This document shows, in pieces, positions 1 through 64,000 of a stretch of 64,000 nt of DNA; within the stretch, counting starts at the first letter, position 1; every line of letters starts with the position of its first letter. The notes under the pieces were generated by a model, which worked only from the letters and a program-made list of their open reading frames with translations, was not told the DNA's origin and did no database searches. Position numbers and translations under genes: made by a program. Origin of the DNA: Acidimicrobiia bacterium (GTDB taxonomy: Bacteria; Actinomycetota; Acidimicrobiia; Spongiisociales; JAENVV01); NCBI GenBank assembly GCA_041577335.1, contig JBFGJH010000006.1:16498-80497 (forward strand), given 5' to 3'.

Positions 1-62
1 TACGGCGTTCCCAAGATGGATATGACAAATGCGATGCCGGCGGCGAGCAGCATGCTGATCAT
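1..62 (-). CDS. mraY: Phospho-N-acetylmuramoyl-pentapeptide transferase, N-terminal fragment (runs off window start)
   Basis: ATG at 62 overlaps the murE stop (ATGA). Translates as MISMLLAAGIAFVISILGTP, a typical actinobacterial MraY N-terminus, in dcw context. Confidence 0.75.
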   Translation of the reverse strand, partial: MISMLLAAGIAFVISILGTP

Positions 63-1492
63 GTGGCAACCTCCGCAACAGCTTCTGACGCAACCTGGTG
101 GTCGTCGAACGGCAGAAGAACACCGCCCACTTCCTGACCCTGTTCGTGGCCTTTGCCGAGGATCAGGACGGTATCGGTGGGTCGAGCCGATCCGACTGCG
201 CCACGAATCGCCGACCCTCGGTCAGGCTCCACGTGCAGTGTCGACGAGTCGGGGAGGCCGGCCAGGATCTGGCTGATGATCTCGTTGGGGTCCTCCGAAC
301 GCGGATTGTCGGAAGTCACCCACACGACATCGGCTGCCGACGAAGCCGCGCCCATCAGCGGGCGTTTGGACTCGTCGCGGTCTCCTCCGGCACCGACCAC
401 GACGATCACTCTGCCTTGCGTGAATCGGCGGGCGGCGCTGATCGCCACTTCGACCCCTTCGGGCGTATGTGCGTAGTCGACATATATGTCGAACGGTCCG
501 GTCCACTCAACGCGTTCCATTCGGCCAGGGACCGTCGAGAGCGCGGTGAGCCCGGCGGCGATGATGTCGACGGAATAGCCCAGCTGGACGGCGCATCCGG
601 CCGCCACCAAGGCATTGCTGATATTGAAATCGCCGGCGACCGGCAGATCTACCGCAGCGTCCCCGTGCGGCGTGGCCAGCGTGAACCGACTCGCCCGCTT
701 GGTCTCGACAACATCGCGGGCAGTGATCTGCCCTCCGGGACCGACGAGCAGGGCATCGGGGTGGCGTGCGGCAAGGCGATCACCCCATTCACTGCGATAG
801 ATCACCTTGGTGTCGGCGAAGTCGAACAGCCGGGCTTTTGCTTCGAAGTAGGCAGCGAGGTCGGAGTGGAAATCGAGATGATCAACCGAGAGGTTCGTGA
901 AGGCCGCCACCGCGTACCGAATCTCGGCCGCTCTCCCCAGTTCCAAGGCATGTGACGAGACCTCCATCGCCACCACGTCGACACCGTCTTCGACCATCGC
1001 AGCAAGCAGCCTCTGGACATCACTCGCCTCAGGTGTTGTCCGTTGGAGAGCGATGGACCGCCCGTTCGAGCGCGCACCCAGGGTCCCCAACCTGCCGGCC
1101 ACGCCGCCTGCAACGGTCGCGATCGACTCGACCATGAAGGTGACGGTGGTCTTGCCGTTCGTGCCGGTCACGCCGACCACCCGCAGCTTGTGGGATGGAT
1201 GGCCGTGGACTTCAGCAGCCAGTTTGGGGAGGGCAGCACGGGTGTCAGGAACGATCAGTTGAGACGCGGCGAGTTCCTGTGGGCTCTCGACGCATACCGC
1301 GGAAGCGCCTCCGTCGATGGCCTGCTGCACATAGTCATGTCCATCGACCCTGAACCCACGAATTGCCACGAAGAGCGTTTCGGGTGACGAGTCTCGGCTG
1401 TCGTGGATCACGTCGGACACGACGGTGCGCGAATCGCCCGTTACGGTACCTTCGACAAGCCGGCCGAGCGTGGCGAGATCAGTCTTCGGCAT
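59..1492 (-). CDS. murE: UDP-N-acetylmuramoyl-tripeptide synthetase
   Basis: GVTGTNGKTT P-loop, TTPE, MEVSSHAL, FTNLSVDHLDFH, VDYAHTP and DNPR motifs. Start moved to ATG 1492 (MPKTDL), which overlaps the ftsI end. Confidence 0.95.
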   Translation of the reverse strand: MPKTDLATLGRLVEGTVTGDSRTVVSDVIHDSRDSSPETLFVAIRGFRVDGHDYVQQAIDGGASAVCVESPQELAASQLIVPDTRAALPKLAAEVHGHPSHKLRVVGVTGTNGKTTVTFMVESIATVAGGVAGRLGTLGARSNGRSIALQRTTPEASDVQRLLAAMVEDGVDVVAMEVSSHALELGRAAEIRYAVAAFTNLSVDHLDFHSDLAAYFEAKARLFDFADTKVIYRSEWGDRLAARHPDALLVGPGGQITARDVVETKRASRFTLATPHGDAAVDLPVAGDFNISNALVAAGCAVQLGYSVDIIAAGLTALSTVPGRMERVEWTGPFDIYVDYAHTPEGVEVAISAARRFTQGRVIVVVGAGGDRDESKRPLMGAASSAADVVWVTSDNPRSEDPNEIISQILAGLPDSSTLHVEPDRGSAIRGAVGSARPTDTVLILGKGHEQGQEVGGVLLPFDDHQVASEAVAEVAT

Positions 1493-3188
1493 CAGGATCC
1501 ACTCCGAGGTGGTGGAGCGACTTCTCCATGATTTCGGCGAACCCGGGGGCGGCGGCCAAGCCACCGGTGTAGCCGTGGATCGGAGAGTCGACGACCACCG
1601 CGACAATCAGCCTCGGTTCCGAAATAGGCGCCATGCCGATGAAGCTGGCCATGTGGTTCTCCGTGTATTCTCCGTCGACCGCGATGAGGCTCGTCCCGGT
1701 CTTGCCGCCAACGCTGTAGCCGGGCACCGAAGCATTCTGGCCGGTCCCTTCGGAGACCACCGTCTCGAGCAGAAACCGCATCGTGCGTGCGGTGTCGATC
1801 GAGACGACCCTTCGGGTGTCCGGAACCACCGGCCGCTCATCCCCGTCTCCATCCACCGTATCGGCGACCAGATGCGGTTGGACCCATACGCCGTCGTTGG
1901 CGATCGTGGCATAGACGGCTGCCATCTGGAGAGGGGTCGCAGTCACCGAATACCCGATGGCGGCCGAAGCGGTGCAGGAACCGCAACTGGGGTCCACCGA
2001 GACCAACCCTGATGCCTCGGCCGAAAAATCGATGCCGGTCGGCACGCCGAAACCAAACTTCTCGAGGTATTCACGATGGGCGCGATCCCCCAGCTGTTGC
2101 TGAACCATGATCGTTCCCACATTCGACGAGCGTGTGACGATGTCTTTCACCGACATCCGCGTGGTTGGCCGCGAGTCACCGAAATCGGAGAAGGTCCAGT
2201 TGCCGACATTGATCTCGTACGGTACGTCGAACTCGGTGTGCCAGTCGACGGCCCCCGTCTCGAGGGCGGCGGCCACTGTCACCACCTTCTGGGTGGAGCC
2301 CGGCTCGTACGTGTAGCGAACTGCACGATTGTGAAACGCCTCCGGGTCGGCGTCTGCGACGGCTCCGGGGTCGTACGACGGAAGCACTGCCATCGCCAGC
2401 ACCTCACCGTTCGACGGATCCATGACAACGGCCGTACACGCCTTTGCGGCCGTCCGCTCGATGGTGTCGACGCAAGCCTGCTCGGCAATGAACTGGATGC
2501 TGGCGTCGATGGTGGTAACGAGATCGAGGCCCGGCTGGGCAGGCTCGACTTCGATGATGCCTTGCGGTATCAGCCGACCGGAAGGGTCGCGCTCGTACCT
2601 CTGAAAGCCATCCTCACCGGCGAGCTGATCTTGGTAGAAGTACTCGAGGCCTTCTTGGCCCTCACCGTCGACATTCACAAATCCCACGACTTGTGATGCC
2701 AAGGTCTCCGCCGGATACACTCGTTTTGGCTCGCTGATGAAGTAGATCCCTGGCAGCTGCAGCTCCTCGAGGTCGGCCACCTCACTGGGCTCCATCTGGC
2801 GGCGCAGGTAGACGAATTGGCTGTCTCGGGTCAACCGTTCCTTGGCATCTTCGATCTCGAGATCGAGCAACCCCGAGACCAATGCCGAGCTCACCTCGAC
2901 GTCCTCGATTTCGGTGGGATTGGCAACCACGGTGACGCCATCGATCGTCGTTGCCATCTCACGGCCGTTGCGGTCGTAGATGTTGCCCCGGCGGGCCGGC
3001 AGAACGTACTCGCGCTCGCGTTGCGCGAGCGACTTTTCGGCGTGCTCTTGGGCATCGACGACCTGGACACGAAAGAGTTGATATCCGACCGTTGCCCAGG
3101 CCATGAGCATGAGGAGCATGACGATGAGGACTCTCGAGTCTGTGCCTCGCAGACGGCGGGGAGCGCGGGCTTTCCCGCGCCTCTTCAT
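1479..3188 (-). CDS. ftsI: Division transpeptidase FtsI/PBP3 family
   Basis: N-terminal TM helix, RRGNIYDRNG dimerisation motif, EPGSTQK (SxxK), SSN (SxN), GKTG; dcw position. Confidence 0.93.
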   Translation of the reverse strand: MKRRGKARAPRRLRGTDSRVLIVMLLMLMAWATVGYQLFRVQVVDAQEHAEKSLAQREREYVLPARRGNIYDRNGREMATTIDGVTVVANPTEIEDVEVSSALVSGLLDLEIEDAKERLTRDSQFVYLRRQMEPSEVADLEELQLPGIYFISEPKRVYPAETLASQVVGFVNVDGEGQEGLEYFYQDQLAGEDGFQRYERDPSGRLIPQGIIEVEPAQPGLDLVTTIDASIQFIAEQACVDTIERTAAKACTAVVMDPSNGEVLAMAVLPSYDPGAVADADPEAFHNRAVRYTYEPGSTQKVVTVAAALETGAVDWHTEFDVPYEINVGNWTFSDFGDSRPTTRMSVKDIVTRSSNVGTIMVQQQLGDRAHREYLEKFGFGVPTGIDFSAEASGLVSVDPSCGSCTASAAIGYSVTATPLQMAAVYATIANDGVWVQPHLVADTVDGDGDERPVVPDTRRVVSIDTARTMRFLLETVVSEGTGQNASVPGYSVGGKTGTSLIAVDGEYTENHMASFIGMAPISEPRLIVAVVVDSPIHGYTGGLAAAPGFAEIMEKSLHHLGVDPDAED

Positions 3189-3274
3189 CGGATCAGCCGG
3201 ACCTGGGCTGCGGAGCCGGGCGGACTACCGCCTCGAGCACGGCCGCCAGCGCCAGGTCGGGCCTCATCGAACAT
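3185..3274 (-). CDS. Possible 29-aa bridging ORF (MFDEARPGAGGRARGGSPPGSAAQVRLIR)
   Basis: Its ATG overlaps the ftsL stop (TGATG) and its TGA overlaps the ftsI ATG (ATGA). No SD of its own and no recognisable family. Confidence 0.25.
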   Translation of the reverse strand: MFDEARPGAGGRARGGSPPGSAAQVRLIR

Positions 3275-3675
3275 CACGGAGTAGCTCCCAATGCTGCTTT
3301 CAGATCGGCCAGACGCTCGATCCCTTCATCGGATTGGACGATGACGCCTGGCGCCGACAGTGTGTGCCGCTCGCCAGGGAAGACCATTCCGAGTTCCTCG
3401 GCGGCCGGCGCAACGCGGCTCGGGCTCTGGAGACGTGCCACTTCGAGCTGCAGACTTTCCATCCGTGCCAACTCGGTTTCGATAGCTCGCTCTGCGTTTT
3501 GGAGGGCGATTGCTCGCTCGTTGAGGCGAGTCTGTGAATAGATGAGGCCAAAAAACACGCCCCCGACGAGCAAGACCGTCATGAGCCACATTCCGAATCG
3601 CGGCGTGCGCTTCGGGGCGTGGAGAACCCGAAACCGACGAGCTGGCCGCGGGCTGGTGATCGGCTGGGCGGTCAT
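3274..3675 (-). CDS. ftsL: Cell division protein FtsL-like
   Basis: Basic N-terminus, one TM helix, coiled coil ending in ...ARLQSPSRVAPAAEELGM; lies between rsmH and ftsI. Confidence 0.7.
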   Translation of the reverse strand: MTAQPITSPRPARRFRVLHAPKRTPRFGMWLMTVLLVGGVFFGLIYSQTRLNERAIALQNAERAIETELARMESLQLEVARLQSPSRVAPAAEELGMVFPGERHTLSAPGVIVQSDEGIERLADLKAALGATP

Positions 3676-4607
3676 GCAGCCACCTTTTCGGCAGCCCTCA
3701 GCCGAGCGCTACGCGCTCGCGGGTTCCGCTCGATTTCCTCTGGTGTGGGACGGAGGGCCTTGCGGGTCAGCAGCCGCAGCTCGGCCGATCGACCGCATCC
3801 ACACACGGGCAGGTCGGGAGGGCAAACGCAATCGCGGGCACCTTCCACGAACCGGCGCTTCACAATGCGATCTTCGAGCGAGTGATAGGAGATGACGACG
3901 CACCGGCCCCCGAGGCCCAACTTCTCCAGGGCTCCGTTGAGGCCTCGTTCGAGGGATTCCAACTCGTCGTTGGCGGCGATTCGGATTCCTTGGAAGGTGC
4001 GCCGTGCGGGATGGCCTCCGGATTGGCGGGCGGCTGCGGGGATGGCGTTGCGGACGACTTCGGCGAGCGCAGCGGTGTTGTCGAGCGGTCGAGCCGCCAC
4101 GATCGCCCGGGCAATGCGACGCGCAAAGCGTTCTTCTCCGAACTTTCGAATCGCCGCAGCCAGGTCGGCTTCCGGCCATTCGTTCACGATCTCGGCGGCG
4201 GTGTGGGGCGCATCTGGCCCCATCCGCATGTCGAGAGGGCCCGACCGTTGATAGGAAAACCCCCGCTCAGCCTCGTCGAGTTGGTGACTCGACACTCCGA
4301 GATCGAACACGGCTCCCGCCAGAGTTTCCACGCCTTCGTCTGAGAGCACCTGGGCAACCTCGCCGAAATCGGCCTCGATGAGCGTGAACCGCTTCGATCC
4401 CCACAGCACGCTGGCGTTGGGGCCAGCCGCAGGGTCGCGATCGATGGCAACGATCCGGGAATCGGGGAGCGCCTCGAGAAGCGCCCTGCTGTGCCCACCG
4501 CCACCAAACGTGGCATCGAGGATCACTCCCCTGGTTTCTGGCTCGAACATCTTCACGACCTCGCTCACCATTACTGGCTCGTGATAGCGGTCATCTTCTT
4601 GGTGCAT
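3672..4607 (-). CDS. rsmH: 16S rRNA m4C1402 methyltransferase
   Basis: HEPVM, DATFGGGGHS, DLGVSSHQLD, RGFSY, LDMRM, ISYHSLEDRIVK, NPRARSARLR. Start taken at ATG 4607, preceded by a G-rich SD. Confidence 0.96.
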   Translation of the reverse strand: MHQEDDRYHEPVMVSEVVKMFEPETRGVILDATFGGGGHSRALLEALPDSRIVAIDRDPAAGPNASVLWGSKRFTLIEADFGEVAQVLSDEGVETLAGAVFDLGVSSHQLDEAERGFSYQRSGPLDMRMGPDAPHTAAEIVNEWPEADLAAAIRKFGEERFARRIARAIVAARPLDNTAALAEVVRNAIPAAARQSGGHPARRTFQGIRIAANDELESLERGLNGALEKLGLGGRCVVISYHSLEDRIVKRRFVEGARDCVCPPDLPVCGCGRSAELRLLTRKALRPTPEEIERNPRARSARLRAAEKVAA

Positions 4608-4690
4608 TGTCAGCCCCCCGGGCGCTGGCACCAAACGGAAGCGGGCGGAGTAAGGGGCCTTCCAATCTGGTATCCGGGGGGCTGACAATG
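4605..4690 (-). promoter_or_regulatory. Long hairpin in the rsmH leader that covers the SD and AUG
   Basis: Perfect 17-bp inverted repeat CATTGTCAGCCCCCCGG (4605-4621) / CCGGGGGGCTGACAATG (4674-4690), with inner pairings ACCAGA/TTTGGT and GGAAG/CTTCC. Confidence 0.7.
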
Positions 4691-4709
4691 AACCCGTCAT
4701 TGCTCGCCA

Positions 4710-5141
4710 TCAAATGCCGTATTCGCTGAGCGCCTCCTCTATTCCTGCGTAGTACTCATCTGCTTCGGTCTGGAGGCGTTCCCACGTCTCGGTATCCCAA
4801 ATCTCGACCCGATCGGCCACGCCGACGATCGTGACGTCTTTCTCGAGCCCGGCATATTCCCGGAGCTTCGTGGCAACTTGCACACGACCTTGTTTGTCCT
4901 GCTCTTGGCTGTCCGCGCTCGCGAAGAAGGATCGGGCAAAGCGGCGGGCACGTTGGTCGGTGCGTGGCAATGACCTCACGCGAGCCTCCTCCTCCGCCCA
5001 CTGGTTGAGGGGGAAGACGTAGAGACACCGCTCTTGGCCCTTGGTGATGACGCAGCCGTCGGCGAGATCCGCACGGAACTTGGAGGGCAGCACGAGTCTG
5101 CCCTTTTGGTCGATCGTGTGGTTGTACTCCCCGAGTAACAC
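4710..5141 (-). CDS. mraZ: Division/cell-wall cluster transcriptional repressor MraZ
   Basis: LGEYNHTIDQKGRLVLP, DKQGRV and GVADRVEIW (two SpoVT/AbrB repeats); GTG start with AAGGA SD. Confidence 0.96.
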   Translation of the reverse strand: MLLGEYNHTIDQKGRLVLPSKFRADLADGCVITKGQERCLYVFPLNQWAEEEARVRSLPRTDQRARRFARSFFASADSQEQDKQGRVQVATKLREYAGLEKDVTIVGVADRVEIWDTETWERLQTEADEYYAGIEEALSEYGI

Positions 5142-5197
5142 GGTGCGTCCTTGTCATGCATTGATTGCGTTCCTGGCGTTGCGGTCGTGAATTCCCT

Positions 5198-5242
5198 CCA
5201 CGGCGCCCCACTTTGCACCACATCGACCCACATGTCAACCAC
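5198..5242 (-). promoter_or_regulatory. dcw promoter with five GTGG MraZ-type direct repeats
   Basis: CCAC (GTGG on the minus strand) starts at 5198, 5208, 5218, 5228 and 5239. The repeats overlap TTGACA (5238-5233), a 17-nt spacer and CAAAGT (5215-5210). Confidence 0.8.
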
Positions 5243-5524
5243 CTTTACCCCTTTTCTGCCGTCCTGCTACTTTTTTCGCGAAGTGGAGCACTGGCCGAAT
5301 GTGCGTTGCGCGAGGCCGCGGCGCGGCTGGTCATGGCCTCCAGAGCCCGGTTTCATGGGCTGGACGACATCCGAGACACCATCGCACCCCCCAAATCACA
5401 AGCACGTAATTACATCTAGCGTATTCAAAACCAACGTTACAAATTGCTCAGGGGGGATGGGATTCGAGTCGATGTTGTGGGACACAGCATCCAGCTGTCG
5501 ACGCAAGGTAGGAGATGCAAGACA

Positions 5525-6793
5525 ATGGTGCGCAAACTCATGCTGCTTGCAGTGGTATCACTCACTGCGTTCGCAGCCATTCCCGTGGCCGCGGCCAAAC
5601 CGGGCCTCCCGGTCAACGCCGTGTTCCAATCCGACAACGATGAGGTCCCCGTTGCTCCCGATGTCGTATCGCTGGATCTCGGCGAACGTTTCGTTGGTGA
5701 CGGCTTCGCACTCGAAGTGCAGCGGGCGTTCATCGTGCCGTCGATCGTTCGGACCGACTATCTCGACGTACGAGTGGCAGTCGCCTTCCAGAATCTTGGA
5801 GACACCCCACTCCCCATGTCACCTATCGCCCTTTCCGGCGAGCCAGGCTATCCGTCGTTGCAGCTCGTCGATGACGAAGGCGTCGTCCAGGAGCTCGACC
5901 GTAGTGATCCATATCGCATGGCGGTTCCAACTTCGAGCCTGACGAACATCCCGCCCGGCCTGCCCGCCCACTGGACACTCGGTTTCGAGGCTTCCAGTGA
6001 GCAGGCGAGCGAGCTGACGGTTCAGGCCGTATCAGACGGATTCGTCGTCGCCGAGTGGGATGTCCTTTCCACGCCTCGACCTCTCACAGGTTGGTCGGCC
6101 CCGGCCGGCGTGACCGAGGCCAGCCGAGGTGACTCCATCGAATGGGACGACGCAGTAACGCTGGAATTCGAGTCGCAGGGGACGTTTGCGTGCGGCCTCG
6201 CCGATCTGGTCTTCAGCGCCACGACCTCATTCGTGTTCTTCGATATCGAGAACAGCGACGTCGTCGAGCGAGCATTCCCGGCGGTCCAGTATCCGGCAGT
6301 TCCCATGATCGCAGTCTGGGAGGACGGCACCACCGCACGGCACGTCGAGTCGGCGGGCTTTGTGGAGCAGCCGACCACCGACATAGTCAACTACAGCAAG
6401 TTCGCCGGTGACCTCACCGACGACGAAAAGGCAATCATCCAAGACGAGGCAATGAACATGCGCCCAGGCCCTGAGTTCAACATGGTGCCGCCGCAGGTCC
6501 AGCGAGCGACCATGGTGTCGTCGTTCCTGGCTGCCAGCGACAGCCGCTTGGCCGACGTCCTCGATACGCCGATTGCGCTCTATCTCACGCCGCCGGAGGG
6601 CAATCCGGTATGGCTCGACTTGAGCAACACGACCAACCGCTTCGACACCAAAGAGGAAGCCGAGAACCCGTCATGCGGATTCGGAACACCGAGCGTCGAG
6701 CTCGGCACCCGGGCCCTCCTGATGCAGCTGCTGGAGTTGCAGGTTCCGCCGGAGGAAGTCGAAGAGACCGATGACTCGCTCAGCGGCAGTTAG
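5525..6793 (+). CDS. Secreted acidic protein, possibly with two DUF4352-like Ig-fold domains
   Basis: SD GGAG. Signal peptide MVRKLMLLAVVSLTAFAAIPVAAA. Pattern VAVAFQN...LQLVDDEG...IPPG...LGF resembles DUF4352 (by eye). Confidence 0.6.
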   Translation: MVRKLMLLAVVSLTAFAAIPVAAAKPGLPVNAVFQSDNDEVPVAPDVVSLDLGERFVGDGFALEVQRAFIVPSIVRTDYLDVRVAVAFQNLGDTPLPMSPIALSGEPGYPSLQLVDDEGVVQELDRSDPYRMAVPTSSLTNIPPGLPAHWTLGFEASSEQASELTVQAVSDGFVVAEWDVLSTPRPLTGWSAPAGVTEASRGDSIEWDDAVTLEFESQGTFACGLADLVFSATTSFVFFDIENSDVVERAFPAVQYPAVPMIAVWEDGTTARHVESAGFVEQPTTDIVNYSKFAGDLTDDEKAIIQDEAMNMRPGPEFNMVPPQVQRATMVSSFLAASDSRLADVLDTPIALYLTPPEGNPVWLDLSNTTNRFDTKEEAENPSCGFGTPSVELGTRALLMQLLELQVPPEEVEETDDSLSGS

Positions 6794-6842
6794 CCGACGG
6801 AAGCGGGCGGATAAGGGTACCGACGAGGGAGTCGCACCACCC

Positions 6843-7346
6843 TCACGCCGATACGGCGAATAGGTACGAATGCCAGAGCGGGTCCACTTGTGGGCCCGCT
6901 CTGGCGTATACCCATCCGTGCCGACTCGGCTGATCAGGCGCCTTGGCCAGTCGGAAGCCCGCCTCATCGGGGAGTCGGTTGCCTTTACGAAGATTGCACC
7001 GCCGACACGCCGCCACGACGTTGTCCCATGTGTGCGGACCGCCTCTCGACCGAGGGATGACGTGATCGATCGACTCAGCCGGCGCCGCGCAGTATTGACA
7101 GCGGTGCCCGTCGCGTGCGAACACGGCGTTGCGAGTGAGCGGCACCGAGCGACCGTAGGGCACTCGGACAAAGCGGTTGAGACGGACCACAGACGGCACC
7201 TCGATCTCCATTCGCTCGGATCGGAACATGGCGTCCTGGGCCTCGAGCAGCGTCGCCTTCTCGTTGAGCACCAATACGGTTGCCCGCCGAGCAGGCACCA
7301 CAGAAAGAGGCTCATACGTCGCATTCAGAACCAGGGCGCGTCGCAC
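6843..7346 (-). CDS. HNH endonuclease (zinc-binding HNH with LVLNATYEPL N-terminus)
   Basis: RDGHRCQYC, DHVIPRSRGG and NVVAACRRCNLRKG motifs; GTG start with GAGGA SD. Confidence 0.9.
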   Translation of the reverse strand: MRRALVLNATYEPLSVVPARRATVLVLNEKATLLEAQDAMFRSERMEIEVPSVVRLNRFVRVPYGRSVPLTRNAVFARDGHRCQYCAAPAESIDHVIPRSRGGPHTWDNVVAACRRCNLRKGNRLPDEAGFRLAKAPDQPSRHGWVYARAGPQVDPLWHSYLFAVSA

Positions 7347-7444
7347 GTTCCATCCTCGTCATGTGATCGACCGCTAACGCCCCGACGATACCACCCTCGA
7401 GAATCCTCCCCGCTCAAATGCGCTTGGGGCCCCGCCTCCATGAC

Positions 7445-7471
7445 GGGGCCTTCCTCCGGTGTGAAGGCCCC
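7445..7471. other. GC-rich 9-bp hairpin in the HNH/recombinase spacer
   Basis: GGGGCCTTC-N9-GAAGGCCCC with no U-tract. Confidence 0.5.
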
Positions 7472-7870
7472 TGTTCGGACGCCCAAATGTGCCGTGAGGT
7501 GCAGGTTCGCGTGGTCATGGGTTGAGCCAATCGGTTACCTGGCAGGCTGTGTCGGCGCAGCCTGGGTCGCTGCCGCGGGTCAGCTTCATCGAACCTACTT
7601 CGGAGCTCGGGCCCCAGCTCTCGCAGGGAGGGACACGAGGACGAGGTTGGGCAGATCGTTGGAAAGTGGGCTACCCACAGACGCGACTGTTCCACCTGTC
7701 GAGGGTCGATTGTCATCTCCCGAATGCCCACATCTCCAACCACGATTCTGGTTGGGACACTGGGTTCCCTCTGGTCACGGCATGCCGAACAACGCTGTCC
7801 CGGGTAATCAGTGCTGCCGCTCAGTGCTGCACCAGCGCTTCCTTGCGCCGACACCTTCCTCGATGACACA

Positions 7871-8428
7871 ATGCATCGTCCAGAGAGAGGCTTTGCCGTG
7901 CGAGTAGTCGGCTATGTACGTGAGATGCCGGGCGAAACAGCGAACACGGCATTCATGCAGGTTGAGAGCGTAAGGCGATGGGTCGCCGAAGGCGGATACC
8001 ATCTCGTGGCGATGTGCCAGGACGGCTACGTCCCTGGCGCTGATGGAGCCCGGCCCGGGTTTCGGGCGCTGCACTCGATCGTGGCCGCCGGTCAAGCCGA
8101 ATTGGTGGTGGTCCCCAGCCTCGCCGCGCTGTCAGCCGACAAGATCACCCAAGAGATCCTCCTGTTCGAGCTCCGCAAGAGCGGCGCCGCCATCGCCTCG
8201 ACCGACGACTCAGACCTTCCGGCTCTGGCCGTGCACTCCAAGGATCCCAGCCGCGTCGTCATACGTGACGTGCTTCATCGATCTTCCGTGTACCGGCACC
8301 GTTTCGAGCAAGGATCGCCCAGTGGAAGCGAGACCGACCCAGACGGCCAAGCCGACGTTGTGGTCGAGTTCCTCGATCACCAATCGTTTCAACGGATTCG
8401 CGAGCAGCGGGCAGCCCTAACGGTCTAG
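7871..8428 (+). CDS. Serine-recombinase (resolvase N-terminal fold) homologue lacking catalytic residues
   Basis: VVGYVREM in place of GYxRxS, Q...D..G...RPGF, VVVPSLAALS in place of DRLxR, and DPSRVVIRDVL helix. No DNA-binding domain is evident. Confidence 0.65.
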   Translation: MHRPERGFAVRVVGYVREMPGETANTAFMQVESVRRWVAEGGYHLVAMCQDGYVPGADGARPGFRALHSIVAAGQAELVVVPSLAALSADKITQEILLFELRKSGAAIASTDDSDLPALAVHSKDPSRVVIRDVLHRSSVYRHRFEQGSPSGSETDPDGQADVVVEFLDHQSFQRIREQRAALTV

Positions 8429-9093
8429 GCGAGCGCTGCCCAGATGGCCCGGCCGACCGCCAGAGGCCGCGTGGCTGTAGTCGCTGCCGCACCGAGCCGG
8501 CGATGTTGACCCAGGACAATGACCACAATGACCGATTCCACGTCGCCGATGACCATCCACTCCACGGTCTCAACCAGGGGTCGCGGCCCGACGGCCCCGG
8601 CCATCTCGTAGAGCAGCTCGGCCATCGACTGCCAAATCGCTCCCTCCGAAGCCGGGCTCTCGGTCGAACGTTTCCGTCCCGTTGTGAGTCGCACAGCGAT
8701 GCGAACGCCTCGATCGTTCTCCGACACGGCTACGGTGCCGATTGCCGGCCGGGCCGGAACCGGCCTCACCGGTCGAAGATCCTTCCCCGTTGCCGCAGCC
8801 CGAGGAATCGGGGGCGACTCCTGGGAACTGATCACCTCACGATCCGACGCAACGGCTGATGGTGCAGCAGGCCGCACCGGATCCGCCGCAAAGTCGGCAT
8901 TGAGACCTCTGCTTCGGAGGATCCGAGCGATGGCTTCGACGAGCGATTCCCGATTCGACCCTGGGGCGATCTCGAGCTGTATACCGACCGGGCCCGAGTC
9001 ACCGATCGAAACCAGGGCATCGGTCACTCCGGCCACGGCGAGAAGCTCGTCCTCGAGGGTCATCGACGCAGGCCTCTCTGACGCTTTCGCCAT
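8425..9093 (-). CDS. Hypothetical two-domain protein with Pro/Ala linker
   Basis: Plausible composition and codon usage; convergent with the recombinase-like gene. Start uncertain (9093 or 9165). Confidence 0.6.
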   Translation of the reverse strand: MAKASERPASMTLEDELLAVAGVTDALVSIGDSGPVGIQLEIAPGSNRESLVEAIARILRSRGLNADFAADPVRPAAPSAVASDREVISSQESPPIPRAAATGKDLRPVRPVPARPAIGTVAVSENDRGVRIAVRLTTGRKRSTESPASEGAIWQSMAELLYEMAGAVGPRPLVETVEWMVIGDVESVIVVIVLGQHRRLGAAATTATRPLAVGRAIWAALA

Positions 9094-9410
9094 CGCAGAA
9101 ACTCGATGAGGTCCGACGCGGGCATCGATGCATCTCCACGGCCGTAGGCGGTCTCCCGCCGCCACGCCATATACCCGGGGTCGGCCAGGAGACTTCGGCC
9201 CCGCGCGGCCGATCGGGACGCCCGAACGGCTTCAACCCACAGGTCGGGGTGGCGGGCCAATGACCCCAGTGACTGCCGTATCACAATTCCCTCCCACCGC
9301 TCTCTGTGGCCGAGTATAAGACCGGAACGGTCGGCCACACGACCCGTCTCCGGCGCGTGTTTTCGCCACCCTGATAACCTGGCAAACATTGTGAGAGAAG
9401 ACCGATAGCC

Positions 9411-10385
9411 ATGGCCGTCGCCGACGGATTGACGAGTGCCGACGAGTTCGCGCGCCAGTTCGACTCGATCGCCGACAACGTCGAGCACGTCATCCAGGGC
9501 AAGCGCTCCGTCATCGATCTCACCATTGCCTGCCTGCTGGCTGAGGGCCACCTCCTCATCGAGGACGTGCCCGGCGTCGGGAAGACGCAGCTGGCCAAGA
9601 GCCTCGCACGAAGCATCGACTGTGTGTTTCAGCGGGTCCAGTTCACGCCCGACCTGCTTCCCAGCGACATCACCGGCGTATCGGTGTGGAACCGGCAGCG
9701 ATCGGAGTTCGAATTCAAGCCCGGCGCCATCTTTGCCAATATCGTCGTGGGCGACGAAATCAATCGCGCCAGCCCCAAGACCCAAGCGGCAATGCTCGAA
9801 GCCATGGCCGAGCGGCAGGTGACTTCCGATGGAGTGACGCGTTCACTCGAGCCGCCCTTCATGGTCGTTGCCACCCAAAACCCGCTCGAGCACGAGGGCA
9901 CGTATCCGCTTCCCGAAGCGCAGCTCGATCGTTTCATGATGCGCCTCGTGATCGGCTATCCGGACCGTGCCAAGTCGCTCGAAATCCTGGACACACACGG
10001 GGCTGCCTCGGTGTACGAAAAGCTCGAGCCGGTGGTCACTGCCGAGACGGTCCGGGCGATGATCGAGATGGCTCGGACCGCCCATGTCGCCGAAGGAATC
10101 AAGGCCTACATCGTTGATCTCGTCGAAGCCACCCGGGAGCATGGCGAGATCCTCCTGGGCGCCTCCCCGAGGTCCGCCTTGTTCATGCAACGTGTCTCCC
10201 GAGTCTGGGCGCTCCACCAAGGCCGCGACTTCGTCACACCCGACGACGTCAAGTCGCTGGCCGAGCCAGTCCTTGCCCACCGGATGGCGCTTCGGCCCGA
10301 AGCGACCATGCGAGGCACGTCAATGCATGAAGTCATCACGTCGATCGTCGGGCAGTTGCCAATTCCAGGCAGGGATCGGCTCTGA
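9411..10385 (+). CDS. MoxR family AAA+ ATPase
   Basis: DVPGVGKT, RVQFTPDLLPSDITG, DEINRASPKTQ, ATQNPLEHEGTYPLPEAQLDRF. Confidence 0.95.
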   Translation: MAVADGLTSADEFARQFDSIADNVEHVIQGKRSVIDLTIACLLAEGHLLIEDVPGVGKTQLAKSLARSIDCVFQRVQFTPDLLPSDITGVSVWNRQRSEFEFKPGAIFANIVVGDEINRASPKTQAAMLEAMAERQVTSDGVTRSLEPPFMVVATQNPLEHEGTYPLPEAQLDRFMMRLVIGYPDRAKSLEILDTHGAASVYEKLEPVVTAETVRAMIEMARTAHVAEGIKAYIVDLVEATREHGEILLGASPRSALFMQRVSRVWALHQGRDFVTPDDVKSLAEPVLAHRMALRPEATMRGTSMHEVITSIVGQLPIPGRDRL

Positions 10386-11566
10386 TGCCGACCGAACGCG
10401 GCTGGATCGCGTTCGGGGTTGCTGCCGCCCTGGCTCTGCTCTGGCTCGGCCTGGGAGAGGTCGAGCTGTTCACGACGGGCCTGCTCCTCTTGGGCGCTCT
10501 GCTCTTCGGCCTGGTGTTCGTACGGCTCAACAAGCCGACTGTGACGGTCACACGTCAGCTGACGCCGTCGACGGTGCGCGAGGGTGACCTGGCGATGGTG
10601 GAAACCAGAATCGTGACCTCATCCCGAGTTGGGTTGTGGAACCCAACAGTCGAAGACCACGTGGTCGGGCTCGGCTCGGCCACTTTCGTCACCGCCAAAA
10701 TCACCCAGCGCAACCCGGGCGTCGCCTCCTACCAAATCTTGTGCCGACCGCGCGGTCGGTTCGAGGTCGGGCCGGCCAGGGTCTGGACCACGGACCCGCT
10801 CCGCCTCGTGCGGCTGGGAGGCGCGGTCGGCGATCAGGATGTCCTCGTCGTCTATCCATCCATCGAGCCGCTGTCGGGGTTTCCGACTTCCCAGGGACGC
10901 GATCCGTCCACGCAGGCGTCTCGCCCCGAATTCAGCCAAAGCGGCGGCGAGGATTTCTTCACGATTCGCGAGTACGAGACCGGTGATGACCTGCGCCGGG
11001 TTCACTGGCCGAGCTCGGCCAAGCGGGACCGGCTCATGATCCGTCAACTCGAGACGCCATGGCAATCGAGGGCCCTCGTCATGTTGGACACCCGCAATAC
11101 CTCCTATCCCAACTCGGCGCTCTTCGAACAAGCCGTGCGAGGCGCTGCCTCGGTCATCCACCATCTGCACCACCGCGGTTTCGATGCCGAGCTCTGGATA
11201 GGAGATCGGCCGCTGCAGAGGAAAGCCAACCACTACATCGCCGCCATGGAGATGCTGGCGGATGTGGACCTGGTCAAACGTTTCGACCTGGCGGAAGCGG
11301 CCGGCCGGATTCAGAGAGCCGGGCGGGGTGGGGCGCTCATTTTCGTGGGGGGCGAGCCCGACTCCGGCCTCTTGGCCGCCCACCGGGTGCTCTCCGCCTC
11401 ATACCGGACCGCCATCCTCATGTCGGCCACCGACACCAAGAACGACATCGACGCCATGTTCCGGCAAGCCGGCGTCACGATCATCCGTGCAGGCACCAAC
11501 GAGAAATGGGCGCCTGTATGGCTCGCTTCAGTGGACAAACCATGGTCCTCCGTCTCAGCTTCCTGA
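10385..11566 (+). CDS. DUF58 domain protein (MoxR partner)
   Basis: N-terminal TMs, IREYETGDDLRRVHWPSSAK motif; coupled to MoxR by TGATG. Confidence 0.9.
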   Translation: MPTERGWIAFGVAAALALLWLGLGEVELFTTGLLLLGALLFGLVFVRLNKPTVTVTRQLTPSTVREGDLAMVETRIVTSSRVGLWNPTVEDHVVGLGSATFVTAKITQRNPGVASYQILCRPRGRFEVGPARVWTTDPLRLVRLGGAVGDQDVLVVYPSIEPLSGFPTSQGRDPSTQASRPEFSQSGGEDFFTIREYETGDDLRRVHWPSSAKRDRLMIRQLETPWQSRALVMLDTRNTSYPNSALFEQAVRGAASVIHHLHHRGFDAELWIGDRPLQRKANHYIAAMEMLADVDLVKRFDLAEAAGRIQRAGRGGALIFVGGEPDSGLLAAHRVLSASYRTAILMSATDTKNDIDAMFRQAGVTIIRAGTNEKWAPVWLASVDKPWSSVSAS

Positions 11567-13944
11567 TCGCCCTCGTTGCGGCGGCACTACCGATCGTCCG
11601 TCTGAGTCGTCTCATCCGCACCGAGGACACGTCCGCGTGGCTGTTCATCATCGCCGGCGCATTCCTGCTCGGAATGCTGGCCACGTGGGCGGTCTGGGCA
11701 TACCGCCGATCCGTGCTCTTGGTGGCCGGCGTCAACGTGGCGGCCGTCGGATTGATCATCGTCACGTACCTTGCTCCCGACACGACTTGGGGCATCCTCC
11801 CCACCACAGCGACCGGCCCGGTGGTGGCGGAGGAGTTGAGTTTCGCTCTCGAGTTGCTGCGGTTCGGCACCGCTCCGGTCATTCCCGTCGCCGGGCTGGT
11901 GGCGGCGCTCGGAGCCATCTTCTGGCTGTTCGGGGCGGTTGCCGCATGGGCCGTCGAGACCTCCCGTCCGTTGGCAGCCATAGGCGGGCCGGCGGTCCTC
12001 TACCTGCAGCTCGCTACGATCGACCGCACTCCCTCGGGACCAGGCTGGATCGCCGCTTTCCTTGCCGTCGTCGGGGCGGCCTTGTTGATCTCGGTGATCG
12101 AAGATCGCCGGCGCGCCACGGGCCGCTTGCACACGGTCTCGGGGACGATGCTCAAGCGGACCGCATTGGCCCGCTCGCTTGCGTACCTGTCCGTGCTCGT
12201 CGTGGGTGCCACCGTGGCCGGCCTCATGGTGTCGGCGGTCGTTCCGTCGGTTGGCCTGCTCAACTGGCGAGCTCGCTCCGGTATCGGAACGGGCATCTAT
12301 GGCGGGGTCTCCTACAACCTCTTCGTGTCGACTGTTCAGACAGATCTCATCTCGCTCGGGGACGAGCCCGTCTTCGTGGCAAGGACATCGGAGCCCGCAA
12401 CGGCCCGGCGAATGTTCTGGCGCCTCATCACCCTCGAGCGGTACGACGGTTCGCACTGGTACCCGGGGCTGTTGAGTTCCGGCGACCCAAACCGAACGAC
12501 GCAATGGGAACGCGGCGACCACAAATATCAGGGTCTCACCCGTACTGTCGATCAGCGAGTCCAAATCCGGAGCCTGCGGCAGAACTACGTGCCCCACGTG
12601 TACTCGCCCATCGACCTGGAATCCGACAACCGTGTGCTGGCAGACAGCCTTCGGGTGCGCGAGGACGGTGCGATCAAGTTCGATGCGCTCACCTGGGAAG
12701 GGCTCGACTACACGATCCGATCCGTGGTCCCCGACGACCCCGTGTCGGAACTGGCCTCCGTGGACGGCGCCTTCTCGCCGATGTTCGCCGCCGCTGCTGC
12801 CGATGGTCGCTTCGGCGGGTCGCCGAGTGCAGCGCGCCGTCCCCTCTCGCCACCTCAGAACATCGCTGTGTTCGAGGAGCTGCCCGAAGAGCTCGATCCG
12901 CGGATCGTCGAAAAAGCGCTGGATCTCACCGAGCTGGGTGTGACCGACTACGAGAAGGCCCTTCTGCTCGAGTCGTTCTATCGCAGCCCACAGGAGTTCC
13001 TCTACTCGGTCGATATCGATCCGGGTCATTCCGCAACTGACTTGGCCAGCTGGCTCTTCGACCCGGAGTCGCCGAACTTCCGAACCGGTTACTGCGAACA
13101 GTTCGCGACCGGAATGGCGGTGATGGCCCGTGCGGTTGGCCTGCCTTCTCGGGTTGTCCTGGGCTTTACGCCCGGCGAGATCTCAGACGACAACCTGATT
13201 ACCGTTCGCCAGAAGAACGCCCATGCCTGGGTGGAGCTCTGGATCGACGACCACGGTTGGGTTCAGTTCGATCCGACCCCTCGCAGCGATGGCGTCAATC
13301 CCTCGACCTCTTCGGCATTGGCGTTTGTGCCGGCCGATTACGCGATCCCGCTGGAGGACGAGTTGGCTGAAGCCGACTCCCCCGGTGCCGCGCAGGGATC
13401 GCCGTTCGACGACGAAATCCGGATTCCCGAGCTCCTCGCCGAGCGGGAGGCGCTCCTGAACGCGCAGGCAGCCGCGGCGGCGGCCGATAACTCGTTCTTC
13501 AACAACCTCAGCCTGCCGGACTGGTGGTGGCGAATCCCGGCCAGCTCGGTAATTCTCGTCCTCGTCCCTCTGGTCAAGGTCCTCCGGCGCCGGTGGCGTA
13601 TGCGACGGCTGCTCAAGGGCGATGTGACCGCAGCGTGGAACGAGGTCACCGACCAACTGCGCGACGCCGGAATGTGGCGGGCCTCGGACGTCTCCACCCC
13701 GGCCGAGGTCGCCGAGTCCTCATTCGACTCGCTCGACCCGCTGGCTCGCCACTACGCAACTCACCTATGGAGCTCGTCAGGACGGGTGACCGCCACCATG
13801 ATTCGGGAAAGCGTCAACGCTCTCGAATCGACAGAGGCCACCATCAGAGACTCAAGCTCGATGCTCCGCCGGGTTGGCCGGGTGTGGAACCCGCGCTCGG
13901 TGGTTCGCCAGATCGTCTCATCGGTCAAGTCGACGCGGCGCTAA
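11542..13944 (+). CDS. Multi-TM transglutaminase-like protein (TgpA/DUF3488 type)
   Basis: About 8 N-terminal TMs. Catalytic GYCEQFA, NAHAWVE and FDPTP. Start reassigned to ATG 11542. Confidence 0.9.
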   Translation: MVLRLSFLIALVAAALPIVRLSRLIRTEDTSAWLFIIAGAFLLGMLATWAVWAYRRSVLLVAGVNVAAVGLIIVTYLAPDTTWGILPTTATGPVVAEELSFALELLRFGTAPVIPVAGLVAALGAIFWLFGAVAAWAVETSRPLAAIGGPAVLYLQLATIDRTPSGPGWIAAFLAVVGAALLISVIEDRRRATGRLHTVSGTMLKRTALARSLAYLSVLVVGATVAGLMVSAVVPSVGLLNWRARSGIGTGIYGGVSYNLFVSTVQTDLISLGDEPVFVARTSEPATARRMFWRLITLERYDGSHWYPGLLSSGDPNRTTQWERGDHKYQGLTRTVDQRVQIRSLRQNYVPHVYSPIDLESDNRVLADSLRVREDGAIKFDALTWEGLDYTIRSVVPDDPVSELASVDGAFSPMFAAAAADGRFGGSPSAARRPLSPPQNIAVFEELPEELDPRIVEKALDLTELGVTDYEKALLLESFYRSPQEFLYSVDIDPGHSATDLASWLFDPESPNFRTGYCEQFATGMAVMARAVGLPSRVVLGFTPGEISDDNLITVRQKNAHAWVELWIDDHGWVQFDPTPRSDGVNPSTSSALAFVPADYAIPLEDELAEADSPGAAQGSPFDDEIRIPELLAEREALLNAQAAAAAADNSFFNNLSLPDWWWRIPASSVILVLVPLVKVLRRRWRMRRLLKGDVTAAWNEVTDQLRDAGMWRASDVSTPAEVAESSFDSLDPLARHYATHLWSSSGRVTATMIRESVNALESTEATIRDSSSMLRRVGRVWNPRSVVRQIVSSVKSTRR

Positions 13945-13957
13945 CACCCCGAAACCC

Positions 13958-14440
13958 TCAACCGCTGGCGACGTCTTCCTCAACTCGCCGCAGCACGTCG
14001 AGGAACTGATCTCGGTCGAGCTCGAACCGGGTGACGTCTTCTTGAACCTCGCGGGTGATTGAGTCGATGGCCACGAAGAAGGCCAATTGCCCTTCCTTCA
14101 GTGCATCGAGCAGCTGGGCCTGATTCGAAGTCACGTGAAAAATCGACGTGCCGTCGGTGACGAGTTGAACGTCGGCGAGGTGAGTGTCCATGTCGGCGTT
14201 GCGCCGGAGGTAGTCCCAGGCGCGTCGGACGCGCTGGACCGACATCCCGTTGTCGAGGAGAGAACGAACGACCCGCAACGCGACGAGGTCACGGAAGTTG
14301 TACATGCGCCGCACTCCTGGACGACCGCCGGTGCTTTGAATGGAAGGTCTCACGAGATCTACCCGATCCCAATAGCGCAACTGGTGTTGGGTGCACCCCG
14401 TCAGCTTGGACGCTTGTTGCGCCGTGAAGCCCTCCTGCAA
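13958..14440 (-). CDS. MerR family transcriptional regulator
   Basis: GFTAQQASKLTGCTQHQLRYWDRVDLVRPS...RMYNFRDL HTH. Likely TTG start at 14440 after GGAGG. Confidence 0.85.
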   Translation of the reverse strand: MQEGFTAQQASKLTGCTQHQLRYWDRVDLVRPSIQSTGGRPGVRRMYNFRDLVALRVVRSLLDNGMSVQRVRRAWDYLRRNADMDTHLADVQLVTDGTSIFHVTSNQAQLLDALKEGQLAFFVAIDSITREVQEDVTRFELDRDQFLDVLRRVEEDVASG

Positions 14441-14601
14441 GTCCGTCTCCTCCAACCTCAAGACGGCCGAAGTCTGGGGCCGTCCTACCTCCAATTAGCG
14501 CGGCGGAACACTTCCGCCGCTGCTGCGCCGTCGCGTCTCCAGCGACGCCGGCATCCAGCCTTCCCCCACCCTCTGGGGTCCGGTACCTTAGTCGATCGAA
14601 A

Positions 14602-14943
14602 TCAACCCGGACGCCGGAAACGCCGGGCTCTCCCTTCCGGATCGTCTTCGTTGGCCCCGTTGACCAGTCGAAGGCGACCGGAACGGCCCCGTACCTCGCG
14701 CATGAAGAAGAAGGCCGACACGACGAGGAACACGAAGCCTGCGAGAGCTATCCACACGTTCCACAGGTAGGTCGCCACCATTGCGATGGACAAGATCACT
14801 CCGAGAGCCAAGACACGCTGCCGCCACGGCGACGTTACCTTCTTGGTGATGTTGCGTACGGCATCGGCGAGATCGGGGTCCTCTTCATAGAACCGCCGCT
14901 CGATCTCTGCGAGAATGCGCTGCTCTCGGTCGTCCAAACCCAT
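14602..14943 (-). CDS. DUF3040 domain membrane protein
   Basis: MGLDDREQRILAEIERRFYEEDPDLA followed by two TMs; a family typical of actinobacterial mraZ neighbourhoods. Confidence 0.85.
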   Translation of the reverse strand: MGLDDREQRILAEIERRFYEEDPDLADAVRNITKKVTSPWRQRVLALGVILSIAMVATYLWNVWIALAGFVFLVVSAFFFMREVRGRSGRLRLVNGANEDDPEGRARRFRRPG

Positions 14944-15043
14944 CTGTCGCGACTCCCTCAGCGTTGGCTTCAGCGACTCATCTCAGTATACGCAGGCTCC
15001 CTGCGCAACCGGCATAGCGAATCTCGGCTTTTTTTTGCAACCC

Positions 15044-16213
15044 TCATTCGTCACCATCAGTATGCAAAACGGCCGGCCCCACCGCACCTTCGCCGTACTT
15101 GAGGCGCACGGTTTCGACGGCATCTTCGAGATCGTCCCATTTGGCAGGCCGATCGGTGGCGAGCTGGCGCGGGGCATCGCGCGGCTCGAGATGGGAAACG
15201 CCGATGCCCAGGAGCCGCACACCTTCGCTGCGACGCGGCATTCGCTCGAGAAGCTGCAACGCCGCCCGATGCAGGTCACGGGTCACGTCGGTGGCAGACG
15301 CCAGCGTGAGCGTACGGACGGGCGTGTCGAAGTCCCGAAAACGGAGCTTCAGGGTGATTGTGCGACCTGCGACGCCTGCTTGACGAAGTCGAGAGGCAAC
15401 TCGCGTGGCATGCCGCAACACCTCGGTGCGGATCAGCGCTGCGTCGTGAAGGTCGGCGCCGTAGGTCTGTTCGGCGGAGATGGATTTGGCTTCCGAAGTG
15501 GCGATCACCGGTCGGGGATCTTCGCCGCGGGAGAGCGCGGCGAGATGGGCGCCGGCGCTTGCGCCGAGCAGGCGCTGGAGCATCGCGACGTCCAAGTCGG
15601 CGAGTTCGCCGACGGTTTGCACACCAACCCGCTCGAGGGCGGCATGGGCTGCCTCGCCTACACCCCACAACGCGCGAACACTCAACGCGTGCAGGAATTC
15701 GAGCTGGCTCTCGACCGGCACATGGAGCATCCCATCGGGCTTGGCGCGCGTGGACGCCAGCTTCGCCATGAATTTGGTGGCGGCCACCCCTGCGGACGAA
15801 GGAATTCCCACCTCGGCGCCGACTCGCTCCCGGACAGCCTGAGCGATCTGAACGGAGCTTTGGTAATGGCGGGTGAGGCCCGAGACGTCGAGAAACGCCT
15901 CGTCGACCGACAGCCCTTCGACCAATGGCGTGAACGATCGCAGGATGGCAAACACCGAGGCGCTGACCGATCGGTAGTACCCATGATCGGTGGGGACCAC
16001 GACCAGCGCCGGGCACATGCGCCTGGCTTGGGCCATCGGTTGGGCAGAATGCACCCCCGCCCGCCGCGCCTCATACGAGGCAGAGGCCACGACGCCCCGA
16101 TTGCCGCCACCGCCGACAACCACCGGTTTGCCGCCAAGCGAAGGATCACGCAGTCGCTCGCACTCGACGAAGAACGAGTCCATATCGACATGAATGATGG
16201 GCTCTGTGAACAC
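15044..16213 (-). CDS. dinB: DNA polymerase IV
   Basis: IIHVDMDSFF, VVASASYEARR, LSVDEAFLD, KLASTRAKPDG, little-finger domain. Confidence 0.95.
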   Translation of the reverse strand: MFTEPIIHVDMDSFFVECERLRDPSLGGKPVVVGGGGNRGVVASASYEARRAGVHSAQPMAQARRMCPALVVVPTDHGYYRSVSASVFAILRSFTPLVEGLSVDEAFLDVSGLTRHYQSSVQIAQAVRERVGAEVGIPSSAGVAATKFMAKLASTRAKPDGMLHVPVESQLEFLHALSVRALWGVGEAAHAALERVGVQTVGELADLDVAMLQRLLGASAGAHLAALSRGEDPRPVIATSEAKSISAEQTYGADLHDAALIRTEVLRHATRVASRLRQAGVAGRTITLKLRFRDFDTPVRTLTLASATDVTRDLHRAALQLLERMPRRSEGVRLLGIGVSHLEPRDAPRQLATDRPAKWDDLEDAVETVRLKYGEGAVGPAVLHTDGDE

Positions 16214-16352
16214 GCAAAAACCGTAGCGGGGCGGCGCTCATCGCGTCTCTCATTCTGTCTCATTGCGCGCAGGCGAGGATTGCATGGCTTCGTCGCGCCT
16301 GTGGCGACCAACGGGATCCTGCGACTCGATCGAGGTCCTAACATCATCGCTT

Positions 16353-16973
16353 ATGGCCAACTACGTACATCTGGTCCGACACGGAGAGGTCGACAACCCC
16401 GAGCACGTCGTGTACGGCCGGATGCCAGGTTTTGGGCTCACCGACCGAGGCAGGCGCCAGGCGGCTGACGCGGGAAGGTACCTTCGGCGGAGGCCGATCG
16501 TGGCGGTATGGTCGAGCCCCCTGAGACGAGCAGTCGCGACTGCCGACGCGATAGCTCAGCCCCATGGCCTGCCCGTTCATGTGGACGATGAACTCACCGA
16601 GTGGAAGCTGGCCGACCGATGGCAAGGCATCGTGTGGGAAGACCTGCCGGAGCGCTTTCCCGGAGAACTGGAGACGTATCTGGAATCCCCGTGGGACTTG
16701 CCGTTTGCTCCCGAATCTCTCGAGGCATGCGCCGACCGCATGGCCAAAGCCGTGGTGCGAGCTTGCGAAGACCATCGCACCGGCGACGTCGTCGTCGTTT
16801 CGCACCAGGATCCTGTCCAGGCCGTACGGCTCCTGCTGACCGGGAGAACCCTCCGCGAACAGCACGACCACAAGCCCGAGCACGCCACCGTCATCACGTT
16901 GGAGAAAGACTCAGCTTGGCGCGAGGTCAGCCGTTATGACCCTGACGAGCAGGAGCCCTTCCCGCCCCGCTAG
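16353..16973 (+). CDS. Histidine phosphatase (phosphoglycerate mutase-like) family
   Basis: LVRHGEV, WSSPLRRAVATA, LTE and VVSHQDP motifs. Confidence 0.88.
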   Translation: MANYVHLVRHGEVDNPEHVVYGRMPGFGLTDRGRRQAADAGRYLRRRPIVAVWSSPLRRAVATADAIAQPHGLPVHVDDELTEWKLADRWQGIVWEDLPERFPGELETYLESPWDLPFAPESLEACADRMAKAVVRACEDHRTGDVVVVSHQDPVQAVRLLLTGRTLREQHDHKPEHATVITLEKDSAWREVSRYDPDEQEPFPPR

Positions 16974-17482
16974 CCATGTTCGCGGAGTGCCTCGAACAAT
17001 GCGTAGTCGGTTTCGAACGCCAGTTCGGGAAGGTCGTCGAGAGAGAAGAACCCGACCTCGGTCGCGTCGTCGCCGGCCACCAGTCGGCCGCCTCGTTCGA
17101 TGCCTTCGAACCAGATACCGACTGTCAGTTTGCCGGGATCGTGAAAGTTCGAAGCCACCCACAGGACCTCGCCAATGTCAGCGATGAGGCCCGTCTCTTC
17201 TTGGAGCTCGCGCGCCGCGGCAGCCCTGATCTCTTCGCCGTAATCGACGTAGCCGGCGGGTACTGCCCAGTAGCCGGACCTGGCCGTCCCAGGGCCTCGC
17301 TTCACCAACAGAATCCGACCATCACGCCGGATCACCGTCGCGGCACCGACGGCAGGGTTGCGCCAGTGGACGAACTCGCAACTCGGGCAGTTCATCCGAA
17401 CGCGATTGCCGATCTTCTTCGGGCCGAGCGGGGTTGCGCAGTGTGGGCAATACGAATACTCCCCGGGCCATGACTCTGCCAT
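16970..17482 (-). CDS. NUDIX hydrolase with N-terminal zinc ribbon
   Basis: CPHC...CPSC, then GYVDYGEEIRAAAARELQEETGL Nudix box. Confidence 0.92.
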   Translation of the reverse strand: MAESWPGEYSYCPHCATPLGPKKIGNRVRMNCPSCEFVHWRNPAVGAATVIRRDGRILLVKRGPGTARSGYWAVPAGYVDYGEEIRAAAARELQEETGLIADIGEVLWVASNFHDPGKLTVGIWFEGIERGGRLVAGDDATEVGFFSLDDLPELAFETDYALFEALREHG

Positions 17483-17562
17483 CCCGGGATCTTAGAAGGC
17501 CCGCGACTCCGCGGTTCTGGCCTGGTGATCATGAGCGAGGCCGTTGCCGCGATAATGGAAGT

Positions 17563-18306
17563 GTGCACCAGCAACCTGTTCTGATCTCGGCGATCATCAG
17601 CGCTGCAATCGTGACGTGCCTCGGCGCCATCCTGCTGGCGCCGGGTGCGGATGGCTCTGCAACGTTGATCGCGCTCGCCCTGGCGTGGGAAGGGGCCGTC
17701 GCCCTGGTCGGATTCCTGGTGACGCACGGCATTTGGGCGAGGCGGATGCTGACAGCGACGCTGACTTCCGGCATTATTGCATTGGCCGTCACAGAGCAAA
17801 CGCCCTGGTGGTGGGCTGCCCTCGCGCTGGGGGCGATGGGACTGTACGTGGTGATCGGCCCGCCACTCGATCGCTGGACGCGCCGCCTCGTTCCCCCGAC
17901 TCCGCTTCCCTATCAGGTGATCGTTCTGCCACTGGCTCTCTTGGCCGTTCCCTATGTCGCCGGCCTCCTCCGGGTGGAAATCGTTGCCGGGGCAGTGTGG
18001 ACGGCGGTCGCCGCCGCCACTGCCTGGGCGTTCAGCCGGGCGTGGGTCGCCGGATTGTGGTCCGCCCGGATCCTCGTACCGGCGAGTGGCATATTTGCCT
18101 CACTCACCGCCCCTTCGATTTGGCAGACCGTGGTCGTGATCGCAGTGATAGCAGTCACGACCTGGTTCGCCTGGACGAAGCCTGCTCTTCTCGTGGTCTC
18201 GCCGCTCGAGCCGATTCGGGGCCAGGTCAAGCCGGTCTTTGCGGCGCTGGCACCCGAGGAGGTACGGCGGGCTGCCGGCGTTGATCGAGATGGGCGACGG
18301 CTCTGA
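17563..18306 (+). CDS. Hypothetical multi-pass membrane protein
   Basis: About 7-8 hydrophobic segments; GTG start 6 nt after GATAAT. Confidence 0.7.
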   Translation: MHQQPVLISAIISAAIVTCLGAILLAPGADGSATLIALALAWEGAVALVGFLVTHGIWARRMLTATLTSGIIALAVTEQTPWWWAALALGAMGLYVVIGPPLDRWTRRLVPPTPLPYQVIVLPLALLAVPYVAGLLRVEIVAGAVWTAVAAATAWAFSRAWVAGLWSARILVPASGIFASLTAPSIWQTVVVIAVIAVTTWFAWTKPALLVVSPLEPIRGQVKPVFAALAPEEVRRAAGVDRDGRRL

Positions 18307-18581
18307 TGGACGTGCGCCGCTACCCGAATCCGTGGATTTTCGTCCCGGCACTTGCCGGCGGCCTGCTGGGAGGGGCTATCGCCTATGCCTTGGCGGCATG
18401 CGACGGGCTCTGTCTCAGCGGTCTCCTGTGGGGCATCGGCATAGGGGTGACGACCGCGCTTGGCTTCGGCACGGTCGCCGTTCTGGCGGACCGGTCACTC
18501 GGAGAGTGGCGGGCAGCAGCCGCCCAAGGCGATCCACCTCCTAGCCCGGGGTGCGAGCGGGGAGACGACGACCAAACCTGA
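18306..18581 (+). CDS. Small two-TM membrane protein
   Basis: Coupled to the upstream gene by TGATG; two hydrophobic helices. Confidence 0.7.
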   Translation: MDVRRYPNPWIFVPALAGGLLGGAIAYALAACDGLCLSGLLWGIGIGVTTALGFGTVAVLADRSLGEWRAAAAQGDPPPSPGCERGDDDQT

Positions 18582-18584
18582 TCT

Positions 18585-19841
18585 TCAGTCGGACGTGTGC
18601 TCGGAGAAGATCAGCGCGACGTTGTGCCCGCCGAACCCGAATGAGTTGCTCATCACCGTGGTCACGGGTGTGTGGCGCGCTTCGTTGGGAACGTAGTCGA
18701 GATCACACTCGGGGTCGGGCGTCTGATAGTTGATCGTTGGAGGCAGAACATTGTTGTTGATGGCGAGAATCGAAAACACTGCTTCCATCGCTCCCGCCCC
18801 GCCGAGCTGGTGACCGGTCATCGACTTCGTCGAAGAGATCGCCACCGCCCGCGCTCTGTCTTCGCCGAAAGCAAGTTTGATGGCGGCGGTCTCGGTGGAA
18901 TCGTTTGCCTGAGTAGACGTACCGTGGGCATTGATGTAATCGATGGAGTCGGGCCCGATACCGGCGTCGTCCATGGCTGCAGTCATGGCCCTGGCAGCGC
19001 CGACGCCGCCCGGCTTGGGCAGGGTGATGTGATAGGCGTCCGCGGACATGCCATAACCGACCACTTCGGCATAGATCTTGGCACCTCGCGCCAGCGCCCG
19101 CTCCCGCTCCTCGAGAATCAACGTTGACCCGCCTTCGCCGAGAACGAAGCCGTCTCGATCGGCATCAAACGGTCGCGAAGCACCCGCCGGGTCATCGTTG
19201 TTCGTGCTGAGGGCCTTCGAGCTGTTGAACGATCCCACTGCGAACTCACAGATCACAGCCTCGCTGCCTCCTGCCACCATCACTTCGGCTGCCCCTCGAC
19301 GGATGATCTCCGTCGCGTCTCCGATGGCGTTCGCCGAGGCGCTGCATGCCGTCACCGTGCAGTTGGTTGGTCCCATCAAATTGAAATGGATCGAGGCCAT
19401 ACCGGCACCCATGTTGGATATCAGCTTGGGAATGGTCAGCGGATTGATCCTGCTGGGACCGCGATCGCGCAACACGTCAACACCCTCGACGAAGGTGAGC
19501 ATGCCACCGATTCCCGCTCCAATGATCACACCGGCGCGACGCGCGGCGGGATCTTCTGGCTCAAACGCGATGCCCGCATCCTCCAGCGCCTGCAGCGTCG
19601 AGACCATGAAGAACTGAGTGAAGCGGTCCATCCGTCGCGTGTCTTTGCGATCGAAGTACGCCTCAGGATCGAAGTCGTTGACCTCGGCAGCTATCTGAGT
19701 CGCCAGGCGACCGGGGTCGAACGAGGCGATCCGGCCGATCCCAGACTTCCCGGCCAAGGCCGCTTCCCACGTTGCATCGACGGTGTGGCCGAGCGGGTTG
19801 ACCGTCCCGAGGCCGGTGACAACAACCCGTCGACGCTGCAC
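18585..19841 (-). CDS. fabF: 3-oxoacyl-ACP synthase II
   Basis: RRVVVTGLG, TACSAS (Cys), INAHGTST, KSMTGHQLGGAG, SNSFGFGGHN. Confidence 0.96.
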   Translation of the reverse strand: MQRRRVVVTGLGTVNPLGHTVDATWEAALAGKSGIGRIASFDPGRLATQIAAEVNDFDPEAYFDRKDTRRMDRFTQFFMVSTLQALEDAGIAFEPEDPAARRAGVIIGAGIGGMLTFVEGVDVLRDRGPSRINPLTIPKLISNMGAGMASIHFNLMGPTNCTVTACSASANAIGDATEIIRRGAAEVMVAGGSEAVICEFAVGSFNSSKALSTNNDDPAGASRPFDADRDGFVLGEGGSTLILEERERALARGAKIYAEVVGYGMSADAYHITLPKPGGVGAARAMTAAMDDAGIGPDSIDYINAHGTSTQANDSTETAAIKLAFGEDRARAVAISSTKSMTGHQLGGAGAMEAVFSILAINNNVLPPTINYQTPDPECDLDYVPNEARHTPVTTVMSNSFGFGGHNVALIFSEHTSD

Positions 19842-20086
19842 TAGCCCGCCAGCTTGCTAGCCACGAGATCGACCGCTTGCCCAACGGTACCGATGTTCTC
19901 GGCTTCCTCGTCAGGGATCTGCACGCCGAACTCGTCTTCGAGCGCCATGAGGAGCTCTACAACGCCGAGTGAATCAACCTCGAGGTCTTCCTCAAACCGG
20001 GCGTCGTTGGTGATCTTGGTTTCGTCGAGGCCCAGCTCAGCCACGAGAAGGCCGTTGAGCCTGCTCTCGATTTCGGATCGTTCCAT
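19841..20086 (-). CDS. acpP: Acyl carrier protein
   Basis: EDLEVDSLGVVELLMALEDEFG with the DSL phosphopantetheine site; ATG 20086 after AGGAAAGGAAA. Confidence 0.95.
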   Translation of the reverse strand: MERSEIESRLNGLLVAELGLDETKITNDARFEEDLEVDSLGVVELLMALEDEFGVQIPDEEAENIGTVGQAVDLVASKLAG

Positions 20087-20114
20087 TTCGTTTCCTTTCC
20101 TCGCTTCTGAGAAT

Positions 20115-20849
20115 TTACAGGGCCAAGCCGCCATCGACGACGAGGACTTGGCCGGTGATATAGGAGGCTGCGTCCGAGGCCAGGAAATCAACCGCCGCGG
20201 CGACCTCTTCGGGTGTGCCCATCCGGCCAACCGCGGCAGACGAAGCGGCCGCGTGCTCCGCCCCCTCTCCGAGGGCGGCGGTCATGTCGGTCGCGATGAA
20301 TCCGGGCGCAACGACGTTGGCGGTGATCCCCCTCGTCCCAACCTCCTTGGCGATCGACTTGGTGAACCCGATGATGCCCGCCTTGGAAGCGGCGTAGTTG
20401 GCCTGACCGGCGTTACCAGCGATACCGGACACGCTGCTGACCGAGATGATTCGGCCCCATTTGCCACGAACCATCGACCGCATCGCCGCCTTGGTGCACA
20501 GGTAGACCGAGCTGAGGTTGGTTTGTAGCACCTCGTTCCACTCGTCTTCGCCCATTCGCATCAGCAGGCCGTCACGAGTGATCCCGGCGTTGTTCACGAG
20601 CACATCGACAGGCCCGAGGGTCTCGGTGACCTGCGCGAAGATCTGTTGGACATCGTCGCCAACGCCAACGTTGCCGGCCAGGGCTATGGCTTCTCCCCCA
20701 CCTGCCTCGATGAGGCCGACCACCTCGTCGGCAGCAGTTCTGTTGGCGGCATAGTTGACACCAACCGCATGGCCCGATTGGGCGAGGGCCAATGAGATCG
20801 CCCTTCCGATTCCTCGCCCCCCTCCGGTGACGAGTGCAACACGACTCAT
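20115..20849 (-). CDS. fabG: 3-oxoacyl-ACP reductase
   Basis: TGGGRGIG, NNAGITRDGL, GQANYAASKAG. Confidence 0.95.
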   Translation of the reverse strand: MSRVALVTGGGRGIGRAISLALAQSGHAVGVNYAANRTAADEVVGLIEAGGGEAIALAGNVGVGDDVQQIFAQVTETLGPVDVLVNNAGITRDGLLMRMGEDEWNEVLQTNLSSVYLCTKAAMRSMVRGKWGRIISVSSVSGIAGNAGQANYAASKAGIIGFTKSIAKEVGTRGITANVVAPGFIATDMTAALGEGAEHAAASSAAVGRMGTPEEVAAAVDFLASDAASYITGQVLVVDGGLAL

Positions 20850-21931
20850 TCGGAGGGTTCCCCCACCCCGAAGAACTCGAAGTTGGATTGCAGGAGCTCG
20901 ACCGCCGAAGCCGAAGATGGCGGGAAGTCGACGTCTGAGATCCGGATCGGCTCGATTCGGTCTCCCCAGGTGAACACGGCCGCGCCCCAGGTGAGGCCGC
21001 CGCCAAAAGCTGCGAAGACCAGGTTGTCACCCGGCTTGATGCGGCCCATCTCGAGAGCCTCGGTGAGGGCAATGGGGATGGTGGCTGCGGATGTGTTGCC
21101 ATAGGCGTGGATGTTGACGAATACCTTGTCGGGATCGAGCTTCACCCTCCGGGCCGTGGCATCGATGATGCGGACGTTGGCCTGATGGGGAACAAGCAGA
21201 TCCACATCCTCGAGTAAAAGGCCCGCTCTGGCGATCACGCGTTCTGACGCATCGCCCATCATCGTGACTGCCCGCCGGAATACTTCGGACCCCTCCATCC
21301 GCACCCCCGCGTAACGCGGATCGGGAGCTTCGACCTTTCCGGCCGTTCCAAGGCCCGGGATGCACAAGAGATCGGCGGCCTCACCATCCATTCCCAATTC
21401 GCTCGACCGCAGGCCGCAGTCCTCGTCGGTTGCCTCGAGTACGACGGCGCCCGCTCCATCACCGAAGAGAACAGCGGTGGAGCGGTCGGTGAAATCCAAG
21501 AAGTAGTGGAGTTTCTCTGCGCCAACCAACAGCACTTTTTGGTTGGTGCCGCCTTTGATCATGTTGTCAGCGACGACCAGCCCGTATATGAACCCAGAGC
21601 AAGCCGCGTTCAGATCGAATGCCGCGGCGTTGGCGGCGCCGATCTTGGCCTGCACCATGGCCGCCGCTGCCGGTATGACCGTGTCCGCTGAACACGTCGC
21701 CAGGATGATGAGGTCGATGTCGTCCGCCTCGAGACCGGCCGCGGCAATGGCTCGAGTGCCGGCGATGGCGGCCATATCAGAGGTTTCCACGTGAGAGATC
21801 CGGCGTTCCTTGATCCCGGTGCGGGTGGTGATCCAGTCGTCGTTGGTGTCGATCAACGACTCGATGTCGTGGTTCGAAAGCACGGCCTTGGGTAGTGCTT
21901 TCCCCCAGCCGGTGATCTTGGCGTTGCGCAT
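20846..21931 (-). CDS. fabH: 3-oxoacyl-ACP synthase III
   Basis: AACSGF, PHQAN and GNTSAATIP catalytic triad. Confidence 0.95.
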   Translation of the reverse strand: MRNAKITGWGKALPKAVLSNHDIESLIDTNDDWITTRTGIKERRISHVETSDMAAIAGTRAIAAAGLEADDIDLIILATCSADTVIPAAAAMVQAKIGAANAAAFDLNAACSGFIYGLVVADNMIKGGTNQKVLLVGAEKLHYFLDFTDRSTAVLFGDGAGAVVLEATDEDCGLRSSELGMDGEAADLLCIPGLGTAGKVEAPDPRYAGVRMEGSEVFRRAVTMMGDASERVIARAGLLLEDVDLLVPHQANVRIIDATARRVKLDPDKVFVNIHAYGNTSAATIPIALTEALEMGRIKPGDNLVFAAFGGGLTWGAAVFTWGDRIEPIRISDVDFPPSSASAVELLQSNFEFFGVGEPSE

Positions 21932-22896
21932 CAGGTCTCCTCTACTCCGGGCATAGTACCGAGCCGGAGGAGTTCATCCACAGCATCCGCGATCCCCGCC
22001 TTCTCGTTGACCACGACGGCCGTGGCGTCTTTCACGGTCCGCCGCACCAATCCGGCCGTTACGTCGCCGGGCCCCACATGGACAAACGTCGTCACGCCCG
22101 ATGCGAACAGGCCGGCGAGCGTCTCTTCGAATCGCACGGGCGACACGATCTGACGCGACAGCATGTCCCTGATATCGGAGGCGGTCAGAGGCGCGGCGCT
22201 GACATTGCTCCAAACGGCCGGCTCCGGATTTCCGATCTCGGCCGTCTCGAGGGCAGCCACCAGCCGGTTTCGGGCGGGTTCCATGAATGGTGTATGAAAC
22301 GCGCCTGCCACGGCGAGCGGAATGACCCTCCGTATGCCGAAGGAACGAGCTTCTTCGGCTGCCCATTCGAGGTCGTCGGCGCCACCTGCCACCACCACCT
22401 GGCCGGGAGAATTCATATTGGCCACCCATAGGCTCCCCCCAGCGTCTCGGCGGGCTGAACACAGGTCTTCAGCCGACTCCCGAGTTCCCCCCATGAGAGC
22501 AGCCATTCCGGAGTCGGCCGCGTCGGCGGCTTGTGCCATGGCCTCCCCGCGCTCCGCGACGAGGCGCAGTCCGCCCTCGGGCGACAGTGCCCCGGCGGCC
22601 GCCAGAGCGCTGTACTCCCCGAGTGAGTGCCCGGCCATGGCCACCGGCCGCAGATCGGCTTCGCGCAAAGCCCCGGCAAATAGTTGCCAGAGAGCCACGG
22701 AGAGGCTGTACAAAGCAGGTTGAGCATGTTCGGTTCGAGTCAGAGAATCCTCGGGCCCGTTGAGGCATAGGTCGGCCAAGTCCCATCCGAGTGCGGCGCT
22801 GGCGGGCTCGCCAAGCCAGTCAGGTCCGTCGTCGAAGAGGTCGGCACCCATTCCGACGAATTGGGCTCCTTGACCAGGAAACAGCACAGCGAACAT
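21931..22896 (-). CDS. fabD: Malonyl-CoA:ACP transacylase
   Basis: FPGQGAQ, AQPAL, GHSLGEYSAL, GAFHTP. Start reassigned to ATG 22896. Confidence 0.95.
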   Translation of the reverse strand: MFAVLFPGQGAQFVGMGADLFDDGPDWLGEPASAALGWDLADLCLNGPEDSLTRTEHAQPALYSLSVALWQLFAGALREADLRPVAMAGHSLGEYSALAAAGALSPEGGLRLVAERGEAMAQAADAADSGMAALMGGTRESAEDLCSARRDAGGSLWVANMNSPGQVVVAGGADDLEWAAEEARSFGIRRVIPLAVAGAFHTPFMEPARNRLVAALETAEIGNPEPAVWSNVSAAPLTASDIRDMLSRQIVSPVRFEETLAGLFASGVTTFVHVGPGDVTAGLVRRTVKDATAVVVNEKAGIADAVDELLRLGTMPGVEET

Positions 22897-22927
22897 CAGG
22901 GGTTGGACCTCCGTCGGTGACTCACGG

Positions 22928-23971
22928 TTACGACGCGCCGAGCACAGCGTCCAAAGCGTCGACGACCCGATCAACGTCCTGATCGTCGACATCGCGATGA
23001 GTGACGAACCGGAGCACGTCGTCACTGATCGCGAACATATTCACCCGGCGGACAGCCATCTCGTGGAGGAAGCGCTCAGCCCCGCCCGGAAGTGGGCCGG
23101 CGTCCATCAACACCATGTTGGTGGCGACTTCTTGCTCATCGACCGTCCCGGGGGCACGCGCCTCGATCTCTTTGGCGAGCCGGCGGGCCAACTCGTGATC
23201 ACGAGCGAGATCGTGCCGATGTTCCAGCGCGAGCAGCGCAGGCGCCGCCATGATGCCTGCTTGACGCATGCCACCGCCGAGTCGCTTGCGCACTGCCAAA
23301 GCCCTGTCGACGAGCTGACGCGAGCCGGCGATGATCGATCCGACGGGCGCACCGAGACCCTTGGAGAGGCAAAATTGCACGGTGTCCACCCGTGCCGTGT
23401 AATCGCGCACATCGACGCCCGCGGCGACTGCCGCGTTGAAAATGCGGGCCCCGTCCAGGTGGATCGCCCAGCCGCGATCCCGTGCCGCCTGCGAGGTTGC
23501 CCCGAAGATGTCGAGCGGAACGACGGTCCCGCCTGAGAGGTTGTGGGTGTTCTCCCACATGAGCAGCGTTGGTCGAGGCAGGTGCGGATCGCCCTCGCCA
23601 ACCGCTGCCACCTGATCGGGACGAATCACACCGTCGGCGCTGGCGACCGGCAGCAGCTGGGCTCCCGAGTTGGCAGCAGCTCCACCGCCCTCGTAGTAGC
23701 GGACGTGTGCCTTCTCCACACACACCACGCCATCCCCAGGGCGCGTGTGCAGGGCAATCCCGATTTGGTTGCCCATCGTCCCGGACGGCAGGAAGAGGGC
23801 AGCTTCGTGACCGACGGTCTCGGCGCAGCGCTCCTGCAGCTCGTTGACGGTGGGGTCTTCTCCGTACACATCATCGCCAACCTCCGCCGTGGCCATGGCC
23901 TCCCGCATGGCGGCTGTTGGCCGCGTCACGGTATCGGAGCGAAAGTCGGCAACGCCGTCTGGAAAGGCCAT
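22928..23971 (-). CDS. ltaE: Low-specificity L-threonine aldolase
   Basis: [44 protein letters not shown]. Confidence 0.92.
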
Positions 23972-24036
23972 CGCGCGACGATACCCGATTCTGTTGTGGC
24001 TACGATTGCCGCTCGCAATCCAGGAAGACATATCTC

Positions 24037-26178
24037 ATGCGTGTGAAGGTACCGGTCCTCACCACCACTGAGCTAACCATCCCCGACCGTTTCAGCCGCC
24101 TGTATGACTTGGCATACAACCTGTGGTGGAGCTGGGACGACGTAGCCACCGATCTCTGGCGCTCGGTGTCGCCCATCCTGTGGGAGCAATACCGCAACCC
24201 CATCGAACTCCTGAGCGCCGTCGATCAGGCGTCCTGGGACTTGCTGGCGGATTCCGAGGCGTTCGTGGACCGCTACGCCGATGCGGTCGCACGTTTCGAT
24301 GCGTATATGCAATCCGACGACACCTGGTACGACCGCCACCACGCCGACAATCCCGGCACGATTGCCTACCTGTGCGCCGAATACGGCGTTCACTCGTCGA
24401 TGCCCATCTACTCGGGAGGCCTCGGGGTTCTCGCAGGGGACCATGCCAAGTCTGCATCTGACCTCGGTCTTCCCTTCGTCGGCACGGGCCTCATGTACCG
24501 GCGCGGCTATTTTCGTCAAACAATCGAAGCCGAAGGGTCGCAACAGCATCAGTATCCGATCCTCGACCTTTCCCGGTTGCCGGTACGTCCGGTTGCCAGC
24601 AAGACCGGGGGCCATTTGCGAGTCCCCATCGAATTCCCGGGCCGCACCGTGTGGGCGGCGGCGTGGTCGATGCAGGTCGGTCGTGTTCAGGTCCTCCTTC
24701 TCGATACCGACATCACCGAGAACCAGGCGTCCGACCGGCCCATCACGAACCTGCTGTACGTCCGGGGCCGAGAGATGCGCTTCTGCCAAGAGCTCGTGTT
24801 GGGGATCGGATCAGTGCGGGTGTTCCGTGCTCTCGATATCGAGCCGGAAGTGTGGCACCTCAACGAAGGTCATGCCGCAATGGCCCAGCTGGAGCGCCTC
24901 GCCACCGAGGTCGCCGCCGGGCGAACGCTCGCTCAAGCCGAGACGAGAGTGAAGTCCAGCACCGTTTTCACGCTCCACACCCCGGTTCCTGCCGGCAACG
25001 AGCGGTTCGACTTCCAACTCGCCGAGAAGTACCTGGGCTCGTGGCCGCTGTCGGTCGGTGCCGATCTCGCCTACCTGAATCACCTCGGGACGTCTCGAGC
25101 CGGCGAAACCGGCACCTTCGACATGGGTGCGCTGGCGATCAGGCTGGCGACGGTCGTAAACGGTGTCTCCCGGCGCCACGGGCACGTGGCCGCCGAGACA
25201 TGGGCGGAGCTTCTCTCTCAGCCGGCGATTGGCATCACCAACGGAGTGCATGCCCCCAGCTGGATGAGCCGCCCGATCGCCAGACTCGTGACCGATGCGA
25301 TCGGGAGCAACTGGCCGATCGCCCTCGTCGAGGACCCTGCCCTCACCGACCGCCTTCGCGACCTTCCTGATCGCGAGGTGTGGCAGGCTCACCAGAGCCG
25401 CAAGGACATTCTCTCCCATTTTGCTCGCGGCCGCCTGCGCTCCCAACTGGCTCGCCACGGAGCGTCACCGGATCACCTCCGTGCCGTGGACCGGATGTTC
25501 CCCTCCGATCGGCTCACCATCGGGTTCGCTCGGAGGTTTGCCACCTACAAGCGGGCCAACCTCCTATTCCACAATGTGCCGTGGCTACAGGCAATCCTGA
25601 CGAATCCAGATCGACCTGTTCAGCTCGTGTTCGCCGGCAAAGCCCATCCCGCCGACGCGCAAGGGCAAGGTCTCATCCGCCAGATCCACGAGCTGGCTGC
25701 CATGCCGGAACTCAGCGGCCACGTTTATATGCTGGAGGACTATGACATGCGGATGGGCCGCTTCCTCGTTCAAGGCGTCGACGTCTGGCTGAATAACCCG
25801 CGCCCACCCCAGGAAGCATCCGGCACGTCCGGCATGAAGGCGGCGATCAACGGCGTACTCAATCTGTCGGTGCTGGACGGCTGGTGGGCAGAAGCTCACA
25901 CCGGCAAGAACGGATGGACCTTTGGATACGACCACGACATCGGCGACCAACACCGCCAGGACAACGAGGATGCCGTTGGTCTGTATCACGTCCTTCAGAA
26001 CGAAATCGTTCCCTTGTTTTACGACCGGGATGACAACGACATCCCCGTCGGATGGGTACAGTGGATGAAAGAGTCCTTGGCTTCGTGCGGCGCGGCCTTC
26101 TCAGCGCACCGGATGGCAAAGGACTACACCGAGCAGGCCTACCTCGCGGTAGCAGCGAGATCTCGACGGAACCGGTGA
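24037..26178 (+). CDS. glgP: Alpha-glucan (glycogen) phosphorylase
   Basis: YSGGLGVLAGD, NEGHAA, FARRFATYKR, EASGTSGMK PLP site. Confidence 0.95.
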   Translation: MRVKVPVLTTTELTIPDRFSRLYDLAYNLWWSWDDVATDLWRSVSPILWEQYRNPIELLSAVDQASWDLLADSEAFVDRYADAVARFDAYMQSDDTWYDRHHADNPGTIAYLCAEYGVHSSMPIYSGGLGVLAGDHAKSASDLGLPFVGTGLMYRRGYFRQTIEAEGSQQHQYPILDLSRLPVRPVASKTGGHLRVPIEFPGRTVWAAAWSMQVGRVQVLLLDTDITENQASDRPITNLLYVRGREMRFCQELVLGIGSVRVFRALDIEPEVWHLNEGHAAMAQLERLATEVAAGRTLAQAETRVKSSTVFTLHTPVPAGNERFDFQLAEKYLGSWPLSVGADLAYLNHLGTSRAGETGTFDMGALAIRLATVVNGVSRRHGHVAAETWAELLSQPAIGITNGVHAPSWMSRPIARLVTDAIGSNWPIALVEDPALTDRLRDLPDREVWQAHQSRKDILSHFARGRLRSQLARHGASPDHLRAVDRMFPSDRLTIGFARRFATYKRANLLFHNVPWLQAILTNPDRPVQLVFAGKAHPADAQGQGLIRQIHELAAMPELSGHVYMLEDYDMRMGRFLVQGVDVWLNNPRPPQEASGTSGMKAAINGVLNLSVLDGWWAEAHTGKNGWTFGYDHDIGDQHRQDNEDAVGLYHVLQNEIVPLFYDRDDNDIPVGWVQWMKESLASCGAAFSAHRMAKDYTEQAYLAVAARSRRNR

Positions 26179-26228
26179 CCCGGCTCGGGTGTTTAGCAAG
26201 TGACCGAGACAAAAAGGGAGGTAGTCAC

Positions 26229-26786
26229 ATGACTACATGCACGAGTTGTGCCACCGAATTCGAGAGCGAACTGGCGAGTTGCCCGGAATGCGGCACGCCC
26301 GCTCCGGTGGACATGGGTTCCGCAGATCCGTTCCAGGCGCCCGCCGCCGAGCCGGCAGCCGGGGCATCGGCAGCCGAAGCTGCGAGCGAGCCGGCCCCCG
26401 CCCCACCAACACCCGCCGACGTGGCAATACCCGACGCCACGCCAATGGCAGGACCGACCGCCGAAGAAAAGAACCTGGCGATGTTGTCGCACGCGTCGGC
26501 AGCATCGGCGCTCATCGGTTTGCCGGTGGTTGGCCCGCTCGTCATGTGGCTCACCCAAAAGGACAAAGGCGGATTCGTGGAAGAGAACGCCCGCGAGGCG
26601 CTCAACATGAATATCAGCTTCCTCATCTGGACGATCGTGGCCAGCATCTCGGTCGTTGTCCTCATCGGCTTTTTGCTGTTGCCGATCGTGTCAATCGCAT
26701 GGATCGTCCTGGTGATCATCGGCGCCATCAAGGCTGCCGACGGCGAGACATACAAGTACCCGCTGACCCTCCGTCTCATCAAGTAA
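26229..26786 (+). CDS. Zinc-ribbon plus DUF4870 membrane protein
   Basis: CTSC...CPEC, Pro/Ala linker, then HAS...GPLVMWL...AREALN...YKYP (DUF4870-like); GGAGG SD. Confidence 0.8.
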   Translation: MTTCTSCATEFESELASCPECGTPAPVDMGSADPFQAPAAEPAAGASAAEAASEPAPAPPTPADVAIPDATPMAGPTAEEKNLAMLSHASAASALIGLPVVGPLVMWLTQKDKGGFVEENAREALNMNISFLIWTIVASISVVVLIGFLLLPIVSIAWIVLVIIGAIKAADGETYKYPLTLRLIK

Positions 26787-26789
26787 CTC

Positions 26790-26816
26790 GTAAGGCGGGC
26801 CCTCGGCCCGCCTTAC
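26790..26816. terminator. Bidirectional terminator-like hairpin
   Basis: GTAAGGCGGGCC-CTC-GGCCCGCCTTAC, a perfect 12-bp stem between convergent genes. Confidence 0.75.
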
Positions 26817-26865
26817 TCGTCATGGCTGATGAGACGGCGATAGCGGAGGATCGCTCCGCCGAGCC

Positions 26866-28038
26866 TCACAATCGCGTCAGGGCCTGACGGATTCCCCGCA
26901 CGGCTTGGCCGATGCGGTGCTCGTTCTCGACGAGGGCGAAGCGCACGTGTCCTTCGCCGGTCGGCCCAAACCCGATCCCGGGAGATACCGCCACCTTTGC
27001 CTCGCGGAGCAGGAACTTCGTGAATTCGAGTGATCCCATCTCGGCATAGGGGCCCGGCACTTCCGCCCACACGAACATGGTTGCCGCCGGTTTCTCCACT
27101 TTCCATCCCACCCGGTGCAGCCCGTCGGTGAGGACATCACGGCGCTTTTCGTAGACGGCGTTGGCTTCGAGGACGCTCTCGTCTCCCTCGTTGAGGGCGA
27201 TGATCGATGCGATTTGGATCGGTTGGAATGTGCCGTAGTCGAGGTACGACTTGAGTTTGGCGAGCGCTCCGACGACCTCGGCGTTGCCCACCACAAAACC
27301 AACCCGCCATCCCGCCATGCTGTGGCTCTTCGTGAGGGAATAGAGCTCCACCCCGATTTCTTTGGCGCCGTCGACCTCGAGCAGGCTGGGAGGCTGGTAG
27401 CCGTCGAACGCTACGTCGGCGTACGCGAAGTCATGCACGAGGAACGCCTGTCGCTGACGTGCAAAATCGACGAGACGCTCGAAGAAGCTGATGTCGACGA
27501 CCTTGGTGGTCGGATTGTGCGGAAAGGACGTGACGATCACCCGGGGGCGGGGCCACGAATCGAGAAAAGCCTGGCGAAGTGATTCAAAGAAGTCGTCGTC
27601 GGCGCCGACGGGTACCTTGCGAACCTCAGCCCCGGCCAACAAAGGGGCGTAGATGTGGATCGGATAGGAAGGCTCCGGGACCAGCGCAACATCACCAGGC
27701 TGCACCAGGGCCCACATGAGGTGGGAGAGCCCTTCTTTGGCGCCGATCGTGCTGATGACCTCGGTCTCGGGATCGAGCTCGACGCCGAATCGGCGCTGGT
27801 AGCGGTCGGCGGCTGCTTTACGAAGATTGGGAATACCCCGTGACTGCGAATATCGATGGTTCTTGGGAGCCCGCGCTGCCTCGATGAGCTTGTCGACGAC
27901 AAACGGTGGTGTCGCCAGATCCGGATTGCCAAAACCGAGATCGATGATGTCTTCGCCGGACCGCCGCGCCGCGAGCTTGAGCTGATTCACCTCGGCAAAC
28001 ACATAGGGCGGAAGGTTGCCGATACGTCTGAATTCCAT
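26866..28038 (-). CDS. Class I/II PLP aminotransferase (AlaC/YfdZ-like)
   Basis: [41 protein letters not shown]. Confidence 0.88.
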
Positions 28039-28117
28039 TGCTCAGATTGTAACGGGCATACCGTCGGCGTCCGGCCTCACGATTCGGGCGCGCCGCCGTC
28101 GGTTGGGGCGGCTTCGC

Positions 28118-28534
28118 TCAGATGCGGTCGAGCAACGAGCGGAGGCGCTTGGGCACCAGGGTCGCGCCCACGTCCGACGCTCCCTGAATGAGATTGAGCA
28201 CGTTCGGTGAGCCGTCCCAATGCTCGTCGAGCACATCGGGACCGGCGGTGCGCAGCACCCGATTGATTGCGTAGATGATGAGCAGCGCATCGTCGATCTG
28301 TCCCACGCCGGGAATCACATCGGGCAAGAAATCGATAGGGAACAGCACATAGGCGAGCGACGAGAACATCAGAATTCGCGAGCCGGTAGGCACCCGGCTG
28401 TCTTGGCCAAGGCGCCAGAGGAGCTTCACGAAATTGGGAATGGCGGTGATGGTGTCACGCACGATGCTCGTCGAGCCATCGAGAGGCTTCCCATCCGGGC
28501 CGTAGACCCCATCGGGGCGAATGGCCTCACTCAT
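28118..28534 (-). CDS. YkvA/DUF1232 family membrane protein
   Basis: AYVLFPIDFLPDVIPGVGQIDD motif. Confidence 0.88.
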   Translation of the reverse strand: MSEAIRPDGVYGPDGKPLDGSTSIVRDTITAIPNFVKLLWRLGQDSRVPTGSRILMFSSLAYVLFPIDFLPDVIPGVGQIDDALLIIYAINRVLRTAGPDVLDEHWDGSPNVLNLIQGASDVGATLVPKRLRSLLDRI

Positions 28535-29498
28535 CGATCGTCTCCTTTGCGGCGATCGCCGCTCCGATGAGACCGGCGTTCGCTCCTAGCGTCGCCCCCA
28601 CAATAGGGGTTTCCGGCCTGTGTGCGGCTCCCTCGATACTGGCCGTCGCTGCCGCCCGCGCCGGGTCCAAGAGGATATCTCCGGCACGCGAGACGCCGCC
28701 GCCGATCACAATGACTTCGGGTGCGAGCGTTACCACCAGGTTGGCGATGCCAATGCCGAGCCAATCTGCCATTTCCCTGATTGCGGCAATGGCCGATTCA
28801 TCGCCGGCGATGGCCGCCTCGGTGAGGTGGGTTCCGTCCGGGACGCCACCGGAGGCCAGTCTGCCTACTTCTCCATCGGGTTGGCGGGCTGCGATATCGC
28901 GGGCGAGCTGATCGAGGCGGCGGCCCGACGCAAACGTCTCCCAACAGCCACGCTGGCCGCACGTGCATTGCGGCCCTCCGACATCCACAATGATGTGCCC
29001 GATCTCGCCGGCGAATCCGCTCCCGCGGAATACGTCTCCGTCGATGATGATGCCGCCGCCGATGCCAGTGCCCAGCGTGATCATGATCGAGTGCCGATAG
29101 CCCTGGGCCGCTCCCAGCCGTGCTTCCCCGAGGGCAGCGAAATTGGCGTCATTGTCCACGGTCACAGGAAGTCCGAATCGCTCCCACATGAGGTCCCGAT
29201 ACGGCACCTTCTCGCCGACGACATTGGGGCCCCACACCAACACACCCTCGTCGGTCACGAATCCGGCAACTCCCAGGCCCACTGCCCCGACATCGTCGGC
29301 CATGAGTTGACTGGCCAGAGCGATGGGCGCATGGGCCATGGCACTCGGGTCCTGTGGCCGTGGGACGGTTCTCTGTTCGAGTATGCGACCGTCGGCCGAC
29401 ACTCGTCCGGCCGTCATCTTCGTGCCTCCGAGGTCGATGCCGATGGTGGTTCGCAGCGCGGGGAGAGTCGTGGCGCCGGGAGCTGTGGCCGCCATCAC
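28527..29498 (-). CDS. glk: ROK family glucokinase
   Basis: IGIDLGGTK, VDNDANFAALGE, GTGIGGG, GEIGH, CTCGQRGCWE. Confidence 0.85.
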   Translation of the reverse strand: MMAATAPGATTLPALRTTIGIDLGGTKMTAGRVSADGRILEQRTVPRPQDPSAMAHAPIALASQLMADDVGAVGLGVAGFVTDEGVLVWGPNVVGEKVPYRDLMWERFGLPVTVDNDANFAALGEARLGAAQGYRHSIMITLGTGIGGGIIIDGDVFRGSGFAGEIGHIIVDVGGPQCTCGQRGCWETFASGRRLDQLARDIAARQPDGEVGRLASGGVPDGTHLTEAAIAGDESAIAAIREMADWLGIGIANLVVTLAPEVIVIGGGVSRAGDILLDPARAAATASIEGAAHRPETPIVGATLGANAGLIGAAIAAKETIDE

Positions 29499-29659
29499 TT
29501 CACCTCGATCCTCTCAGGGCCAGGAGCCGGCTCGGATTGCTCGGCCCGCAACTCCACAATCACGGCCTCGACCGCTCGGAGCGTCTCGATTCCGGCTCGT
29601 AGGAGATGAAAAGCCGCTCTCTTCATAGCTCGCTGCGCTCGATCGGTGCCGTCCCCCAT
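29495..29659 (-). CDS. 54-aa small protein missed by the ORF track
   Basis: MGDGTDRAQRAMKRAAFHLLRAGIETLRAVEAVIVELRAEQSEPAPGPERIEVK. Start overlaps the ArsA stop and stop overlaps the ROK start. Confidence 0.7.
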   Translation of the reverse strand: MGDGTDRAQRAMKRAAFHLLRAGIETLRAVEAVIVELRAEQSEPAPGPERIEVK

Positions 29660-30828
29660 CACGACCCCTCGAAGCGGACGGTGAGCGTGCCCTCGGCGAG
29701 GTCGGCACCTTGGACTTTTCGCCTCCGGAGCGTGTCCGGCAGCACAAAGGAGCGGCGATACGGTCCCACGGTGATGTAGAGCTCGTCACCATGGCGGATG
29801 ACGTCGAGCTCTTCTTTGTGGGCGAAGGGAACCGCCAGGTGCATGGTCAGCGCGCCGTCGTCCGACTCGTTGACCGTGAAGGGCACCGACGCATGGAAGT
29901 CGTCAACGGGATCACGGTCACCGTAGAGCTCTTTGGCGAGGCGGCGCAGCCGGTCGACGCCGACCATTTCCTCATCGAAGAGCCGCAACGGAAGCACGTC
30001 GATGCCGGCAAAGGACTCCCGAATGGTGGTGAGATGGCCGGCTTGGATCGATTGCCACCGCGAGAAGTACGGATCGTCGATCTCATCCGGCAGCACGCGA
30101 TTGACGACGACACCATCGACTCCGTAGCCAAACAGGCTGAGGTAGGTGTAGGTCCGCCGGGCCTCATTGACGACCATCTTCTCAGGATTGACCACCAGCC
30201 GGGCAGTGGTTATGGCGGGGTCGGAGAGAAGCCGTTTCACGGCCTCAACGCCGGAGAAGATGCCCTCGGCTGCCTGAAAGACGCTGTCGTGGGGAACGGG
30301 CAGATTCGAGACCTTACTGAGGACGGGTCGTGCGGCACGCATGATCCTTCGTTCGGCCGGCAGGATCCGCTCGAAATACCACGACAGCACCTCGGGGAGA
30401 CTCAGCAAGCGAAGCGTCTCAGCCGTTGGAGCACAATCGACCACGATGGTGTCGTATTTCCCGCTTTCGGCGTGCTGCTCGACCTCGAGCAGAGAAAAAA
30501 GCTCGTCCATGCCGGGAAAGACGAGAAACTCCTCTGCTTCGATCCCGGTCACACCCCCCCAATCGAACACGGCCATGAGCTGGCGGTGGATTTCGCCCCA
30601 GTGGCGTTCGAGTTGCTCCTGGCCGTCGATCTGTTGCGCTTCGAGATTGACGCCCACCGAACGCGGGTCATCCCCGAGCGGAATGTCGAACGCATCGCCG
30701 AGGCTGTGAGCAGGGTCGGTAGACGTGACCAGGGTGCGATGACCGGAATCGGCAGCCGCCAGGGCTGTGGCGGCTGAAACGGTTGTCTTGCCGACGCCCC
30801 CTTTGCCGGTGACGAGGAGGACCCTCAC
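29659..30828 (-). CDS. ArsA/Get3 family ATPase with C-terminal alpha-crystallin-like domain
   Basis: GKGGVGKTT, STDPAHSL, DCAPTAETLRLL, NPEKMV. No ArsA metalloid-binding Cys is evident. Confidence 0.9.
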   Translation of the reverse strand: MRVLLVTGKGGVGKTTVSAATALAAADSGHRTLVTSTDPAHSLGDAFDIPLGDDPRSVGVNLEAQQIDGQEQLERHWGEIHRQLMAVFDWGGVTGIEAEEFLVFPGMDELFSLLEVEQHAESGKYDTIVVDCAPTAETLRLLSLPEVLSWYFERILPAERRIMRAARPVLSKVSNLPVPHDSVFQAAEGIFSGVEAVKRLLSDPAITTARLVVNPEKMVVNEARRTYTYLSLFGYGVDGVVVNRVLPDEIDDPYFSRWQSIQAGHLTTIRESFAGIDVLPLRLFDEEMVGVDRLRRLAKELYGDRDPVDDFHASVPFTVNESDDGALTMHLAVPFAHKEELDVIRHGDELYITVGPYRRSFVLPDTLRRRKVQGADLAEGTLTVRFEGS

Positions 30829-31271
30829 TCAGCCTCCACCGATTCCTCCGCTCGATGTTTGAGGCCGCGCAAGGCAATGTTGACGAGGGTCTTCTCCGCC
30901 TGGCGCCTGATGAAGCCGGGAACCGGGAACGCCGGGTCCACCTTGAGGGCGTAGACAACGGTGGTCCCACCTTCGTGCTCGGTGAACTCGTATGAGCCCT
31001 GCATCATTTTGATGTCCGGCCCAGGAAGGGCCGACCATGTCATCAGGTTGGGGGCATCATGCTCGTATTCGAGCACGTAGGTGATCTTCTTCATCATGGC
31101 GTCGACGACGAACTCGGCTCGCTTGGGGAGTTCGTCGGCGCCGAGTTCGATCACGATGACCGACCGCACACCCTCGGCCCAGTCCGGATAGGCATTCAAG
31201 TCTGCTGCAACCGCGTAGATGGTTGCCGCATCAGCGGCGATCTCGATGCTCTGTACTGTTCCTTCGGCCAT
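30825..31271 (-). CDS. SRPBCC/START (polyketide cyclase-like) protein
   Basis: DLNAYPDWAEGV, GSYEF, ALRGLKHRAE. Confidence 0.85.
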   Translation of the reverse strand: MAEGTVQSIEIAADAATIYAVAADLNAYPDWAEGVRSVIVIELGADELPKRAEFVVDAMMKKITYVLEYEHDAPNLMTWSALPGPDIKMMQGSYEFTEHEGGTTVVYALKVDPAFPVPGFIRRQAEKTLVNIALRGLKHRAEESVEAE

Positions 31272-31331
31272 CCTGACGTCCTTGGTCGAGGCAAGTGCCC
31301 TCTAGCGTAGTGGGGCTTCGGAACTGACGGT

Positions 31332-32099
31332 TCACCCAGCAGGCATCAGCCGGAAGCCGCGACCCGTCGCTCGAAAATACCCGACGTTGTGGCAACGGGT
31401 TCGACCAACATCCCACCGTTGGGCGCGCGGCTGATGGACATCGCCGAAGAAGTGATAGCGCGGCTGATGCCTCTCGAGATAGGCAAGGATGGGCCGCGAG
31501 GACCGTTGCTCGTGGCCGGCGACCGTGTCATACGCAAGGGGGCTGACGGCGGGTGGGACGTGTGTGCACAGCACGTCGACCGGCCCCATGGCCGCCAAGA
31601 CCCCTTCCATCTCGTCGTCGGTGATCTCTCCTGGTGTACCGAGTGGAGTCTCTGCTCCGCCGCCGGCGAACCCGACCGTCCAGCCTTCGATCTCGAGGAC
31701 TCGACCTTGCACGTAGCTCGCCCCGGCCGGTAGGTGGGAGACGAGCATGGATGGCGTATCGACATTGCCATGGATCAGGTAGACCTCACCGCCTCGTAAG
31801 GCCTGCTCACACTGTTCGTATTGCCGCTCGATGTGTTGGTGTACGACGTGGCGAATGTCGATCTGTCGGGTCGCAGCCTCTTCTCGCCAGAGACGCCGCG
31901 AGCCGTCGAAGTCATTGGCAGCCCGCAACCGCCGAATGCTCGCAACAAAACCGTCCCCGAAGAGATCCCTGGCGATGCCATCGCCGGTCCGATAATCGAC
32001 GAAATTGACGAGATCACCCAGCACCAGGAGCGGCTCTTTGCCCGCTACGGCTCGTCCCAATGCGCCGAACGCCGCATGCACGTCCGAGATGATCAACAT
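31332..32099 (-). CDS. Metallophosphoesterase (calcineurin-like)
   Basis: SDVH, LGDLVN, HGNVD, THVPP, FGDVH. Start reassigned to ATG 32099. Confidence 0.85.
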   Translation of the reverse strand: MLIISDVHAAFGALGRAVAGKEPLLVLGDLVNFVDYRTGDGIARDLFGDGFVASIRRLRAANDFDGSRRLWREEAATRQIDIRHVVHQHIERQYEQCEQALRGGEVYLIHGNVDTPSMLVSHLPAGASYVQGRVLEIEGWTVGFAGGGAETPLGTPGEITDDEMEGVLAAMGPVDVLCTHVPPAVSPLAYDTVAGHEQRSSRPILAYLERHQPRYHFFGDVHQPRAQRWDVGRTRCHNVGYFRATGRGFRLMPAG

Positions 32100-32116
32100 G
32101 AGGAGCCATCCGCCAT

Positions 32117-32809
32117 TCAGGTGTTGGCCGAAGCGCCGGAGATGCCTTGAATCCAGATGATGGCAACAACCATGGCAATAGCCCCGAGCGCCACGAACGT
32201 GAGAATCCGCGGCTTCAGGATCACGGCATCGGCCTGGCGCTGAGCCAGCCTTTGCGCGTCGTGCACCGAGACGAGCACGATGCCGATGGCGACCACGAAC
32301 ACGATCAACGCCGATATGGCCGCCCCACCGGCGAACGCAATGATGAGCGCAAAACCGATGAGCACCCACACCAACAGGGCGATCGTGAAACCAATGAGCC
32401 CATGACCAAGCCGCATGTGGGCAAGGCCGGGAATAATCGCCTGAGAGAGGGCCTCGCTCGGCGACAGCGTTGGCTCGGACTCTCGCCCGCCGCCGAAAGA
32501 GACGAAGATCGGCGTCTTGCACACCGAACACGCATCCGAAGTCAGCGGATTGGACTCTTGGCAGATCTGGCACTGCCAAGTGGGTTGGTCGTCAGTGTCG
32601 GCGTGGTGCTCGGGGGCCTGATCGATCGTCACGGAACCAGGCCCGGCCGCAGTGGCTGTCACATCCGGGGCGGGCGGAGGCGAGACTTCGACGGCTGCCG
32701 GAGGAGGCTCCGGTTGGGCAACACCGAGCGCTGCGAAGCACTGGTTGCACCACGGAGATCCGGCCACATTCGCGGCTCCACAACTCGGGCACCTGGTTTG
32801 CTCGGACAT
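32117..32809 (-). CDS. Double zinc-ribbon membrane protein
   Basis: CPSC...CNQC and RanBP2-like WQCQICQESN...CSVC, followed by about 3 TMs. Confidence 0.75.
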   Translation of the reverse strand: MSEQTRCPSCGAANVAGSPWCNQCFAALGVAQPEPPPAAVEVSPPPAPDVTATAAGPGSVTIDQAPEHHADTDDQPTWQCQICQESNPLTSDACSVCKTPIFVSFGGGRESEPTLSPSEALSQAIIPGLAHMRLGHGLIGFTIALLVWVLIGFALIIAFAGGAAISALIVFVVAIGIVLVSVHDAQRLAQRQADAVILKPRILTFVALGAIAMVVAIIWIQGISGASANT

Positions 32810-32836
32810 AACCCCAGAAAGAGTAGTCGGGGCGGA

Positions 32837-34516
32837 CTATTCGTCGGTGACACAGCCTTCGGAAGCAGTTTTCACCAGCCGTGTGTATTTGAACAGGGTG
32901 CCGCTGGTCGCTTTGAGCGCCGGCTCGTGCCAAGCCGCGCGTCGCCGGGCCATTTCCTCGGCGTCGACGCCGAGATCGATCGAGTTGGTCGTGGCATCCA
33001 CCGTGATGTGATCGCCGTCTTCGACCAGCGCGATCGGACCGCCGAGCTGCGCTTCGGGCGTCACGTGGCCGACGATGAATCCGTGTGACCCCCCGGAAAA
33101 ACGCCCATCGGTGATCAGGGCGACTTCGCCGCCCATACCTGCGCCCATCAGCGCTGACGTCGGCGTCAGCATCTCTGGCATCCCCGGCCCTCCTTTGGGC
33201 CCTTCGTACCGAATCACCACGACCGATCCTGATTTGATACGACCTGCCTCCAGGGCTGCCAACATGGCTTCCTCGGAATCAAACGCCTGAGCGGGGCCTT
33301 CGAATCGCACGCCTTCTTTGCCGGTGATCTTGGCGACGGCACCGTCGGGCGCGAGTGTTCCTCGCAGAATCTGGATGTGGCCGGTGGTCTTGATCGGGTC
33401 TTCCCACGGACGGAGGAGATCTTGCCCATCGGCCAGTCCGGGCAGGTCGGCGACGTTCTCGGCCAACGTGCGACCGGTCACGGTCAGGCAGTCTCCGTCG
33501 AGGGCATCGCGCTCGAGCAGGTATTTGACGACGGCAGGAGTCCCTCCGACATTGTGCAGATCTTGCATGACATAGTTCCCGCTCGGTTTGAGATCGGCGA
33601 GGAGCGGGGTGCGGTCCGTCACTGCCTGGAAATCGTCGATCGTCAGCTGTACCCCTGCGGAACGAGCCATCGCGATGAGGTGGAGCACGGCGTTCGTCGA
33701 TCCGCCGAGCACGGTGGCGACCACCATGGCGTTCTCGAATGCCTGGCGGGTCATGATGTCGCGAGGCAGGATCTCGTTTTCCAGCAAGTGCCGGATCGCC
33801 GGCCCGGCCGCCCGGCACTCGGCCAGTTTGGCGGAGTCGACCGCAGGCAACGAGCTGCTGTATGGCAACGACATGCCCATGACCTCGATGGCGGACGCCA
33901 TCGTGTTGGCGGTGTACATGCCGCCGCAGGCTCCGGCACCGGGACATGCATTTCGGATGATGTCCAGACGCGTCTCGTCGTCGATGTTGCCGGCCAGGAA
34001 CTCCCCGTACGCCTGGAAGGCCGACACGACATCGATGGGTCGACCATCCGATGACAACCCCGGTTTGATGGTGCCTCCGTAGATCATCAATGCCGGCCGG
34101 TTGACCCGAGCCATGGCGATGACGGTGCCCGGCATGTTCTTGTCGCATCCGGGGATGGAGACGTTGGCGTCATACCACTGGGCGTTCATGACGGTCTCGA
34201 TGCTGTCAGCGATCAGATCGCGTGATTGCAGCGAGTAGCTCATTCCGTCGGTTCCCATCGATATGCCATCGGACACCCCGATGGTGTTGAACCGCATCCC
34301 CACGAGCCCAGCCGACTGTGCGCCTTCTTTCACCGCGGCCGCCAACTGGTCGAGGTGCATGTTGCAGCTATTGCCCTCGTACCAAACACTGGCGATGCCG
34401 AGCTGCGGCTTGTCCATGTCCTCGGGGGTGAGCCCGGCTCCGTACAGCATTGCCTGGGAGGCGCCTTGGGACTTTTGTTGGGTGATTGTTGCGCTGACGG
34501 CGTTCAATTGGCCCAT
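32837..34516 (-). CDS. ilvD: Dihydroxy-acid dehydratase
   Basis: [54 protein letters not shown]. Confidence 0.97.
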
Positions 34517-34600
34517 GAGACCATCTCCTTGTCAGGCCGCTTGGCCGGTCAGAGGTCTGTCGGATGAGGCGCCGGAGTGTAGTCCCGGCCGTGGGCCGGC

Positions 34601-35758
34601 CTAAGAGGTGCCGGCTCCGTATTCGACGATGACATCGGGGTTCGACTCTTGGGTGAGCCTGGCAGCCAGAGGGGGCTCCGCGGCACTCCCCCCCAGAGCG
34701 ACGATCGCCGCCACCGCATGAGCTCGGACGTCTGCCAGCTCATGGTCGAGAAAGGGCTCGATGAGCTGGAAGTGGGAACGCCTACCGACATTGGCAAGCG
34801 CCACCAGAGCGTTGCGACGCAGATAGGCAGGATTCCTCCGTGGGATGTAGAAATGGCCGTGCCGAGCCAACAGCTCCGCGTCGCTCGCCGTCAAAAGATC
34901 GTCCAGGTCCACAGCCCCGGCGGCAGTTGGTCGCGATTCGGCAGAAATCCGCTGCCCCGGTGGACACGAGACGAGGCACTCGTCGCAGCCATAGATCCTG
35001 CTCCCGATCGCCGTGCGCAGTTGACGGGGAATGATTCCCGGAGTCTGCAGCCAGTACGCGATGCACTTGGTTGCGTCGAGCGTGCCGACGTGGTCGAGGG
35101 CACCCGTTGGGCACGCGGGGATGCAGGCGGAGCATGTTCCACAGTCACGGGCCATCGGCTCATCGGGAACAAGCAGTGCATCGGTGGCCACCGACCCCAA
35201 TAGCAGCCACGGGCCGAACTTCGGAGCGATCGCCATCGTGCTTTTCCCCCACCACGCTATCCCGGCCCGAACCGCAGCGGCGCGATCGACGAGCCGATTG
35301 TCGTCGACCATGACCTCTGCCCGGTATCCCTCAGCCACCAGGAACTCGGCGATCTGGGCCAAGGCGCGCCGTAGGGGCTCGTACGCGTCGCCGACTGCAA
35401 ACCGGGCAATGTGGCCCACCAGCGGTCGACTGGCAGGCTCGCCGATCGCGGGAACGTAGGAGCTCGCCGCCACCACGAGTGAGCGAGCGGCCGGGACTGA
35501 TCGGGCGATGTCCGTTGAGCGCGGATCTCCGTACGTGAACCGGAGTCGACCCGAAGTGCCGACTCGCTTGCGGCGCTGAATCTCGACGGCCGCCGAGGCG
35601 AACGGGGCCGCAGTTGTCAAGCCAATCGCATCGAGGCCCGCAGCTCGCCCGAGCCGTTTCACCTCGGTGGAGAGGGCACTCGGTATGGACGCGCTTGTGC
35701 CGGCGGGCTTGGCCACGACATCGGTCTGCGCAGGTTCGTCGGTCGGCTCGACTGGCAT
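34601..35758 (-). CDS. queG: Epoxyqueuosine reductase
   Basis: CGTCSACIPACPTGA and GCDECLVSCP Fe-S motifs, DRAAAVRAG, C-terminal HEAT-like repeat. Confidence 0.88.
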   Translation of the reverse strand: MPVEPTDEPAQTDVVAKPAGTSASIPSALSTEVKRLGRAAGLDAIGLTTAAPFASAAVEIQRRKRVGTSGRLRFTYGDPRSTDIARSVPAARSLVVAASSYVPAIGEPASRPLVGHIARFAVGDAYEPLRRALAQIAEFLVAEGYRAEVMVDDNRLVDRAAAVRAGIAWWGKSTMAIAPKFGPWLLLGSVATDALLVPDEPMARDCGTCSACIPACPTGALDHVGTLDATKCIAYWLQTPGIIPRQLRTAIGSRIYGCDECLVSCPPGQRISAESRPTAAGAVDLDDLLTASDAELLARHGHFYIPRRNPAYLRRNALVALANVGRRSHFQLIEPFLDHELADVRAHAVAAIVALGGSAAEPPLAARLTQESNPDVIVEYGAGTS

Positions 35759-35791
35759 GAATCTCAGGCTACCGGTGCCTCACCAAAAGCC

Positions 35792-35986
35792 TCAGCCTGC
35801 TTGGCTTTTTGGGACCAGTCGCAGCGTGGGCACGAGGCCCAGATCGGCCATGGACTCCAGAGCATCGATCTCGGGCGCCTCCAGGTCGATCGGACCGGGC
35901 TGGATCTGCAGGATCGCCGTCACGACACAGTCGTGGCACGCATCGGTGTGCTGCATGGCGCATTCATCGCAATCGACCAACATCAC
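35792..35986 (-). CDS. Small Cys-rich protein (CxxC-x7-CxxC)
   Basis: VDCDECAMQHTDACHDCVVTAIL...LVPTLRL; GAGGA SD; resembles a conserved small actinobacterial protein. Confidence 0.8.
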   Translation of the reverse strand: MMLVDCDECAMQHTDACHDCVVTAILQIQPGPIDLEAPEIDALESMADLGLVPTLRLVPKSQAG

Positions 35987-36095
35987 ATTCGTCCTCTGTT
36001 TCTCCTCGGCGGGCGCCCTCGGTCATCATCCACGCTGGTCGATCGACCGGGGAGCGCCCTGATGTATGGGAGGGTACGGGCCGGGTGTGACAGAT

Positions 36096-37298
36096 TCAGC
36101 GACCGGTCCAACCCACGAATGCCTCGCTCCACAGAACAACCGCCCCATGAAGGGCGGACCCCTCCTGGACCTCGCGATCGGTGCTCACCACCACGACGTC
36201 GCCACCCAGCGTGTCGGCGAGGGAACGAATCTCATCGTCGGCCGAAGGAGCCCAGCGGACGGCGACCGGACCAGGCGATGGCGGTTCGCTCGCCCCATAT
36301 TCGGAGTCGAACACCACGATCACCTTGGAAGGGGCGACTGAAGCACCTCTGAGGAGCCCGGCTCTTCGCACCACCTCCTGCCGCACACGCGCCGACGAGA
36401 ACGCACCCGCGTCGATCAGCCAGGCGGCGTTGTAGCCATCGATGATGATCGTCACCGGCCCGGCCCCCTTGACGACCCACTCCATCGCCTCGGCAGAGTC
36501 GGGTCGAATTCCCGGCGGCAAGCCAAATCCAGGCGAAGGCGCCCCGGGCTCTGATGACGCGACGTGATCGACGGCGGCGATCACCGACAACGCATCGAGT
36601 GTCTTGGCCAGATCCACCGGGCGGGGCCCGACGCGATCGAAGCCCGGCATGGCTTGCCCAGTCCCCCGTGACCGTTTGGCGCGCAGCAGATTGCCACGAA
36701 GCTTCAGAACGAGCGCTTCGGCCCGCTCAACTCGCACGCGAAGGCTCGCTTGTTCAGCCAGCGCCGCTTGCAGGAGCTCATGCTGCTTCGATTCGATCTC
36801 CTGCCCGGGAGCTTGGGCCCGTGCCAGCTGTCGCTTCAAATCGGCGATCTTCGCACGAGCCTCGGTAGCATCGGCACTCGCCTGTTTCCTGAGCTTCTTC
36901 AGCTTGTCGCGCGCCTTGGCAAGCTCGGCTTCCGACGCCTCGATCCGATCTGTCAGGCGATCGAACTCGGCCTGGCTGACGCGGTTGGTCTGGTCAGCGC
37001 CATACCCATCCATCAGCTCCTCCCACCCTTCGGGGCGCACAACAAATGCCAAAGACGCCTTCTGAGGCAGCGTCTCGTCATCCGGATCCAGAAGTGCCGC
37101 CACCTCGCCTCTGAGGTCGTCGGATCGATCCAGCTCTCTCACAACGACCGCGGCAAGGGGCGGGGGCAGCCGCCGAGCCGAGCTGGCGTTGACCGGACGG
37201 AGCGCGTGGGGGACCTGATCGGCATCGAGATCGGCGAGGTGCACACGGGTTGCCTCGATCGCCGGCCCGAGAAGTCGAACATCCCATCGTTGTCTCAC
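36096..37298 (-). CDS. NYN (YacP-like PIN fold) ribonuclease with coiled-coil N-terminal region
   Basis: IIDGYN, VVFD, SADDEI and VVSTDREV in the C-terminal domain. Confidence 0.85.
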   Translation of the reverse strand: MRQRWDVRLLGPAIEATRVHLADLDADQVPHALRPVNASSARRLPPPLAAVVVRELDRSDDLRGEVAALLDPDDETLPQKASLAFVVRPEGWEELMDGYGADQTNRVSQAEFDRLTDRIEASEAELAKARDKLKKLRKQASADATEARAKIADLKRQLARAQAPGQEIESKQHELLQAALAEQASLRVRVERAEALVLKLRGNLLRAKRSRGTGQAMPGFDRVGPRPVDLAKTLDALSVIAAVDHVASSEPGAPSPGFGLPPGIRPDSAEAMEWVVKGAGPVTIIIDGYNAAWLIDAGAFSSARVRQEVVRRAGLLRGASVAPSKVIVVFDSEYGASEPPSPGPVAVRWAPSADDEIRSLADTLGGDVVVVSTDREVQEGSALHGAVVLWSEAFVGWTGR

Positions 37299-37364
37299 GG
37301 CCGCATGCTACCGACCCTTGCTTGCGAACCTTCCCCGTCTCCACGCCGGCGGAGCCAGCACGCC

Positions 37365-37393
37365 TTGACTTCGGCATTGGCTCCCTGCATACT
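37365..37393 (+). promoter_or_regulatory. Housekeeping-sigma promoter of the ilvB operon
   Basis: TTGACT, 17-nt spacer, CATACT. Confidence 0.7.
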
Positions 37394-37404
37394 CAACCGT
37401 CAAT

Positions 37405-37434
37405 ATGAAGCCGACGATCCTCGTACTTGTGTAG
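37405..37434 (+). CDS. ilvB attenuator leader peptide MKPTILVLV
   Basis: ATG AAG CCG ACG ATC CTC GTA CTT GTG TAG: five consecutive Ile/Leu/Val codons upstream of a terminator. Confidence 0.85.
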   Translation: MKPTILVLV

Positions 37435-37469
37435 ACACCGCGTCACAGCCCGACGTGTGTGTCCTACTG

Positions 37470-37491
37470 CCCTCCCCACGGAGGGTTTTTT
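37470..37491 (+). terminator. Attenuator terminator upstream of ilvB
   Basis: CCCTCC-CCAC-GGAGGG followed by TTTTTT. Confidence 0.85.
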
Positions 37492-37508
37492 CATACCAAG
37501 GAATCCTC

Positions 37509-39206
37509 ATGACGTTCACCGGAGCCCACGCCCTCATCAAAGCCCTCGAATACGAGGGAGTCGACATCGTATTCGGTGTGCCCGGTGGAGCAATACTTCC
37601 GGCCTACGATCCCCTGTACGACTCCCCCATTCGCCACATCCTCGCCCGCCACGAGCAAGGGGCGGGACACATGGCAGAGGGCTACGCATGGGCAACTGGC
37701 AGAGTTGGTGTGTGCATTGCCACGTCGGGCCCTGGCGCCACCAATCTGGTGACGCCGCTGGCTGATGCCCTCATGGACTCGGTGCCGATGGTGGCTATCA
37801 CCGGCCAGGTCCCCACCACTGCGGTCGGCAATGACGCGTTCCAGGAGGCCTATACGACCGGCATCACGATGCCCGCGACAAAGCACAACTACTTCGTCAC
37901 CGACGCCAAAGACATCGCCAACACCATCCACGAGGCGTTCCACCTCGCCTCGTCGGGCCGGCCCGGCCCGGTGTTGGTGGACGTTCCCAAGGATGTGCTT
38001 GGCGCCGAGCTGGAATGGGAAGACCCCACCGATCTCGCAATGCCTGGCTACAAACCAACCGTTGCGCCCCATGCGCGTCGAATCCGTGAGGCCGTCCACC
38101 TCATCGAGGAGTCGAGCCGACCGGTGCTGTATGTCGGAGGCGGGATCATCAAGGCCAACGCGTCGCCCGAGCTCATGGCGTTCGCCGACATGACCGGTGC
38201 TCCCATCGTCACCACGCTCATGGGACGAGGATGCGCTCCCGACAGCCACCCCCTCAATCTCGGCATGCCGGGCATGCACGGCACCTACACAGCCACGACG
38301 GCGATTCAAAACGCCGATCTGCTGATCGCGATCGGAGTCCGGTTCGATGATCGAGTTACCGGCGATCCCAACTTCTTTGCCCCCAACGCCAAAGTCATCC
38401 ACGCCGACGTCGACCCGGCCGAGATCGGCAAGGTGCGCGTCGCTGATGTCCCGGTTGTCGGCGACGCCCAGGCGGTTCTCGCGGCCTTGGCCAAAGAATG
38501 GGGCGACCGGCCCGCACCCGATTGGACCGAATGGACCGACCAGCTCGGCCGGTGGCAGCGGGACCACCCGCTCAAATACGAACAATCGGCCGACGGGACC
38601 ATCAAGCCGCAATACGTTGTCGAGGAGCTGCACCGCATAACGGGCGGAGACGCGATCGTGGTCTCCGGCGTGGGACAGCATCAGATGTTCGCTTCGCTGT
38701 ATTGGAAATTCGAGGATCCTCGCCGATGGATCAATTCGGGGGGGCTGGGAACCATGGGCTTCGGCATCCCTGCGGCGGTGGGAGCCAAGGCGGGAATGCC
38801 CGACGAGCTGGTGCTCGTGATCGATGGCGACGGCTGCTTCCAGATGACTTTCCAGGAGTTGATCACGGCAGCCGTTGACGGAATCCCCATCAAGGTGGCG
38901 CTGTTCAACAACAGCCAGCATGGCATGGTGACCCAATGGCAAAACCTCTTCTACGGCGGCCGCCTATCGGCCAGCCAGCTCGGAGTTGGCGCCGTTGACT
39001 ATGTGAAGCTGGCCGAGGCGATGGGATGCGCAGGCTTTCGCGCCGAGCACCCGCAAGAGGTCGCCCCGATCATCGAGAAGGCACTCACCATCAACGACCG
39101 GCCGGTAGTGATGGAATTCGTCCTGGATCGTGACGAAATGGTGTTCCCGATGGTGCCGGCGGGCGGCTCGAACGACGTCATTCTCCTCGGCCCCGAGGAC
39201 CTGTGA
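37509..39206 (+). CDS. ilvB: Acetolactate synthase large subunit
   Basis: FGVPGGA, RHEQGAGH, TSGPGATN, GVGQHQM, GDGCFQM. True start is ATG 37509. Confidence 0.96.
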   Translation: MTFTGAHALIKALEYEGVDIVFGVPGGAILPAYDPLYDSPIRHILARHEQGAGHMAEGYAWATGRVGVCIATSGPGATNLVTPLADALMDSVPMVAITGQVPTTAVGNDAFQEAYTTGITMPATKHNYFVTDAKDIANTIHEAFHLASSGRPGPVLVDVPKDVLGAELEWEDPTDLAMPGYKPTVAPHARRIREAVHLIEESSRPVLYVGGGIIKANASPELMAFADMTGAPIVTTLMGRGCAPDSHPLNLGMPGMHGTYTATTAIQNADLLIAIGVRFDDRVTGDPNFFAPNAKVIHADVDPAEIGKVRVADVPVVGDAQAVLAALAKEWGDRPAPDWTEWTDQLGRWQRDHPLKYEQSADGTIKPQYVVEELHRITGGDAIVVSGVGQHQMFASLYWKFEDPRRWINSGGLGTMGFGIPAAVGAKAGMPDELVLVIDGDGCFQMTFQELITAAVDGIPIKVALFNNSQHGMVTQWQNLFYGGRLSASQLGVGAVDYVKLAEAMGCAGFRAEHPQEVAPIIEKALTINDRPVVMEFVLDRDEMVFPMVPAGGSNDVILLGPEDL

Positions 39207-39252
39207 TGGAGCCCCAGGCGCCCCGACCCGTCGGATTCAGGAGGCACAGCTG

Positions 39253-39750
39253 ATGTATCACACGCTGTCGGTCCTGGTCGAGGACAAGTCAGGCGTGCTC
39301 GCCAGGGTGTCGTCACTCCTGGCTCGGCGCGGCTTCAACATCCACTCACTGGCGGTGGGCCCGACCGTGGAAGAGGGTATGTCGCGCATGACCATCGTCG
39401 TCGAGGCTCCCGAGCTGGAACAGGTGAAGAAGCAACTTCACAAACTGGTGAATGTGGTGAAGATCACCGAGCTCGACCCGGCGAGGTCCGTGGAGCGGGA
39501 GGTCATGTTGGTGCGTGTGTCGGCCTCACCCGGCAACCGGTCTGATGCGCTGGAAATCGCCTCGATCTTCAAGGCAATCGCCGTCGACGTCGGATCGACG
39601 TCAATCACCTTCCAAGTCTCCGGCGAGCCAAGCAAGATCAATGACTTCTTGGAGCTGGTCCGGCCGTACGGAATCATCGACATGGCGAAGTCCGGGCGTA
39701 TAGCACTGGGTCGCGAGCCCAAGGCCCGCAAGCTGAAAGCGATTTCCTGA
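39253..39750 (+). CDS. ilvN: Acetolactate synthase small subunit
   Basis: HTLSVLVEDKSGVLARVSSLLARRGFNIHSL ACT domain; AGGAGG SD. Confidence 0.95.
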   Translation: MYHTLSVLVEDKSGVLARVSSLLARRGFNIHSLAVGPTVEEGMSRMTIVVEAPELEQVKKQLHKLVNVVKITELDPARSVEREVMLVRVSASPGNRSDALEIASIFKAIAVDVGSTSITFQVSGEPSKINDFLELVRPYGIIDMAKSGRIALGREPKARKLKAIS

Positions 39751-39886
39751 GATGGGCGCGCGCTGCTCGGGTGCCGAATCGACAGGGAGCCGGCTTATCT
39801 AGCCGGGCGGCTTCCAAGCCGACCCGGCGACAACGTCACACACGCCCGCGGCTGCGCCGCTTTCCAGCACAAGGATTTCGTTTCCC

Positions 39887-41398
39887 ATGTCAGACCGATT
39901 GATCATCTTCGACACCACACTTCGCGACGGCGAACAGGCCCCGGGGATCGCCCTCACCCCCGACGAGAAGGTAGCCATCGCCCACCAGTTGGCCGCCCTC
40001 AAAGTCGACGTCATCGAGGCCGGGTTCGCGGCGGCTTCGCCGGGCGACCACGACGCGGTGGCCCGCATCGCCAAGGAGGTCAAAGGCCCAACCATTGCCA
40101 GCCTTGCCCGGTGCGTCCCCGACGACATCGACCAGGCGTGGGACGCTGTGAAGCACGCCGACTCACACCGGATCCATGTCTTCCAGTCAACGTCCCCAAT
40201 TCACATGGAACGGATGCTGCGGATGACTCCCGAAGAGGTGTTGCAGTCCATCATCGAAGGCGTCAAACGGGCTCGTGGCTATACAGACAATGTCGAATTC
40301 AGCCCTCAGGATGCCACCCGCACCGATCCAGATTTTCTGATGGCGGTGTGCAAGGCAGCGGTTGCCAACGGCGCAACGACCCTCAACATCCCTGACACCG
40401 TGGGGTACGCAACTCCTGCCGACTACGTGGACTTGCTCTCATCGATCTTTACCGAGGTGAGGCAAGGGAACGACGACATCGTGATGTCGACGCACTGTCA
40501 CAATGACCTGGGATTGGCGGTGGCCAACTCGTTGTCGGCCATCGACGCAGGAGCTCGACAGATCGAATGCGCCATCAACGGGATCGGGGAGCGAGCGGGC
40601 AACACCTCAACCGAAGAGGTGATCATGGCCATCAAGACACGCGAGGATCGCTTTGGCGTCGAGATCGGCGCTGACACCACCCAATTGTTCGAGACCTCGC
40701 GGCTCGTATCGACGCTCACTGGCTACCCGATTCAATTCAACAAGGCCGTCGTCGGCCGCAACGCTTTTGCTCACGAATCCGGGATTCACCAGCACGGGGT
40801 GCTGCGAGACCGCGAGACGTACGAGATCATGGACCCGACCATGGTGGGCCAGACCGGCACCAGGATCGTGTTGGGAAAACACTCCGGGAGGGCAGGGTTC
40901 GCCGACGCTCTCGACAAGATGGACATCGTGCTCGAGGACGCCGACTTCCAGAAGGCGTTCGACCGCTTCAAGGAGCTGGCGGATCGCAAAGTGGAGATCA
41001 CCGAAGAGGAAATCCGCGTCATCTGCGCCGACGCGCCCCGCTCCCCCGACACTCCCGTCCATCTCGTCTCACTCCATGTGGCGGGGGGAAACACAGTGAC
41101 GCCCGAGGCCAGAGTCGTCGTCGAAATTGACGGCACCGAGAAAGAGTTCAAGGGAAGCGGGGATGGCATGGTGCACGCGACCTTTGCTGCGCTGCGGGCC
41201 GCCTTCGCCGTCGACGCCAAGCTGCTCGACTATCGGGTCGTGCCGGTGACGTCGGGAGCCGATGCCATGGCTGAGGTCAGTGTCGTCGTACAGGTGGGCG
41301 ATCATTCGGTGTCCGGTCGAAGCGTCGACACCGATGTCGTGGAAGGATCGGCGCGCGCTTTCGTCCAGGCGCTCAATCTGGTGTCGGTCGAGCGGTAG
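39887..41398 (+). CDS. leuA: 2-isopropylmalate synthase
   Basis: [37 protein letters not shown]-terminal regulatory domain. Confidence 0.93.
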
Positions 41399-41436
41399 TC
41401 CAACAGGTACACTCGCTGCCGGATCGAGGAGCATGC

Positions 41437-42501
41437 ATGGCTGACTACACAATGGCGTTCATCGACGGAGATGGCGTCGGACCCGAAGTGATGACCCAGG
41501 CGCGTAAGGCGTTACGAGCTGCCGCCCATAGGTACGGGTTCAACGTAGATTTCACGGCCTTTGACCTGGGAGGAGACCGGTACCTTCGCACCGGCGATGT
41601 CCTCCCGGAGCCTGAACTGGCCGAGCTGCGCCACCATGACGCAATCCTGCTGGGCGCCGTCGGCACCCCCGACGTGCCGCCGGGAGTACTGGAGCGGGGG
41701 CTCCTGCTGAGGATTCGATTTGCACTCGACCAGTACGTCAATCTGCGACCGGTCCGGCTCTACCCAGGGGTCCGCTCTCCTGTCTCTGGTCTCACCTCTG
41801 AGCGCTGCGACATGCTGGTCGTGCGCGAGAACACCGAAGGCATGTACGTGGGGGCCGGCGGCATCATGCGCCAGGACACGCCTCACGAGGTCGCCATCCA
41901 GGAATCGGTCAACACCCGCTTCGGAGTCGAACGGGTTGTGGTCGACGCTTTCGAGCGGGCGCAACGCCGGCGCCGCCATCTGACGTTGGTCCACAAAACC
42001 AATGTCCTCACATACGCCGGCGATCTCTGGCAACGCACCTTGCATGCGGTCGCCCCGGACTTCCCTGATGTCGAACTCGACTATCAGCATGTCGACGCCA
42101 TGTGTCTCTACATGGTCACGCAACCCCAGCGCTTCGACGTCATCGTCACCGACAACCTGTTCGGCGACGTCATCACCGACCTGGGAGCGGCGGTCCAGGG
42201 CGGGATGGGCCTCGCTGCCTCAGGCAACATCAACCCAGCGCCCGGTGTGCCTTCGATGTTCGAGCCCGTCCACGGGTCGGCGCCCGACATAGCCGGCAAA
42301 GGCTGGGCCAACCCGGTGGCCGCAGTCGTTTCTGCTGCCATGTGCTTGGCGGACCTCGGCGAATACGACGCCGCCCAGGCGGTCGAAGCCGCCGCGGCCA
42401 GCGTGCTCCCCCACCTCGGCTCGATGGGCGGCCCCGACATGGGCATGTCAACCGACGAAATCGGCGACCGCATCGCAGAAGCCATCTCCAGCAGGGACTA
42501 G
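41437..42501 (+). CDS. leuB: 3-isopropylmalate dehydrogenase
   Basis: [42 protein letters not shown]. Confidence 0.93.
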
Positions 42502-42581
42502 GCCCACCGCCCTATTTTGGCGTGGCACCCTCGACAGGCACCTGGTCCCGTCATAAGCTTGCCTCTCACGCGGGGGTATCT

Positions 42582-42755
42582 ATGCGACCAACTTTTGCCT
42601 ACATCGATCCGGCTGCAGGCAGCCTGATTCTCCAAGCGCTCGTCGGTGGCGCCGCAGGAGCGGCCGTCTTTTTTCGGGCTCGCATCCGGCGCATGTTCGG
42701 CCGAGGAGAAACCACCGACGTTGTCTCAGAACAACCGGTTGAATCCGAAGCGTGA
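42582..42755 (+). CDS. 57-aa single-TM micro-protein with AYIDPAAGS motif
   Basis: MRPTFAYIDPAAGSLILQALVGGAAGAAVFFRARIRR...; GGGGG SD; candidate -10 TAAGCT at 42554; stop overlaps the next start (GTGA). Confidence 0.8.
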   Translation: MRPTFAYIDPAAGSLILQALVGGAAGAAVFFRARIRRMFGRGETTDVVSEQPVESEA

Positions 42756-44092
42756 TCGAGGCCGTTGACGGATCCTTTCGGGATCCCGACAGCCAGGTTT
42801 TTGTCACAGGTGGAGGGGTCCTTCGCGGCCTCACCGAGGAAGCGTCACAGGGATTGACCGCCGCGATGGCCGCGGGGCTCGCTTCACGATCGGTCCTGCC
42901 GTTCCAACGGGCCGACCCCCCTCCGGGATGGCACGCAGGCATTTCAACCGCCAGGCTCCCATTTGTCTCAGCGCCGTGCGAGTGGAGCTTTTCGATGCTC
43001 AAGGAGGCCGCCCTGTTGACGCTCGACATCACTGAGCTCGCCGCCCGATCGGGGTTCACGATTGTCGACGCTCCGGCTGACAACGTGACCTTTCAGGGCA
43101 CCGAAGCTGTCTTCATTGATCTCGGCTCTTTCCGCCCTGGCGAGATGGAACAGTGGTCGGCGTACGGGCAGTTCTGCGACAACTTCCTGGCGCCGCTGAT
43201 GCTGGAGGCCTACCGGGGCGTGCCATTTCAGCGGTATCTGGGCGACCATGGCCTGTCCATCCTCGACCTCGAGAGAATGCTCAGCTTTTCGGATATCCGC
43301 CGCAAGGGAGTGCTCACGCATGTGAAGGCACGAGCAGTGTTGGAGCGGCGTGCCCAGCGGATGACGGTTGAGTCGCGTCGGGCGCTGCGCGCAGACGCCC
43401 GACCAGGGCCCGCCGGGGTCGCTCGGATGGTCGGCAACCTTCGCGAACTCATCAAGCGCCTGACCTCGGCAGCATCGACCGAATGGGCCGGCTACGAGTC
43501 CGTCTATACCGACGACGGAGCAACGCCGGAGACCAAGGAAGAATTTGTTCGGGCGGCGGCCGCCTCGTCGGAGCGCATCGGCTGGGCCTATGACGTCGGG
43601 GCGAACGCCGGACGCTTCTCGCGCATCCTCGCCGAGTATTTCCCAACGGTCCTTGCAATCGAGCGAGACCCGGGAGCCGTCGAAGAGCTCGTCGCAGCCT
43701 GTCGCCCATCTCGAGTGATTCACCCCGCAGTCATCGATATCACGGCGCCAACCCCAAGCCGCGGGCTCATGCTGACGGAACGCCGGTCTCTCATCGACCG
43801 TGCCCCTGCCACCTTCGCTACGTTCCTCGCCGTCATCCATCACTTGTCGATTGGCGGGAACATACCGCTCGCCAAAACCGTCGAGCTGATGCGATGGGTT
43901 GCCCCGGAGATCGTCGTGGAGTTCGTCGAACCCGAGGACGCGCGGGTTCAACAGATCACTGCGGCTCGGCCTTTGGCGGCACGCGGATACACCAAGGATG
44001 CCTTCGAGGCTGCCCTTCTGAGTGCTTTCGAGGTTGTAGCTCAACGCCGGGTGAGCGAAACCCGACTGTTGTATCACGCGGTCTCGCGGTGA
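42752..44092 (+). CDS. NoeA-like protein: putative kinase-like N-domain plus class I SAM methyltransferase
   Basis: SFRDP, EWSFSMLKEAALLTL, DAPADN...FIDLGS, AYGQFC, YDVGANAG and AVIHHL motifs, recognised by eye as the NoeA family. Confidence 0.75.
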   Translation: MIEAVDGSFRDPDSQVFVTGGGVLRGLTEEASQGLTAAMAAGLASRSVLPFQRADPPPGWHAGISTARLPFVSAPCEWSFSMLKEAALLTLDITELAARSGFTIVDAPADNVTFQGTEAVFIDLGSFRPGEMEQWSAYGQFCDNFLAPLMLEAYRGVPFQRYLGDHGLSILDLERMLSFSDIRRKGVLTHVKARAVLERRAQRMTVESRRALRADARPGPAGVARMVGNLRELIKRLTSAASTEWAGYESVYTDDGATPETKEEFVRAAAASSERIGWAYDVGANAGRFSRILAEYFPTVLAIERDPGAVEELVAACRPSRVIHPAVIDITAPTPSRGLMLTERRSLIDRAPATFATFLAVIHHLSIGGNIPLAKTVELMRWVAPEIVVEFVEPEDARVQQITAARPLAARGYTKDAFEAALLSAFEVVAQRRVSETRLLYHAVSR

Positions 44093-45567
44093 GAGCAGCC
44101 CGTAGCCGCGCAGCTCTGATGGCACTCGTCGCTGGGTGTGGCGTCCTCTGTCCGGGCGCGTATCTTTTCATCGCATACCGCACCAACGCCCCGTGGTTCC
44201 CGCCAACCAACGTGCCGTGGTCTCAACTCTTGATAGTGACCGCCATCTCTCTTGCGCTCGTCACCGCCGTCGCAGGGGCAATCAGGGCCATTGAATCGAC
44301 TCCATGGGAGCGATCGATCGTGCTGGCGATCGCGGTGTGTTGGCCACTCTGGATCTCTGGCAGGGCCATCGCCGTCGATCGGTTTCTGGACCTTGGCACC
44401 TGGACGGCACCGTTGGCTTTCGCGCTCCTCTATGGCCTGTGGCTGTTTGTCACTATCCGCATCTTGAGATCGGATGGCGTGCTGCCCTTGGCGGCCGTGA
44501 TTGTATCGATCACTCTTGTCACCATCGCCCCGTCGCTGCGGGTCTTCACCGATCTAACACCTCCGTTCGCGGCCACCGCAGATTTCGAGGTGACCGAAAC
44601 GCGCCGTACCTGGATTCTCGTGTTCGACGAACTCGCTGCCGCTGAATTCTTGAAAAAAATCGACCCCGTCCATGGTGGTGATGCGCAGGAGGCTCTCAGC
44701 GCAGCCGGCTTCGTGGTTTCCGAGGACGCCCGCAGCCCGTATCCGTCAACCTATCCGTCGCTCGGTTCCATCCTCTCACTCGAGCCGTTGGTGCCCGGCA
44801 CGTATTTTGGCGAAGACCTTGCCCCCCAGGCAGCGGTCTTCCTTGGCGAGCATCCGCTCGCCGCCTCCTATCGAGAGGCTGGCCGCGAGGTCGTCATGAT
44901 CCGGCCTCCCATCAGCGCAGCCCGCTGCGGCGAGCTGGTAACGCAGTGCCATCAGACGACCATGGATGATTTCGGAAACTATGTCCGACGGAGCTCAATC
45001 ATCGGCCTCTTGAGCCCGAGCTCGGGCATCTCGTTCTGGCCAGCCAGCGCCGTCCGGCAATTCGAAGTTCTGGAACACGTTGCCAGTGAGCAGGGCGCCG
45101 GCGAGCTCATCTACGCCCACCTGCTGATCCCCCACGCACCCTTCACCTTGAGCCCCGACTGCGCGATCGGAGATGTCGTGGCATCGACCGAATCTGGATA
45201 CGCGAGAAACGTGCAATGCTTCAGCCGGCTCCTGATCTCATTTCTGGCAGAGCTCCCCCAGGACGATATCGTGCTGATGATCGGCGACCACGGCCTCAAG
45301 ATCGAGTCGAACGCTTCGATCAAGACGCCGGAGATCATCGAGGCCGTCGACTCAGCTTTCGTTGCGATACGTGGATGCGACGAATCATCGGACTACCTGG
45401 GTTCCAACGTCAACGCATATCGGGCGCTCGTCAACTGTGTCACCGACGCTGACCTGCCTGCGATCGAACCGGAGCCGGTTGTTGCTTGCTTCGCTGATCA
45501 AGGTCGCCGGCTCACCCTCCTCGAAGCCATCCCAGACCCAGAGACGGGAGTCGTGTCGTGCGCATGA
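44089..45567 (+). CDS. Membrane-anchored sulfatase/alkaline-phosphatase-fold protein
   Basis: About 5 N-terminal TMs, then VFDE, STYPS, HLLIPHAPF and IGDHG metal-site motifs. Confidence 0.7.
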   Translation: MRAARSRAALMALVAGCGVLCPGAYLFIAYRTNAPWFPPTNVPWSQLLIVTAISLALVTAVAGAIRAIESTPWERSIVLAIAVCWPLWISGRAIAVDRFLDLGTWTAPLAFALLYGLWLFVTIRILRSDGVLPLAAVIVSITLVTIAPSLRVFTDLTPPFAATADFEVTETRRTWILVFDELAAAEFLKKIDPVHGGDAQEALSAAGFVVSEDARSPYPSTYPSLGSILSLEPLVPGTYFGEDLAPQAAVFLGEHPLAASYREAGREVVMIRPPISAARCGELVTQCHQTTMDDFGNYVRRSSIIGLLSPSSGISFWPASAVRQFEVLEHVASEQGAGELIYAHLLIPHAPFTLSPDCAIGDVVASTESGYARNVQCFSRLLISFLAELPQDDIVLMIGDHGLKIESNASIKTPEIIEAVDSAFVAIRGCDESSDYLGSNVNAYRALVNCVTDADLPAIEPEPVVACFADQGRRLTLLEAIPDPETGVVSCA

Positions 45568-45648
45568 TTCGTTGCGAACGACGTTGGCGGCAGAGTCCGG
45601 CGGGGCCGGGGCGGCGACCTCGTGCCAATGAGCAGCGAGAACGCCCAA

Positions 45649-48201
45649 CTACTCGTAGGCAATCGCCTCCAGGATGTTCAGGTTGGCCGCCCGGTATGCC
45701 GGCCACCAGGCCGCGATGAGGCCGGCGATGCCTGCGCCGAAGATGCCGCCGATGACCGGAAGCCACGGCACGTCGTAGGAGAATCCCTCCCCGAAGACGG
45801 CCCATGAGCCAAACCAACCCAGCGCGAGCCCGGCCAGCATCCCCAATACCGCGCCGAGGACTGCCACCAAGAAAGCCTCCCACCGGACCATCGACCGGAC
45901 CTGCGAGCGGATCATACCAATCGCCCGGACGAGTCCGATCTCCCTGGTGCGTTCGAAGACGCTGAGGCTGAGAATGAGGACCACGCCGATCAGCGCGATC
46001 AGAATCGACATGGCCAAGAGGCCGAAAATCAGCACGAGCACACCCAAGAGAGCGGCCTCGATCTGGCCGAGCAGGTCCTCCTGCGTGAAGATCTGTGCTC
46101 CTCCGAAGTCTTCCAGCGCCGTCTCCACTGCCGCCTTGCCTTCGTCGATACCCACGCCGTCGGCAAAGGCCACCGACATCTGAATGTCCGGAAGTGTCGG
46201 GTCGAGGGTGGCGTACTGCTCCTTGTTGATGTAGAAACTCGCCTGGTCCGACACATCAGAGCCGAGATCGAAGATCGCCACGATCTCATGATCGACAGGA
46301 TCACCCGTCACGAAGATCTCGACGTCGTCGCCAAGCGCCAGATCGACCCGCTCTGCTTCGCTTCGCTGTACCGCCACCGTGGCGCCCACCAAATCATCGA
46401 ACGAGCCCTCGATCCTATCGAATACAACGATGAGATCGGTCTCCTCGGGGTTGACGCCCACCAGGAAATCGGTTTGGCCGTTGACGCGCGCAGGCGCGGA
46501 CTTGATTGCCGCCGCCGTCTCGACCTCAGGGAGCTCCCGTACCGCGTCCTCAACGCCTTCGGGGAGCGCCTGGATCGGCCCAAAGCCGGGGAACACGACC
46601 GCGTCGGCCGGAAACGCCTGCTCCAGGGCCTTCTGTGTCGTCGTCTGGATCGAGAAGACGATGATGGCCACGGCCGTCACCAGTGACACCCCGATCATCA
46701 GCGCTCCCGCGGTTGCGCCGGTGCGTCGTGGGGCCCGCCGGGCATTTTCGATCGCCATTTGGCGCGTGATCGTGGTCCCGGAGCGGCGGAACGGCTTGCC
46801 GATCACATCAATGGCACGACCGGCGCCATGCATGGCGATGTTGGAGACTGCTGCTCCGAGCGCATAGGTGCCCGCCATGATGAGTAGTGCGCCAACGCCA
46901 ACGATCCACAGGGCCTGATCCGCTGCCAGAGCCCAGTAGGAGACCCCCAGCCCGGCCGACAGCAGCACGCCGGTTATCACCCAACGGCGAACTGTGGGAA
47001 TCCGCCGGGCATGGACATCGCTCAAAGCGGCCATGGGCAATACACGGGAGGCGCGGATCGCCGGGATGAGCGCCGACAATACGGTCGTGAAGATGCCGAC
47101 CGCGGCAGCGATGAGAACGGTACGCGGCGCCAGCGTGATGTTCCCGGCAGGCAGGTCGCCGCCGAAGATGCTCAGGGCCAGCCGGAGAACCAAAGCGAGC
47201 ACCACGCCGCCTGGAATGCCCAGCACGGTGGCCACCATGCCGATCACCGCGGCTTCGACGAGCACCGAGGTCAGGACCTGGCGGCGGGTTGCCCCGAGGA
47301 GACGGAAGAGAGCCAGTTCACGGGTTCGTTGACCGATCACAGTACGGAATGCGTTGTATACAACGAAGATGCCGACCGATACGGCCACGGCCGCGAAGAT
47401 CAACAGGAAGATCGTGATGAAACTCAGCCCTTGCTCGAGCTCTTCAGCAGCTTCCGCCGCCGCCGTTTGGGCGTCAATTGCTCGTACGCCCTCCGGCAGG
47501 ATCGCCGCAATCGCCGCCAGCGTGTCCTCGGCATCCGCACCATCGACAAAAGTGATGTCGAATGTGTCGGCCTGGCCCTCCGCGTCAGCCAGCCGCTGCA
47601 CCTCCTCGAGCGGGGCAAAGAGGAATACGGCCCCGCCGAAGGGATTCCCCCCCTCGAAGTCGCCGATGCCCACCAGCGTGGCCGTCTCATTGGGCCCGAG
47701 TGCGCTGAAGACGACGGTGTCACCGATCGACCAGCCCTTGTCAGCAGCTGTGTCGGCGTCGACGAGCAGTTCACCTGCTTCAGGGGCCCTTCCTGCCACC
47801 AGCTGAAACGAACCCGGAGCGCCCGTCCAGGCAAAAAGGAAGTTCGGTGGGCCGCCGAATCCGGCCGTCGCGGCGGCGTCCTCCTCGATGATCTGCACGA
47901 ATGCCGTCAGGTTGGCAAAGACCCCATCGACACCTTCCACGGCCGCTATCTCTTGTTCCAATGAGGCGTCGATGCGTTGTTGCCCGAACGCAAAATCATC
48001 TTCGATGGTGTCAGGGTCGATGGTGACCGCCGCGTCGAGACTCTCGGCAGCGTCTGCAAAGGCCCCGGAAAAGGCGTCGCCGATCGTGTCAGTGAATACG
48101 AACGAGGCAGAGACGAATGACACGCCCGCCACCACGGCAACTGCCAGGAGCAGCGTCCTCACCTTGTGATCCCAAATCCCGCGCAGGCTCGCTTTGAGCA
48201 T
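45649..48201 (-). CDS. ABC exporter permease (duplicated FtsX/MacB-type)
   Basis: Two FtsX-like modules, with QRTRELALFRLLGA and ERTREIGLVRAIG. Confidence 0.92.
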   Translation of the reverse strand: MLKASLRGIWDHKVRTLLLAVAVVAGVSFVSASFVFTDTIGDAFSGAFADAAESLDAAVTIDPDTIEDDFAFGQQRIDASLEQEIAAVEGVDGVFANLTAFVQIIEEDAAATAGFGGPPNFLFAWTGAPGSFQLVAGRAPEAGELLVDADTAADKGWSIGDTVVFSALGPNETATLVGIGDFEGGNPFGGAVFLFAPLEEVQRLADAEGQADTFDITFVDGADAEDTLAAIAAILPEGVRAIDAQTAAAEAAEELEQGLSFITIFLLIFAAVAVSVGIFVVYNAFRTVIGQRTRELALFRLLGATRRQVLTSVLVEAAVIGMVATVLGIPGGVVLALVLRLALSIFGGDLPAGNITLAPRTVLIAAAVGIFTTVLSALIPAIRASRVLPMAALSDVHARRIPTVRRWVITGVLLSAGLGVSYWALAADQALWIVGVGALLIMAGTYALGAAVSNIAMHGAGRAIDVIGKPFRRSGTTITRQMAIENARRAPRRTGATAGALMIGVSLVTAVAIIVFSIQTTTQKALEQAFPADAVVFPGFGPIQALPEGVEDAVRELPEVETAAAIKSAPARVNGQTDFLVGVNPEETDLIVVFDRIEGSFDDLVGATVAVQRSEAERVDLALGDDVEIFVTGDPVDHEIVAIFDLGSDVSDQASFYINKEQYATLDPTLPDIQMSVAFADGVGIDEGKAAVETALEDFGGAQIFTQEDLLGQIEAALLGVLVLIFGLLAMSILIALIGVVLILSLSVFERTREIGLVRAIGMIRSQVRSMVRWEAFLVAVLGAVLGMLAGLALGWFGSWAVFGEGFSYDVPWLPVIGGIFGAGIAGLIAAWWPAYRAANLNILEAIAYE

Positions 48202-48938
48202 CAGCCCTCCAGTGTCTTGAGCCGATCCAACACCTTCTCGGCGGTGGGGTCGCGCATCTCATCGACGATGTGCCCGTCCGACAGGAAAACGATGCGGTCG
48301 GAATATGCGGCGGCTGAAGGCTCGTGGGTCACCATGATCATGGTCTGCCCGAACTCGTCGACCGCTCGACGCAGGAAGCCCAGGAGCTCTGCCGAGGAGT
48401 TGGAGTCGAGGTTGCCGGACGGCTCGTCGCCGAAGATGACTGCCGGGCGGCTTGCCAGGGCTCGCGCTGCGGCGACACGCTGCTGCTGACCCCCCGACAT
48501 CTCGGAAGGGCGGTGGCCTAGTCGATCGCGGATGTCGAGAATATCGATGACATTCTCTACCCACTCACTCTCCGGCTTCCCGCCCGCAATGGTGATGGGA
48601 AGCAAGATGTTTTCTCTGGCGGTGAGGGTAGGGATGAGGTTGAAGGCCTGAAAGACGAAACCGATGTTGTCGCGGCGCAGCTCGGTGAGTTGCTTGTCGT
48701 TGAGCATTCCGAGATTGGTATCGCCCAGAAACACCTGCCCCGATGTCAGCGAGTCCAAGCCGGCGAGGCAGTGCATGAGCGTTGACTTTCCCGAGCCCGA
48801 CGGGCCCATGATGGCGGTGAACTCTCCGGCGGCGAATTCGACGCTGATGTTTCGAAGGGCATGGACGGCGGTGTCCCCCTCTCCATAGACCTTGGATGCA
48901 TCGACAGCTCGTGCGGCCGTAGTGGTGGTTTTCGTCAT
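48201..48938 (-). CDS. ABC transporter ATP-binding protein (LolD/MacB-like)
   Basis: GPSGSGKST, MSGGQQQRV, DEPSGNLD, VTH. Confidence 0.95.
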   Translation of the reverse strand: MTKTTTTAARAVDASKVYGEGDTAVHALRNISVEFAAGEFTAIMGPSGSGKSTLMHCLAGLDSLTSGQVFLGDTNLGMLNDKQLTELRRDNIGFVFQAFNLIPTLTARENILLPITIAGGKPESEWVENVIDILDIRDRLGHRPSEMSGGQQQRVAAARALASRPAVIFGDEPSGNLDSNSSAELLGFLRRAVDEFGQTMIMVTHEPSAAAYSDRIVFLSDGHIVDEMRDPTAEKVLDRLKTLEG

Positions 48939-48950
48939 TGTCTTCCTTCG

Positions 48951-51900
48951 TCAATCGCCGGCCGGGAGCTTGGGAGCCCTCATCGACGGATGGGCGCCGA
49001 AGTCAGGTACCAGAGGCTCCGATGCTGCGATACGTTCCATGATCTCGGTGATTCCGCGCTCGAGCTGCTCGTCGACACCGGCTGCGTAGCTCTGCGGAAG
49101 GTTTTCGACCTCGATGTCGGGATCGGTGCCGTAGTTCTCCAGCCCGAATCCGACATCGGTGAACCAGCTGCCGAACTCAGGTTGGGTGGTAACGGTACCG
49201 TCGACCAGCGACTGCTGGGGCCAAATCCCGATTACGCCACCCCACGTGCGCACTCCAATGAGAGGCCCGAGGCCGAGGAGCTTGAAGGTATGCGAGAAGA
49301 TGTCGCCGTCGGAGCCGCAAAGCTCGTTGGTCAAGGCCACCATCATCCCGGTCGGAGCATCCCGAGGCACAGCTCGCGGGGCGTTCCAACGGGTGACCCG
49401 AAACCCGATCCGCTGGCGAACGAGTTTCTGGAGCAGCAGATGCGAGACGTTGCCGCCCCGATTGAATCGTACGTCGACCACCAGGCCCTCCCGATCGACT
49501 TCCGATCTCCAACCACGATGGAACTCCGCGAAGCCGGCCGGCCCCATATCTGGGATATGGAGGTAGCCCGCCCGACCTTGCGACACTTCATGCACGCGCC
49601 GCCGGTTGGCCTCCACCCAATGGCGGTAGCGCAGCTCTGTCTCTGATCTCAGCGTCTTCACGACAACGGATCGAGGCTTGTTCCTGCCGCGCTGCACAAC
49701 GATCCGGACGGCCGAGTCCGCCCGGTCGGCGAGGGCTTGGTACGGAGTCACCTCCTTGCCGACATCCAGGCCATCGACCGCCACGATTCGATCGCCGGCC
49801 GAGATGCGGAGCCCGGGGGCAGCCAGGGGGCTCGACGCGGTGCCCGACCATGAGTCGCCGGACGGGATCGAGTCGAGGACCCACCGGCCCGATCGCAATT
49901 GGCGCAGATCGGCGCCCAGCGACCCTTGCCGCCACGTCGGCTCAGGTCGGTAGTCGCCACCCATCTCGTACGCATGAGATGTGCCCAACTCGCCTTGCAT
50001 CGCCCACATGACATCGGAGAACTCGGAGCGCGAGGCAACCCGATCGAGCAGAGGCTCGAATCGGCGCAATACGCCCTTCCAATTGACCTTGGCCATGTCT
50101 TCGCGCCAGAAGTAGTCGCGCTGGAGTCGCCAAGCCTCATGGAACATCTGGCGCCATTCCGATGGCGGATCAACCGTGACCCTCACTCGATCGAGATCCA
50201 CCCAGCCAGATTCGCGTCCGGGCTTCTCGTTGCCGTTCTTCTCGCCACCCTTGAGCGACGAGGGAACCACCCGCAGCTTCCGTTCGGAGAGATAGGCGAG
50301 CGTCGAGCCGTCGGCCGAGACCGTGAAATCTGAGACCCCCTCGGCAACGGGCTCGACCTTGGCGGCCATGAAGTCCCATGCTTCCAGGCGACCGCCTCGG
50401 TGGTTGTGAGACAACGCCCCTTGCACCGGCGCAGAGGAGAACAGCACTCGGTCGGCGCCCGCTCCCATGATGCGGCGGTAGCGACCGACCGGCACCGGAA
50501 AAGCCACGACCCGGTCGGAGATACCATCGAAATCGACTCGCACCGTGAGCTTCTCTTCACCGTTGCCGGCGCTCTTCTCCGGTTTGGTTTTGTCCGGCTT
50601 GGGCGGCCCTCCCGGCGAGCGGGGAGCCCGGTGCTCGGCAGCGAACGGTGAAACGGTGTCGGCTTGGAGACCAATGAGGTAGGGGCGGTACGACGACGGA
50701 AAGGCATAGTCGTGGAAGATCGAGTCGGCTACCGGATCGAATGTTCGGCTCGACAAGAAGAACAGGTACTTGCCGTCGGATGAGAACGACGGATCGACGT
50801 CGAAGAACTCCCCAGAGGTCACCTGACGGGTGCGGCCGGTGCGGGCGTCTGCGACAAAGAGCGCGGCAGTCGTCTGCGACACCATGGCACCAAACGCAAC
50901 CCACCGGCCGTCTGGCGACCACGACGCTCCCAACGTCCATAGATACTGGCTCCGGTGGAGTGTGCGGAACTTGCCACTCTCCAGGTTGGCCAGCATCACC
51001 TCGTGTCTGTGGTTCTCTATGACCGCCCGGTTGGCGCCCGCCGGCGACAACGCCAGCGAACGAATCCGGCCAAAGTCTCCCGTGACGATCCGGCGGGGGC
51101 CGCTGCCGTCGGCAGGCTCTACAAAGAGGGCGTCCTCGCCCGGTTCGTCGGTTACCCCGGCCAGCGCGTCGCTCGTGCCAACAAATCCCACCAGCCGGTC
51201 CCGATGGAGGGAGCCTGACCCATGGGTGACCGGGGCACCCTCCCACAACGGCATCGTGACCACTGAGCCGCGAGCGACGATCGCCACCGAATGTCCTTGG
51301 GGGTGAAGCTCGACCGATTCGAGGTGCTTGCCCGGACTCTGAAACCGCCGGCTGCGCTGCGGCTGCGCGCTCGGCAGCTTGACATCGATCTTGTCGTCAG
51401 CCTCGGTACGCACGTCATAGCGGCGCAGATCGGCACCATGATGAAAGACGATCGTCCTGCCGTCGGTCGAGGCGTTGCGAGCATAGAAGCCTTCGTGGTG
51501 AGTATGCCGGGCGAGATTGCGGCCGGTCGGGGTCACGGAATAGAGGTTTCCATGGCCTTCGTGGTCGGAGAGAAAATAGATGCGATTGCCGATCCACATC
51601 GGGCTGGCGAGATTCCCTTCGAGCTCGGTCAATGGAGCGAACTCGCCATCGCCCGTCCGATCCACATAGAGCCGTCCCCGACGGCCGCCGCGATAGCGTT
51701 TCCATTGCGCCGGGTCGCGCCCGACGCGGCCGAGCACCTTCCCCCTGCCGTTCGGCTGGGCCGACCAGGCACCGCCGGGTCCAACCCCCAGTGGATGGGG
51801 CACTCCGCTGGCGAGGTCGATGGCCACAAGGTGAAGCCAGCCCGCAAACGGCTGCTGCCAATCGGTCGCGACAATCAGGCGATCTTCGGCTTCCCAGGCA

Positions 51901-52169
51901 ACGGGTCGGCTCATCGAGCCGAAATACGTCACACGACGCGCCGGACCACCAGACAGGTCCAGAACCCACACGTCGGGTTGCCCCTCATCGCGGCTGGTGA
52001 ACGCCACCTGGTTGCCAGACGGCGACAGCAATGGCCACGAGGCTGTTCCCGGGTTGGCGGTGAGGCGGTGGGCGGGGCCACCCGACACATCGGCACTCCA
52101 TAGGTCGTCCTCGGCCACGAAGACCACGATGTCTTCATGGACCGTTGGAAACCGGTAATACCCGTTCAC
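48951..52169 (-). CDS. Tricorn protease (S41 family, beta-propellers plus PDZ)
   Basis: YYRFPTV...VFVAEDDLW, WKRYRGG, SHAY, YLHIPDM, DVRFNRGG, CGSDGD, GVIGI. Start uncertain (52169-52238). Confidence 0.92.
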   Translation of the reverse strand: MNGYYRFPTVHEDIVVFVAEDDLWSADVSGGPAHRLTANPGTASWPLLSPSGNQVAFTSRDEGQPDVWVLDLSGGPARRVTYFGSMSRPVAWEAEDRLIVATDWQQPFAGWLHLVAIDLASGVPHPLGVGPGGAWSAQPNGRGKVLGRVGRDPAQWKRYRGGRRGRLYVDRTGDGEFAPLTELEGNLASPMWIGNRIYFLSDHEGHGNLYSVTPTGRNLARHTHHEGFYARNASTDGRTIVFHHGADLRRYDVRTEADDKIDVKLPSAQPQRSRRFQSPGKHLESVELHPQGHSVAIVARGSVVTMPLWEGAPVTHGSGSLHRDRLVGFVGTSDALAGVTDEPGEDALFVEPADGSGPRRIVTGDFGRIRSLALSPAGANRAVIENHRHEVMLANLESGKFRTLHRSQYLWTLGASWSPDGRWVAFGAMVSQTTAALFVADARTGRTRQVTSGEFFDVDPSFSSDGKYLFFLSSRTFDPVADSIFHDYAFPSSYRPYLIGLQADTVSPFAAEHRAPRSPGGPPKPDKTKPEKSAGNGEEKLTVRVDFDGISDRVVAFPVPVGRYRRIMGAGADRVLFSSAPVQGALSHNHRGGRLEAWDFMAAKVEPVAEGVSDFTVSADGSTLAYLSERKLRVVPSSLKGGEKNGNEKPGRESGWVDLDRVRVTVDPPSEWRQMFHEAWRLQRDYFWREDMAKVNWKGVLRRFEPLLDRVASRSEFSDVMWAMQGELGTSHAYEMGGDYRPEPTWRQGSLGADLRQLRSGRWVLDSIPSGDSWSGTASSPLAAPGLRISAGDRIVAVDGLDVGKEVTPYQALADRADSAVRIVVQRGRNKPRSVVVKTLRSETELRYRHWVEANRRRVHEVSQGRAGYLHIPDMGPAGFAEFHRGWRSEVDREGLVVDVRFNRGGNVSHLLLQKLVRQRIGFRVTRWNAPRAVPRDAPTGMMVALTNELCGSDGDIFSHTFKLLGLGPLIGVRTWGGVIGIWPQQSLVDGTVTTQPEFGSWFTDVGFGLENYGTDPDIEVENLPQSYAAGVDEQLERGITEIMERIAASEPLVPDFGAHPSMRAPKLPAGD

Positions 52170-52288
52170 CGCTGACAACACAGACCTCCCTTGGGTCCCA
52201 ACGAGGCTAGTGGCTCGACGATTCGACTCGGTCGGCATGGCGGCGATCCGCAGGAACTGGGTGGCCCACCACTTCTAGGCTGGGACGC

Positions 52289-52465
52289 GTGCTCGATCTG
52301 CTGCTGCCACGTACCGACGCAGGGGTCGCCTTCCAGGCGGCAGTCGCCGTTCTCGTCTTGCTCATCCTGGGAGTCGCAGCCCGTCGCCACCCTGACTACC
52401 GGATCTTGGTTGCCGGACTCACCGTAATGACGATTGCGTTGTTTGGTTTACGAATGATTCACTGA
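52289..52465 (+). CDS. 58-aa two-TM small protein missed by the ORF track
   Basis: MLDLLLPRTDAGVAFQAAVAVLVLLILGVAARRHPDYRILVAGLTVMTIALFGLRMIH; GTG 7 nt after TAGGCT. Confidence 0.7.
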   Translation: MLDLLLPRTDAGVAFQAAVAVLVLLILGVAARRHPDYRILVAGLTVMTIALFGLRMIH

Positions 52466-52469
52466 TCGG

Positions 52470-53360
52470 TCAGTCAGGTGCATTCAGAATCCCGGTCAGC
52501 CGGCCGTTGCCGTCGACGACGGGCATCGGAAGGTCGGCGGGGATCGCGCCATCGGGCAGTAGGTCCGTTTGGCGGAGCGGCTCGACTTCCTCGATGAGAT
52601 CGCCTACCAACGCCGTGGGATCGGCGCTTGAGAGCCTGGTCGATGAGACCATCCCGAGCAATCGGTTTTCGTCTACGACGGCGAGCCGCCGTTCGCGGAA
52701 CAGCAGCTGCGCATCGCGGACTGCCATGAGAGGCCCAACTCCAAGGGGCTCGTCCATCATCTGGAAGACGCGAGCCGGGGCGTCCTTGACGACCACGGCT
52801 CCCGCCGGCACGTTGGCGAGCAAACGGGCGCCGGTGCCAAAGATCTGACGCTGCAACCACCAACCGGCTGGGGCGCCCAGCACGGCGACCTCATGGGGTG
52901 CAAGCGATTCGACGATCTCCGCGGCGCTGTCCGCTTGTACGGTACGGAACTCGAGCGAAGGCTCCTGTGCGAAAAGCTGCTCGACTGTGGTCAAGGCCCC
53001 CGCCTGCTCCTCATCGGTCCGATACGCGCACAGCATGCGAACCGGGACACCCAGCGAGCGACCGAGCCGAACCGTCACCTTGGCAGCGAGCCGAGAGTTG
53101 GGTCCACCCCCGACGAGAGCCACAATTGCCTCGGCGGCTGTCAGATCCAGCTCGTGGGGAACCGCCATCGATACCAGGTCGAAGCGTGTCGACATGCGAC
53201 GGCTGACCAGCAACGAGGCCTTCTCTCCCAGGCAGGCGGATTCCGTGTTGCCATCGACGCGCTGGGCGCGGCTGTCGAGCGCGTTGGCAAGCTCCCGGCA
53301 GCCGTGTCCGCGCGACCAAACCGCGTGAAATGGCGGGTCGGGCCATTGAGCGTGTACCAC
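52470..53360 (-). CDS. USP-like domain fused to C-terminal CBS pair
   Basis: IVALVGGGPNSRLAAKV...LLANVPAGAVVVK (USP-like), then LAVVDENRLLGMVS...MPVVDGNGRLTGIL (CBS). Confidence 0.6.
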   Translation of the reverse strand: MVHAQWPDPPFHAVWSRGHGCRELANALDSRAQRVDGNTESACLGEKASLLVSRRMSTRFDLVSMAVPHELDLTAAEAIVALVGGGPNSRLAAKVTVRLGRSLGVPVRMLCAYRTDEEQAGALTTVEQLFAQEPSLEFRTVQADSAAEIVESLAPHEVAVLGAPAGWWLQRQIFGTGARLLANVPAGAVVVKDAPARVFQMMDEPLGVGPLMAVRDAQLLFRERRLAVVDENRLLGMVSSTRLSSADPTALVGDLIEEVEPLRQTDLLPDGAIPADLPMPVVDGNGRLTGILNAPD

Positions 53361-53394
53361 GTGCTACCTCGGATCGATCTGGGACGAGCCCACG

Positions 53395-53772
53395 TTACCG
53401 CTGCTCGGAAATTGGCCCCGCCGGCTCAAGGGGCGGAACGGGAGCCCGGAAGACGCGAAAGAGCCCAACGACCAACGCGGCGAGGAAGATCAGCAGGTTC
53501 AGGGCGAGTGCCGGGCGGGCTGTTGCGTTCACGAGGTGAAGGTTGACAGCTATGCCGATGCCCAGCGGAGCAAAGACCATGAGCCGCGGAATCCGGCGTG
53601 GCGAGGATAAACGCCAGAGTTGTGTCCTGACCACCCAGGAGAGAAACCAGGCAGAGAGCGCCACCAACCCGATCTCGATCATCCAAAGAGGAGCGACCAG
53701 CGTCGCCAGGACCGCCAGGGCTGACCCGACACCCGCCAGAATCTGCAGCAATGGGGACCGGCGCTCATTCAT
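53395..53772 (-). CDS. Small four-TM membrane protein
   Basis: Four hydrophobic segments; ATG 6 nt after TAGGGT. Confidence 0.7.
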   Translation of the reverse strand: MNERRSPLLQILAGVGSALAVLATLVAPLWMIEIGLVALSAWFLSWVVRTQLWRLSSPRRIPRLMVFAPLGIGIAVNLHLVNATARPALALNLLIFLAALVVGLFRVFRAPVPPLEPAGPISEQR

Positions 53773-53821
53773 ACGGCCACCCTACGCTCCCGATACGATT
53801 CCGCCACACCGGGAGGAACAT

Positions 53822-54403
53822 ATGCAATTCGAAAGCGTGATCCGACGCCGCAAGATGGTTCGCGCCTACACGTCGGATCCGGTCGACCAGGGCGCGGTCG
53901 AAAGAATCGTTGCGGCGGGTTTGGCCGCCCCGACCGCCGGCAACGCCCAAGGAACACGATTGGCGATAGTCACGGGCGACAGCCTGCGGCGCCAGATCGC
54001 GGACGCCGCCGGCGAGTCCGATTGGGTCGCGAAGGGCTACCGGCCCTGGCTCGGGACCGCCCCGGTGCTGGTCGCCCTTGGCGTGCGGATCGGAGACTAT
54101 GTGGATCGATACAACTCTCCAGACAAGGCCGCCAGCACACCGGTGAATGCCTGGAAGGTCCCGTACTGGTGGTTCGACGCCGGTGCCGCCTGTGAGGCAA
54201 TGCTCCTGGCCACGGCGAACGAGGGTCTCGGCGCCGGTTTCCTTGGCTCGCACAATATCCCTGACCTGGCGCGCCTGCTCGAGTGGGGCGATATCGACCC
54301 GGCGGGGATCATCACAATCGGCCACGCCGCCGATGCTCCATCGGTCGGTTCAGCGATCTCCGAGCCGGGCCGGCAGGGACGAGTGAGCTGGCACCGGGAG
54401 TAA
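53822..54403 (+). CDS. Nitroreductase family protein
   Basis: IRRRKMVRAY, APTAGNAQ, DAGAACEAMLL...EGLGAGF; GGAGG SD. Confidence 0.9.
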   Translation: MQFESVIRRRKMVRAYTSDPVDQGAVERIVAAGLAAPTAGNAQGTRLAIVTGDSLRRQIADAAGESDWVAKGYRPWLGTAPVLVALGVRIGDYVDRYNSPDKAASTPVNAWKVPYWWFDAGAACEAMLLATANEGLGAGFLGSHNIPDLARLLEWGDIDPAGIITIGHAADAPSVGSAISEPGRQGRVSWHRE

Positions 54404-54414
54404 CCTCATCGCCA

Positions 54415-55188
54415 ATGAGCAAAGCGTATTACGTCCGGCGAGGCGATCTGTTTGAACCAACAGAGCTGACCCGGGGCCCTTGGTCACCCGACTCCCAGCA
54501 CGGCGGACCGCCCTCGGCGCTCCTGGCGCGCCACCTCATCGACGCCGCCCAATCGGGGATGGACCTGGCTCGAATCACGATCGAGCTGCTCAGGCCGGTC
54601 CCGCTGACGGCGTTGGCCGTCAAGACCGAGGTCGTTCGCCCCGGAAAGAGCGTCTATACGACCACGGCGGATCTCATGGCAGAGGACCAGCTCGTGGCGC
54701 GAGCGATGGGTCTCCATATCCGGCGCGAAGACGGTATCCCCGTGCCCGAGTACCGCCGAGTGGTCCATGAACGCCGCGAGCCTGACGCCGTTGATTTCCC
54801 CCTCCCGATCGCCCACGACCACATTGGCTTTCCCGACTCGGTGGACACCCACTGGGAACCGGGTTCGAAAACCGGGCCCGGGCCGGGAACACTGTGGATG
54901 CGGTGTCTGGCGGACACCATCGCCGGAGAGGAGATGCACCCGGCAGAATGGGTGCTTCCGGTCGCCGACTGTGGCAATGGCATCAGCTGGTGGTCACTCA
55001 CGGATGTGACGTTTGTGAATCCCGACCTCACGGTCTACCTGCACCGACAGCCAGTCGGTCGATGGATACGGATCAAGTCGCACAGTGAATGGAACCCGCA
55101 CGGTATCGGGCTGGCCGACAGCGACCTGGCAGACGAGGCAGGTCCGCTGGGCCGGTCGCTGCAGTCCTTGTACCTCGCTACTCGATAA
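54415..55188 (+). CDS. Double-hotdog acyl-CoA thioesterase-like protein
   Basis: RGPWSPDSQHGGPPSALL, TIELLRPVP, NPDLTVYLHR. Confidence 0.85.
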   Translation: MSKAYYVRRGDLFEPTELTRGPWSPDSQHGGPPSALLARHLIDAAQSGMDLARITIELLRPVPLTALAVKTEVVRPGKSVYTTTADLMAEDQLVARAMGLHIRREDGIPVPEYRRVVHERREPDAVDFPLPIAHDHIGFPDSVDTHWEPGSKTGPGPGTLWMRCLADTIAGEEMHPAEWVLPVADCGNGISWWSLTDVTFVNPDLTVYLHRQPVGRWIRIKSHSEWNPHGIGLADSDLADEAGPLGRSLQSLYLATR

Positions 55189-56252
55189 TGCTCGGGTCCG
55201 CCGACGTCTGGCTGACGCGGGTTCCGTTCGTGAAACCCTTTGCGACCGCCAACGGCGTCCAGGTGTCCCGTAACGCGGTGATCCTCCGACTCACCGATGT
55301 CGATGGCGTCGATGGATGGGCCGAATGCGTTGCGGACTCGACTCCCTACACCGCTCCCGAGTCGGCAGAGTCGGCATTCGCGGCGTTGGCTACCGACCTG
55401 GACGGCATTCTGGGCTGGCCAGGCAGTCGACTCCGACCCATGATTGCCGCCACGGTCGAGGGTGCCCTCTCCGATCTCTCCGCTCGCCGGCAAGGGCGAT
55501 CGCTCGCCACCGAATACGGCGGCTCTCCGGGCACGGTCGAGGTCGGCGCCGTCATCGGCGATGAGCCCATCGACCGCACGATCGTGATGGTCGAGGAGCG
55601 AATCCGGAATGGCTATCGACGAATCAAGCTCAAACAGAGCGGCAACGACTGGTCACGGGTCGCCGCGGTGAGATCCGCGTTTCCCGATGCCCCGCTGGCG
55701 GTGGACGCCAACGGGTCATTGCATCTGGACGAGCTCGACATCGCCGCTGTGGACCGTCTCGATTTGGTCTTCGTCGAACAGCCGTTCCCGGCTGCCGCAT
55801 ATGACGAGCATCGCCGCTTCCGCGAGAGGTCCACAACGCCCGTATGCCTGGACGAGTCGATTCGCTCTCTTTCCGAACTCGACGAGGCCGGGCCGGATGC
55901 CGGCGCGATCATCGCGGTGAAACCGGGGCCGCTCGGCGGCGTTGCCAGGGCCGGCGAGGTGGCACGCCGAGCCCGCGAGCTCGGGCTGGGTGTGCTGGTC
56001 GGCGGGATGCTCGAAACCGGCATCGGTCGGGGTCATGCCCTCGCCTTCGCCCGGTCGGCGCCCACGACCGAGCCGGCCGATCTGCCCGGATCGGCCCATT
56101 ACCTGGCGTCTGATCTCACTGAGCGATGGGTCGTCGAACAAGGCGCAATCGCCGTCCCCGACCGCCCTGGCCTCGGGCAAGACGTCGACCTTGCCAACCT
56201 CGAGCGGTTGGCCGGCTTCCACCACCACGCGCCGGGGCCGACCTCGCCGTGA
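55188..56252 (+). CDS. Enolase-superfamily OSBS/N-succinylamino-acid racemase-like protein
   Basis: KLK, VDANG, VEQP, LDESI, VKPG, GGMLETGIGR. Confidence 0.8.
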   Translation: MLGSADVWLTRVPFVKPFATANGVQVSRNAVILRLTDVDGVDGWAECVADSTPYTAPESAESAFAALATDLDGILGWPGSRLRPMIAATVEGALSDLSARRQGRSLATEYGGSPGTVEVGAVIGDEPIDRTIVMVEERIRNGYRRIKLKQSGNDWSRVAAVRSAFPDAPLAVDANGSLHLDELDIAAVDRLDLVFVEQPFPAAAYDEHRRFRERSTTPVCLDESIRSLSELDEAGPDAGAIIAVKPGPLGGVARAGEVARRARELGLGVLVGGMLETGIGRGHALAFARSAPTTEPADLPGSAHYLASDLTERWVVEQGAIAVPDRPGLGQDVDLANLERLAGFHHHAPGPTSP

Positions 56253-57031
56253 TCATCTCGAGCGCCGCCAACGAGCGGATCAAAAGGGCCGTCGCCCTGC
56301 GATCGCGCCGGCATCGAGTCCGCACCGGGCTCATTCTCGTGGAGGGAGAGACCGAGATCGGCCGGGCGCTTGCAGCCGGCGTGACACCGGAGACGTTGTT
56401 CGTTCCCGTCGGGTCCCACGCCGGCCTCTCGTCAACGTGCCGTCGGTTGGGAGCAGCCGTGATCGAAGTCGAAGGCCCCGCCCTCGACCGACTGGCAGTA
56501 CGCGGCGCTTCATCCCCTGTCTTGGTTGGTGAGCGAATGCCAACCGGATTGGAGGCATTACCCGGGCCCGGTGCTCGGGCCGGCCTGTATCTCGTCGTCG
56601 AGGCGATCGAAAAACCGGGGAATCTCGGGGCGATGATTCGCATCGCGGACGGCGCCGGCAGCGACGGTCTCATTGTGGCAGATCCCGCAGTCGATCCCTT
56701 CGGGCCCAACGTCATCCGTGCGTCCCTCGGATCTGTGTTCTCTCTGCCGACGGCGGTGGCCACCTCATCCGACACGATCGATTGGTTGCGGCGGCATCAT
56801 GTGACCATCGTTGCCACGACTCCCGACGCCACGATTGAGTGGTCGCAAGCCGACCTCACCGGCTCGGTCGCGTGCATCATCGGTGCCGAACATCAGGGCC
56901 TGTCAGACGCTTGGATCGAGGCGGCGGACCACCGAGTCTTCCTTCCCATGCACGGCGTCGGCGATTCGCTCAACGCTGCCGCCACAGCCGCCATCGTGCT
57001 CTACGAAGCAGTCCGACAACGAAGTCGTTGA
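56249..57031 (+). CDS. TrmH/SpoU family RNA methyltransferase
   Basis: EKPGNLGAMIR, IGAEHQGL, SLNAAAT. Confidence 0.92.
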   Translation: MIISSAANERIKRAVALRSRRHRVRTGLILVEGETEIGRALAAGVTPETLFVPVGSHAGLSSTCRRLGAAVIEVEGPALDRLAVRGASSPVLVGERMPTGLEALPGPGARAGLYLVVEAIEKPGNLGAMIRIADGAGSDGLIVADPAVDPFGPNVIRASLGSVFSLPTAVATSSDTIDWLRRHHVTIVATTPDATIEWSQADLTGSVACIIGAEHQGLSDAWIEAADHRVFLPMHGVGDSLNAAATAAIVLYEAVRQRSR

Positions 57032-57057
57032 CATCGAACGTATGTTCGAGGTAGGTT
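57028..57057 (+). promoter_or_regulatory. LexA (SOS) box inside a sigma-A promoter
   Basis: TTGACA at 57028-33, TCGAAC-GTAT-GTTCGA at 57034-49, TAGGTT at 57052-57. Confidence 0.9.
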
Positions 57058-57085
57058 CTTTGGCCCCGAGAACAAGGCAAGATCC

Positions 57086-58717
57086 GTGGTCGACACCTCA
57101 GTGCCCATGCTGCAGCGGACGTTCGACGAGATGGGAGCGCCCCTGCACGAGGTGCCCTTCTGCGTTCTCGATCTCGAAACCACCGGCGGGTCGGCGGCGG
57201 AGCACTCGATCACTGAGATTGGCGCCGCCAAGTTCGTGGGAGGCGATCAAGTCGGGAGCTTTCAAACGCTGGTCAACCCTGGCACCGAGATCCCGCCGTT
57301 CATCACCATTCTCACCGGGATCACCCACGCGATGGTGATCGAAGCGCCTCGGATCGAAGAGGTGTTGCCCTCGTTCCTCGAGTTCTTGGGGGACGCTGTC
57401 ATCGTTGGCCACAACGTCAGGTTCGACATGAGTTTCCTCAATGGAGCAGCCATGCGGCTCGGATACGGGAGGCTCGAGAACAAGGTGATCGACACGTTGG
57501 GCCTGGCCCGCCGTCTGGTGCGAGGCGAGGTCCGCAACCTCAAACTGTCCTCGTTGGCAGCCCATTTCCGATCTCCGATCACACCCACCCACCGGGCGTA
57601 CGAAGATGCGGCCGCCACTGCCCACGTCTTCCACTGCTTGCTCGAGCGAGCCGGCACCGTCGGCGTCACGGCCCTCGAAGACCTGTTGCAACTCCCGACG
57701 GCCCGGGGTTCGGCCTCATACAGGAAGATCGCGCTCGCCGACGAGCTTCCCCGAAGCCCCGGTGTCTATTTTTTCCAGGACCGGCGCGGTGAGGTGTTCT
57801 ACGTTGGCAAGGCCAAGAATCTGCGAACGCGGGTGCGGTCGTATTTCTACGGCGACAATCGACGCACCGTCACCAACATGCTCAACGAGCTCGAAACCGT
57901 CGACTATCGGGTGTGTGCCACCGAGTTGGAAGCATCGATCACCGAGCTCCGGCTCATCCATTCGTATCGTCCGCGGTACAACCGGCGCTCCAAGCCACCC
58001 AAGTCCAGTCATTGGGTGAAGGTCACCAACGAACGTTTTCCGAGATTGTCACTCGTGCGCACGCTCAAGGTGGACGGCCTGGCGTATCTCGGTCCGTTCC
58101 GGAGTCGAAAGTCGGCCGAGCGAGTCATGTGGGCGTTATGGGATGCCCTGCCATTGCGCCGGTGTACCAGCCGTCCCGGATCGCGCTCGGCGCCCTGCGC
58201 GTTCGCACAGCTGGGCGTTGCGACATGCCCGTGTGACGGAAACGGCGACGAGGCGGCATATCAGGAGGTCGTAGCCACATTGCTGCGCGCCTTCGCCGCC
58301 TCTCCTGAGTTCGTGCTCGAGCCGCTCCGGGACCGGATGCGCCAATTTGCATCGGACCAGCGGTATGAAGAAGCGGCCTGGCTCCGGGATCGGTACCGGG
58401 CCTTGGCAACAGCGCTCGACCGACGAGCCGCATGGCAAGCCCTCACCGAGGCCGGCAGAATCCTCGCCGAACACCGCAACGGTGACCAAGTGGCAGTTGA
58501 TCACGGCCGATTCGAGGCAGCCTGGCAGGGCAGCGCCGCACCGTTGCCAACTCCGCTGGCCACTCCCGAATACGTTGTGCCGGAGGTGCCTGGTTCGGTG
58601 ATGGAGAGCGAAGAGGCCCGCGTCCTGTGGACCTGGCTCCAGTCGCCTGACGTCCGCATCCTCGAAGCCAGCGGCACATGGCGCCAACCGATACTGGCCC
58701 CCGAGCTCGCCGCCTAG
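57086..58717 (+). CDS. DEDDh exonuclease fused to GIY-YIG/UvrC-like (Cho-type) nuclease
   Basis: VLDLETTG, GHNVRFD, HRAYEDA, PGVYFF...YVGKAKNLRTRVRSYF, UVR-like YEEAAWLRD. Confidence 0.92.
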   Translation: MVDTSVPMLQRTFDEMGAPLHEVPFCVLDLETTGGSAAEHSITEIGAAKFVGGDQVGSFQTLVNPGTEIPPFITILTGITHAMVIEAPRIEEVLPSFLEFLGDAVIVGHNVRFDMSFLNGAAMRLGYGRLENKVIDTLGLARRLVRGEVRNLKLSSLAAHFRSPITPTHRAYEDAAATAHVFHCLLERAGTVGVTALEDLLQLPTARGSASYRKIALADELPRSPGVYFFQDRRGEVFYVGKAKNLRTRVRSYFYGDNRRTVTNMLNELETVDYRVCATELEASITELRLIHSYRPRYNRRSKPPKSSHWVKVTNERFPRLSLVRTLKVDGLAYLGPFRSRKSAERVMWALWDALPLRRCTSRPGSRSAPCAFAQLGVATCPCDGNGDEAAYQEVVATLLRAFAASPEFVLEPLRDRMRQFASDQRYEEAAWLRDRYRALATALDRRAAWQALTEAGRILAEHRNGDQVAVDHGRFEAAWQGSAAPLPTPLATPEYVVPEVPGSVMESEEARVLWTWLQSPDVRILEASGTWRQPILAPELAA

Positions 58718-58758
58718 CGAGCGGCGATCGTGTCACCGCCACCCTCTACCATTGAGTC

Positions 58759-60831
58759 ATGCGATTCACGGTTCGGCCCGGCACCGACCCCGTGGCGTCA
58801 GCAGACGCCACGTTGCTTGCCGCCATGGGCTTGCCCGGCGGCGGAGTCATCGCGATCGGCAGCACGCATGTCATGGTCCGCCCCGGCGCAGTACGGGAAC
58901 CGACCGGACTGCTGTTGGGGCCCATCGGCATGCGCAACGCCCGCGTGTCCGAAGGCCAGGCGATCGAGGCCAGACGGGCGGTGCTGCCGCACGCACAACG
59001 CATCGTGGTTGCCGGTGACGAGCTCCCCGGCAACCCAAAAGACCTGATTGCCGCGCTTCACGGAACGCCGGTCACACCCGGCGATACGCTCAGCATCGAC
59101 GCTTCGTACCTTTCCAACGGCGGCGATGGAGCCATCGAGCTGCAGGTGGTGGAGATGAAGCCTCCCAAAGCCGCCACCGTCGGCGTTGCCACGGTGATCG
59201 TGGCCGAGGGCGACTCGACACCGTCATTTGCTGCCGGCTCCGCCCCCCATGCCACCCGACCGGTTGGCGCCGGCGCCCCTCCCGCCGCGGAGACTTCCCA
59301 ACCAGAGTCTCTGGGACTCCCGTCTTCGCCCACGCGGGCTGACGCGCTGCTGGCAGGCCTCGAGTCGGAACTCGAGCTCATGACCGGCTGGCTGTCACTG
59401 CTCACGTCCGTCGAAGACCTGCCGTCGGCTTGGGGTCTCCCCCAGGTTGCCGGGATCCTTCTTCAGGGCCCGCCTGGCTGTGGTCAAGCCGAGTTGGTCG
59501 GCCGCGCCGCAGAAACGACCCGTGCCCGTGTGCATGAGGTTGATCTCGACCTGGTTTTCAAACCCGAGCGGCTCCTCGACCACCTCGAGAAAGCAGTGAA
59601 GACCACGAGCCCCCCGACCGTCATCTTCGTGAACCGGCTCGAGGCGGTTGCCGGCGAGGAAGGCCTGTCGCCGTTTCGGACCCAGGTCGCCGCCATCCTG
59701 AGGTGGTTTCTCGATGCAGTCGCCGAGAAGCCCGGGATCGCCGCCGTGTTGGGAGTGGCTTCGGTGGCACGGCTGGATTCGACCATCACGTCATCGCCTC
59801 TGCTCCCTCGGACGTTGTCGATACCGCCTCCTGATCTCGATCGCCGGAGCCTGCTCTTCGAGGCGGCGCTCGCCAAGGTCCCTACCGACAATGTCGACTA
59901 CGGGCGATTGGCGGCCCGTTCGGCGGGGTTCTCCGGCGCCGATATCGTCGCGGCGGTGGTGCACGCCTCCACCAGCGTGGCGATGAGCAGAACGCCCCTG
60001 ACCACGGAGGCAGTGGTCGCGGCCGTCGAAGAGACGACGCCCTCGCTCGGCTCGGCCTCGCTGGGGGAGATCCCGTCTTACGGCTTCGAGCGGGTGGCCG
60101 GCCTGGAGGACGTGAAACAGCGACTGACCGAAGCCGTGATCTGGCCGATGACCCAACCGGAGCGCTTCGCCCAACTGGGTATCGAGCCTCCCCGAGGGAT
60201 CCTGTTGCACGGCCCGCCCGGCACAGGCAAGACGTTCGTTGTTCGTGCCCTGGCCCACGAAGCAGGAGCTGCCTTCTTCCCTGTGAAAGGCGCAGAGCTT
60301 CTGGACAAATTCGTAGGCGAGTCCGAACGCGGCGTCCGCGAGGTCTTCGCCCGCGCTCGCGCCGCCGCCCCGTCCATCCTGTTCTTCGACGAGTTCGATG
60401 CTCTCGCGCCGGTCCGGGGCAGTTCGACGAGCTCGGTCACCGACTCTGTCGTCGCCGCCCTTCTCACGGAGATCGACGGTGTTCACGGCCGAGGTGACGT
60501 GGTCGTCGTGGCGGCCAGCAACCGCCGCGACCTCATCGATCCGGCCCTGCTCCGATCGGGCCGGTTCGAAGTCCATATCGAGCTCGGCCTCCCCGAGCAG
60601 GCGGCACGGCGCGCCCTGCTCGACATCGTCGACGTGCCGTTCGCCCCTATGGTCGACCTCGACGAATTGGCCAAGCGCACCGAGGGGATGTCGTTCGCCG
60701 ACATCACGGGGCTGCTCAGAGAAGCGGCCTTGGCCACCCTGCGAGGGGACGACCATGCTCTCGAAGTTGGTTGGGCGGAAATCGAAGGGGCGCTGGATCA
60801 CTTCGGCGAACGGGCCAACCACGGCGACTGA
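58759..60831 (+). CDS. CDC48/VCP-like double AAA+ ATPase
   Basis: D2 is intact (GPPGTGKT, FFDEFD, DPALLRSGRF). D1 is degenerate (GPPGCGQA, FVNR). Confidence 0.88.
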   Translation: MRFTVRPGTDPVASADATLLAAMGLPGGGVIAIGSTHVMVRPGAVREPTGLLLGPIGMRNARVSEGQAIEARRAVLPHAQRIVVAGDELPGNPKDLIAALHGTPVTPGDTLSIDASYLSNGGDGAIELQVVEMKPPKAATVGVATVIVAEGDSTPSFAAGSAPHATRPVGAGAPPAAETSQPESLGLPSSPTRADALLAGLESELELMTGWLSLLTSVEDLPSAWGLPQVAGILLQGPPGCGQAELVGRAAETTRARVHEVDLDLVFKPERLLDHLEKAVKTTSPPTVIFVNRLEAVAGEEGLSPFRTQVAAILRWFLDAVAEKPGIAAVLGVASVARLDSTITSSPLLPRTLSIPPPDLDRRSLLFEAALAKVPTDNVDYGRLAARSAGFSGADIVAAVVHASTSVAMSRTPLTTEAVVAAVEETTPSLGSASLGEIPSYGFERVAGLEDVKQRLTEAVIWPMTQPERFAQLGIEPPRGILLHGPPGTGKTFVVRALAHEAGAAFFPVKGAELLDKFVGESERGVREVFARARAAAPSILFFDEFDALAPVRGSSTSSVTDSVVAALLTEIDGVHGRGDVVVVAASNRRDLIDPALLRSGRFEVHIELGLPEQAARRALLDIVDVPFAPMVDLDELAKRTEGMSFADITGLLREAALATLRGDDHALEVGWAEIEGALDHFGERANHGD

Positions 60832-60851
60832 ACTCGCTGCGGCGCCAATAC

Positions 60852-61568
60852 TCACTCGCCGCCCATTCGGGCAATCGCCTGGGACAACGTGAACACGCCG
60901 TCGTACAGGGCCCGACCAACGATGGCTGCCACGGCTCCACCGGCCTGCAATGCCGTGAGGTGCTCCAGCGTGCCTACCCCTCCCGAGCCGATGACCGAAA
61001 GCGCGGGGTTGGCGGAAAGCACCTGGCGAACGAGGTCGACATCCGGCCCCGCCAGCGTCCCGTCGCGACTGATGGCGGTCACCATGGCCCATTTCACCCC
61101 GATGTCTGCCAACGATCTGATGACCCCACCGAGCTCCTTGCCCTCGTCGAGCCAGCCGGATCCGGTGGCATGGCGATCACGCACGTCCACCGCTGCCACG
61201 ACGCGATCAGCTCCGTGGGCGCGCACCGCCTCGCCAACGATTTCGGGCTCCCACACGGCAGCAGACCCCAAGACCACCCGATGGGCGCCCGCCGCAATCG
61301 CTTCATCGACCAGTGCATTGGTTCGGATGCCGCCTCCCACCTCGAAAGGGATGCCGGCCGCGCCGAAAGCCTCCCACATCGCGACGTCCGGCTGGCCGGT
61401 CTTGGCGCCTGCCAGGTCGACCAAGTGGACGAGCTCGGCTCCTTCATCGATCCAGCGACGGCCGAGCGTCACCGGGTCTCCCGCATACTCCGTCACGGCG
61501 TCGAAGTCCCCCCGCAAGAGCCTGACAACTCGGCCATCGAGCACGTCAACTGCCGGGATGATTTGCAT
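60852..61568 (-). CDS. hisA: ProFAR isomerase
   Basis: IIPAVDV..GRVVRL, HLVDL, EVGGGIR, SRDGTLAGPD, GSGG. Confidence 0.93.
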   Translation of the reverse strand: MQIIPAVDVLDGRVVRLLRGDFDAVTEYAGDPVTLGRRWIDEGAELVHLVDLAGAKTGQPDVAMWEAFGAAGIPFEVGGGIRTNALVDEAIAAGAHRVVLGSAAVWEPEIVGEAVRAHGADRVVAAVDVRDRHATGSGWLDEGKELGGVIRSLADIGVKWAMVTAISRDGTLAGPDVDLVRQVLSANPALSVIGSGGVGTLEHLTALQAGGAVAAIVGRALYDGVFTLSQAIARMGGE

Positions 61569-61592
61569 GGTGTCGATCTCTCTTGCCGCCGT

Positions 61593-61626
61593 GTTGTAAT
61601 GTGCTAACGTTTTAGCATGTTACAAC
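61593..61626. promoter_or_regulatory. 34-bp palindromic operator candidate between hisA and the TrpR-like/hisG/hisD unit
   Basis: GTTGTAATGTGCTAA-CGTT-TTAGCATGTTACAAC; 13 of 15 positions are complementary. Confidence 0.75.
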
Positions 61627-61647
61627 GTAGTGATTGTGGAGAGCAAC

Positions 61648-61947
61648 ATGGACGATCGTGATGATTGGCTCACTCCTGAGACCGAGGAGCTCCTGGCCGC
61701 CATCGTGGGGCTCCGCACCACCGAGGAGGCCGGGGCGTTTCTTCGAGACCTGTGCACCCATCGTGAAGTCATCGAGATGAGCCACCGGTGGCAGATAGTG
61801 CGGATGCTCGACGACGGGCTCCCCTACCGGGAAATCTCCGACAAAACAGGGGCGTCGACCGCCACGGTCACCCGAGTCGCTCAGTGGCTCAACCACGGAA
61901 TGGGTGGCTATCGCTTGGCGCTCGACCGCATGGCCGACTCCGCATGA
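61648..61947 (+). CDS. TrpR-like YerC/YecD family repressor (candidate histidine regulator)
   Basis: FLRDLCTHREV..MSHRW, YREI...TGASTATVTRVAQWL..G.GGY. Confidence 0.9.
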   Translation: MDDRDDWLTPETEELLAAIVGLRTTEEAGAFLRDLCTHREVIEMSHRWQIVRMLDDGLPYREISDKTGASTATVTRVAQWLNHGMGGYRLALDRMADSA

Positions 61948-62807
61948 CCGATCGAATTCTCCGTCTCGCCGTCCCCAACAAGGGACGCCTCATGGACCCG
62001 ACCACCCAGCTGCTCAAGGAGTCGGGGCTCGACTTCGAGCGGAATGGCCGGGCGCTCTCTGCCCACGTCCGCAACGTCGACCTCGACCTTCTGTTCGTCC
62101 GTGCCGACGACATTCCCGAACTCGTTGCGGATGAGGTCGCCGACCTGGGCATCACCGGCCAGGATCTTCTTGCCGAGTATGAGACCGCCCTCCCCGAACT
62201 GGTCACACTGGGCTACGGCAAATGTTCGCTCGTCGCTGCCGTGCCCAATGCCTCCGAAGCAGCAAAGATCGACGACCTGGCAGGCCTCACCGTTGCCAGC
62301 GCGCACCCCCGCGTGACCGAGCGTTTCTTCGCCGACCGCAATATCGATGTCACCTTGGTGCCTTTGAGAGGATCGGTGGAGGTTGCCCCCAAGCTCGGCG
62401 TGGCCGATGCCATCGTCGACCTCGTTTCCACCGGGAGCACCATGCTGGTCAATGGACTTCGCCCGGTCGACACCTTGTTGGTGTCCCAGGCCGTGCTGGT
62501 CGCCAACCGGGCCGCCATGGCTGGGCGGGCCGCCGAGATCGACCGCATCGCATTGGCGCTGGGCGCGGTCGCGTCGGCGCGTCTCAAGCGGTACCTCCTC
62601 CTCAACGCTCCTGCCGATGCCGTACCAGCCATCACGGAGATCATCCCTGGTTTGGGCGCTCCGACCGTAGTGCCCTTGGCCGATGCTGGGATGATCGCTG
62701 TCCACTCGGTCGTCGATTCCGATGCGGTGTGGAACCTCCTCCCCGACCTCAAGGCGGCCGGTGGGCGAGATATCTTGGTCTTGCCGATCGGGCAGATGAT
62801 CACATGA
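61944..62807 (+). CDS. hisG: ATP phosphoribosyltransferase, long form
   Basis: LRLAVPNKGRL, VRADDIP, GSVEVAP, ADAIVDLVSTGST, C-terminal regulatory domain. Confidence 0.95.
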   Translation: MTDRILRLAVPNKGRLMDPTTQLLKESGLDFERNGRALSAHVRNVDLDLLFVRADDIPELVADEVADLGITGQDLLAEYETALPELVTLGYGKCSLVAAVPNASEAAKIDDLAGLTVASAHPRVTERFFADRNIDVTLVPLRGSVEVAPKLGVADAIVDLVSTGSTMLVNGLRPVDTLLVSQAVLVANRAAMAGRAAEIDRIALALGAVASARLKRYLLLNAPADAVPAITEIIPGLGAPTVVPLADAGMIAVHSVVDSDAVWNLLPDLKAAGGRDILVLPIGQMIT

Positions 62808-64000
62808 GGCTCACCCGAGTCACCCTCGCCGACCTCCCCACCGGCGGACGCCGCCTTCTCACGCAGCGATCCGTCATTCCCGACGAAGCCACCCGGTCGA
62901 GGGCGTCCGCAATCGTGACCTCGGTTCGTGAGGGAGGCGACGAAGCCCTGGTCGAGGCGGGCGCCCGGTTTGGCGGCAGCAGGTCGGGGCCGCGCCGGGT
63001 CGCGGCTGAAGAATTGGACCAAGCCCTGGACGAACTCGATCCCGCGCTTCGGACGGCCCTCGAGGTTGCGGTGGAACGCGTGACCCTGTTCCACCGCGCG
63101 CAAGCCCCGAGCGAGCTGGTGGTGTCCAGCGAAGATGGCGTCGCCATCACCCGAACCTGGTCGCCGTTGCGCCGAGTGGGCGCGTACGTGCCGGGCGGCA
63201 AGGCGGCCTACCCATCGACACTGATCATGACGGTGGTACCGGCGTTCGTGGCGGGAGTCGAAGAGGTTGTGGTGGCCTCCCCCGCCGCCGACGACGGCTC
63301 AGTGCCTCCGGTCCTTTTCGCGACGGCCGCCCTGGTCGGAGTAACCGAACTCCATGTGATGGGCGGGGCTCAGGCAATCGCGGCTCTGGCGTACGGGACC
63401 CAAACCCTCGAAGCGGTGCAGAAGATCGTGGGCCCCGGCAATCGCTGGGTCACCGCCGCCAAATTGGCTGTTTTCGGTGACTGCGCCATCGATCTTCCGG
63501 CCGGCCCAAGCGAGGCGCTCGTGCTCGCCGACGCAACATCGAACCCGCGCTGGGTCGCAGTGGACATGCTTTGCCAAGCCGAGCACGGACCCGATTCACC
63601 GGCCGTGTTGGTGACCACCGATCCCGACGTCGCCGACGCCGTCGAACGAGAGATCAACGCGCTGCTCCCCGGACTCAAACGCTCGACGATCCTCGAGAAG
63701 TCTTTGGCCAACCACGGCCTTATCGCGATTGCCTCCGATCGCCGCGACGCATTGATGTTCGTCAACGAGTACGCCCCCGAACATGTCTCGCTCGCCACCG
63801 AAGATGCCGAACGCGACAGCAAGGAAGTCGTCGCGGCGGGTTCGGTCTATGTCGGCGCCTATGCGGCCGAATCGGCCGGCGACTATGCCACCGGAGCCAA
63901 CCACGTGCTTCCGACCGGAGGCCTGCCTGCTACGTACGGCCCGCTCTCCCTGGAGGACTTCGGGTCGTGGCGGCAGGTGCAGCGCATCAGCAAGGGTGGT
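62804..64000 (+). CDS. hisD: Histidinol dehydrogenase (runs off window end)
   Basis: VGAYVPGG, GGAQAIAALAYG, KIVGPGN, AGPSE, QAEH, PEH, GDYATGANHVLPT. Absent from the ORF track because there is no stop in the window. Confidence 0.96.
   Translation, partial: MRLTRVTLADLPTGGRRLLTQRSVIPDEATRSRASAIVTSVREGGDEALVEAGARFGGSRSGPRRVAAEELDQALDELDPALRTALEVAVERVTLFHRAQAPSELVVSSEDGVAITRTWSPLRRVGAYVPGGKAAYPSTLIMTVVPAFVAGVEEVVVASPAADDGSVPPVLFATAALVGVTELHVMGGAQAIAALAYGTQTLEAVQKIVGPGNRWVTAAKLAVFGDCAIDLPAGPSEALVLADATSNPRWVAVDMLCQAEHGPDSPAVLVTTDPDVADAVEREINALLPGLKRSTILEKSLANHGLIAIASDRRDALMFVNEYAPEHVSLATEDAERDSKEVVAAGSVYVGAYAAESAGDYATGANHVLPTGGLPATYGPLSLEDFGSWRQVQRISKGG

Follow-up and report, generated by a model that had tools for sequence, protein, structure and literature searches.

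The window, a stretch of 64,000 nucleotides from the genome of an Acidimicrobiia bacterium, carries a complete gene for a 167-residue protein in which an HNH nuclease domain is preceded by an N-terminus that, judging from structure models and profile comparison, belongs with the PLMP domains of IsrB and of IscB, a transposon protein ancestral to Cas9. An HNH reading frame at 6843-7346 was the starting point of the original prediction, which had been made from the sequence by eye, and it is borne out at exactly these coordinates, on the minus strand. Orthologues of this PLMP-HNH protein have the same length and the same start as the window gene, whose translation opens with MRRALVLNATYEPLSVVPARRATVLVLNEKA. 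The features at the locus are the following.

6843..7346, minus strand: complete gene for the 167-aa PLMP-HNH protein, with a GTG start at 7346 and the stop codon at 6843-6845 (ORF list).
7161..7346, minus strand: N-terminal domain of predicted PLMP fold, residues ~1-62, beta1-beta2-helix-beta3-beta4 (AF2, VIA-align, Foldseek, hhalign).
6927..7148, minus strand: HNH (beta-beta-alpha-Me) nuclease domain, residues ~67-140 (Pfam, NCBIfam, phmmer, structure).
6846..6926, minus strand: C-terminal tail, residues 141-167, with two predicted helices and W158 (AF2 secondary structure, alignment).
7353..7357, minus strand: putative Shine-Dalgarno sequence GAGGA, 6 nt 5' of the GTG start (inferred, read from the sequence).
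7347..7810: spacer of 464 nt upstream of the HNH gene, single-copy in the genome.
5444..6793, plus strand: gene for a secreted protein of 449 aa.
7811..8428, plus strand: resolvase-like ORF of 205 aa.
8425..9165, minus strand: ORF of 246 aa.

The AF2 model of the whole protein, with a mean pLDDT of 90.9, accounts for the full 167-aa chain as a PLMP domain, an HNH domain and a tail of 27 residues. The tail is predicted to form helices at H142-150 and H156-163; in a 46-member family alignment its W158 is invariant, and P137 and P140 are nearly so. It is a property of the chromosomal subfamily only, and the plasmid and phage paralogues described below align just to about residue 140. A Pfam search of the 167-aa protein matched HNH families only, with no match to RuvC or any other domain, and thus upholds the initial description of a CxxC-HNH joined straight to the N-terminus with no RuvC in between.

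The HNH domain was recognized by Pfam at residues 83-131, where PF01844 (54.8 bits against a gathering cut-off of 21.4) and PF14279 (54.6 bits against 27.5) both matched with E 1e-14. Among NCBIfam models the best match was to the HNH segment of the IscB model (48.3 bits), followed by Cas9d and Cas9; the IscB model as such, NF040563, is not satisfied, its cut-off being 175 bits and the match being confined to model positions 183-238, with no split RuvC. The top ranks of a phmmer search against PDB sequences were TbaIscB (2e-9), YnpsCas9 (5e-8) and the Geobacter Gme HNH nickase (3e-7), and structural comparison matched the domain to those of small Cas9 and Cas9d proteins at Z 9.8-8.5. The nearest named relatives of the domain are the HNH domains of IscB and Cas9. 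From the alignment, C83, C86, C114 and C117 are predicted to be zinc ligands and D94-H95, N109 and N118 to be catalytic; all of these residues, together with K121, are invariant in the 46 family members, and since the catalytic and zinc-binding positions are thus conserved, the domain looks catalytically competent. The spacing of the motif in the family alignment, H-14-N-9-N, agrees with that of the Cas9-type HNH motif.

The identity of the N-terminal domain requires more argument. Whether modelled within the whole protein or alone (residues 1-68, pLDDT 89.6), it adopts a beta-beta-helix-beta-beta topology, and in these AF2 models the arrangement equals the published description of the IsrB PLMP domain, four antiparallel strands and one helix that resemble the N-domain of IF3 (PMC9581776). 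In a wide structural search with VIA-align, which is independent of Foldseek and compared the N-domain model with 48,161 representative PDB chains, the top five matches were all PLMP domains of IscB or IsrB, at chain residues 1 to ~57, with Z 7.7, 6.8, 6.3, 5.7 and 5.6; the sixth fell to Z 2.8, and the IF3 N-domain likewise reached only 2.8. Foldseek, given the N-domain model by itself, placed HfmIscB, TbaIscB, DtIsrB and two OgeuIscB entries as its top five PDB matches, with IF3 N-domains next. Because DtIsrB lacks an HNH domain, its match is not due to the nuclease part. When the whole model was searched with VIA-align, residues 2-66 were laid on residues 2-53 of HfmIscB (Z 6.8, rmsd 1.6 A), and a match to residues 1-51 of TbaIscB was also obtained (Z 5.6). 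The IscB and IsrB PLMP structures (PDB 9k2z, 9k30, 8dmb, 7utn/8csz, 9nvu and 9liq) show the same fold as the model, at Z 7.7-5.6 and an rmsd of ~2 A over 52-55 residues, but the beta3-beta4 hairpin is ~13 residues longer in the window protein than in IscB. Moreover, the PLMP domain of IscB and IsrB packs on the RuvC and TAM-interacting domains and touches omega-RNA hairpins, whereas the window protein has neither of these domains.

The second line of evidence is a profile-profile comparison between the N-domain of the 46-sequence family and an IscB N-terminal profile built from eight annotated iscB genes taken from plasmids. With hhalign this gave probabilities of 89-93% and P 2e-6 to 4e-7 (the probability was 76% when the family profile was thin), and the best alignment had a probability of 92.8%, P 3.8e-7 and a score of 36.0. 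In it the conserved P (of PL), A (of RA), L and KA of one family pair in register with those of the other, with EPLSV in the window protein where IscB has PLMP. In 200 column shuffles of the IscB alignment the mean score was 9.6 +/- 2.0 and the maximum 18.1, so that none came near the real value, and the PLMP likeness first noticed by eye is above chance. The comparison of the N-terminus with PLMP profiles and by Foldseek, which had been proposed as the check on that likeness, has thus come out in its favour.

It is conceivable that the likeness is one of convergence on a common small alpha/beta fold, in which case the protein would be a generic HNH endonuclease of the homing or McrA-type restriction kind. 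An N-domain HMMER profile found no IscB among PDB sequences, its one match being a chance match at E 1.9, and Pfam RRXRR (PF14239) had no match in the protein or the genome, a silence of little weight in that the control genomes were equally silent. Since both searches are blind to the domain, the case for homology rests on profile-profile and AF2-model structure comparison of a small domain, where a Z below 8 may be due to an arrangement that many proteins share. We nevertheless regard convergence as very unlikely: the five best of all chains searched are PLMP domains matched over the whole domain, with a drop from Z 5.6 to 2.8 behind them; the profile match keeps the invariant P, A, L and KA in register and scores far beyond any of the shuffles; and the HNH domain, taken separately, leads to the same protein family. 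We conclude that the N-terminal ~62 residues are, on the evidence of the models and profiles, a homologue of the IscB/IsrB PLMP domain, and that the domain is likely to be more distantly related to the IF3 N-domain fold.

The gene occurs once in its own genome (100% match), in 29 of 31 relatives and, nearly always as a single copy, in 145 of a phylum-wide sample of 201 genomes (about 72%); those of the 201 without it fall in particular families, many with small genomes. These tallies take in unpublished genomes (G022 in the set of 31 relatives; G117, G201, G077, G047, G175, G111, G031 and G148 in the set of 201), which are excluded from the alignments, models and tree. Named records with the gene include Acidimicrobiia, Nanopelagicales, Frankiaceae, Mycobacteriales, Streptomyces and others, and these counts confirm the remark in the original prediction that short HNH proteins of this sort are common among actinobacteria. 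Tblastn of the window's neighbour proteins against 20 phylum-wide loci recovered the gene order transglutaminase-DUF58-MoxR / HNH / mraZ-rsmH-ftsL, and the MoxR-DUF58-transglutaminase and mraZ-rsmH flanks are retained from the window's family through its order and class to other classes. Among 100 loci surveyed, mraZ was found within the flanks in 32, and in 29 of these it lies downstream on the same strand. In a maximum-likelihood tree the window protein groups with relatives of its genus, then of its family and then of its order, the first two steps being starred, so that the family tree follows genus, family and order taxonomy. The window gene is inherited vertically through Actinomycetota, in a fixed place and as a single copy, and the early caveat that it may be a domesticated relative of mobile genes suits a gene of this kind, which is single-copy, syntenic and vertically inherited.

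Two departures from this pattern were observed. Some large Streptomyces-like genomes hold a shorter second paralogue that covers residues 1-142 (L021, G083:C1:2126335-2126763, and second matches in G053, G068 and G218), and in the tree L021 joins the clade of plasmid and phage copies instead of the chromosomal orthologue. Two metagenome bins labelled 'uncultured Acidobacteriota' (L042 and L047) possess a 64-65% identical copy; L042 sits tightly with the Acidimicrobiia-order genome G076 in the tree, which points to a mislabelled bin or a transfer.

No pathway for the protein is indicated by its conserved neighbours. As a separate observation, at 20 of 100 loci the HNH gene is directly followed, on the same strand, by a gene that overlaps its 3' end and has a weak match to the LplA/LipB catalytic fold (PF21948, 43 bits; L078:3312-4133) (besides L078, these are L018, L019, L050, L054-L060, L065-L067, L069, L076, L082, L086, L088 and L116), and the overlap suggests translational coupling. 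This gene is absent from the window, where the opposite-strand gene for the secreted protein is found instead.

The distribution also bears on the generic-endonuclease reading, which would be favoured by the name 'McrA' that JGI has given to many members and by weak HNH-level matches of PADLOC to PtuB and restriction models. These PADLOC matches touch the HNH core only, however, there is no modification-reading domain, and a core-gene distribution with conserved synteny is unlike that of defence or homing genes. An assignment as a McrA-type or type IV restriction HNH was rejected in view of the PLMP-fold N-domain, the score of 16 bits for PADLOC mREase_IV on the HNH motif, and the core-gene distribution; a defence gene was likewise rejected, the PADLOC matches being weak and limited to the HNH core. 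Among stand-alone small HNH proteins, the Geobacter metallireducens Gme HNH nicking endonuclease (PDB 4h9d) shares the CxxC zinc ligands and 40% identity over 60 aligned residues, but it is a 112-aa chain without a PLMP-like N-terminal domain. In PHROGs, one phage family, phrog_16726, spans both the PLMP and the HNH domains. Longer fused members of the family included no IscB-like fusion, and those found were single gene-call fusions with neighbours, namely an LplA-like gene, prephenate dehydratase, ROK and DUF4446.

The named system that the protein most invites comparison with is IshB, defined in 2021 as a protein of about 180 aa consisting of PLMP and HNH without RuvC (summarised in PMC10734217 and PMC11610941). 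An IshB-like architecture, here PLMP plus HNH without RuvC in 167 aa, is supported, as had been proposed at the outset, the likeness being to the published description of IshB, not to IshB sequences; the HNH domain, moreover, is of IscB/Cas9 type. There are differences as well. The name-giving PLMP motif is degenerate (EPLSV) in the window protein, and its gene is a single-copy, vertically inherited gene in a fixed position, without TnpA, transposon ends or a detectable omega-RNA.

Membership of an IS200/605 OMEGA element, which the original prediction had drawn from the architecture, is not supported. In the source genome, which is 90.75% complete, no Y1 TnpA was found, nor TnpB by a search for its zinc-ribbon domain, nor any IscB that reached the cut-off; the gene has no further copies, and its chromosomal position is fixed across classes. 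In the source organism the PLMP-HNH gene does not belong to a mobile OMEGA element. Three weak matches to the HNH part of the IscB model, at 21-25 bits, were noted elsewhere in the genome (G000:C61:7407-7556, C12:1016-1186 and C27:7379-7546; L139-L141), and they sit in open frames of 409-420 aa, that is, in larger HNH proteins.

The resolvase-like ORF matches the PF00239 resolvase N-terminal catalytic domain (E 6.5e-8), lacks a DNA-binding domain and reads GYVREM at the place where the earlier reader expected the serine nucleophile; its homologues occur only in the window's taxonomic family (L013-L015, L027 and L028). This recombinase-fold neighbour, once offered in support of an RNA-associated system, is a lineage-specific addition and no conserved partner. 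Pfam recognized neither the secreted protein nor the 246-aa ORF, and both are essentially confined to the same family, with one weak order-level match for the 246-aa ORF (L017). The HNH gene, the resolvase-like ORF and the 246-aa ORF were considered as one module, which was rejected on the grounds that the latter two are essentially family-limited. Since these neighbours are limited to the window's family and the HNH gene is deeply syntenic, the 'four-gene accessory islet' of the earlier reading does not hold together: the HNH gene has long occupied the site, and the other genes were added around it. The annotation of the window is thereby corrected, in that the HNH gene is no part of a recently inserted islet.

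The upstream spacer was the other feature said to speak for an RNA partner, and the description of it as structured is not supported by its folding, which on the two strands is no better than that of dinucleotide shuffles (z -0.82 and -0.74). Rfam gave no match at E <= 1 in window positions 5000-10000, a promoter and terminator scan found nothing, and the similarity of the spacer to 31 related loci, the same-genus relative included, was at chance level only by blastn and tblastx. The HNH gene is separated from the next gene upstream by ~247, 133 and 62 nt in three same-family relatives, and by about 62-464 nt overall; with gaps down to ~62-250 nt in relatives, there is no room for a conserved omega-RNA of ~200-300 nt. 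A HEARO search of the genome had no match, the control being silent too; a partner RNA encoded in trans would be conceivable.

These results bear most directly on the idea that the protein is a working OMEGA-type (IshB) RNA-guided nuclease, with its omega-RNA in the 464-nt spacer or elsewhere in the genome. The two-domain architecture and size of published IshB (PMC10734217, PMC11610941), an unusually long non-coding gap at 7347-7810 and an HNH domain nearest to those of IscB and Cas9 would all be in keeping with it. Against it stand a spacer that folds no better than its shuffles, matches nothing in Rfam, is unconserved within the genus and is too short in relatives; a gene and spacer that are single-copy; deep synteny; and a genome in which TnpA, TnpB and IscB were not found. 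Such a system is extremely unlikely here.

The lead that tells most about function comes from the paralogues. Tblastn of plasmids and phages recovered proteins of this two-domain family that are 38-43% identical over residues ~2-140, the N-domain included, in Cyanobacteria, Alphaproteobacteria, Bacteroidota, actinobacterial plasmids and large phages. In five of the 12 plasmid loci (two from Nostoc, and one each from Tolypothrix, Mycobacterium intracellulare and Mycolicibacterium alvei), the gene lies within or directly before same-strand arrays of 20-28 tRNA genes; in a sixth, from Pseudarthrobacter, six tRNAs and a tmRNA are located just upstream. The plasmid hosts concerned thus belong to Nostocales, Mycobacteriales and Micrococcales. 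Two of the four phage loci, from a cyanophage and an Arthrobacter phage, also adjoin tRNA genes. The array-linked paralogue loci are these.

L123:4959-8082; L124:4021-7267; L128:3083-6027; L129:3953-6716; L130:3950-8331; L132:171-4459; L136; L137:3104-3986

The array copies are known in the literature as array-linked HNH homing endonucleases (PMC8421152, PMC5966550, PMC12803027). One of them, all8564 of Anabaena sp. PCC 7120, is induced together with the tRNA operon when translation is under stress (PMC8421152), and HNH genes embedded in tRNA arrays are conserved in mycobacteria (PMC5966550, PMC12803027). All8564 and the mycobacterial array HNH belong to the same PLMP-HNH superfamily as the window protein, but the array-linked copies are found on plasmids and phages and lack the W158 tail, whereas the window copy is chromosomal. 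A starred clade of the tree unites the copies from actinobacterial plasmids and phages, another those of the Nostocales, and the window's clade is distinct from the two. No publication naming both 'IshB' and 'tRNA array' was found in the literature searched.

From these paralogues one could imagine an RNA-linked nuclease, in which the PLMP domain binds a structured cellular RNA (a tRNA or a hairpin resembling one, or an RNA encoded in trans), while the HNH domain cleaves that RNA or nucleic acid bound to it; the enzyme would then serve in translation stress or RNA quality control rather than in DNA metabolism. The PLMP domain of IsrB does contact the terminal omega-RNA hairpins, and its fold is like that of the IF3 N-domain (PMC9581776). 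Paralogues that include the PLMP part lie in or next to tRNA arrays at 6 of 12 plasmid and 2 of 4 phage loci, in Cyanobacteria as well as Actinomycetota, and both the stress response of all8564 (PMC8421152) and the conservation of array-embedded HNH genes in mycobacteria (PMC5966550, PMC12803027) would fit. A homing endonuclease, however, would also adjoin tRNA arrays, the array copies are without the C-terminal tail and most fall in clades of their own, no tRNA gene was found in window positions 1-20000, and the conserved neighbours of the window gene are MoxR and mraZ, not RNA genes. We consider such a role unlikely for the window protein; the RNA or tRNA reading is a lead for the PLMP-HNH family and no finding for this locus.

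The best explanation, and one that we hold to be probable, is that the gene encodes a vertically inherited, non-mobile, stand-alone nuclease of IshB architecture that finds its substrate through protein contacts. The protein would be a two-domain nuclease, in which a PLMP-fold domain is fused to an intact, zinc-bound HNH domain of IscB/Cas9 type and a short helical tail, and its gene has a fixed place, with the divergent MoxR-DUF58-transglutaminase operon on its upstream side and mraZ-rsmH on its downstream side. Going by its sequence, it may be a metal-dependent enzyme that nicks or cuts. The substrate would be reached via protein-nucleic acid contacts, with the PLMP domain as a binding or positioning module, and presumably without the use of a guide RNA encoded beside the gene. 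Candidate substrates could include a DNA lesion or structure, an RNA-DNA hybrid, or a structured RNA such as tRNA.

It is tempting to go further and to suggest that PLMP-HNH proteins are ancient cellular nucleases for structured RNA or tRNA, that the chromosomal form is a housekeeping gene and the array copies its mobile offshoots, and that IscB took its PLMP and HNH modules from this source. We put this forward as a speculation, and a decidedly doubtful one; if it were true, the locus would be a tractable, non-mobile model of the role that PLMP played before RNA guidance.

Of all branches of the IscB/IsrB/Cas9 lineage, IshB is understood the least. The locus demonstrates that a protein of IshB type can be encoded by a stable core gene in single copy, without a transposon or a neighbouring RNA. 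[quoted passage not shown]
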